The notes beneath the pieces were generated by a model. The model worked only from the letters and a program-made list of their open reading frames with translations. It ran no database searches and was not told the DNA's origin. Source: Desulfocapsa sulfexigens DSM 10523 (GTDB lineage Bacteria > Desulfobacterota > Desulfobulbia > Desulfobulbales > Desulfocapsaceae). Taken from it: DNA of 32,000 nt. Positions 1 to 32,000 of the stretch are shown here, piece by piece; positions within the stretch are counted from its first letter, which is position 1, and every line of letters begins with the position of its first letter. A program made the position numbers and the translations under genes. The stretch spans positions 1,710,001 through 1,742,000 of the forward strand of contig NC_020304.1 of NCBI RefSeq assembly GCF_000341395.1, read 5' to 3'.

Positions 1-115
1 GATCTATAGCCTCATTTTTAAACGCTTGTTCATTATGCACTGTCTGCACAAAATCTATTTTTTCGTCAAGATCCAGTTCATTGTCAATGAACATACTGAT
101 CAGATAATCTTTCAT
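1..115 (-). CDS. putative anti-sigma factor, first 38 codons only (gene continues past the left edge)
   Basis: A minus-strand ATG at 113-115 overlaps the TGA (112-114) of the upstream ECF sigma gene (ATGA coupling). The frame stays open to base 1: MKDYLISMFIDNELDLDEKIDFVQTVHNEQAFKNEAID... The call rests on position directly downstream of an ECF sigma gene. The fragment contains no diagnostic motif. Confidence 0.4.
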   Translation of the reverse strand, partial: MKDYLISMFIDNELDLDEKIDFVQTVHNEQAFKNEAID

Positions 116-654
116 GTCTCACCTGTATGAAGAATTTTTTTCAACTTTTGCCGGCAGCGATGAATTCTAACTTTTATATTGCCCTCACTGGTACCTGTCA
201 ATTCGGCGATTTGGTGATAGGACAAACCACTACTTACAACGAGTGAAAGGAGATCAGCCTCATCCGGAGCAAGCTGCTGTATGGCATTCATCACTCTGCG
301 TGACTCCTCCCGTTCCATGTAGGCAGACTCTTCATCAGACCTTCCTTTATGCTTGTTTTCATCATACGGGATAATAATTCGCCGTTTGCGGCTGTTGTCG
401 TTGAGGAGATTACGACCAATGGTAAAAAGCAGCGATACACTGAGTTCCCGTTGAGCATATCGTTCCAGATACCTGGCAAAGCTCTCCTGCATGGTATCTG
501 CTGCCAGGTCGTAATCACCACTTCGGCAGAGAAGATACCAAAAAAAACGACCTTTATTGTCGTTATAAAACTCTCTAAACCTATTCACCTTGCTTGTATA
601 ACGTCCACCAATGTCAAAGGTTACAAAATTTTGAACCAAAAATTGAATGTACAA
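112..654 (-). CDS. ECF-type RNA polymerase sigma factor (sigma-70 family, group 4)
   Basis: 180-aa ORF with a region-2-like segment DYDLAADTMQESFARYLERY and a C-terminal region-4 helix-turn-helix LSYHQIAELTGTSEGNIKVRIHRCRQKL. The ORF-track start at 652-654 is TTG, so the true start is uncertain and may be some codons downstream. Confidence 0.85.
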   Translation of the reverse strand: MYIQFLVQNFVTFDIGGRYTSKVNRFREFYNDNKGRFFWYLLCRSGDYDLAADTMQESFARYLERYAQRELSVSLLFTIGRNLLNDNSRKRRIIIPYDENKHKGRSDEESAYMEREESRRVMNAIQQLAPDEADLLSLVVSSGLSYHQIAELTGTSEGNIKVRIHRCRQKLKKILHTGET

Positions 655-673
655 TAAGCTCTGGTCTTTTTAT

Positions 674-753
674 TTGACTTTTATGGTAATGATTATTAAA
701 ACTAGATTGAGTAACATGAAATTTATTTATACTGAACGTGTCGGTTCAGTATA
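674..753 (+). promoter_or_regulatory. candidate tpx promoter/operator region in the divergent sigma-tpx intergenic
   Basis: TTGACT at 674-679, a 17-nt spacer, then a weak -10 TAAAAC at 697-702. An AT-rich Fur/PerR-box-like stretch TAATGATTATTA lies at 687-698, and about 12/19 positions of the surrounding sequence match the Fur consensus as I remember it. A perfect 10-bp inverted repeat TATACTGAAC-N6-GTTCAGTATA sits at 728-753, 30 nt upstream of the tpx ATG. This is motif-level evidence only. Confidence 0.3.
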
Positions 754-782
754 CCATTTATCCTACTCTAAAAGGTGAAATC

Positions 783-1301
783 ATGAGTGAACGTATTGGA
801 GAAGCTACATTTTTAGGTAATCCTCTAACCTTAATTGGTACAGAGGTTAAAGTAGGAGATAAAGCACCTGATTTTACTCTCCTTAAGAATGATCTGTCAC
901 CAGCATCCCTGGCTGATTTTGCGGGTAAGGTGCTGATTATAACCCTGGTGCCTTCCCTGGATACGCCGGTTTGTGACACTGAGACCCGACGTTTCAACAG
1001 TGAGGCGGCTGCTCTTGGTACGGACGTTGCTATCCTTGCCGTCAGTATGGATCTTCCCTTTGCACAGGGGCGCTGGTGTGGGGCTGCAGGTGTGGAGGCG
1101 GTTCAGACCCTTTCCGATCACCGGGATGCATCCATGGGTGAGTCCTATGGTGCTTTGATTAAAGAGTTGCGTCTCCTCAGTCGTGTTGTTCTTGTGGTTG
1201 ACCGGGAAGGGACGGTCACCTACGTCCAGTATGTGAAAGAGATCAGTGAAGAGCCTGATTATGATGCTGCGCTTGTTGCAGCAAAGGCTGCTGTTGGTTA
1301 A
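783..1301 (+). CDS. tpx: thiol peroxidase Tpx (atypical 2-Cys peroxiredoxin)
   Basis: ATG at 783 with AGGTG 5 nt upstream. The ORF-track GTG at 738 is probably an over-extension. The 172-aa product has Tpx-typical length and motifs: KAPDF, peroxidatic Cys context SLDTPVCDTE and second Cys context FAQGRWCGA. Confidence 0.9.
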   Translation: MSERIGEATFLGNPLTLIGTEVKVGDKAPDFTLLKNDLSPASLADFAGKVLIITLVPSLDTPVCDTETRRFNSEAAALGTDVAILAVSMDLPFAQGRWCGAAGVEAVQTLSDHRDASMGESYGALIKELRLLSRVVLVVDREGTVTYVQYVKEISEEPDYDAALVAAKAAVG

Positions 1302-1332
1302 TTCCTCTGTCTTGGAAGAAGACCTGTGGACA

Positions 1333-1368
1333 CTTAAAGTGCCTTTGGGAGTTACGGGGCACTTTAAG
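1333..1368 (+). terminator. stem-loop downstream of tpx (possible terminator, no T-tract)
   Basis: An 11-bp perfect inverted repeat CTTAAAGTGCC (1333-1343) / GGCACTTTAAG (1358-1368) lies 32 nt after the tpx stop. It is not followed by a U-run. A second, weak GC hairpin with CTCTTTTCTT follows at about 1418-1440. Confidence 0.3.
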
Positions 1369-1609
1369 CACAGTTCTCAATTTGAGTCACCGTAACTGGC
1401 CAAATTTAAAGGTTTTAGGCGTGGCGTGCGCCCTCTTTTCTTCTGGTGCACTGTCTGGCGAAAAGGATCTTATGCAAGACTCCTCCCCCCTCTCTTTATT
1501 TTGTTTTTGCATTTATCGGAATCAATTCATACAATGAATAAGTTGTGAAGGTTTTAGAATATTTTCTTAATATCTAGTATCCAGGCAGAATAAACAGGAG
1601 GTAGCGCCA

Positions 1610-2674
1610 ATGGATGTAGCCCAGTTAATCCCAACGCCCGATGTGCTCCAGGTTCCATGGGGCTGGTTTCAGGTTCTTCTCACCGTTACCTTTTTTCTTC
1701 ATCTGGTGGTGATGAATATCCTTCTTGGTTGTTCAGTTATTGTTTTTTTCAGACATGCCACAGGGAAGTCGACGGATATCAATAAGCGTATTTCCGGAAA
1801 ACTTCCCCTCACTGTCGCCTTTGCCGTGAACTTTGGTGTTGCACCGCTTCTCTTTGTTCAGGTCCTTTATGGCCATTTTATTTATGCAAGCTCAGTTCTG
1901 ATGGCCATTTACTGGTTGTCCATTTTCGTATTGTTGATATTGGCCTATTATGGCACATATATCTATAGCCTGAACTTTGATCGCTTGACTGGCTTCCGCA
2001 CTGTTCTCACCGGATTTATAGCAGGAATTCTTTTGGTAGTATCCTTTATCTTTACTTCCAATATGTCCCTTATGACAAATGTTGAGGCATGGCCTGCCTA
2101 CTTCAGTAATGCCCAAGGAACTCTCTTGATATTTTCTGACCCAAGTCTGGTGCCTCGTTTCCTGCACTCTGTGTTGGGCGCAGTCGCTGTGGGTGGTCTG
2201 TCAATTGGACTCTATTATGATTTAAAAAAACGTAAAGGAGAAGCTGGTGCAGAGGAGGGGGTAGCCGTCGGGATGAACTGGTTTGCGGGAGCAACGATGC
2301 TTAATGTCGGCATCGGTTCCTGGTACTGGGGAACTCTTCCGGCATCTGTCCGATCACTGGGGGGAGATGGCGGCGCTTTTTTTCTTATTTTTATTATTCT
2401 GGGGATCATTGCCGCAATATTCTCATTGATATATGGGATGAGACATGAGGTCCGCCTGGCAGTGTATTATCTTATGGGGTCACTTTTCTGTATGACACTG
2501 GTACGTGAATTTGCGCGACGACTTACCCTGGCACCCTGGTTTAAGACATCTGATCTTGAAGTTGTTCCTCAGTATTCACCGCTTATTGTTTTCCTGCTTG
2601 TCTTTGCAGGAGGATTGGCCTGTGTCTGGTACATGATTCGACTGGTTCTTACCGATAAGGAGGCACGCTCATGA
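1610..2674 (+). CDS. polytopic membrane protein, CydA-like (cytochrome bd oxidase subunit I superfamily), short form without Q-loop
   Basis: AGGAGG at 1596-1601 precedes the ATG at 1610. The 354-aa product is hydrophobic throughout. FFLHLVVMNILLG resembles the CydA His19 region. VPRFLHSVLGAVAVGGLSIGLYY resembles the CydA His186 region VKFVHTVASGYVTGAMFILGISAWY. The C-terminal VREFARRLTLAPWF resembles EYGRQPW. The stop overlaps the next start (ATGA at 2671-2674). Confidence 0.6.
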   Translation: MDVAQLIPTPDVLQVPWGWFQVLLTVTFFLHLVVMNILLGCSVIVFFRHATGKSTDINKRISGKLPLTVAFAVNFGVAPLLFVQVLYGHFIYASSVLMAIYWLSIFVLLILAYYGTYIYSLNFDRLTGFRTVLTGFIAGILLVVSFIFTSNMSLMTNVEAWPAYFSNAQGTLLIFSDPSLVPRFLHSVLGAVAVGGLSIGLYYDLKKRKGEAGAEEGVAVGMNWFAGATMLNVGIGSWYWGTLPASVRSLGGDGGAFFLIFIILGIIAAIFSLIYGMRHEVRLAVYYLMGSLFCMTLVREFARRLTLAPWFKTSDLEVVPQYSPLIVFLLVFAGGLACVWYMIRLVLTDKEARS

Positions 2675-5208
2675 ATTATCCGGTATGGCTACTCGATGCC
2701 TTTGGTGGTGGTACGCTTATTGCTCTTATTGCTGTTGTCCACGTGTATGTGGCGCATTTTGCAGTGGGTGGCGGACTTTTTCTTGTTCTCACCGAGCTGA
2801 AGGGTTTGCGTGAAAATTCTCCTGCAATTCTTGAATACACTAAGAAACATTCCAGAGTTTTTCTGTTGGTTTCCATGGTATTTGGTGGGCTTACAGGCGT
2901 TGCAATCTGGTTTACCATTGCACTTCTTAGTCCCGCTGCAACCTCTTCGCTTATTCATATTTTTGTCTTTGGCTGGGCCACCGAATGGGTATTTTTTTTC
3001 GGTGAAATTGTTTCCCTGCTGCTCTATTATTATTATTTCAACAAGATCAGTTCCAGAAATCATCTGATTCTTGGATGGATTTATTTTGGCTGTGCCTGGA
3101 TGTCCCTTTTTGTCATTAACGGTGTAATTGATTTTATGCTCACTCCAGGTGAGTGGCTGAATAATGGGAATTTCTGGTCGGGATTTTTCAACCCAACCTT
3201 CTGGCCGGCACTCTTTTTCAGAACCTTTCTGGCACTGATGATTGCCGGACTGTTTGGTTTTATTACCAGTGTGAATCTGAAAGATCCGGAAATGCGGCAT
3301 AAAATGGTGCGCTACTGCGGTCTCTGGCTTATGGCTCCCCTTGTTCTGCTCCTGGCGTCTGCCATGTGGTATAAAGCGGCCCTGCCACCTGCTCAGCAGG
3401 AGATGATTTTCGTCAAGTCACCAGAGATGAAACCCTTTCTCTCCGGGTTTGTCTTTCTTTCACCAATACTCTTTGCGGGCGGCCTGATTCTTGCTGCTTT
3501 TCGTCCTCAGGCGGTGCGTCGTCCAGTAGCCTGGGTTCTGCTCCTTCTGGGACTTCTCTATATGGGAAGCTTTGAGTTTATACGTGAAGGTGGCCGCAGG
3601 CCCTTTATCATTCACAACTATATGTACTCGACCGCTATTCTGAAGGCTGATATGCCGGAAGTTCAGAAAAAGGGTGTTTTGCAAAGTGCTCGTTGGGTAG
3701 AAAACAAAATTATTACTCCCGAGAACAGGATGGCCGCCGGTGCGGAACTGAACAAGATTCTTTGTCTCCCCTGCCATTCAACGGGCGGGCCTCTTAATGA
3801 TATCCTTCCCCTTGCCAGACGTTTTACGCCCCAGGGTATGGAAGCTTTTATTTTAAGCATGGGAACTGCAAATCCTTATATGCCACCTTTTGCAGGCAAC
3901 AGTGAGGAAGCTGCGGTTCTTGCCGAATATCTTACCGCTGGTTTGATCCCCGGTTTTCTTCCCACGGCTCCGAAAATCACTCCAGTGGCTGTGACTCCGT
4001 CACCATTTGATCCTGAAACCTCCGAATATGTATTGCTTGGGGGTGCCACACTGGGCAATATCCTCTATTCTGAGCCTGAAGAATCCGGGATTGATCTCTC
4101 CTATGGTGCTCCTGTCCTTCGCGCGCAACTGTTTTTCCGTGATGCAAGCCCCAGTCTGATTATGGAAAATACCACCGTTCGCTATACGATAGAGACCGGA
4201 AAAGGTGTGGTTGAAGGAGCAATGGAGGCGCAGGATGGATATTTTGAAACAGCACTTGCTGAAATCCCAACTCCATTGAAACCCTACCAGCCATTTTTTA
4301 TTGCTCAGCTTGAGGCAACGGTGGACGGAAAGGTTGTTGCGACGACTCAGGCTAAAATTGGTGTTGCAACGGAGTTTGGCTGTCGAAATTGTCACGGTGG
4401 AAAATGGCGTCAGGGTGGGCGAAGCGGTATGTCCAGAGAGACTGCTTCCGGTATTCTTGCATCCCATGACAGAAAGAGTAATACCAACTTAAGTGCAGAT
4501 TTCGCCGATGGGAAAACAGTGGTCTGTTCGTCATGTCACGGTGATTTCAGTCGTGGAACAGAGAGTAAACCTGGACTGTTAAGCCTCTCCGCATCCATAC
4601 ACGGCTATCATGCTGGATTTCTGGTTGAGGAGGGGGGGAATAGTTGTGTGCTCTGTCACTCATCAAGTGATACCGGCGCCAGTCACTCCTATGATGGTAT
4701 TCACAAACAGCTGGACCTTTCCTGCAGCAATTGTCATGGTATTCTGGCTGATCATGCCGCAAGTCTCCTGAAACAGGAAGGTGATACCGGTCAGGCGAAG
4801 AGCCTTCTCTCGCTTCTTGAGAGCAAAGGAGAGACTGTGATTGCCGAGGTGAATCCTCGCAGTCCATGGATAATGGAACCAGATTGTCTAACCTGTCATG
4901 TTGATTTTCATCCTCCTGAAACCGATACTGCCTTTAATACCTGGACTGAAGATGGAACAGGTTTGTTTCACAACCGTATGGGCGAGGCTGCTGTGGTTTT
5001 ATGCAGTTCCTGCCACGGTCAACCACATTCTCTTTATCCGTCTGTAAATGCCTATGGGAAGGTGATTGGTACACTGCAGCCGATGCAGTATCAAAACAGC
5101 CCCTATCCCATTGCGGCAGATAAGGGATGTGCCGTATGCCATACAATGGAGATGGAAGATGAGATGCACCACCCCGGCTCAAATGCAATGTTTAGAAATC
5201 GGGAATAG
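2671..5208 (+). CDS. CydA-like membrane domain fused to a monohaem class-I-type cytochrome c domain and a C-terminal heptahaem module (8 CxxCH in total)
   Basis: AAGGAGG at 2657-2663. The N-terminal ~320 aa are hydrophobic and carry AVVHVYVAHFAVGGG, WATEWVFFFGEIV (compare CydA LAIEGLMAFFLEST) and FIREGGRRPFII (compare AEYGRQPWAI). CLPCH lies at aa 365-369 (nt 3763-3777) with NPYMPPF downstream. Seven further CxxCH motifs start at aa 571, 619, 659, 685, 739, 778 and 820 (nt 4381-5142). Confidence 0.7.
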   Translation: MNYPVWLLDAFGGGTLIALIAVVHVYVAHFAVGGGLFLVLTELKGLRENSPAILEYTKKHSRVFLLVSMVFGGLTGVAIWFTIALLSPAATSSLIHIFVFGWATEWVFFFGEIVSLLLYYYYFNKISSRNHLILGWIYFGCAWMSLFVINGVIDFMLTPGEWLNNGNFWSGFFNPTFWPALFFRTFLALMIAGLFGFITSVNLKDPEMRHKMVRYCGLWLMAPLVLLLASAMWYKAALPPAQQEMIFVKSPEMKPFLSGFVFLSPILFAGGLILAAFRPQAVRRPVAWVLLLLGLLYMGSFEFIREGGRRPFIIHNYMYSTAILKADMPEVQKKGVLQSARWVENKIITPENRMAAGAELNKILCLPCHSTGGPLNDILPLARRFTPQGMEAFILSMGTANPYMPPFAGNSEEAAVLAEYLTAGLIPGFLPTAPKITPVAVTPSPFDPETSEYVLLGGATLGNILYSEPEESGIDLSYGAPVLRAQLFFRDASPSLIMENTTVRYTIETGKGVVEGAMEAQDGYFETALAEIPTPLKPYQPFFIAQLEATVDGKVVATTQAKIGVATEFGCRNCHGGKWRQGGRSGMSRETASGILASHDRKSNTNLSADFADGKTVVCSSCHGDFSRGTESKPGLLSLSASIHGYHAGFLVEEGGNSCVLCHSSSDTGASHSYDGIHKQLDLSCSNCHGILADHAASLLKQEGDTGQAKSLLSLLESKGETVIAEVNPRSPWIMEPDCLTCHVDFHPPETDTAFNTWTEDGTGLFHNRMGEAAVVLCSSCHGQPHSLYPSVNAYGKVIGTLQPMQYQNSPYPIAADKGCAVCHTMEMEDEMHHPGSNAMFRNRE

Positions 5209-5278
5209 CCCAAAACTTTTCATCTGAGCTAATAGGCTCCTGGAGAGTGTTCTCCTGGAGCCTATTGGTGTTTTGGGG
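5209..5278 (+). terminator. rho-independent terminator after the cytochrome gene
   Basis: A 16-bp stem (5231-5246 / 5251-5266, one T:T mismatch) with a GTGT loop is followed by GGTGTTTTG. The outer arms CCCAAAAC (5209-5216) and GTTTTGGG (5270-5277) are also complementary. Confidence 0.6.
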
Positions 5279-5313
5279 TAGTAAAAAGGCGCGTACAGGG
5301 GGACCACGGCAGG

Positions 5314-5697
5314 ATGGATAATAGTGATGATAAAGAAATTCTGCAGGCTTTTGTCGATCAGCTGGAAGTCTGGGGCTGTCAGGTATTGCGAGCTATAAAT
5401 CGCAGCAATCCATATCGTGGTGGATTTTCAATTCTCTTCCGTTGTGATGCTGCCACAGCCCGGGCAATTGCAGATCTTGGAATTGCCCAAATTCTCCTTG
5501 ATGTCAGAGCTGACACCTACCTGCTGCGTCTTCCTGAAGTTAATATTGATGCCACCCCGGAACCCCACCCCGCAATTCTTTCCTGGAATGAGGTCACAAA
5601 ACAGAAAAAACTAATGGAATTGCTGGCTCTTTGGAAGAATAGTGGAGATATCCTGGAGAAGCGCAGGCGCAAGTTAGGGATGTTTTACAAAGAATAA
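5314..5697 (+). CDS. hypothetical protein (127 aa), no family recognised
   Basis: Isolated ORF between a strong terminator and a 400-nt AT-rich gap. It has no competing long ORF and a lysine/arginine-rich C-terminus. There is only a weak purine-rich stretch before the ATG. Confidence 0.45.
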   Translation: MDNSDDKEILQAFVDQLEVWGCQVLRAINRSNPYRGGFSILFRCDAATARAIADLGIAQILLDVRADTYLLRLPEVNIDATPEPHPAILSWNEVTKQKKLMELLALWKNSGDILEKRRRKLGMFYKE

Positions 5698-5933
5698 TTG
5701 CTGGGGCCTATGCGGTGGGGGAGTTGGCAGTAGTAGAGACCAAAAATTATTTACCTATGGCTTGTTCAATTTTTCAGGGCCTCTTCTCTTTTTTTGGAAA
5801 AGTACCAGCTAAGAGGCCGAACCTAAAGCTACAACCGCGAGCATCTACTGACCATCCATCCAGTTGGTATCAAAATTTGTTTTGTTTTTTTTTGCATCTA
5901 CTCAGTATTCCAAATCTTTTTCTCATTTCTTTC

Positions 5934-5971
5934 TAATCAAATTGAAATGCCGAATTAATCCTATCCTAACA
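5934..5971. repeat. left copy of the bipartite direct repeat flanking the phn operon
   Basis: TAATCAAA (5934-5941), a 14-nt spacer, then TAATCCTATCCTAACA (5956-5971). The right copy at 16352-16378 matches 8/8 in the first block and 15/16 in the second. Confidence 0.5.
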
Positions 5972-6101
5972 ATCCCCCTGTAAGTTCCATTTCTGATTCA
6001 TGGTTCGATTATTTCGAATCAGTTTTCTCCTTCTGACCGGCCGGGCGGAAATCCTGATTTTACCGTCTGGCCGGTTACTCTTTAAATAAAGGAAAATACC
6101 A

Positions 6102-6947
6102 ATGATATCTCTTCAGTCAGTGAACCTGGGTTACTCGAATATTCCTATTCTCAAAAATCTCACTCTCCATGTGGGGAAAGGGGAATTTCTGGGGGTGATA
6201 GGACTATCTGGTGCTGGTAAATCCACACTCCTTATGTCAATTATCGGAAATATTCGGGTTCTTCAGGGTAACTATCAGGTCTTTGGCTATGACCTTTCTT
6301 CAATAAGCAAACGGGAACTACGGCTGTTGCGTTCTCAGATAGGCTTTATCTTCCAGGGGTATAACCTTGTTAATCGACTTTCAGTTCTCCATAATGTGAT
6401 GTGCGGTATGCTGAAGGATCTCCCCATGGGGCGTTCGCTGATCAAGCTTTATAGTGGTGAAGAGTTGGAAAAGGCCCATGAATATATGCAGATCGTCGGC
6501 ATTGAACAGTTGGCTATGAAACGCTGTGATGAGCTTTCAGGCGGGCAACGGCAGCGGGTAGCTATTGCCAGAGCACTTGCACAGGAGCCGAAAGTCCTGC
6601 TGGCTGATGAGCCAGTTGCTGCTCTTGATCCCAAAAGTGCGGTCCAGGTGATGGATGTTCTACGCAAGGTAAATGAGACTTATGGGGTAACGATCATCAG
6701 TAATCTCCATCATCTGGATTTCGCACGCGAATATTGTGATCGCATTGTCGGGGTGGCTTCGGGATCTATTTCCTATGATGGTTCAACCCATGCACTGCAA
6801 GGAAGTACCCTGGAAGCAATCTATGACAACAACAGGCCCATGGGGGGTGAGTTCGACATAGCTTCAATTGTGGACAAAACGCATGGTGGAGTGCAAAGCA
6901 GCCCATGGGAGGAAGAGCGTTTCGCTAAAGTACCAGTAGCCGCATAA
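6102..6947 (+). CDS. phnC: phosphonate ABC transporter ATP-binding protein PhnC
   Basis: Walker A GLSGAGKST, signature LSGGQRQRVAIARAL and Walker B LLADEP. It is the first gene of a phn cluster, with AAGGAAAA before the ATG. Confidence 0.9.
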   Translation: MISLQSVNLGYSNIPILKNLTLHVGKGEFLGVIGLSGAGKSTLLMSIIGNIRVLQGNYQVFGYDLSSISKRELRLLRSQIGFIFQGYNLVNRLSVLHNVMCGMLKDLPMGRSLIKLYSGEELEKAHEYMQIVGIEQLAMKRCDELSGGQRQRVAIARALAQEPKVLLADEPVAALDPKSAVQVMDVLRKVNETYGVTIISNLHHLDFAREYCDRIVGVASGSISYDGSTHALQGSTLEAIYDNNRPMGGEFDIASIVDKTHGGVQSSPWEEERFAKVPVAA

Positions 6948-6984
6948 CGCGGAAAGAATAACAATACAAAGAGGAAACAGGAAA

Positions 6985-7860
6985 ATGAAAAGATTAATAA
7001 TGACTGTGATGGTGCTCTTTACCCTTGCAACGCTGACGACTGCATCTGCCGCGGTAAAAGAGGGATGGCCGGAAACCCTTACCTATGGGGTCATACCGGT
7101 TGCCTCGTCCCGTAATATGTCAGACAGCTTCGGGGGCCTGGTTCAGCATCTGGAAAAAGAGCTGGGCATTAAAGTCAAACTGCAGGTGGCAGGAGACTAT
7201 GCCGGAGTTATAACCGGAATGCAGCATGGTCATATCGACCTTGCCTACCTTGGTCCCAAGTCCTACTGCGAAGCCGCCATACGTGCGGGTGCCGAAGCCT
7301 TGGTGGTTGAAGTAGGGCAGAGCGGTGTGGCCGGTTATCACGGGTATATTATTACCAAGGCAGGTTCTGGACTGAACAGCCTTGATGACCTGAAAGGAAA
7401 AAAGTGGGCCTTCACCGATCCTCACTCGACCTCCGGCACCCTGGTGCCCACTGTTTACTTCAATAACATTAACATCAGTCCAGAGAAGTACTTTGGCAAA
7501 GTCATTTACTCAGGAAGTCACGAGGCCTCCATTCTGTCTGTTAAAGCTGGCAAGGTTGATGGTGCCTCCACAAATGACCTCGATTTTGATCGTGGCCTGG
7601 GTACCCACTGGAACAAGGATGACTTTAACATTATCTGGACATCCGACCTCATCCCCGGTTCCCCCATGGCGGCACGCGCTGACCTGCCGGCTTCTTTGAA
7701 GCAGGCCATTCAGGAGGCCTTTATCTCCTATCAGGATAAAGACGGCCTGGAGAAATTGAAGATCTCAGGTTTCCAGAAAGCTGACGACAAGCTCTACGAT
7801 GGAATCAGGGAACTGATAGCTCTGAAAAAGGCATTGAAGGAACGGGTTGCAAATAAGTAA
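6985..7860 (+). CDS. phnD: phosphonate ABC transporter periplasmic substrate-binding protein PhnD
   Basis: Signal peptide MKRLIMTVMVLFTLATLTTASA. PhnD-type segments LTYGVIPVASS, GHIDLAYLGPKSY and FTDPHSTSG. It lies between phnC and phnE. Confidence 0.9.
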   Translation: MKRLIMTVMVLFTLATLTTASAAVKEGWPETLTYGVIPVASSRNMSDSFGGLVQHLEKELGIKVKLQVAGDYAGVITGMQHGHIDLAYLGPKSYCEAAIRAGAEALVVEVGQSGVAGYHGYIITKAGSGLNSLDDLKGKKWAFTDPHSTSGTLVPTVYFNNINISPEKYFGKVIYSGSHEASILSVKAGKVDGASTNDLDFDRGLGTHWNKDDFNIIWTSDLIPGSPMAARADLPASLKQAIQEAFISYQDKDGLEKLKISGFQKADDKLYDGIRELIALKKALKERVANK

Positions 7861-7940
7861 CAGACCTTCTCCTCTGCCATGCTCTGTGGATTTACCCTCC
7901 GGAGTATGGCAGAGTTACTATCCTCTGACACCTGAGCATT

Positions 7941-8813
7941 ATGACATCACTACAAATCACACCGGAGTATTTACAGAAAAAATCATCTCCGTTCCAGTGG
8001 CAAAATCTTCTCATCCTAGTGCTGATAAGTGCTGTATATTCAACAAGCTGGTTGAACACCGAGATGAGTGTCGGTTCACTGATTGACGGTTGGAGTCACA
8101 TGCAGTCCTACATTGTCGGCAATCCTGATATAGAGGGATCCAGTTTTTTTCCACCCTCCTTTATCGTCTATGATATCAGGCTTTACCTCAAGGCCATGCT
8201 TGAGACCATAGAAATGGCAGTGGTAGCCCTCTTTATTTCCATTGCCGTCGGCTTTCCTCTGTCGCTTCTGGCCTCACGAAATATTTTGAAAATTCTTATC
8301 CCGGGAAGAGGTATCCTGGCCAGGGGGTTGCGGCGGATTCTTTACACCATCGCCATGTTGGTGGCCAATGTCTTCCGTTCTATTAACGAAATCGTCTGGG
8401 CCCTGCTCTTTGTGTCGGCCGTGGGACTGGGACCGATGGCTGGTATTCTGGCCCTTGGTGTCCATACCGCAGGCGTGCTCTGTAAACTCCTTGCCGAGGG
8501 AAATGAGGCCATTGATCCCGGGCCGGTTGAGGCACTGACTGCTACGGGAGCGAGTTTCCCGAAAATTATTGTCTATGCCGTACTACCGCAGACCATGCCT
8601 CATTTTATTTCCATGGTCCTCTATCGTTTTGAATCGGATGTGCGCAGTGCTTCCATTCTCGGGTTTGTTGGAGCCGGGGGCATAGGATTCTATCTCTTTG
8701 ATAAAGTACGTGCCTTTGAGAATGCGGATGTGACAACCATTATTATCATTATTGTGCTCACAGTGTGGTTGATCGATAAGCTCAGTGCCGGAATCAGGGC
8801 AAAATTTATTTGA
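7941..8813 (+). CDS. phnE: phosphonate ABC transporter permease PhnE
   Basis: 290-aa multi-pass membrane protein with an ABC-permease EAA-type loop EALTATGASFPKIIVYAVLPQ. Its operon position follows phnD. Confidence 0.85.
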   Translation: MTSLQITPEYLQKKSSPFQWQNLLILVLISAVYSTSWLNTEMSVGSLIDGWSHMQSYIVGNPDIEGSSFFPPSFIVYDIRLYLKAMLETIEMAVVALFISIAVGFPLSLLASRNILKILIPGRGILARGLRRILYTIAMLVANVFRSINEIVWALLFVSAVGLGPMAGILALGVHTAGVLCKLLAEGNEAIDPGPVEALTATGASFPKIIVYAVLPQTMPHFISMVLYRFESDVRSASILGFVGAGGIGFYLFDKVRAFENADVTTIIIIIVLTVWLIDKLSAGIRAKFI

Positions 8814-8825
8814 GGAGTCTGGAAA

Positions 8826-9239
8826 ATGGAGCGAGAGTCACTTCCCTTTTTGCTGCAGCAGGTTGGTTGCGATGAACTTTTTTCCCTGGTTCGGCTAATT
8901 GAAACCTGCAGCGATGTACAGGTCATTCAGCAGCCAAGCGCACAGACCATGATGCTGCCCATTGAGGATCCTGTCAGTCAGGGTTTGTTCTATGGCGGAG
9001 AACTTCTGGTCAGTAGCGCCATTGTCCGCGTCAACGGGGCTGAGGGCTGGGGCATGGTTCTGGATGAACAGCTGGAGCTTGCACTCCAGATTGCCATCCT
9101 GGACGGGGCCTGGACGGCTGGTGTTGAAATCAAGGCTATCAATGGTCTGGCAGAAAAAGGAAAAAAAATACATGAGCAGGCTATTGAACAGCAGGGCAGA
9201 CAGGTCGCCGCATCCAGGGTTTCTTTTGATTTGATGTGA
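8826..9239 (+). CDS. phnG: C-P lyase core complex subunit PhnG
   Basis: 137 aa. The C-terminal QVAASRVSFDLM resembles E. coli PhnG EVNASRVDFFTM. It is the first gene of the GHIJ block. Confidence 0.8.
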   Translation: MERESLPFLLQQVGCDELFSLVRLIETCSDVQVIQQPSAQTMMLPIEDPVSQGLFYGGELLVSSAIVRVNGAEGWGMVLDEQLELALQIAILDGAWTAGVEIKAINGLAEKGKKIHEQAIEQQGRQVAASRVSFDLM

Positions 9240-9255
9240 ATGGAGTAATTCAAGA

Positions 9256-9798
9256 ATGATTACAGAACAAAATGTTGAGCTGCTCAACCGGATCAATTTT
9301 CGTAGCTGCCTGAATGCCATGGCCAGGCCAGGTACCGTTTTCCCGATAGAACCTTTTTTCCATTCCGCCATGATGGCTCTTGCCTCCGTACTTCTCTATC
9401 CGGAAGTACGGTTTTTTCAGCAGGCGGATGGCGACTGGACGATGATCAAAGCAATGACCGGAACCACGGAAGTGAAGGAAAGCGAGGCGGATTATCTCTT
9501 CCTCGATCAACCGGATCCGGACATCTTGACTGCATCTCAACACGGTGACCAGCAGAACCCCGAGCGCAGTGCCACCCTTATCTGCAGCTGCGACAGCTTT
9601 GCAAACGGTAATCCGGTACTTCTCAGAGGACCTGGCATTCAGGGAAGCAGGAGAACGACCCTGCCGGTGCCTCCTGTTTTTTTAAAGCGGCTGGCACAAA
9701 AGAACAAAGACTTTCCCCTGGGGATTGATCTGTTTTTTCTTTCGCTGGACAACACTGTCTGCGCTCTTCCCCGCACGACTTCCGTGGAGTTGTTATGA
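9256..9798 (+). CDS. phnH: C-P lyase core complex subunit PhnH
   Basis: 180 aa. The N-terminal FRSCLNAMARPG matches the PhnH FRxLLxAMSxPG region. The stop overlaps the phnI start. Confidence 0.8.
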   Translation: MITEQNVELLNRINFRSCLNAMARPGTVFPIEPFFHSAMMALASVLLYPEVRFFQQADGDWTMIKAMTGTTEVKESEADYLFLDQPDPDILTASQHGDQQNPERSATLICSCDSFANGNPVLLRGPGIQGSRRTTLPVPPVFLKRLAQKNKDFPLGIDLFFLSLDNTVCALPRTTSVELL

Positions 9799-10847
9799 GC
9801 TATGTAGCTATTAAAGGCGGCAGTGAAGCGATTCGTTCTTCTAAAACTTTTTTCCGTGACATGATTCACCATGCAGAGGGAATTGGCGATAAAGAACTGC
9901 AGAAAGGGCTTATCTTTTCCTGTGACCGGATAATGGGTGAAGGTGGTTTGTACAGCGAAAAACTTGCCGCAGAGGCCATCCGGCGAACAGGAGGAGATCT
10001 GCTTGAGGCGGCCTTTTACATGCGGGCTCACCGATCCACCTGCAGACGGGTGGGAGACGCCGAAACACTGAACTGTGGGAGCATGCGGCTCCTTCGCCGT
10101 ATCTCTTCTGCGTTTAAAGATATTGAGGGTGGTCAGATTCTGGGCCCCTCCTGTGATTATGTTATTCGCCTTTTTCACGGCAATCTCCAGGAAGAGGAGG
10201 ATAATTCCCTCAAGGTAGACAGCATGACGGGGCCACTCCCCAGTGCGGTTGACAGCATGCGTCTCCGTGATCAGGTGATTGTGCTGCCCAACCATGAAGA
10301 TTCACCCCATGACGTCTCCCGCTCATTCCCTTTACCGCCTTACACCAGAAGCAGTCTGATGCAGGTCATGTCCAGGGGGGAGACCGGAGCCATGCTTGCC
10401 TTCGCCTATACTTCAATGCGCGGTTACGGAGATGTACACCCCACCATCGGGGATTTACGTATCGGCTATATTGAGGTGAAATTCACCCACCCCTTCACTG
10501 GAAAAAAAGTGAAGGTCGGAGAGATCCGGGTGACGGCCTGTGAATCCATCGGCTCCTTCAACCGGGATCCCGGTGACGGCAAGCTTCGTCTGAGCACAGG
10601 GTTTGGATTTTGCCTCGGTTTTAACGAGACAAAGGCAATCGCCATGTCAATCCTTGATATGGCCATGCATCACAAGGGGTATTCGGTGGGAGGGGTGGAC
10701 ATTGCCTCCAATCCGGAAATCATTATTCACCATGTGGACGGTATTGAGTCCATGGGCTTTACCAATCACTTTAAACTCCCGCACTACGTAACTTTTCAGG
10801 CCGATCTCCATGTACTGGAGAGGGCAAAGGAGATGACGGATGAATAA
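9795..10847 (+). CDS. phnI: C-P lyase subunit PhnI (nucleosidase forming ribose-1-methylphosphonate-5-triphosphate together with PhnG/H/L)
   Basis: 350 aa. The N-terminal MSYVAIKGGSEAI resembles E. coli MYVAVKGGEKAI. It overlaps both neighbouring genes. Confidence 0.9.
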   Translation: MSYVAIKGGSEAIRSSKTFFRDMIHHAEGIGDKELQKGLIFSCDRIMGEGGLYSEKLAAEAIRRTGGDLLEAAFYMRAHRSTCRRVGDAETLNCGSMRLLRRISSAFKDIEGGQILGPSCDYVIRLFHGNLQEEEDNSLKVDSMTGPLPSAVDSMRLRDQVIVLPNHEDSPHDVSRSFPLPPYTRSSLMQVMSRGETGAMLAFAYTSMRGYGDVHPTIGDLRIGYIEVKFTHPFTGKKVKVGEIRVTACESIGSFNRDPGDGKLRLSTGFGFCLGFNETKAIAMSILDMAMHHKGYSVGGVDIASNPEIIIHHVDGIESMGFTNHFKLPHYVTFQADLHVLERAKEMTDE

Positions 10848-11676
10848 GCAGACCTTTGCCTTTATGGATGAGGACGCAAAAAAAGAAATCAGGCGATCAC
10901 TGCTCAAGGCCGTTGCCCTGCCTGGATATACAGTTCCCTTTGCGTCTCGTGAAATGCCGGTGGCCAGAGGATGGGGGACAGGGGGGCTCCAGATAACCCT
11001 TTCAATTATTCTCGAACAGGATGTCCTCAAGGTGATTGATCAGGGCTGTGACGGTTCTGTGAATGCGGTGAACATGAGGGGTTTTATCACTTCGGTGACC
11101 GGGGTGGAGTCAGTAACCGAGACTTCACGGTCTACAATCATCCAGACCCGGCACCGGATACCAGAACAGGAACTGACAGAGGATCACATCCTGGTATTCC
11201 AGGTCCCATATCCCGAGGTACTTACCACCGTGGAGCCGGACACTGCACAACAGAAGAGGATGCATGGGGATGGAGATTATTCAAAACTGTGGGTTCTTCT
11301 CTACGAGGACACGTCACAGTTTGGCGACAGCCGGATCAGCAACCGCTATCCTGTACAGGTGGACGGTCACTATGTCATGGATCCCTCGCCCATTCCCAAA
11401 TATGATATTCCACGAATGGATAACAGTCCGGCACTGCAACTGTTCGGGGCAGGCCGGGAAAAGAGAATCTATGCCATTCCGCCCTATACTGAGGTGAAAC
11501 CACTGAAGTTTGATGATCGGGAGTTCAAGGTTGAAAGCTTCGGTAATATCTGCTGTGAGCGCTGTGGGGCATCGGGAGTCTTTTTTGATGAAGTCCGGAT
11601 TGGGAGTGACAAGCACTTCTTCTGCAGCGACACTGAATTCTGTGACGGGAACAGGGGGGAAGAACATGTTTCTTGA
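10840..11676 (+). CDS. phnJ: radical-SAM C-P lyase PhnJ
   Basis: FAFMDEDAKKEIRRSLLKAVALPGYTVPFASREMPVARGWGTGGLQIT closely parallels E. coli PhnJ, including the GWGTGG glycyl-radical glycine region. The C-terminal cysteine set is C-x2-C-x19-C-x5-C (CERCGAS...FFCSDTEFC). Confidence 0.92.
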   Translation: MNKQTFAFMDEDAKKEIRRSLLKAVALPGYTVPFASREMPVARGWGTGGLQITLSIILEQDVLKVIDQGCDGSVNAVNMRGFITSVTGVESVTETSRSTIIQTRHRIPEQELTEDHILVFQVPYPEVLTTVEPDTAQQKRMHGDGDYSKLWVLLYEDTSQFGDSRISNRYPVQVDGHYVMDPSPIPKYDIPRMDNSPALQLFGAGREKRIYAIPPYTEVKPLKFDDREFKVESFGNICCERCGASGVFFDEVRIGSDKHFFCSDTEFCDGNRGEEHVS

Positions 11677-12502
11677 TGTCCGTTCCTTAAGTAAAATTTA
11701 CGGCATCTCCTGTGGGCGCTGCCTTGAACTTACCGGTGCAAAACATAATAGGGCCATCTGTCCTGTCTGCAAGTCAGTTGTGGCTATCAATGGTGTTGAC
11801 CTCACGGTCGAAAAGAACGAAATCCTTGGTATCGTCGGTGAGTCTGGAAGTGGGAAATCCACTCTCCTGCAACTCATCTACCAGGATCTCGCTGCCACCG
11901 GCGGGGCAGTCTATTTTAACGGTCTGATGGATGACCATGGTGTCCCCTGTAACATCCTCAAGGCTCCTCCTTCGATGGTGTCTCGCCTGAGAAACAAAGA
12001 GATGTCCATGATTTACCAAAATCCCCGACTCGGTCTCAATTTCCTCTTTTCAGCAGGCGGCAATATTGCGGAAAGAATTATCGGCGGAGGCGAGCGGCGC
12101 TATGAAAAGATTCGCAGTGCTGCCCTTGGCTACATTGATCGTATTGAAATGGAAAGCAGTCGTATAGATGATTACCCGGAACAATTCTCAGGTGGTCAGC
12201 AGCAGAGGATTCAGATCGCCAAGGCTCTTTCTTCCTCCCCCAGTCTGCTTCTCCTTGATGAACCTACTACCGGGCTTGACGTTTCGGTACAGGCCAGAAT
12301 TCTTGATTTGATCAAGGAATTGCAGCAGGAAATGGGGTTTTCCATGATCATCGTGTCCCATGATCTGGGGGTTATCAACCACCTTACAGATATCACGATA
12401 GTCATGAAGCATGGAAGCTTGGTTGAATATGGACTTACCGACCAGGTTCTTGAAGATCCCCAGCATCCATATACCCAGTTGCTGGTTTCCAGCATTTTAT
12501 AA
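11666..12502 (+). CDS. phnK: C-P lyase accessory ABC-type ATPase PhnK
   Basis: I prefer the ATG at 11666 (GGGGGGA upstream, 11-nt overlap with phnJ) to the ORF-track start at 11510. Motifs: GIVGESGSGKSTL, FSGGQQQRIQIAKAL, LLLDEPTTGLDVSVQA, and C-terminal LEDPQHPYTQLLVSSIL matching E. coli LDDPHHPYTQLLVSSVL. Confidence 0.9.
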   Translation: MFLDVRSLSKIYGISCGRCLELTGAKHNRAICPVCKSVVAINGVDLTVEKNEILGIVGESGSGKSTLLQLIYQDLAATGGAVYFNGLMDDHGVPCNILKAPPSMVSRLRNKEMSMIYQNPRLGLNFLFSAGGNIAERIIGGGERRYEKIRSAALGYIDRIEMESSRIDDYPEQFSGGQQQRIQIAKALSSSPSLLLLDEPTTGLDVSVQARILDLIKELQQEMGFSMIIVSHDLGVINHLTDITIVMKHGSLVEYGLTDQVLEDPQHPYTQLLVSSIL

Positions 12503-12566
12503 CTTTCACCCAGGAAAACAGACGATGTACTCCACAGCACAGTTTGAACGGAGACAGGAAAAAGAC

Positions 12567-13292
12567 ATGACAAAACTTGAGCTCCGGAATATCAGCAAGA
12601 CTTTTACCCTCCATAACCGTGATGCCATCAAGGTTTCAGGGTTTTCTGAAGTCACTTTTTCGGTAAAGAGAGGTGAGTTGCTGGCTCTGATCGGCCCCAG
12701 CGGCGTTGGGAAATCCTCCATCCTCAAGGCCATATACCGTACGTACCTGACTGACTCAGGATCCATTTCTTTCCATCGGCGGGATGGCTCAGTGGTGGAT
12801 CTGGCAAGCTGTTCTGAAAGCAGGATACTGGATCTTCGTAAACGGGAGATCGGCTTTGTCACCCAGTTTCTGAAAGTTTTGCCACGTGTTACCGCCATAC
12901 AGGCGGTGGCCGCCCCCCTTATCGAACTGGGTGAAATGGAAAAGACGTCTCTGTTTCAGGCTGCACGTCTCCTTGAATTGCTCGGCATCCGTGAAGAACT
13001 TTTCCACATCTCGCCACTTACCTTTTCAGGTGGAGAGCAGCAGCGGGTCAACATCGCTCGGGGCGTCATTGCACCCAAAGAGCTTCTCCTCCTGGATGAA
13101 CCGACAGCGTCGCTCGATGACCAGAGTTCCAGTCGGGTTCTTGATCTCCTGCTGGATTTGAAAAGAAACGGTATTGCAATGATCGGAATTTTTCACGATA
13201 AAGCCAAGATTGGAAAAGTGGCGGACACTACCTATGAGATCACCAGGACGGCTCTCACCATGCCTAAGGCAATGCGGCAGGAGGCAGCTTGA
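12567..13292 (+). CDS. phnL: C-P lyase accessory ABC-type ATPase PhnL
   Basis: I prefer the ATG at 12567 (MTKLELRNISKTF, parallel to E. coli MINVQNVSKTF). An alternative ATG at 12525 exists, and the ORF-track start at 12411 overlaps phnK. Motifs: GPSGVGKSS, FSGGEQQRVNIARG, LLLDEPTASLD, GIFHD. Confidence 0.85.
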   Translation: MTKLELRNISKTFTLHNRDAIKVSGFSEVTFSVKRGELLALIGPSGVGKSSILKAIYRTYLTDSGSISFHRRDGSVVDLASCSESRILDLRKREIGFVTQFLKVLPRVTAIQAVAAPLIELGEMEKTSLFQAARLLELLGIREELFHISPLTFSGGEQQRVNIARGVIAPKELLLLDEPTASLDDQSSSRVLDLLLDLKRNGIAMIGIFHDKAKIGKVADTTYEITRTALTMPKAMRQEAA

Positions 13293-14446
13293 TGAACTCA
13301 GTTCTTCGTTCGAGCCGTGTTCTCACCGACGGATACATTCAACCAGCCGACGTCGTTATCAGGCATGGTTTCATTGAGAAGGTTGCTCCCTTCAAATCAC
13401 AGAAAAATGCCTATGACCTTGGACAAAGGCTCATTGTCCCAGGGTTTGTGGATCTTCACTCAGATGCCGTTGAAAAAGAGATCGAACCACGGCCGGGTGC
13501 ACACTTCCCCATCGCTTCAGCCCTTGTGGAATTGGATAAAAAACTTACAATGGCTGGTATAACCACCATGTTTCATGCCGTCGGTTTTAACGATGCGGCC
13601 ATCACGGGATATAGGGCCACAAAGATTGCCGCTCATGTGATAGAGGAGATCAATACAGCCAATCGTCATCTGCTCGGAGTTGATAATTTTGTCCATGCCC
13701 GCTTTGAGGTGACTTCTTTTGAATCGGTAGGGGTGATCAAAGAACTGATACACAACGAATCCGTTCACCTCCTTTCTGTTATGGATCATACACCTGGACA
13801 GGGTCAGTTCAAATCCATTGAAAACTGGAAGAAATTTCACCTCCCGGTCTACAAGCTGAGCGACAGCGATGCCGATGAGATTATCCGCCATAAGATACGG
13901 GGCCGCTCCAGGGCTTTTGCCGTGGTTGAAGAGCTGCTGCGCTACGGGGCGGAGCATGATCTGGTGCTTCTCTCCCATGACGATGACAGTCGCCACAAGA
14001 TTGATCTGCTCAAGGAATTTGGGGTCAGCATTTCCGAGTTTCCACTTGATGTTGATATTGCTGTCTATGCGAAGAAGAAAGGGATTGCGACGGGGATGGG
14101 GGCACCTAATGTGGTGCGCGGAGAGAGCCAGAGCGGCAATGTTTCAGCGAGAAAACTGATCGTGGAAAATGCCTGTGATTTTCTCTGCTCCGATTATCAT
14201 CCAAGCTCCATGCTCCAGGCCCCCTACACAGCTCACAGGGAGATTGGCCTTTCCCTCGAACGCTGTTTTGACATGGTTACCAGCACGCCTGCCCGCCTTG
14301 CGGGATTGAACGACCGCGGAGAGATTCGGGCCGGAAAGATTGCCGACCTGGTCGTCATAGAAGATGCCAATATCCCTAAAGTCATTCTAACCCTGAAAGA
14401 GGGCAGTCCCGTCTACAACGGGACTGCCTGTCTCTGCGGAGAGTAA
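13289..14446 (+). CDS. phnM: PhnM, alpha-D-ribose 1-methylphosphonate 5-triphosphate diphosphatase (amidohydrolase fold)
   Basis: 385 aa. LIVPGFVDLHSDAVEKEIEPRPG is a typical PhnM metal-ligand region, and SHDD and CSDYHP segments are present. The start overlaps the phnL stop (ATGA). Confidence 0.88.
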   Translation: MMNSVLRSSRVLTDGYIQPADVVIRHGFIEKVAPFKSQKNAYDLGQRLIVPGFVDLHSDAVEKEIEPRPGAHFPIASALVELDKKLTMAGITTMFHAVGFNDAAITGYRATKIAAHVIEEINTANRHLLGVDNFVHARFEVTSFESVGVIKELIHNESVHLLSVMDHTPGQGQFKSIENWKKFHLPVYKLSDSDADEIIRHKIRGRSRAFAVVEELLRYGAEHDLVLLSHDDDSRHKIDLLKEFGVSISEFPLDVDIAVYAKKKGIATGMGAPNVVRGESQSGNVSARKLIVENACDFLCSDYHPSSMLQAPYTAHREIGLSLERCFDMVTSTPARLAGLNDRGEIRAGKIADLVVIEDANIPKVILTLKEGSPVYNGTACLCGE

Positions 14447-14448
14447 CC

Positions 14449-15093
14449 ATGGTTTATATCAAGTCTCATAACCCCGATCCGGAAATCACCCTTGGCTCTT
14501 TCCCGCTTATTTCAGAGAAGGCAAGGGTACGGTCTGCGGAACTGGGGCGTTATACTGAACTGCGTGATCATGTCGAATTTGTTGAATCCAGCCTGGGAGA
14601 CTACTCCTACGTTATGGAGCGAAGCTCCATTGTCTACAGCACGATTGGTAAGTTCGTCAATATTGCTTCGGACGTGCGCATTAACCCCGGCAATCACCCG
14701 ATGCACTGGGTGAGTCAGCACCACATCATGTACAGAAGGAAACAGTATGGAGTTGCCGGCAGTGACGACGAATCTTTTTTTGCTGAACGGAGACTGCGAA
14801 AGGTGGTCATCGGCCATGATGTGTGGATTGGCCACGGCGCAACCATCATGCCCGGAGTGAGCATCGGTAATGGGGCTATTATCGGCGCGGGCTCCGTGGT
14901 GACCCACGATGTAGCTCCTTACACGATTGTCGCCGGTGTCCCTGAAAAAGAGATACGGAGCCGCTTTCGCAGCAGCACCAGGGATGCCATTGAAAGAACC
15001 TGCTGGTGGGATTGGGACCATGAGACCATCAGAGAGCGGATTGATGATTTTCGTGATGTGGACCGCTTTCTTGCTCTGTATGGCTCCAGGTAG
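14449..15093 (+). CDS. left-handed beta-helix (hexapeptide-repeat) acyltransferase, phn-operon-associated family
   Basis: Hexapeptide repeats VVIGHDVWIGHGATIMPGVSIGNGAIIGAGSVVTHDV. The C-terminal CWWDWDHETIRERIDDF tail is as I remember it for the phosphonate-linked hexapeptide transferase family (TIGR03308, from memory). It starts 2 nt after the phnM stop. Confidence 0.8.
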   Translation: MVYIKSHNPDPEITLGSFPLISEKARVRSAELGRYTELRDHVEFVESSLGDYSYVMERSSIVYSTIGKFVNIASDVRINPGNHPMHWVSQHHIMYRRKQYGVAGSDDESFFAERRLRKVVIGHDVWIGHGATIMPGVSIGNGAIIGAGSVVTHDVAPYTIVAGVPEKEIRSRFRSSTRDAIERTCWWDWDHETIRERIDDFRDVDRFLALYGSR

Positions 15094-15113
15094 CATACAG
15101 GACGCCCTTCACA

Positions 15114-15656
15114 ATGAAGATTCTTCTTGTTACCGGACCGAGTGGAGCAGGCAAGGACAGTCTGCTCCGTCTGGCCGGCCAGTATTTCAGGAAAGACAGT
15201 CGCCTCTGTCTGGTAAAGCGCTACATAACCAGGCAGCCTGACAGCAATGAACAGAATTATTTTGTGGACCATGCGGCATTTACCCTTCTCTGCAAGAACA
15301 ATTTCTTTATCTCCCATTGGAATGCCCATGGAAACTTCTACGGTATACCACGAACGGGACTTCCAGATAAAAAAGAGAATACGCTCGCCATTATTTCCAT
15401 TTCCAGGCAGAATGTAGGTGATTTCGAACGCTGCTTTGAGCGGGTAACCACTCTTGGGATAAAAGTAGACCCCGATATTCTCCGCAGGCGTTTACGGGCC
15501 AGAGGGCGTGAAGATGACAAAAGCATTGAAAAACGGCTGCAAAGAACGGCATCTCCGATAAAGGCCAGAAGGATGCTCCATTTTGACAACTCCGCGGAAC
15601 TGGCATGCAGTGGAAAACAGTTCCTTGATCTGCTTGATTCTCTTGCTGAGGAGTGA
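15114..15656 (+). CDS. phnN: ribose 1,5-bisphosphate phosphokinase PhnN
   Basis: 180 aa. The N-terminal P-loop LVTGPSGAGKDSLL parallels E. coli PhnN LMGPSGSGKDSLL, with a guanylate-kinase-like length. Confidence 0.8.
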   Translation: MKILLVTGPSGAGKDSLLRLAGQYFRKDSRLCLVKRYITRQPDSNEQNYFVDHAAFTLLCKNNFFISHWNAHGNFYGIPRTGLPDKKENTLAIISISRQNVGDFERCFERVTTLGIKVDPDILRRRLRARGREDDKSIEKRLQRTASPIKARRMLHFDNSAELACSGKQFLDLLDSLAEE

Positions 15657-16354
15657 CGGACAGTATGCGATTTGCAATCTACTATGCTCCTTCCGCTCAA
15701 TCCCGGCTGTTTAAAATCGGACATCGCTGGCTGAGTCAAAATGGTCTGGCGGGAAAAGGGATCGGGCACAATTCACTTACCGGTATTTCTGCAGCCAGGC
15801 TTGCGGAAATCATTGACTCTCCAAGGCACTATGGGCTGCATGGAACATTAAAGGCTCCCTTCAGGCTTGCAAAGCATCGTGATGAGGAAGAGCTGCACTC
15901 CTGTTTGAACAGCTTTACCCGTCAGCGCAAGCCCTTTGTAACACCTCCCCTTTGCCTTCGTCTGCTCAATGACTTTTTCTGCCTTTGTCCGGAGAGGAGA
16001 GCGTCGGAGATAGATAATCTCGCAGCCGAGTGTGTTCAAGTTTTCGATGAATTCAGGGCTCCCCTCAACCAGATTGAACTGGATCGTCGCGGAACAGGTG
16101 CGCTTACTGAGGATGAAAAACACAATCTCTTCACCTGGGGGTATCCCTACGTGATGGAGCAGTTCCGTTTTCATATCACTCTCACTGGCAGGATAGATGA
16201 TGAACACGAAAGGGAGCTGCTTCAGACCTGTCTTGGGGATTTTTTTGCACCGGTCATCGGTAAAGCTCTGACAGTGGACGGGATAAGTCTCTTTGTCGAG
16301 CCATCACCCGGTGAACCATTTTTCTGCAGCAGGCACTACCCGTTCAGTCTTTAA
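15653..16354 (+). CDS. DUF1045-type putative phosphonate-metabolism protein with two H-x-T motifs (2H phosphoesterase-like)
   Basis: GTG at 15653 overlaps the phnN TGA, and an alternative ATG lies at 15665. MRFAIYYAP is followed by LHGTLK (His codon at 15839-15841) and FHITLTG (His codon at 16172-16174), which is the tandem H-h-T/S-h signature of 2H phosphoesterases. It is the last gene of the phn operon. Confidence 0.7.
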   Translation: MTDSMRFAIYYAPSAQSRLFKIGHRWLSQNGLAGKGIGHNSLTGISAARLAEIIDSPRHYGLHGTLKAPFRLAKHRDEEELHSCLNSFTRQRKPFVTPPLCLRLLNDFFCLCPERRASEIDNLAAECVQVFDEFRAPLNQIELDRRGTGALTEDEKHNLFTWGYPYVMEQFRFHITLTGRIDDEHERELLQTCLGDFFAPVIGKALTVDGISLFVEPSPGEPFFCSRHYPFSL

Positions 16355-16378
16355 TCAAAAAATAATCCTATCCGAACA
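16352..16378. repeat. right copy of the bipartite direct repeat flanking the phn operon
   Basis: TAATCAAA (16352-16359, which includes the TAA stop of the last phn gene), a 3-nt spacer, then TAATCCTATCCGAACA (16363-16378). See the left copy at 5934-5971. Confidence 0.5.
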
Positions 16379-16444
16379 GAATTTTAACATGACGGGTCTA
16401 TCTTTAATTCAGGCTAAAGATGAATTTAGTAAAGGAGAGTCGTC

Positions 16445-16741
16445 ATGGTATATATTTATATTTATCTCATTTTTCCCATCCTGCTGCTTATTGTTGTTAC
16501 GATTCTGTTCCTGCGTTCACTGAAGTCGTCAGAGATTCCCGCCAACGCACAGCTTCTTGTTGATGCCTGGAACTCTGTTGCTGATAATTACGGGACTGCT
16601 GACCTTTCCCCTGACCAGACAGACGATCCTGATCTTAATCGATCCTGTAAAGCTGTCACAGAAGGTCTCGGGCAAAAGGAACGCACAGTATTTCCGTCTG
16701 ATATATCAAAATTTTCATATCAGGACAGATGTTGTCCATGA
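16445..16741 (+). CDS. small hypothetical protein with an N-terminal membrane anchor (98 aa)
   Basis: AAGGAGAG lies 7 nt before the ATG. An N-terminal hydrophobic helix MVYIYIYLIFPILLLIVVTILFL is followed by an acidic soluble tail ending in CCP. No family recognised. Confidence 0.4.
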   Translation: MVYIYIYLIFPILLLIVVTILFLRSLKSSEIPANAQLLVDAWNSVADNYGTADLSPDQTDDPDLNRSCKAVTEGLGQKERTVFPSDISKFSYQDRCCP

Positions 16742-16883
16742 GTTACTGGCAAACATCTGGTAATACCAAGTCTTCTCTGTAAAGGAATACCTGTCTTTTT
16801 CGAGTTTTCTCCTTCGGAAACTGTTGCTTTTTCGGCATCTCCTGGGCAACGCAGCTGAACAGTCTGATCATTCTGTCTTGATA

Positions 16884-17078
16884 TTAGGTGATGGCCGCCA
16901 CCTCCCGAAGATATGCAACCCAGCACCGCCAGGGGCGAGTCTGCTCAGTGCAGATATCTGGACATCCAGAGAAGTTTTCTTCCCGCAGGGGACAGAGACC
17001 ACATTTCATTGTGCAAATTATTTTTGCAGCTTTTTCCAATGCCAGTTCCAGGATACTGTCACAGCTTCCGGTTTCCAT
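16884..17078 (-). CDS. small cysteine-rich hypothetical protein (64 aa)
   Basis: Consensus AAGGAGG lies 5-6 nt upstream of the ATG (reverse complement of 17079-17095). Eight Cys in 64 aa (…CTMKCGLCPLREENFSGCPDIC…). No family recognised. The same frame reopens after the TAA stop (see findings). Confidence 0.4.
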   Translation of the reverse strand: METGSCDSILELALEKAAKIICTMKCGLCPLREENFSGCPDICTEQTRPWRCWVAYLREVAAIT

Positions 17079-17256
17079 ATATTCCTCCTTTTTTTTGAAT
17101 ACTCCTTCTTTTGATCCCCTTAATGTCGTGAAATTTAACAGGCTACTATTTGTTTTCCATGAGTTGCAGGTTAAAAAATGATCAGGAAACCTCTTTCATC
17201 CCCGGACTCCTGCAAAACGTATAGTCCTCACAATCTATTGAAAGGTTCCAGTGGAA

Positions 17257-17640
17257 TTATATTGACTTTGGTAGCAGGAATTGGAGGTACATCCGGGGAA
17301 CATTTTGGCCTACAACGGTTGCCAGTGCAGCACCGGAAGAAAGACCAAAAATCATAACAGCAGTTGCGATAGCAACCTCAAAGTGGTTTGAAGCACCTAT
17401 CATAGCTGCTGGTGCAGCATCCTGATAGCTCAGCTTGAATATTTTCGCTGCACCTATATCCAAGAGCAAAAATAAGAATCGTCTGAATAAAAAGAGGAAT
17501 GGCAATTCAGACAATAGTCAACGGATTGGCGGTAATATTCTAAACTTCAGTGTACCAGGGAACATTGCTATAAATACACTGATGTGTAAATTGAAATAAT
17601 CCATGAAAATATCGTGGTGAATGATTAGTTGAAGCACTTG
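17257..17640 (-). pseudogene. acr3: degraded remnant of an Acr3-type arsenite efflux carrier
   Basis: ORF 17257-17514 contains [42 protein letters not shown]. This matches the conserved C-terminal Acr3 block (…[23 protein letters not shown]…) as I remember it. Upstream in the same frame (17515-17598), before a stop, MDYFNLHISVFIAMFPGTLKF resembles the N-terminal Acr3 helix region. The total coding remnant is about 120 aa against about 350 aa for an intact Acr3. Confidence 0.5.
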
Positions 17641-17811
17641 CACTGAATTATGTGGATTCCTTTCCAGATTCCTGATGTTCTGACTTGGATATAAATTCTT
17701 CCCAAATCAACTTGACTTTACATGCTCTCAGCATATTTTGTTTTTTGTAAAACAAGTAGTCTGTACTCCTATAACGAACTGGTGATAATAAAAACAGTGG
17801 AGGTAATAAAT

Positions 17812-19293
17812 ATGCGACGATCTATTTGTAAGTATTTTTCCAGTCAATATATAGCAGCACTCACTTTAATATCCGTTTTTTTGTTTGCAGGAGTGGCTCA
17901 AGCCGGCAACGATGAAGATGTTGCTTTTGTGGACCGTTTCGGAAAGGCTTTTGCCACGGTGGCGCGAGAAGTTGCGCCCGCTGTGGTTCATGTCCGGGTG
18001 GAAAAGGAGATCGAGAACAGGAATGGGGTCCATGGGCAAGACCCATTTGGTTTGTTCAATGATCCTTTTTTTGAGCATTTCTTTGGGCCGGGATTTCGTC
18101 AGCCACAGCCCAATGGCCAGGGGCAGACTCCCTATAAACAGAGAGGAGCTGGTTCCGGATTTATTATATCTGATGACGGATATATCCTGACAAATAATCA
18201 CGTGGTTGGTGATGCAGACACCATCACTGTAAGCCTTGATGACAAGAGAGAGTTTAAGGCAAAAGTGATTGGATCTGATGCTCAATCTGATGTGGCGCTC
18301 ATTAAGATTGAGGGCAAAAATCTTCCAACAGTATCGCTGGGTGACTCTGACCAGATTGAAGTTGGGGAGTGGGTTATTGCCATTGGCAGCCCTTTTGAAC
18401 TAAACCAGACCGTTACAGTGGGCGTGGTCAGTGCCAAGGGGCGTAACCGTATAGGCATCAACGATTATGAGAATTTTATCCAGACCGATGCGGCCATTAA
18501 TCCTGGAAACTCAGGCGGACCACTCCTGGATATACATGGTAGGGTAATCGGAATCAATACAGCCATTTTTTCAAGATCAGGCGGCTATATGGGGATTGGT
18601 TTTGCCATTCCCATCAATATGGTTAAGTCGATTCAGCAACAGTTGATGAGTGCTGGTAAGGTCACCCGCGGCTGGCTCGGGGTAGCTATTCAGGATGTTG
18701 ACAGGGATCTGGCTACTTCTTTTCAACTCGACAATGCAAAAGGTGTGCTCCTGACTGACGTCTCTGAAGGAACTCCGGCTGATAAAGCAGGGCTGAAGCA
18801 AGGTGATGTTCTGCTGTCCATGGATGGCGTGGAATTAGGTGGAGCCGCAGATTTGCGTAACAGAGTGGCCATGATTGAACCCGGCAGGAAAGTGAATTTT
18901 ATCCTTAGTCGTGACGGCAAAAGAAAAAATATTGTGGTAACCATTGGTGAGCAACCTGCCGATTTTGGACGTATTGCCAAGCAACGCACTACGGACGATG
19001 ATTCAAGTCTGAATTCTATGGGACTATCACTGCAAAACCTTAACAGAGAGCTGGCAGATAAGTTTGGTTATAAAACAGACCAAGGTGTCTTGGTGGCAGG
19101 TGTTACCCCCGGAAGCGTCGCGGAGGAAGCTGGTATTAAACCTGGGCATCTGATCGAAGAGTTGAATCGACAGCGGGTCCATAATTTGAAGGACCTCCAG
19201 AATGTCCTTAAAAACTCTGGAAATAGTCAGCAGGTTCTCTTGAGGGTTCGAGCCGGTGAATATAGTCGATACCTGGTACTTCGACTGAAATAA
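17812..19293 (+). CDS. htrA: periplasmic serine endoprotease HtrA/DegP/DegQ family with two PDZ domains
   Basis: ATG at 17812 with GGAGG at 17799-17803. The ORF-track start at 17722 is an over-extension. A signal peptide is present. The catalytic triad contexts are TNNHVV, SDVALIK and GNSGGPL, followed by two PDZ-like segments. Confidence 0.9.
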   Translation: MRRSICKYFSSQYIAALTLISVFLFAGVAQAGNDEDVAFVDRFGKAFATVAREVAPAVVHVRVEKEIENRNGVHGQDPFGLFNDPFFEHFFGPGFRQPQPNGQGQTPYKQRGAGSGFIISDDGYILTNNHVVGDADTITVSLDDKREFKAKVIGSDAQSDVALIKIEGKNLPTVSLGDSDQIEVGEWVIAIGSPFELNQTVTVGVVSAKGRNRIGINDYENFIQTDAAINPGNSGGPLLDIHGRVIGINTAIFSRSGGYMGIGFAIPINMVKSIQQQLMSAGKVTRGWLGVAIQDVDRDLATSFQLDNAKGVLLTDVSEGTPADKAGLKQGDVLLSMDGVELGGAADLRNRVAMIEPGRKVNFILSRDGKRKNIVVTIGEQPADFGRIAKQRTTDDDSSLNSMGLSLQNLNRELADKFGYKTDQGVLVAGVTPGSVAEEAGIKPGHLIEELNRQRVHNLKDLQNVLKNSGNSQQVLLRVRAGEYSRYLVLRLK

Positions 19294-19383
19294 GTTCGAA
19301 TGTGCAGAACACTGTCCAGAGGTGTCCTGTAGGGGAGGGGGTGTTATCGTTATCAAAACGAGCACAGTAAGAGAACTAAAATG

Positions 19384-19425
19384 AAACATCCCTGCACAGT
19401 GATTGATGTGCAGGGATGTTTTATT
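19384..19425. terminator. bidirectional rho-independent terminator between convergent htrA and the minus-strand ORF
   Basis: Perfect 15-bp stem AAACATCCCTGCACA (19384-19398) / TGTGCAGGGATGTTT (19407-19421) with an 8-nt loop. It is T-rich on the plus side (TTTTATT) and is followed by CATTTT on the minus-strand reading. Confidence 0.65.
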
Positions 19426-19478
19426 CCTCAAATCATGGAAGGTTAGCTGATTGTGCCCTTGTATTTCGAGTCTTGATT

Positions 19479-19895
19479 CTATTTCGATGAAGCGTTTAGC
19501 CAGGCTTCATCCAGACGAGTCTCGATATATGTGACCAGTGCATCATCCTGTTCTTCGAGATCGAAACAGACTGCATCCTCCCCCAGCAGGCCTCCAGGGA
19601 CAAAATCACCTCTTTCTTCAGGATCTGTTATCATATTTCCGTAAAAACAGATTGAAAGCCATCGAGTGGCATCTTCGATAACATCAACCATCACAAAAAG
19701 GTCTTTGTCTTTCTGAGCTTTGTGAACGCCTCTAAGAGAATATGTTAGTCCCGGGCGTGCTATGAAATCAAGGAGAACTCCTTCCTTGTGGTTCAGATAG
19801 TCTTTGAAGTGGACAAAAATTTTCTTGTTTGTTGCAGATGTGTCCTGCCATTCTTCAATAAAGGCGTTTAAGGCCTGCTCTGTTTCACTTTTCAT
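19479..19895 (-). CDS. hypothetical protein (138 aa), no family recognised
   Basis: I prefer the ATG at 19893-19895 (minus strand, MKSETEQALNAF…) to the ORF-track start at 19976. It is an acidic soluble protein whose gene ends at the shared terminator. Confidence 0.5.
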   Translation of the reverse strand: MKSETEQALNAFIEEWQDTSATNKKIFVHFKDYLNHKEGVLLDFIARPGLTYSLRGVHKAQKDKDLFVMVDVIEDATRWLSICFYGNMITDPEERGDFVPGGLLGEDAVCFDLEEQDDALVTYIETRLDEAWLNASSK

Positions 19896-20081
19896 GTTCG
19901 ACTCTTTTTTGTTTTCTGTAATTGTCCGGTGCAGAATATACCTGTTGACCTTAACTCGAATGGAATAGAAGGGCAAAAAAAACTTTACAGCATCTTTTAT
20001 TGTAAGAATTGATTTTTGGGCTAATATAGATACATTGTGGTTGTCAGGTGATTTTTTCAGAATCTTTTTAGTGGATAATGC

Positions 20082-21029
20082 ATGGGCTTTTACCGTCGAA
20101 TACTGTTATTTCCTCTTGCCTGCTTGGTTTTTTCCCTCACAGGGTGCGCGTCGGATTGCGTTAAGGGAAATTGTTCCAACGGTGAAGGGACACTTGTGTT
20201 CGATACAGGAGAACATCTCTCAGGGGCGTGGAAAAAAGGAAAGTTGCATGGCTACGGATCATTCACAAAGGCAAATGGTGATATGTATGCTGGAGACTGG
20301 GTTAATGGAGAAAGGCATGGCCAGGGTACTGCCACAAATGCCAGTGGTGATCGGTATGAAGGCCAATGGAAGAATGACAAGAAACATGGCAAGGGTACTC
20401 TAACATTTGCTCATGGAGATCGTTTTGAAGGGAATTGGGTGGCCGGGAAAAAACAGGGGCCTGGGCGGTTCCTTTATATCAACGGTGATGTCTACGAAAG
20501 CGAGTGGCGTGCAGATATTGATGTAGGTAAGGGCTGTTTTACCACAGCAAAGGGAGAGTGTTACATTACCACCTGTATAAGCGGTGACTGTCAAAATGGT
20601 CATGGTGTCTTTACCTGGACCAATGGCGAACGCTATACCGGTGAATGGAAGAATGGCCGGAAAGATGGCAATGGAACTCTGGTCTATGCCAATGGTGATC
20701 AATATACCGGTGAGTGGAAAAATGACAAGAAAGATGGTTACGGCAGCTTTCGTCAGCGAAACGGTACCAGCTATATAGGCACGTGGAAGAACGATAACTG
20801 GCATGGTCATGGGACCTACCAGAGTGTTGATGGTGGTCGATTTGTCGGGGAGTGGGAAGGCGGAAAAATGAGTGGCCATGGAACCTATATGATGGCGAAT
20901 GGAAACCAATATGTTGGAAGCTGGAAGAATGGGGCTAAGCATGGACGCGGAACATTTATATATCCCAGTGGCTTTAAGTATGTTGGTGAGTGGAAAAACA
21001 ATAAAATGGTCAGGGTATACCCACAATAA
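20082..21029 (+). CDS. MORN-repeat lipoprotein
   Basis: Signal peptide with lipobox LTGC (…ACLVFSLTGCAS). About 12 tandem MORN units follow, of the form Y.G.W..G..HG.G (for example GDRYEGQWKNDKKHGKGT, GDQYTGEWKNDKKDGYGS). Confidence 0.85.
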   Translation: MGFYRRILLFPLACLVFSLTGCASDCVKGNCSNGEGTLVFDTGEHLSGAWKKGKLHGYGSFTKANGDMYAGDWVNGERHGQGTATNASGDRYEGQWKNDKKHGKGTLTFAHGDRFEGNWVAGKKQGPGRFLYINGDVYESEWRADIDVGKGCFTTAKGECYITTCISGDCQNGHGVFTWTNGERYTGEWKNGRKDGNGTLVYANGDQYTGEWKNDKKDGYGSFRQRNGTSYIGTWKNDNWHGHGTYQSVDGGRFVGEWEGGKMSGHGTYMMANGNQYVGSWKNGAKHGRGTFIYPSGFKYVGEWKNNKMVRVYPQ

Positions 21030-21221
21030 GAGATGATTGGTCTTGAATTTCTCACCCAGTAAATGTAAATAGATCTGTTCCGAGTATAGTACGTTTTCTA
21101 AGCGTCTCTGTCCCAAGTGCATGGGAAGGGACGTTTCTAGTTTGTGGGGATTGCATTCCGCAATTCCTTCCGATGAGCACACGATTTTTTTCAATAAGAG
21201 CTTTGCAGCTAAGGGGTAAAT

Positions 21222-22838
21222 ATGATTACTGCAACCGATATCTCCCTTTCCTATGGGAAGAGGGTAATTTTTCAGGATGTGAATATTAAGTTCAGACCTG
21301 GTAACTGCTATGGCCTTATTGGCGCAAATGGTGCCGGAAAAACAACTTTTCTGAAGATTCTGGCTGGTGATTTTGATCCAGATCATGGCACCGTTTCAGT
21401 TGGCAGCCGGGAACGAATTGCAGTGCTGCGGCAGGACCAGTTTGCCTTCGACGAAGTGACGGTGATTGATACTGTAATTATGGGTCATAAACGGCTCTTT
21501 GATCTGCTTGCTGAGCGTGAAGTATTGTACGCCAAAGCTGATTTTACAGAGGAAGATGGGATTCGCAGCGGTGAACTTGAATCAGAGGTTGAAGAGTTGA
21601 ATGGTTATGAGGCAGAGTCTGAAGCAGCTGTCCTGCTGAGTGGTTTAGGTATTACAGAGGATCTTCTTCATAAAAAAATGAAGGAACTTGAGGGCGGTGA
21701 AAAGGTTCGGGTTTTACTTGCCCAGGCTCTTTTCGGTACACCGGATGTTCTTCTGCTCGATGAGCCGACAAATAATCTTGATATTGATTCCATCGTCTGG
21801 CTTGAGAATTTCCTCGATAGATTCCAAAATACTGTCATTATCGTCTCTCATGACAGGCATTTCCTCAATCAGGTATGTACCCATGTGGCCGATATCGATT
21901 TCGGGAAAATATCTGTTTATGTCGGCAACTATGATTTCTGGTACCAGGCGAGTCAACTAGTATTGCAGCAGAAGCAGAATGAGAACAAGAAGGCAGCGAC
22001 TAAGGCTCAAGAATTACAGGAATTTATTCGTCGTTTCTCGTCCAATGCTTCCAAGGCAAAACAGGCAACATCCAGGAAAAAACTGCTGGATAAGTTGACT
22101 CTTGAAGAGATGCCCACATCTTCAAGAAAATATCCCTTTATCTCTTTTAAGGCAGGCAGGCCCTGTGGTGATATTATCCTGGAGATAGAGGGCCTAACCA
22201 AGGCAGTGGATGGGGTGACTCTTTTTGAGGATTTTGATCTTGTCGTGAATAAGGGAGAAAAAATTGGTTTTGTCGGCAGTAACAGTCTTGCAAAGACCAC
22301 ACTCTTTCAGATTCTTACGGGAGAACTCGAGCCGGATAGCGGTAGCTTTCGATGGGGGGTCACCATGAGTCACTCCTATTTTGCCAAAGAAAACAGCTCC
22401 TATTTTAGCAAAGATGTCACTCTCGTTGAGTGGCTTGGTGAGTACACTCCTGTTACCGAGGGGGAAACATTTGCCAGAGGGTTTCTGGGAAAGATGCTTT
22501 TTTCCGGTGAAGAAGCTTTAAAGAAGACCAGTGTTCTTTCCGGAGGTGAAAAAGTACGCTGTCTGCTGGCGAAGATGATGCTTTCAGATGCAAATTGTCT
22601 TATCCTGGATGAACCTACCAACCATCTTGATCTGGAGTCAATAACCGCACTCAATAATGGACTCATTGCCTTTCCGGAAGTGATATTGTTTTCATCTCAC
22701 GATCATCAATTTGTTGATACCATATCCAACAGGATAATTGAACTGTTACCAGGTGGTGTAATTGATAGAATGATGCCTTTTCAGGATTATCTGGAGGATG
22801 AAGGTGTCGCTCAATTACGGGAACAATGGTCCAGATAG
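21222..22838 (+). CDS. ybiT: ABC-F family ATPase, YbiT-like (two NBDs, no membrane domain)
   Basis: 538 aa that is colinear with E. coli YbiT as I remember it (YGLIGANGAGKTTF, LRQDQFAFDEVTVIDTVIMGH, VRVLLAQALF, LLLDEPTNNLDIDSI, SHDRHFLN, and in the second half LSGGEKVR, ILDEPTNHLD). Confidence 0.85.
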   Translation: MITATDISLSYGKRVIFQDVNIKFRPGNCYGLIGANGAGKTTFLKILAGDFDPDHGTVSVGSRERIAVLRQDQFAFDEVTVIDTVIMGHKRLFDLLAEREVLYAKADFTEEDGIRSGELESEVEELNGYEAESEAAVLLSGLGITEDLLHKKMKELEGGEKVRVLLAQALFGTPDVLLLDEPTNNLDIDSIVWLENFLDRFQNTVIIVSHDRHFLNQVCTHVADIDFGKISVYVGNYDFWYQASQLVLQQKQNENKKAATKAQELQEFIRRFSSNASKAKQATSRKKLLDKLTLEEMPTSSRKYPFISFKAGRPCGDIILEIEGLTKAVDGVTLFEDFDLVVNKGEKIGFVGSNSLAKTTLFQILTGELEPDSGSFRWGVTMSHSYFAKENSSYFSKDVTLVEWLGEYTPVTEGETFARGFLGKMLFSGEEALKKTSVLSGGEKVRCLLAKMMLSDANCLILDEPTNHLDLESITALNNGLIAFPEVILFSSHDHQFVDTISNRIIELLPGGVIDRMMPFQDYLEDEGVAQLREQWSR

Positions 22839-23076
22839 CGATTTGCCGGCCGCATACCATATCAGGGCCGCAATTTGTAGCATCTTGATTCCTTATTGAC
22901 AAAGGTAAGAGTGTCGCGCTATTGTTTTTTTTAGTAGCTTCTGGATTTTTCGGAGAAACACTGTCGCTTTTCACTTTTCTCCAGGTACTTGCATCCCAGC
23001 AGGGGTATTGAACAGAGTACCGACTTATTTACCGTTTACCAGTATAAGGGAGTACCTTTATATTCTTTTCGATATT

Positions 23077-25326
23077 ATGGCTACTCCTCAGAGTGAAAAA
23101 GATAAAAAAAACACGAGTGGGCCGACCTGTAAGATCTGGCTCAGTCTGTTTCTGAGCCTATTTGTACTGTTCGCAAGTGTTTTTTTGGCACTTAAGGCGC
23201 AGAGCTTTTATTTTAACACCATCCAGAAGCAACAGACAGAGCAGCTTGCAAATGCGATAGAAAGGTTGCTCAGTACGCAATACACTCTTCCTTGCCGGCA
23301 ACTGAGCAAGCAGCCGACGGTTATCGAAAACGCATCCCACCAGAGTCTTCCCGATAATCGCCATATCCTGGAACTTCTCCAGACAACTAAAGATATTCTC
23401 TCAGTATCGATTGTCTACGTTATGGATAATGAAGGTACCGTTACGGCTTCCAGTAAAACCTCCTCCGGAAAAGGTCTTACCGGAGAAAACTATAAATTTC
23501 GTCCCTATTTCTCCGATGCCATTAAGGGGCGCGAATCCCGTTATGCCGCCGTCGGTGTTACGACCAACGAGAGAGGACTCTATTTCAGTGCTCCCATTTT
23601 TGGTACTGCTGGTGCACCCGTTGGCGTGGTTGTAATTAAGTCTGGAATTCAACAGATCCAGGTTGAACTGAGCGAGTCTTCTTTCCAACATGCTGCACTT
23701 ATTTCTGATAGTGGTATTGTTTTTGTGGTTTCTGAAACAGATAAAGACTGGCTTTATCATGCAAGCTTGCCGCTTTCTCCCGCGCAGAAAGCCACATTGG
23801 TCAAAAGCAGGCAGTTTGCAGATAATCCGCTGACAGATCTCCCCATTTCCTTTGATGAAAACACCACCAGCATAGACAGTGTTCCATACACTATTCATAC
23901 AACTCCTGTAGCACTGAACGGCTGGAAGCTCGTAAGCCTTGAAAAACAGCAAAAAAAATTCCCGGTTATTCTGCTTATTCTAATACCTGGTTCTCTGCTC
24001 AGCTACCTGTTTATCAGTAAGATACGAGCAAATAACAATGAGAAATTGCTTAAGGAGGAAATGGAAGAAGAAATCCTGCAGCGAAGATCTGTGCAGGAGC
24101 AATTACTGATTGCCAAGGAAGCTGCGGAGGCTGCAAATATCGCCAAGAGTGACTTCCTGGCAAACATAAGCCATGAAATTCGTACTCCTATGAATGGTAT
24201 TATGGGGATGACCACTCAGGTACTCAACAGTATTCTGACGGAGGAACAGCGCAAACAACTTGAAATAGTAGATTCTTCTGCTCAACGTCTGCTCGGTCTC
24301 ATTAATAGTATTCTCGATTTCTCAAAGATTGAAGCAGGGAAGATGGAGATTGAAGAAGTCCCTTTTGTGCTAGACGAAAAGCTTGATGAAGTATTTTCCA
24401 TGATGGCGGTGAAGGCGGAAAAACAGAAAGTTATCCTTTCATTGGAGTCCAGAGATAGTATACCGCCAGTTCTTATAGGTGATCCGGATCGGTTACTTCA
24501 GATTTTCATTAATCTGGTGAACAATGCTTTGAAATTTACAGAACAGGGTTCTGTGAAAATCCTTGTTCAATGCAATAAGTCTGATTCTGACAGCGTTCTT
24601 TTACAGTTTGGTGTTCAGGATACGGGAATTGGTATCCCACTTGAAAAACAAGGAGTCATTTTTGATTCCTTTGCCCAGGCTGATAGCTCCACTACCAGAA
24701 AATATGGTGGGACAGGGTTGGGGCTAAGTATTTCTTCTCAGTTGGTAAAGTTGCTGGGAGGGGAAATCTGGTTGGAAAGTGAAGAGGGTAAAGGGGCCAC
24801 CTTCTGGTTTACTGCTTATTTTAAATTACCAAATATAGGATCGGAAGCGCTGGTCTCTGCTCAGGATACTGTGGAAAAAAATGGTATCAGGTGGCGGAGC
24901 ATCCTCAGTAATCGCGAAATTCTTCTTGTTGAAGACGAACCTATCAATATGATCCTGGCCAAAGCCGTTCTTGAAAAGGAACATATTCATATAACGACAG
25001 CTCAAAATGGTTTGGAGGCCGTTGATCACTATATGAGTAGGGCTTTTGATTGTATATTAATGGATATTCAGATGCCGGAGATGGATGGGTACCAAACTAC
25101 TGCAGTAATACGCAGTCATGAGCAAGAGTATGGTGGTCATATCCCGATTATTGCCATGACCGCTCATGCCACGCAGGGAGATCGGCAAAAATGTCTTGCA
25201 GCTGGTATGGATGATTATGTCACAAAACCGCTCCACACTGAAGATATCTTTAACGCCATTGAGAAGCAGTTGCAGAATAGCCTCTCTATTGCTGCTGACG
25301 CGACAGATGGCGTCCGTAAAGCATAA
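23077..25326 (+). CDS. hybrid sensor histidine kinase: TM, Cache-like periplasmic domain, TM, HisKA, HATPase_c, receiver
   Basis: I prefer the ATG at 23077 to the non-ATG ORF-track start at 23008. Two TM helices flank a periplasmic region of about 270 aa. H-box FLANISHEIRTPMNGIMGM, G-box GGTGLGLSIS, and a C-terminal REC (LLVEDEPIN…LMDIQMPEMDG…TKPL). Confidence 0.85.
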   Translation: MATPQSEKDKKNTSGPTCKIWLSLFLSLFVLFASVFLALKAQSFYFNTIQKQQTEQLANAIERLLSTQYTLPCRQLSKQPTVIENASHQSLPDNRHILELLQTTKDILSVSIVYVMDNEGTVTASSKTSSGKGLTGENYKFRPYFSDAIKGRESRYAAVGVTTNERGLYFSAPIFGTAGAPVGVVVIKSGIQQIQVELSESSFQHAALISDSGIVFVVSETDKDWLYHASLPLSPAQKATLVKSRQFADNPLTDLPISFDENTTSIDSVPYTIHTTPVALNGWKLVSLEKQQKKFPVILLILIPGSLLSYLFISKIRANNNEKLLKEEMEEEILQRRSVQEQLLIAKEAAEAANIAKSDFLANISHEIRTPMNGIMGMTTQVLNSILTEEQRKQLEIVDSSAQRLLGLINSILDFSKIEAGKMEIEEVPFVLDEKLDEVFSMMAVKAEKQKVILSLESRDSIPPVLIGDPDRLLQIFINLVNNALKFTEQGSVKILVQCNKSDSDSVLLQFGVQDTGIGIPLEKQGVIFDSFAQADSSTTRKYGGTGLGLSISSQLVKLLGGEIWLESEEGKGATFWFTAYFKLPNIGSEALVSAQDTVEKNGIRWRSILSNREILLVEDEPINMILAKAVLEKEHIHITTAQNGLEAVDHYMSRAFDCILMDIQMPEMDGYQTTAVIRSHEQEYGGHIPIIAMTAHATQGDRQKCLAAGMDDYVTKPLHTEDIFNAIEKQLQNSLSIAADATDGVRKA

Positions 25327-25387
25327 TAGAATTCAGGTTCTTGGGGTGGTCCGATCCCAAATATATCAACCGGAATACTACTGACAT

Positions 25388-25431
25388 TTGACTTCGTTGC
25401 TGCCATCCGATACAATAATTCAGTATTATTG
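25388..25431 (+). promoter_or_regulatory. sigma-70-like promoter with overlapping inverted repeat upstream of the PhnD-like/kinase pair
   Basis: TTGACT (25388-25393), a 17-nt spacer, then TACAAT (25411-25416). A 7-bp inverted repeat CAATAAT-N5-ATTATTG at 25413-25431 overlaps the -10. This is a motif match only. Confidence 0.35.
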
Positions 25432-25480
25432 TTCATTCCTGTTTCTCTTACTCCTTCGTTGATGAGGATGGTATTCTTCC

Positions 25481-26338
25481 ATGAAGATCTATTTAAAGAC
25501 ACTCACAGGCGTTGTCGCTGTCATGCTCTTTTTGTTGACACTCTCACCAGGAATGGCGCAACCCCCGCTGAAATTTTGCGTTTATCCCAGCAAGTCCCCT
25601 AAAGCGATTATTACCGTCTTCGAACCATTGGCAAAATTCCTCAGTGAAGCGACAGGACATCCTGTCAAGCTTGTCACTGCTCCAGACCAGGTCATTTTTC
25701 AAAAAAGGGCGTTGGAAGGTGAGTATGACCTGCTTCTTGCCTGCGTTGCCTGCTACTTCGAACTCCATGAAAAGAAAGGCTATTCTGCCATCGCCAGAGG
25801 AGAACCTTCCTTTACTGGAGGGATGTTCGTGAGGGAAGACAGTCCCATAACCAGGGTAGAAGATCTTCTGCACGGAAAACGGATAGGTGCTGTTAAACAA
25901 CATTCCTATGCAGGGTTTCTTTTCTGGCAGGAATATCTTGTGGAAAACAACCTCCAGACTAATCCAGCAGATCCATACGTTTTTCTCGGAACCCAGGATT
26001 CTATTGCCTATGGCATACTCAACCATAAAATTGATGCCGGCCTGTTCAGAACCAACTTTCTGGAAAGTCCCAAAATGAAATCCTTAAAAAACAAGTTCCG
26101 GCTTATTCTCAGATCGCCTGATATTCCCCACTTTCCTTTTGTTGTCTCTCCCAATCTTTCCAAGGAGCACGTCCGGCAGATCACAGAGAGCCTCACTTCC
26201 ATTACCGCAAATACTCCCCTGGGAAAAGCACTCTTTAAATCCATGGAAATTCAATCCATAGAGGCCATTTCCGACAGCGATTATGACACCTTTAAAGAAT
26301 CCTACAACAAGGCGGTGCAGGCCTGGAAAAAACGCTAA
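25481..26338 (+). CDS. PhnD-like (phosphate/phosphonate-type) periplasmic solute-binding protein, not linked to a transporter
   Basis: Signal peptide MKIYLKTLTGVVAVMLFLLTLSPGMA. LKFCVYPSKSP…FEPLAKFLSEATGHPVKLV parallels the PhnD N-terminal beta-alpha unit. No permease or ATPase gene is adjacent. The stop lies 10 nt before the kinase start. Confidence 0.75.
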   Translation: MKIYLKTLTGVVAVMLFLLTLSPGMAQPPLKFCVYPSKSPKAIITVFEPLAKFLSEATGHPVKLVTAPDQVIFQKRALEGEYDLLLACVACYFELHEKKGYSAIARGEPSFTGGMFVREDSPITRVEDLLHGKRIGAVKQHSYAGFLFWQEYLVENNLQTNPADPYVFLGTQDSIAYGILNHKIDAGLFRTNFLESPKMKSLKNKFRLILRSPDIPHFPFVVSPNLSKEHVRQITESLTSITANTPLGKALFKSMEIQSIEAISDSDYDTFKESYNKAVQAWKKR

Positions 26339-26348
26339 CGAGTAGCTA

Positions 26349-28607
26349 ATGCCCTCATTCCGCCTGCACACAATTCTTTTTGCAACCTTTGCTTCGATCA
26401 CCGTCCTTCTGACAGGTACGATCATCTTCTTCCATACCATGTCGATCAAAGAGCAGACAGCAAACGCGATTACCGAGTGGGGGAAATCAATCTCTCTAAG
26501 CGCTGCTCCTATTATTGTTGATTATATTCTTGAGGAAGATTACGCAGGGCTTGAGGAAGTTGTTCTTGGATACAGTACGACGCCATTAGTCCTCCATGCC
26601 CTTATAACAGATCCTGACGCCCTCATCCTTGCCGACTCTCAATTTTCAGAAATTGGAAACCACCTCCCCCTGCTTACCAGTGGGGCCTTTTTGCGACAGG
26701 ATGCCAAGGCCGATTCCTATGTTGAGCAGCAGGAAAACGCTTTTACAGTCACAACCCCTATCCTCTTCGAGGAGAAACTTTTCGGCTATGTCCATGTGAC
26801 CATATCCAAGAAGCTTTTTCTGGAACGCTCGCAGCTTCTCAAGAAGAAATCCATGCAGGCCGGAGCCTTCTGGGCTCTCCTCAGTCTCTTCTTTAGCTGG
26901 TTCCTGGCCGGGAGGCTAACCCGCTCACTGGAAATGATTGCAGGTTCCGCTACGCAGATAGCAGACGGTTCTTACCGTCTGGGGCCGAGACAAAAGGGAA
27001 TAGTGGAAATTGAAAATCTTTGTGACAGCCTGCAAAACATGTCTCTTACCCTTGAAGAAAGGGAGAATCGCCTCCTGACCGAACGGGAAAGATTGAGCGT
27101 CACCTTGAGAAGTATCGGCGATGCCGTTATCACTACGGATATCGATGGACAAATAACCCTGATGAACCGTGTGGCTGAAGCCCTCACTGGCTGGTCACAG
27201 GAGGAAGTACTGGGAACTTCTCTGGAGCAGGTTTTACGAATTACCGACAAGACAAGCGGAGAAGTTTGCGAGAGTCCTGTAAAAAAGGTGTTGAGCAGCG
27301 GTCTTGTTGAATATATTGACAACAAGACCCTCCTCACCGACAGGCAAAACAGGGAAAGAACCATCGCCGACAGTGCCGCCCCCATACGGGACAAGGATAG
27401 TAGAATCATCGGTGTTGTTATCGTGTTTCGTGACGTCACCGAACAACATATGCTGGAACAGGAAATCCTGAAGATGAAAAAGCTTGAATCCGTTGGTGTC
27501 CTCGCAGGTGGGATAGCTCATGACTTCAACAATATTCTTGCTGCCATTCTTGGGAACATCAATCTTGTCGCTCAGGATAAAGAGCTGGGAGAAAAGAGCA
27601 GAAAACTCCTGGATAGTGCGGAAAAGGCCTCCCTCAGGGCAAAAAATCTCACCCAGCAGCTCCTTACCTTTTCAAAGGGTGGAGAACCTGTCAAAGAGAC
27701 CTCATCTATTGCCGATATCATTCACGACTCCGCCGAATTCGTCCTGCACGGATCCAATGTCATCTGCAACTATACGATCCCCGAGGATCTTTGGTTGGTT
27801 GATGTGGATAAGGGGCAGATAGGCCAGGTTATTCAGAACATCATCCTCAATGGACGCCATGCGATGCCGGAAGGGGGAACCATTGAGGTGCATTGCGAAA
27901 ATATTTCCTCAGAGCAGATTCAGGGGACTCTCTACGCACCTGCGGCAGACTGCATTAGAATAAGGATCAAAGATACCGGAAAGGGTATTCCCAGCGACAT
28001 TATTGATCATATCTTTGATCCATTTTTCTCCACCAAACAAAAAGGGAGTGGACTGGGCCTGTCTATCTGCAGCTCAATCATCAAAAAACATAGTGGAATG
28101 ATTACAGTACAGTCAGTTCCTGGCAAGGGGACAGAGTTTATTGTCACCCTGCCAGCCTCTGGTAACGTTCAAAAGATTACCAAGGAACCGGTAACATCTA
28201 TTAAATCGCTCCCTGGCGCACGAGTCATGGTGATGGATGATGAAGAGTTGGTGTTGAATGTGGCTGAGGCGATGCTCACCACACTCGGTCAGGATGTTAT
28301 TCTGGTTCAGAATGGTTCTGAAGCATTAAAAGTGTACCAGGATCAGATGAAAAATGGAGCACCTGTGGATGTTGTTATCATGGACCTGACCATTCCAGGT
28401 GGCGTGGGGGGGAAAGAAGCAGTGCAGGACATCCTTGCTATAGATCCGGAGGCTCGTGTCATTGTCTCAAGCGGCTATTCCAACGATCCAATTATGGCCA
28501 ACTGGAGCCAGTACGGCTTTATCGCAGCACTGACCAAACCCTTTCAATTGGCTGACCTGGCTAAAGTGCTGGGCATGGCCCTGCAAGGAAGAGAAAAAAG
28601 GAGTTGA
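26349..28607 (+). CDS. hybrid sensor histidine kinase: TM, periplasmic domain, TM, HAMP, PAS, HisKA, HATPase_c, receiver
   Basis: Two TM helices (about aa 8-30 and about aa 170-190). PAS segment RSIGDAVITTDIDGQITLMNRVAEALTGW…FRDVTEQ. H-box GGIAHDFNNILAAILGN. G-box GSGLGLSICS. C-terminal REC (VMVMDDEE…IMDLTIPGG…TKPF). Confidence 0.85.
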   Translation: MPSFRLHTILFATFASITVLLTGTIIFFHTMSIKEQTANAITEWGKSISLSAAPIIVDYILEEDYAGLEEVVLGYSTTPLVLHALITDPDALILADSQFSEIGNHLPLLTSGAFLRQDAKADSYVEQQENAFTVTTPILFEEKLFGYVHVTISKKLFLERSQLLKKKSMQAGAFWALLSLFFSWFLAGRLTRSLEMIAGSATQIADGSYRLGPRQKGIVEIENLCDSLQNMSLTLEERENRLLTERERLSVTLRSIGDAVITTDIDGQITLMNRVAEALTGWSQEEVLGTSLEQVLRITDKTSGEVCESPVKKVLSSGLVEYIDNKTLLTDRQNRERTIADSAAPIRDKDSRIIGVVIVFRDVTEQHMLEQEILKMKKLESVGVLAGGIAHDFNNILAAILGNINLVAQDKELGEKSRKLLDSAEKASLRAKNLTQQLLTFSKGGEPVKETSSIADIIHDSAEFVLHGSNVICNYTIPEDLWLVDVDKGQIGQVIQNIILNGRHAMPEGGTIEVHCENISSEQIQGTLYAPAADCIRIRIKDTGKGIPSDIIDHIFDPFFSTKQKGSGLGLSICSSIIKKHSGMITVQSVPGKGTEFIVTLPASGNVQKITKEPVTSIKSLPGARVMVMDDEELVLNVAEAMLTTLGQDVILVQNGSEALKVYQDQMKNGAPVDVVIMDLTIPGGVGGKEAVQDILAIDPEARVIVSSGYSNDPIMANWSQYGFIAALTKPFQLADLAKVLGMALQGREKRS

Positions 28608-28734
28608 CCCCTGTGTTACCGTATGTGCTGAAGCTGACAGTTCGGATGTGGACAACAACCAAAACATGTCCTTCCCCATGGGCTCTTTTAAATTGTTGCC
28701 ATAAGGGCCACACTTTTTTTCCGCTGGAGTCATT

Positions 28735-29175
28735 ATGTTAATTCTTTTACGGATAGTAAAGAGAAGCACGAGTGCAATGCGTTACGGCCTTTTTCTCATG
28801 CTTTTTGTTTCCTCACAGATCTGTGTAGCCACGACCCTTTATGCGGAGGGGATTGCCATTACCAATCTACGAATGGTGTTTGATAATGGCAAGTCTGTTT
28901 TAAGCATTGAGCCCGGTGGGATGGTACAGGCCTATGCCATTATTAAATGACGTGGAACAGGAGTGCTTGAGGGGCAATGGAGAGTGAATGATCGTCTGCT
29001 CTCTCGTGTGCAGAAGCAATTGAACGGTTCACGTTCTTATACTGTGTCTACAGCACGGGTGCCTCCACTGCCTACAGAGCGGATGGGATCCTACCGACTT
29101 GAATTTATTATCACCGTACCTGCTGGCTCCCATAGGGAGCAGCTGGTGATCTATCATGTCATGGGGAAGCCCTGA
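28735..29175 (+). pseudogene. small secreted protein ORF interrupted by one in-frame TGA (28948-28950)
   Basis: ORFs 28735-28950 and 28963-29175 are in the same frame (both coordinates are 1 mod 3) and only a single TGA separates them. GGAG lies 7 nt before the ATG at 28735. A signal-peptide-like N-terminus is present. The sequence reads continuously across the stop: …VQAYAIIK*RGTGVLEGQWRVNDRLL…. Confidence 0.4.
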
Positions 29176-29281
29176 AAGATTTCTAAACCTCTCCAGAGCT
29201 ACATTAACAGCGAGTGCAGGGAGAATGCTGTGTGGGAATTGGCAAAACTCTCAGCTGCTGGGTTCTCCATAAACTATTTTT

Positions 29282-29911
29282 TTAAATAATCCCTTTTTTT
29301 CTAGCCTTTGAGAGGGCGTCTTTTCTGTTTTTGGCGTGGAGTTTTTCGTAAATTTTTTTGATATGAGAGTGGATGGTATGGGGACTGATGAACAGTATTT
29401 TTCCTAGTTCTTTATAGGTGTACCCCTGTTCCATTCCTTTCAGTATCTCTTTTTCCCTGGAGGTGAGAAGGAATGGTTCATCAACTGTATTGTCCTGGAA
29501 TTCATTGATCACAGCCCTTGCAATCTTCGGGCTCATCGGTGCGCCACCGGCTGCCAGTCCCCGTATAGCCTCCACCAGTTCTCGTGGCGTTGCCCCTTTC
29601 AGGATATAGCCGGAAGCACCTGCTTTTAGGGCTGAGAAAACAGTGTCACGGTTATCAAAAACTGTATGCACCAGGATATCCAGATCGGGACGTTCTGTTT
29701 TGATCTGTGAAATGAGGTCTATTCCTGACATTCCGGGTAGACCAATGTCAGCCAGGAGGAGATCGTAAGGAACAGAGTCAAGTTCTTCCAGAGTCTCTTC
29801 ACCGGTGGCAAAACTTGCCGTCACTGTAAAGCCAGGTTCTCCCACCAGCATCAGTTCCAAGTTTTCCCGCAGCATGGGATTATCTTCAACGATCACTATT
29901 TTTATACCCAT
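29282..29911 (-). CDS. NarL/FixJ(LuxR)-family two-component response regulator
   Basis: REC domain (IVIVEDNP…LLLADIGLPGMSG…ILKGA) plus a C-terminal LuxR-type HTH (LTSREKEILKGMEQGYTYKELGKILFISPHTIHSHIKKIYEKL). Confidence 0.9.
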   Translation of the reverse strand: MGIKIVIVEDNPMLRENLELMLVGEPGFTVTASFATGEETLEELDSVPYDLLLADIGLPGMSGIDLISQIKTERPDLDILVHTVFDNRDTVFSALKAGASGYILKGATPRELVEAIRGLAAGGAPMSPKIARAVINEFQDNTVDEPFLLTSREKEILKGMEQGYTYKELGKILFISPHTIHSHIKKIYEKLHAKNRKDALSKARKKGII

Positions 29912-29946
29912 CGTGATTTTCCTGTCTTTTTTTAGAGTAGGCTTTG

Positions 29947-32000
29947 TTAATCATCCTGTTCCTCGGACAATAGTGGTGGTGAAGCTGTGTTTAGCGGGAT
30001 CACCAGACTGATACTTGTCCCGTTTGTTCCATTGATAGCCAGCTTGCCGCCTAGTTGTACAACTCTATTCTTAATGTTGGGCAGCCCCCGACCCTGTCGT
30101 TTTTTTTGCAATAAGCCACTTCCGTTATCTTTTAGACTGCAATGAAGATTATCTTGCCCTACTTGCAGGGAGAGGTGAATTTCTTTTGCATTGGCGTGAC
30201 GAATGATATTGGTCATTCCTTCTTTTACAATTTTAAAGAGATTGAGTGCTAGAAGGACTGAGGGGCCAGGCACATCCTCCTGAATATCAGATTTCTTGAT
30301 GAATTGTAATTGATGGGACTCAGCAGCCTTGGCACAATACTGATGCAGGTCGGCAAAAAGACTTTCCCAGGTAACCGCCTTGGCGTCCAGGATATCCATA
30401 AAACTGCGGATCTCAAGTATCGAATCGTCACATATGTCGCTGATGTTTTTGAGAATGGTTTCTGTAGGTTGGGTAATGGTTCCATCAACAACCATCTGAG
30501 AGAGGAGTTTGATGTTTACCAGACTACCGCCGACTCCATCGTGGAGATCTTGAACCAGTTGTTTTTTGAGTTCGATACTTCGGTTTCGTTCACTGGTATC
30601 ACGGAGAATGGCAACGGTATGGACTTCTTTATTAATAGTAACCGGTGACAGGGTTACTTCCACCGTGCAATGTTTTCCCTGTTCATTGATAATCTCGAGT
30701 TCAACAGGATCTTTTCTGTTTTGCAGGGGGCGGGCAGAAAATTTCACCAAATCCCTTTGATCCCATGAAATTCCGGTCAGGTCATGGACATTTTTCCCCC
30801 CTTGCCTCCTCACTGGCAAGGGCGAAAAAATCTTCAGCTGCAGGATTGAGATAGGAAATCTCTCTTTTTTCGTTGATGAGGATAATGGCATCACTGGCCG
30901 CATTCGTGATGATACGGTACATTTTTTCCTGGGCACGGAGCTTTTCACTGTAGTTGGCAATGGACTGTTTCATTCGTTTGAAACCATCTGCTGTTTCCTG
31001 CAGTTCAGTAAAAACTGAGTTGAGAGTACAGTCAACCTGCAGATCCTGGTCTTCAATGGCCCGGGCCTCTTGCTGCAGACATTTGATTGGAGCAATAATA
31101 GCCCTGGCAAAACGAAAAGCAAGGATGGATGCGATGAGTGAGAGCAATACCGTGGCGATAAGATTAGTACGCCTGTTTGACCGTATCTTCCCAAGATAAT
31201 CTTCTTCCGGAAGGTACATGGCAACGATCCAGTCCAGTTCTGTTCCCGGAAAGGGAGTAAACATGGCCACAAAATCTTGCTTTTGAGCAGTGAAAGAAGT
31301 GAAGACTGGTTTTTTGAGATCGAAGAGAGATTCTGGCGCGATCTGATTGTTTACAGCTGCCATGGCCTTGCCGGTTTTTCCTACGCGGAGTTTGCCTACA
31401 AAGGACGATAGCTCCTTGAGGTCTATGTCAACACCAATAACACCTTTGAGGCTGTTGTCCTCCCAGTAAGAAGGTCCGGCAATAGTGACTCCTGGTTGTT
31501 TGGAGGTATAGAAGATATAGGGATCGGTCCAGCCTATTGCACGACTCTGCACTGCCTGTTTATACCAGGGGTGCTTGCGGGGGTCATAGGGGTCGGCTGG
31601 TGTTTGCTCGCGTTGTAATTCGCGGAAATTTTCATCTCGCCAGATCAGCATGACGCTTCTTTCTCTTTCATTGTGTCTGATTATCTTTGTCCTGAATCCA
31701 TTTTTTTTTTTGGCTTCGTTGCGACTCACGTAATAAAAAGAACCGTCAGGAGTCCCAAGATATATCCCGGCCAGGTGGGGGTGGATCTTTAGCTGATCAA
31801 AAAAATAACGCTCAAGAGAGCTTATGGTAAGCGTTCCAGTATTGAAAACGTTTGCACTGAGCAACTGTTTGGTGAGGGTGACGGCACCCTTTGCTTTTTC
31901 CAGATGATTATAGGACTGCTCCAAGGTGAAGTCGGAAATATTATCCATGATATCATGGGCATGACTATAAAATGTCTTCTCTGACAGAAGATAAAAGGAT
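29947..32000 (-). pseudogene. Cache-HAMP-PAS-HisKA_3-HATPase sensor kinase, reading frame broken by a 1-nt indel in a G6A5 run. The N-terminus lies beyond the right edge.
   Basis: The upstream part (30782-32000, frame open to the window end) carries the Cache motif YDPRKHPWYKQA, a TM helix, HAMP and the first half of a PAS domain, and ends …ASEEARGEKCP*. The downstream frame (to 29947) continues the PAS (KNVHDLTGISWDQ…AILRDTSERN), then a HisKA_3 H-box DLHDGVGGSL and an ATPase domain. The junction is the minus-strand tract GGGGGGAAAAA (plus strand T5C6 at 30791-30801). Removing one base restores a single ORF of more than 680 aa. The gene is cotranscribed with the NarL-type regulator downstream. 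Confidence 0.6.

Follow-up and report, generated by a model that had tools for sequence, protein, structure and literature searches.

Relatives in the cytochrome bd superfamily

The OR-C1 enzymes of the cytochrome bd superfamily were named by comparative genomics in 2021 (Murali, Gennis & Hemp, bioRxiv 10.1101/2021.01.16.426971; ISME J 15:3534). Their OR-C1a subunit is an 8-TM CydA-like protein without a quinol site, carrying a C-terminal periplasmic haem c fusion with up to 8 CxxCH motifs, and an adjoining CydA paralogue, OR-C1b, forms the second subunit. They occur in Desulfobacterota, and Desulfobulbus mediterraneus G494DRAFT_01863 is listed as an 8-haem OR-C1a (Murali, Gennis & Hemp 2021).

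The window analysed here, 32,000 nucleotides of Desulfocapsa sulfexigens DSM 10523, contains a gene pair, ORF1 and ORF2, that by its sequence is a member of the OR-C1a/OR-C1b family. The reference signature of OR-C1a (H24, E105, E112, S145, H131, Y119, Y121, F183, V77 and W80) is identical in ORF2, with the same numbering. The scaffold of G494DRAFT_01863 (locus L030) has the same gene pair, with 49% identity to ORF2 over the full length. Nothing essential differs. The survey of the superfamily mentioned in the first-pass annotation does exist, and the novelty claimed there was overestimated: the architecture is already catalogued, including an 8-haem form in Desulfobulbus species, and is not new as a kind. 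The pair is probably an OR-C1-type heterodimer of two CydA paralogues that works as a cytochrome-c-fed, haem-only reductase of O2 or another small oxidant.

Both subunits of the pair have the fold of the canonical CydAB oxidases (E. coli bd-I, 6rko and 6rx4; Geobacillus, 5doq). Further shared features are a ligand of the H19 type, the proton pathway of E99/E107/H126/S140, a periplasmic N-terminus and, following TM8, a motif like GRQPW. In contrast to CydAB, the D. sulfexigens pair has no Q-loop and no CydX, its putative catalytic subunit lacks the H186/M393 b558 site, and its subunits are shorter by about 200 aa. The place of the PF02322 CydB is taken by a CydA paralogue, and ORF2 would hold eight covalent c haems, with cytochrome c rather than quinol as the presumed donor. 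The CydAA' enzyme (qOR4a/qOR4b) of Caldivirga maquilingensis is likewise a heterodimer of duplicated CydA paralogues, whose second subunit has lost the proton-channel glutamates and kept the H19 equivalent. However, it oxidises quinol via the Q-site of subunit I, has no haem c, and has Ala in A' at the H186 position, where ORF1 has His. The OR-N 'bd-like' oxidases of Nitrospirota and Chloroflexi also lack a quinol site, have alternative donors proposed and are biochemically uncharacterised, but they belong to another clade, have other operon partners and 10-14 TM helices, retain H186 and carry no fused multihaem domain.

The gene pair and its expression signals

The features of the locus are as follows.

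1418-1432, terminator-like hairpin 3' of tpx
1506..1535, + strand, promoter-like site TTTGCA-18-TACAAT 5' of ORF1, a consensus match only
1596..1601, + strand, ORF1 Shine-Dalgarno AGGAGG, 8 nt ahead of the ATG
1610-2674, + strand, ORF1 (UWK_01526), 354 aa
2657..2663, + strand, ORF2 Shine-Dalgarno AAGGAGG, within the 3' end of ORF1 and 7 nt ahead of the ATG
2671-2674, + strand, ATGA start/stop overlap of ORF1 and ORF2, 4 bp
2671-5208, + strand, ORF2 (UWK_01527), 845 aa
5228..5278, + strand, intrinsic terminator, a long G+C-rich hairpin then a T-run, closing the ORF1-ORF2 unit

The coordinates, lengths, overlap, two Shine-Dalgarno sequences and strong terminator are as first annotated. The terminator hairpin has a dG of -41.3 kcal/mol (z = -6.96), and none of 200 shuffles folds equally well. 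The ORF1 Shine-Dalgarno is also kept in four Desulfocapsa-clade relatives. The promoter-like site and the hairpin 3' of tpx suggest that the pair is transcribed separately from tpx; promoter-like sites are no more numerous across the region than by chance.

A survey of the two-gene arrangement, suggested in the first-pass annotation, found ORF1 directly upstream of ORF2 on the same strand in 70 of the 74 loci having upstream sequence, and the two are therefore seen as an obligate pair. The 4-bp overlap is present in approximately 49 of 70 related loci.

The membrane domain of ORF2

2671..3630, + strand, ORF2 membrane domain, aa 1-320, OR-C1a-type CydA-like, with 8 TM helices, N-out and C-out

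A match of both proteins to PF01654 had been proposed as a check. It was found for aa 17-199 of ORF2 (36.8 bits; gathering score 26.2), whereas ORF1 matched no Pfam or NCBIfam model, this one included. The ORF2 profile (A2) matches Geobacillus CydA 5doq_A (E 4.6e-8), aligning H24/E105/E112/H131 with H21/E101/E108/H128, and the best Foldseek matches of the predicted model are exclusively bd oxidase chains. With respect to E. coli CydA, H24 corresponds to H19, E105 to E99, E112 to E107, H131 to H126 and S145 to S140, and GRRPF is aligned with GRQPW in the profile alignment. The assignment of H24 by eye is upheld, as are the equivalents of both Glu99 and Glu107, although the first is E105 and not E104.

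The invariant residues of the domain are H24, H29, H96, E105, E112, Y119, H131, S145, R184 and E302/R305/E306/R309, with H24, E105, E112, H131, S145 and E306 conserved 72/72, down to 44% identity. The equivalence of E306 to E445 comes from a short motif alignment (A2 profile, domain 2) that is not significant alone; no E445 equivalent is listed for OR-C1a by Murali, Gennis & Hemp (2021). Also additional to the OR-C1 description are H29 and H96, which are absent from canonical CydA, and the haem complement of ORF2 may therefore differ from the canonical one.

Neither ORF1 nor ORF2 shows a Q-loop or a recognisable quinol site, and the TM6-TM7 loops are just 12-19 aa. The ORF2 membrane domain has no equivalents of the haem b558 ligands H186/M393. 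The H186 position was first read as Arg; it is occupied by F183, and the invariant R184 adjoins it.

ORF1, a diverged CydA paralogue

ORF1 and ORF2 are collinear over 278 columns in hhalign (E 1.4e-5), with E values down to 6.8e-6, and the best Foldseek matches of the ORF1 model are again exclusively bd oxidase chains. On this sequence and model evidence, ORF1 is a diverged CydA paralogue of the OR-C1b type in the position of subunit II. The earlier statement that no CydB-like gene is present thus holds by sequence family only. With these and the topology results, the Pfam, profile, fold and topology evidence bears out the first reading of the locus as a bd-superfamily pair of two CydA-type subunits, distinct from the canonical quinol oxidases.

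ORF1 has no CxxCH motif, and its predicted topology has 9 TM helices, N-out and C-in, and not the 8 of the OR-C1 description. It lacks both proton-channel glutamates and the E445 equivalent; 'b'-type subunits are likewise without both glutamates (Murali, Gennis & Hemp 2021). The invariant residues of its family are H31, H186, M295, R299 and Y113. Among representatives at <=50% identity, H31 is kept in 136/137, H186 in 137/137, and M295 and R299 each in 134/134. H31 aligns with CydA H19 and H186 with CydA H186 by profile, as had been noted by eye. Since H31, H186 and M295 are invariant, ORF1 probably carries its own b-type haem(s), a modest addition to the OR-C1 description.

It is doubtful that ORF1 is a cofactor-free structural partner, analogous to CydB, with all redox chemistry in ORF2. 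The ORF1 model does superpose on both CydB and CydA chains (5doq_B TMt 0.73), the glutamates and E445 equivalent are missing, and four loci have an ORF2 homologue without an adjoining ORF1. However, hhalign gives no relationship to CydB (E 0.13, 32 columns), and near-invariant H31, H186, M295 and R299 show the kind of conservation usual for axial ligands and propionate anchors.

The c-haem half of ORF2

3718..3945, + strand, class-I-type monohaem cytochrome c domain, ORF2 aa ~350-425, with C365-L-P-C-H369 and distal M404 in NPYMPPF
4018..4368, + strand, haem-free beta-sandwich domain, ORF2 aa ~450-566, with AF2 strands at 453-566
4369..5208, + strand, heptahaem domain, ORF2 aa 567-845, with CxxCH at 571, 619, 659, 685, 739, 778 and 820

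Together with the motif at aa 365 there are eight CxxCH motifs, using 16 of the 18 cysteines of ORF2. The AF2 helices (8 in ORF2, 9 in ORF1) and the positive-inside counts (6 vs 13 and 3 vs 14) predict a periplasmic location for the haem c domains. This agrees with the first-pass claim of a second subunit wired to eight periplasmic c haems.

The monohaem region is helical in the AF2 model. It scores 21.5 bits against Pfam Cytochrome_CBB3, under the gathering score, and the A2 profile matches structures of c551 and c6 with E values of 1e-3 to 1e-2; conservation of both H369 and M404 is 72/72. The segment previously described as haem-free indeed lacks a haem motif, and is now seen as a confidently modelled beta-sandwich (aa ~453-566; block pLDDT about 87-95) with only weak Ig/ML-like matches in Foldseek. 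The heptahaem domain matches PF22113, the MtrC/MtrF domain II/IV (39.4 bits; gathering score 30), as well as Cytochrom_c3_2 and c7. Seven of its non-motif histidines are invariant (599, 644, 647, 678, 786, 833 and 834) and H695 is 90% conserved. As all eight CxxCH, 7-8 distal His and M404 are invariant, the periplasmic part is taken to be a wire and not a catalyst.

MtrC/OmcA, Qrc, Tmc and Hmc likewise combine a bis-His multihaem wire with a beta-sandwich, as a redox module that faces the periplasm in an anaerobe. The likeness is at the domain level only (ORF2 aa 684-832). In ORF2 the wire is joined to a bd-type subunit of the inner membrane and does not belong to an outer-membrane lipoprotein, and the membrane subunit is unrelated to NrfD or cytochrome b. 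A quite improbable alternative to a terminal reductase is a quinone-linked conduit, comparable to Qrc, Tmc and Hmc in sulfate reducers or to CbcL/ImcH in Geobacter. Electrons would be exchanged between the menaquinone pool and the b haem(s) of ORF1 (H31, H186/M295), and the eight c haems of ORF2 would link to periplasmic partners, in sulfur-compound or extracellular electron transfer. Consistent with this, ORF1 keeps the b558-type H186 that ORF2 has lost and has on TM8 an invariant Met as well as two Arg, the haem domain is in part similar to MtrC domain II/IV, and 4 loci have DsrE-family neighbours. The family is found mainly in Desulfobacterota that respire sulfur or metals, among them Desulfuromonadales and Geobacteraceae, and membrane complexes with many haems are characteristic of deltaproteobacteria (Murali, Gennis & Hemp 2021). 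Against a conduit, a quinol site is recognisable in neither subunit, and the invariance of E105, E112, H131 and S145 is difficult to account for if no proton-consuming chemistry takes place at a buried haem. In class I cytochromes c the His/Met haem is usually of high potential; outward flow through such a haem beside the membrane would probably include an uphill step.

Proposed mechanism

As a cytochrome-c-fed reductase, the pair would have ORF2 as its catalytic subunit. Helices 1-4 and helix 8 appear to keep the residues of the di-haem oxygen-reducing site (H24 and E306) and the proton pathway from the cytoplasm; the quinol-oxidising module has been lost. Electrons would enter from the periplasm rather than from quinol, passing through the seven fused bis-His c haems to the membrane-proximal His/Met c haem, and the donor to this chain is probably the periplasmic cytochrome c3 pool. 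O2, a substrate extrapolated from canonical bd oxidases, or possibly NO or H2O2, would be reduced at the buried haem site with cytoplasmic protons, and the reaction is therefore proposed to be electrogenic. ORF1 would replace CydB. In this picture homology, fold, topology, residue conservation and gene pairing are shown, and haem occupancy, the route of the electrons, substrate and donor are inferred. The same principle of periplasmic feed via c haems and cytoplasmic substrate protons applies to cbb3- and caa3-type haem-copper oxidases, by analogy only, as these are unrelated in fold, contain copper in the active site and pump protons.

Genomic context

The pair is neighboured by tpx (thiol peroxidase), upstream of ORF1, and by an ECF sigma gene, from which a role in O2/ROS defence had been suggested. 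This suggestion is not sustained: flanking genes vary between loci, the Tpx/ECF-sigma neighbourhood is not conserved, and the hairpin and promoter-like site separate tpx from the pair. No consistent pointer to oxygen was found in the context of the loci compared.

NO-tolerance and side activities as peroxidase or catalase have been reported for canonical bd oxidases. A cytochrome-c-dependent reductase of NO, H2O2 or peroxynitrite at the bd-type haem site, for detoxification in anaerobes, would accord with these and with the thiol peroxidase gene at this locus, divergent upstream Rrf2-family regulators (6-9 loci), downstream NnrU-family genes (4-12 loci) and rubrerythrin genes beside ORF2 homologues (L047 and L059). 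In addition, D. sulfexigens already has canonical cydAB to serve O2, which also counts against O2 reduction by the pair. Such a role is nevertheless unlikely, as each of these neighbours occurs in a small minority of loci and the residues kept belong to the O2 site.

The searchable literature yielded no biochemical or genetic data on any OR-C enzyme, in line with the first-pass annotation. The OR-C1 family is widespread, with pairs of the ORF1/ORF2 type in at least 582 species genomes.

Genes and transcription unit

Desulfocapsa sulfexigens DSM 10523 is a marine sulfur disproportionator and a strict anaerobe. Two adjacent genes, here called ORF1 and ORF2, appear from their sequences to be a plain member of the OR-C1 family of the bd superfamily, as described by Murali, Gennis & Hemp (2021), with ORF2 as the OR-C1a subunit and ORF1 as the OR-C1b subunit. 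The features of the locus are:

1418-1432, terminator-like hairpin 3' of tpx, consensus match only
1506-1535, promoter-like site upstream of ORF1, consensus match only
1610-2674, + strand, ORF1 (UWK_01526), 354 aa, annotated 'hypothetical protein'
2671-5208, + strand, ORF2 (UWK_01527, 100% identity), 845 aa, annotated 'hypothetical protein'
5228-5278, terminator hairpin ending the ORF1-ORF2 unit, dG -41.3 kcal/mol, z -6.96

ORF1 lies immediately upstream of ORF2 and shares a 4 bp ATGA overlap with it, and both are preceded by a strong Shine-Dalgarno sequence. The hairpin at 1418-1432 and the promoter-like site at 1506-1535 suggest that the pair is transcribed independently of tpx. When five Desulfocapsa-clade loci were aligned upstream of the pair, no operator proved to be conserved, the Shine-Dalgarno alone being kept, and no Rfam RNA family was identified in the whole window. 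There are exactly eight CxxCH motifs in ORF2, accounting for 16 of its 18 cysteines, and none in ORF1.

Directly 3' of the terminator is UWK_01528 (5314-5697, 127 aa), an orphan that is alone in its cluster among approximately 15 billion proteins and lacks a significant match in Pfam or NCBIfam. In this obligate anaerobe, positions 6102-16354 of the window encode a PhnC/D/E-like phosphonate ABC transporter and, after it, the components of a C-P lyase, namely PhnI, PhnJ and those of the neighbouring genes. Methane is released when C-P lyase acts on methylphosphonate, which may be of interest for sulfidic sediments. The GC-skew spike of +0.31 between 20 and 21 kb is due to the gene at 20082-21029, whose product is a repeat protein, rich in Gly, with an N-terminus like that of a lipoprotein. 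By eye, the repeats of this protein resemble MORN repeats (YxGxWxxGxxxGxG); no tandem DNA repeat was detected.

The membrane domain of ORF2

The homology of ORF2 to CydA, suggested by the first-pass annotation, is borne out by Pfam, where PF01654 (Cyt_bd_oxida_I) matches aa 17-199 with 36.8 bits, the gathering score being 26.2. A profile of the ORF2 family (A2, 43 sequences) matches the CydA of Geobacillus thermodenitrificans (5doq_A) with an E-value of 4.6e-8, pairing H24 with H21, E105 with E101, E112 with E108, and H131 with H128. Against a CydA profile anchored on Escherichia coli the pairs are H24-H19, E105-E99, E112-E107, H131-H126, and S145-S140, the E112-E107 pairing including a one-residue deletion that is typical of non-qOR1 families. 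The fold is the same: the AlphaFold2 model of ORF2 (pLDDT 82, pTM 0.71) has eight TM helices and, among PDB structures, is matched best by CydA chains in Foldseek (5doq_A, E 1.4e-6).

These ligand positions are conserved. Among 72 homologues, H24 is kept in 71, with a gap in the remaining one, and E105, E112, H131, and S145, which correspond to the proton-channel residues E99, E107, H126, and S140, are kept in all 72. A second short HMMER segment, not significant alone, places the invariant FEFIREGGRRP opposite GRQPW, and from this segment E306 is the predicted equivalent of E. coli E445. The haem b558 ligands are missing, there being a phenylalanine (F183, Phe in 70/72) next to an invariant R184 at the H186 position and no equivalent of M393. 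The loop between TM6 and TM7 is 19 aa in ORF2 and 12 aa in ORF1, so the Q-loop is absent, and E. coli CydA (522 aa) exceeds both proteins in length by approximately 200 aa.

Two further histidines of ORF2, H29 and H96, are invariant in the 72 OR-C1a homologues and lack an equivalent in canonical CydA, where they align with E. coli P24 and D90, respectively. These may be extra haem ligands.

ORF1, the partner subunit

Of the two proteins, only ORF2 matches PF01654. ORF1 alone has no match in Pfam, including PF01654, or in NCBIfam; its family profile (A1) has no match in the PDB, and single-sequence phmmer searches of PDB sequences with both ORFs returned nothing relevant. The relationship of ORF1 therefore had to be sought through profile-profile and fold comparison, and it is joined to the superfamily via the ORF2 family. 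In hhalign, the A1 profile and the membrane domain of ORF2 align collinearly across 278 columns (E 1.4e-5; E 6.8e-6 against the N-terminal part of ORF2 alone), with H31 of ORF1 paired with H24 of ORF2 and H186 with F183. The pairs H31-H19 and H186-H186, originally drawn by eye, were reproduced against the E. coli CydA profile, a match that is weak on its own (E 0.11); H31 also aligns with Geobacillus H21. The small home-made profile of canonical CydA/CydB paired the residues as expected, with E-values of 0.018 and 0.11, statistics that are weak because its diversity is low and that serve as supporting evidence only.

The AlphaFold2 model of ORF1 (pLDDT 80, pTM 0.82) has nine TM helices. In Foldseek, bd oxidase chains, some CydA and others CydB, take 14 of its top 15 places and reach a TMq of 0.69; the polysulfide reductase PsrC takes the remaining place, rank 9.

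A CydB identity for ORF1 was rejected on sequence, the fold nonetheless being shared. There is no match to PF02322 (CydB), which true CydB genes in other loci match at 219 bits, and the hhalign comparison with a CydB profile covers 32 columns at E 0.13.

ORF1 has no Glu at the E99 and E107 positions and keeps H186. Searched exhaustively by profile, its family comprises 1,827 representative clusters (50% identity). Among 137 of their representatives, H31 is present in 136 and H186 and Y113 in all 137, while M295 and R299 are each found in 134/134. The essential invariance of these five residues argues that ORF1 binds haem itself, rather than being a cofactor-free analogue of CydB. That the subunit should carry no cofactor, for all that its fold is shared with CydB, is unlikely given these near-invariant positions.

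The periplasmic haem region of ORF2

With eight TM helices and a positive-inside count of 6 versus 13 Lys/Arg, the topology of ORF2 places both termini outside and, therefore, the entire C-terminal 540 aa are predicted to be periplasmic. Covalent haem attachment requires this location, and the CxxCH motifs are thus predicted to face the periplasm, as had been anticipated. Two domains precede the heptahaem region:

ORF2 aa ~350-425, helical class-I-type cytochrome c, C365-x-x-C-H369 with likely distal ligand M404 in NPYMPPF
ORF2 aa ~450-566 (window 4018-4368), haem-free beta-sandwich, confident model with block pLDDT ~87-95

The class-I domain has weak Pfam support (CBB3) and profile matches to c551 and c6 structures with E-values of 1e-3 to 1e-2. 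In the heptahaem region, aa 684-832 match domain II/IV of MtrC/MtrF (PF22113) above threshold, at 39.4 bits. This likeness to the outer-membrane decahaem cytochromes MtrC/OmcA is at the level of the domain only, since their four-domain decahaem lipoprotein architecture is absent from ORF2, which scores 17-29 bits with NCBIfam decahaem models having cut-offs of 192-325. The only folds that match the beta-sandwich, and these weakly, are lipid-binding sandwiches of the Ig/ML type, for example Der f 2 and Unc119. In combination with the MtrC domain II/IV match after it, the beta-sandwich is reminiscent of the barrel-plus-pentahaem unit in MtrC.

Across the 72 homologues, down to 44% identity, the eight CxxCH motifs, M404, and seven non-motif histidines are 100% kept, and H695 is kept in 90%. 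The conservation of M404 and the non-motif histidines provides a candidate sixth ligand for every haem, and the region looks like a wire rather than a catalytic site. Catalysis in the manner of NrfA, HAO, MccA, or OTR is less likely, because all of the haems have a candidate distal His/Met and there is no CxxCK or variant motif.

Membership in the OR-C1 family

In Murali, Gennis & Hemp (2021), the bd superfamily is split into qOR, OR-C, and OR-N, and 532 OR-C sequences are counted in 24,706 GTDB genomes. OR-C1a is described as CydA-like, with 8 TM helices, without a quinol site, and with a periplasmic C-terminal extension that bears CxxCH motifs; it adjoins a paralogue, OR-C1b, and such 'b' subunits are generally without E99/E107. 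Table S7 includes dozens of 8-haem OR-C1a proteins, among them those of Desulfobulbus propionicus, D. japonicus, and D. mediterraneus.

ORF2 has this architecture, with its 8 TM helices, 8 CxxCH, and predicted periplasmic C-terminus, and ORF1 occupies the OR-C1b position as an adjacent CydA paralogue without the proton-channel glutamates. Of the 11 residues in the reference OR-C1a signature (H24, E105, E112, S145, H131, Y119, Y121, F183, V77, W80, and L153), 10 are identical in ORF2 at the same numbers, 153 being Ile rather than Leu. A homologous locus, L030, is Desulfogranum (Desulfobulbus) mediterraneum scaffold00007.7, which bears the listed OR-C1a G494DRAFT_01863. Its ORF2 homologue is 49% identical over aa 1-844, with 8 CxxCH and an ORF1 homologue upstream. 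It is because of the shared signature and this listed homologue that the pair is placed in OR-C1, these serving as a proxy for a phylogeny or HMM classifier.

The first-pass reading of a bd-superfamily complex that is not a canonical quinol oxidase is thus confirmed as an observation and supported as an interpretation. The H19-type ligand and the proton-channel residues are common to ORF2 and canonical CydAB, but the Q-loop, the b558 ligands in the catalytic subunit, and the CydB partner are all missing. Novelty is low because the family has already been named. Small points added here are the invariant H31/H186/M295/R299 set seen in OR-C1b alignments, the ninth TM helix in the ORF1 model, and, from alignment, the E306-E445 equivalence and H29/H96 as extra invariant OR-C1a histidines.

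The listed ORF1 homologues have no precomputed Pfam domain and, where sources name them, are called 'hypothetical protein'. Pfam and NCBIfam have no model that matches ORF1, which leaves a gap in annotation for OR-C1b, a widespread family of membrane proteins that probably bind haem.

Distribution and gene neighbourhood

With each GTDB species represented by a single genome, the scan identified at least 582 loci, in Desulfobulbia, Desulfobacterales, Desulfovibrionales, Desulfuromonadales, Geobacteraceae, and others. In the best 80 of these, every full-length ORF2 homologue has eight CxxCH. The gene pairing is obligate: in 70 of the best 80 loci, the gene directly before the ORF2 homologue, and on its strand, is a homologue of ORF1. 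Six of the remaining ten have no upstream sequence, so that the order is retained in 70 of the 74 informative loci. The same 4 bp overlap is present in approximately 49 of the 70.

The other four (L047, L055, L059, and L071) are Desulfobacterales MAG contigs with an 8-haem ORF2 homologue and, despite sufficient space on the contig, no ORF1 homologue in the locus. In L047 and L059, rubrerythrin-family genes are just upstream of ORF2 instead. These could represent a paralogous, partner-less, or trans-partnered subtype.

Neighbour clustering and a Pfam scan of 123 immediate neighbours found no conserved third gene or regulator, the commonest families being PurF (9), Rrf2 (6), NnrU (4), and DsrE (4). 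A role in O2/ROS defence had tentatively been read from the adjoining tpx and ECF-sigma genes; with no neighbour family exceeding 9 of 123, this context is uninformative.

An NnrU-family membrane protein (PF07298) is directly downstream in approximately 12 Desulfobulbaceae loci by clustering, and in 4 at E<=1e-5 (for example L021:8728-9369). NnrU is linked with NO and nitrite reductase expression in denitrifiers, and for this reason the neighbour is a weak hint towards NO. An NO or peroxide reductase at the ORF2 site is nonetheless judged improbable.

In ten loci (L002, L004, L006-L012, and L046), mostly of Desulfocapsa or Desulfobulbaceae, a canonical cydAB (PF01654 543 bits, PF02322 219 bits) precedes the OR-C1 pair in divergent orientation, and a regulator of the Rrf2 family frequently separates the two. 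In an eleventh, L079, cydAB is upstream on the same strand. The linkage is broken in D. sulfexigens, where the canonical cydAB is UWK_01593/94, away from ORF1-ORF2 (PMC3739170).

Proposed function and implications

ORF2 would keep a di-haem, proton-fed active site, because E105, E112, H131, S145, H24, and E306 are invariant, the glutamates having been lost in ORF1. Electrons would reach this site from the periplasm via the c-haem chain, not from quinol, passing seven bis-His haems and then the membrane-proximal His/Met haem, an order that would fit an inward low-to-high potential gradient. Low-potential bis-His and high-potential His/Met haems are general cytochrome chemistry. The substrate would be O2 or another small oxidant, and with electrons from outside and protons from inside the reaction would be electrogenic. 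A cytochrome-c-fed oxygen reductase is the function proposed for the OR-C1 family.

Two alternatives would give the putative ORF1 haems a larger part. A quinone-linked conduit through them could use the candidate ligands invariant in that subunit, and is very unlikely for proteins without a Q-loop. It is also possible, if rather doubtful, that OR-C1 is a distinct module of approximately 10-12 haems, in which the b haems of ORF1 (H186/M295 as a His/Met pair; H31) and an ORF2 site altered by H29/H96 would allow strict anaerobes to connect the low-potential periplasmic cytochrome c pool to a non-O2 oxidant (NO, peroxide, or sulfur species) or, in a reversible manner, to menaquinone. If so, it would be a new energy-conserving complex of sulfur-cycling Desulfobacterota.

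Searches of the literature found no biochemical, genetic, or expression data on any OR-C member, no later OR-C work, and nothing under the locus tags UWK_01525-28, Dde_0290/0291, Despr_2724, DGI_4051, THEYE_A0176, and Dbac_2631; a 2026 structural paper cites OR-C merely as a phylogenetic class. The function of OR-C1 is directly testable. The ORF1-ORF2 locus is no new kind of system. It offers a clean and compact example from an organism that is in culture and completely sequenced, with concrete residues for mutation.

OR-C, one of three branches of the bd superfamily, occurs in sulfate reducers, sulfur disproportionators, and metal reducers, whose species number in the hundreds. If OR-C reduces O2 with electrons from periplasmic cytochromes c, as in the cytochrome-c-fed reductase favoured here, it would act as a cytochrome c oxidase free of copper and independent of quinone, and would give 'strict' anaerobes an extra O2-consuming route at oxic-anoxic interfaces.
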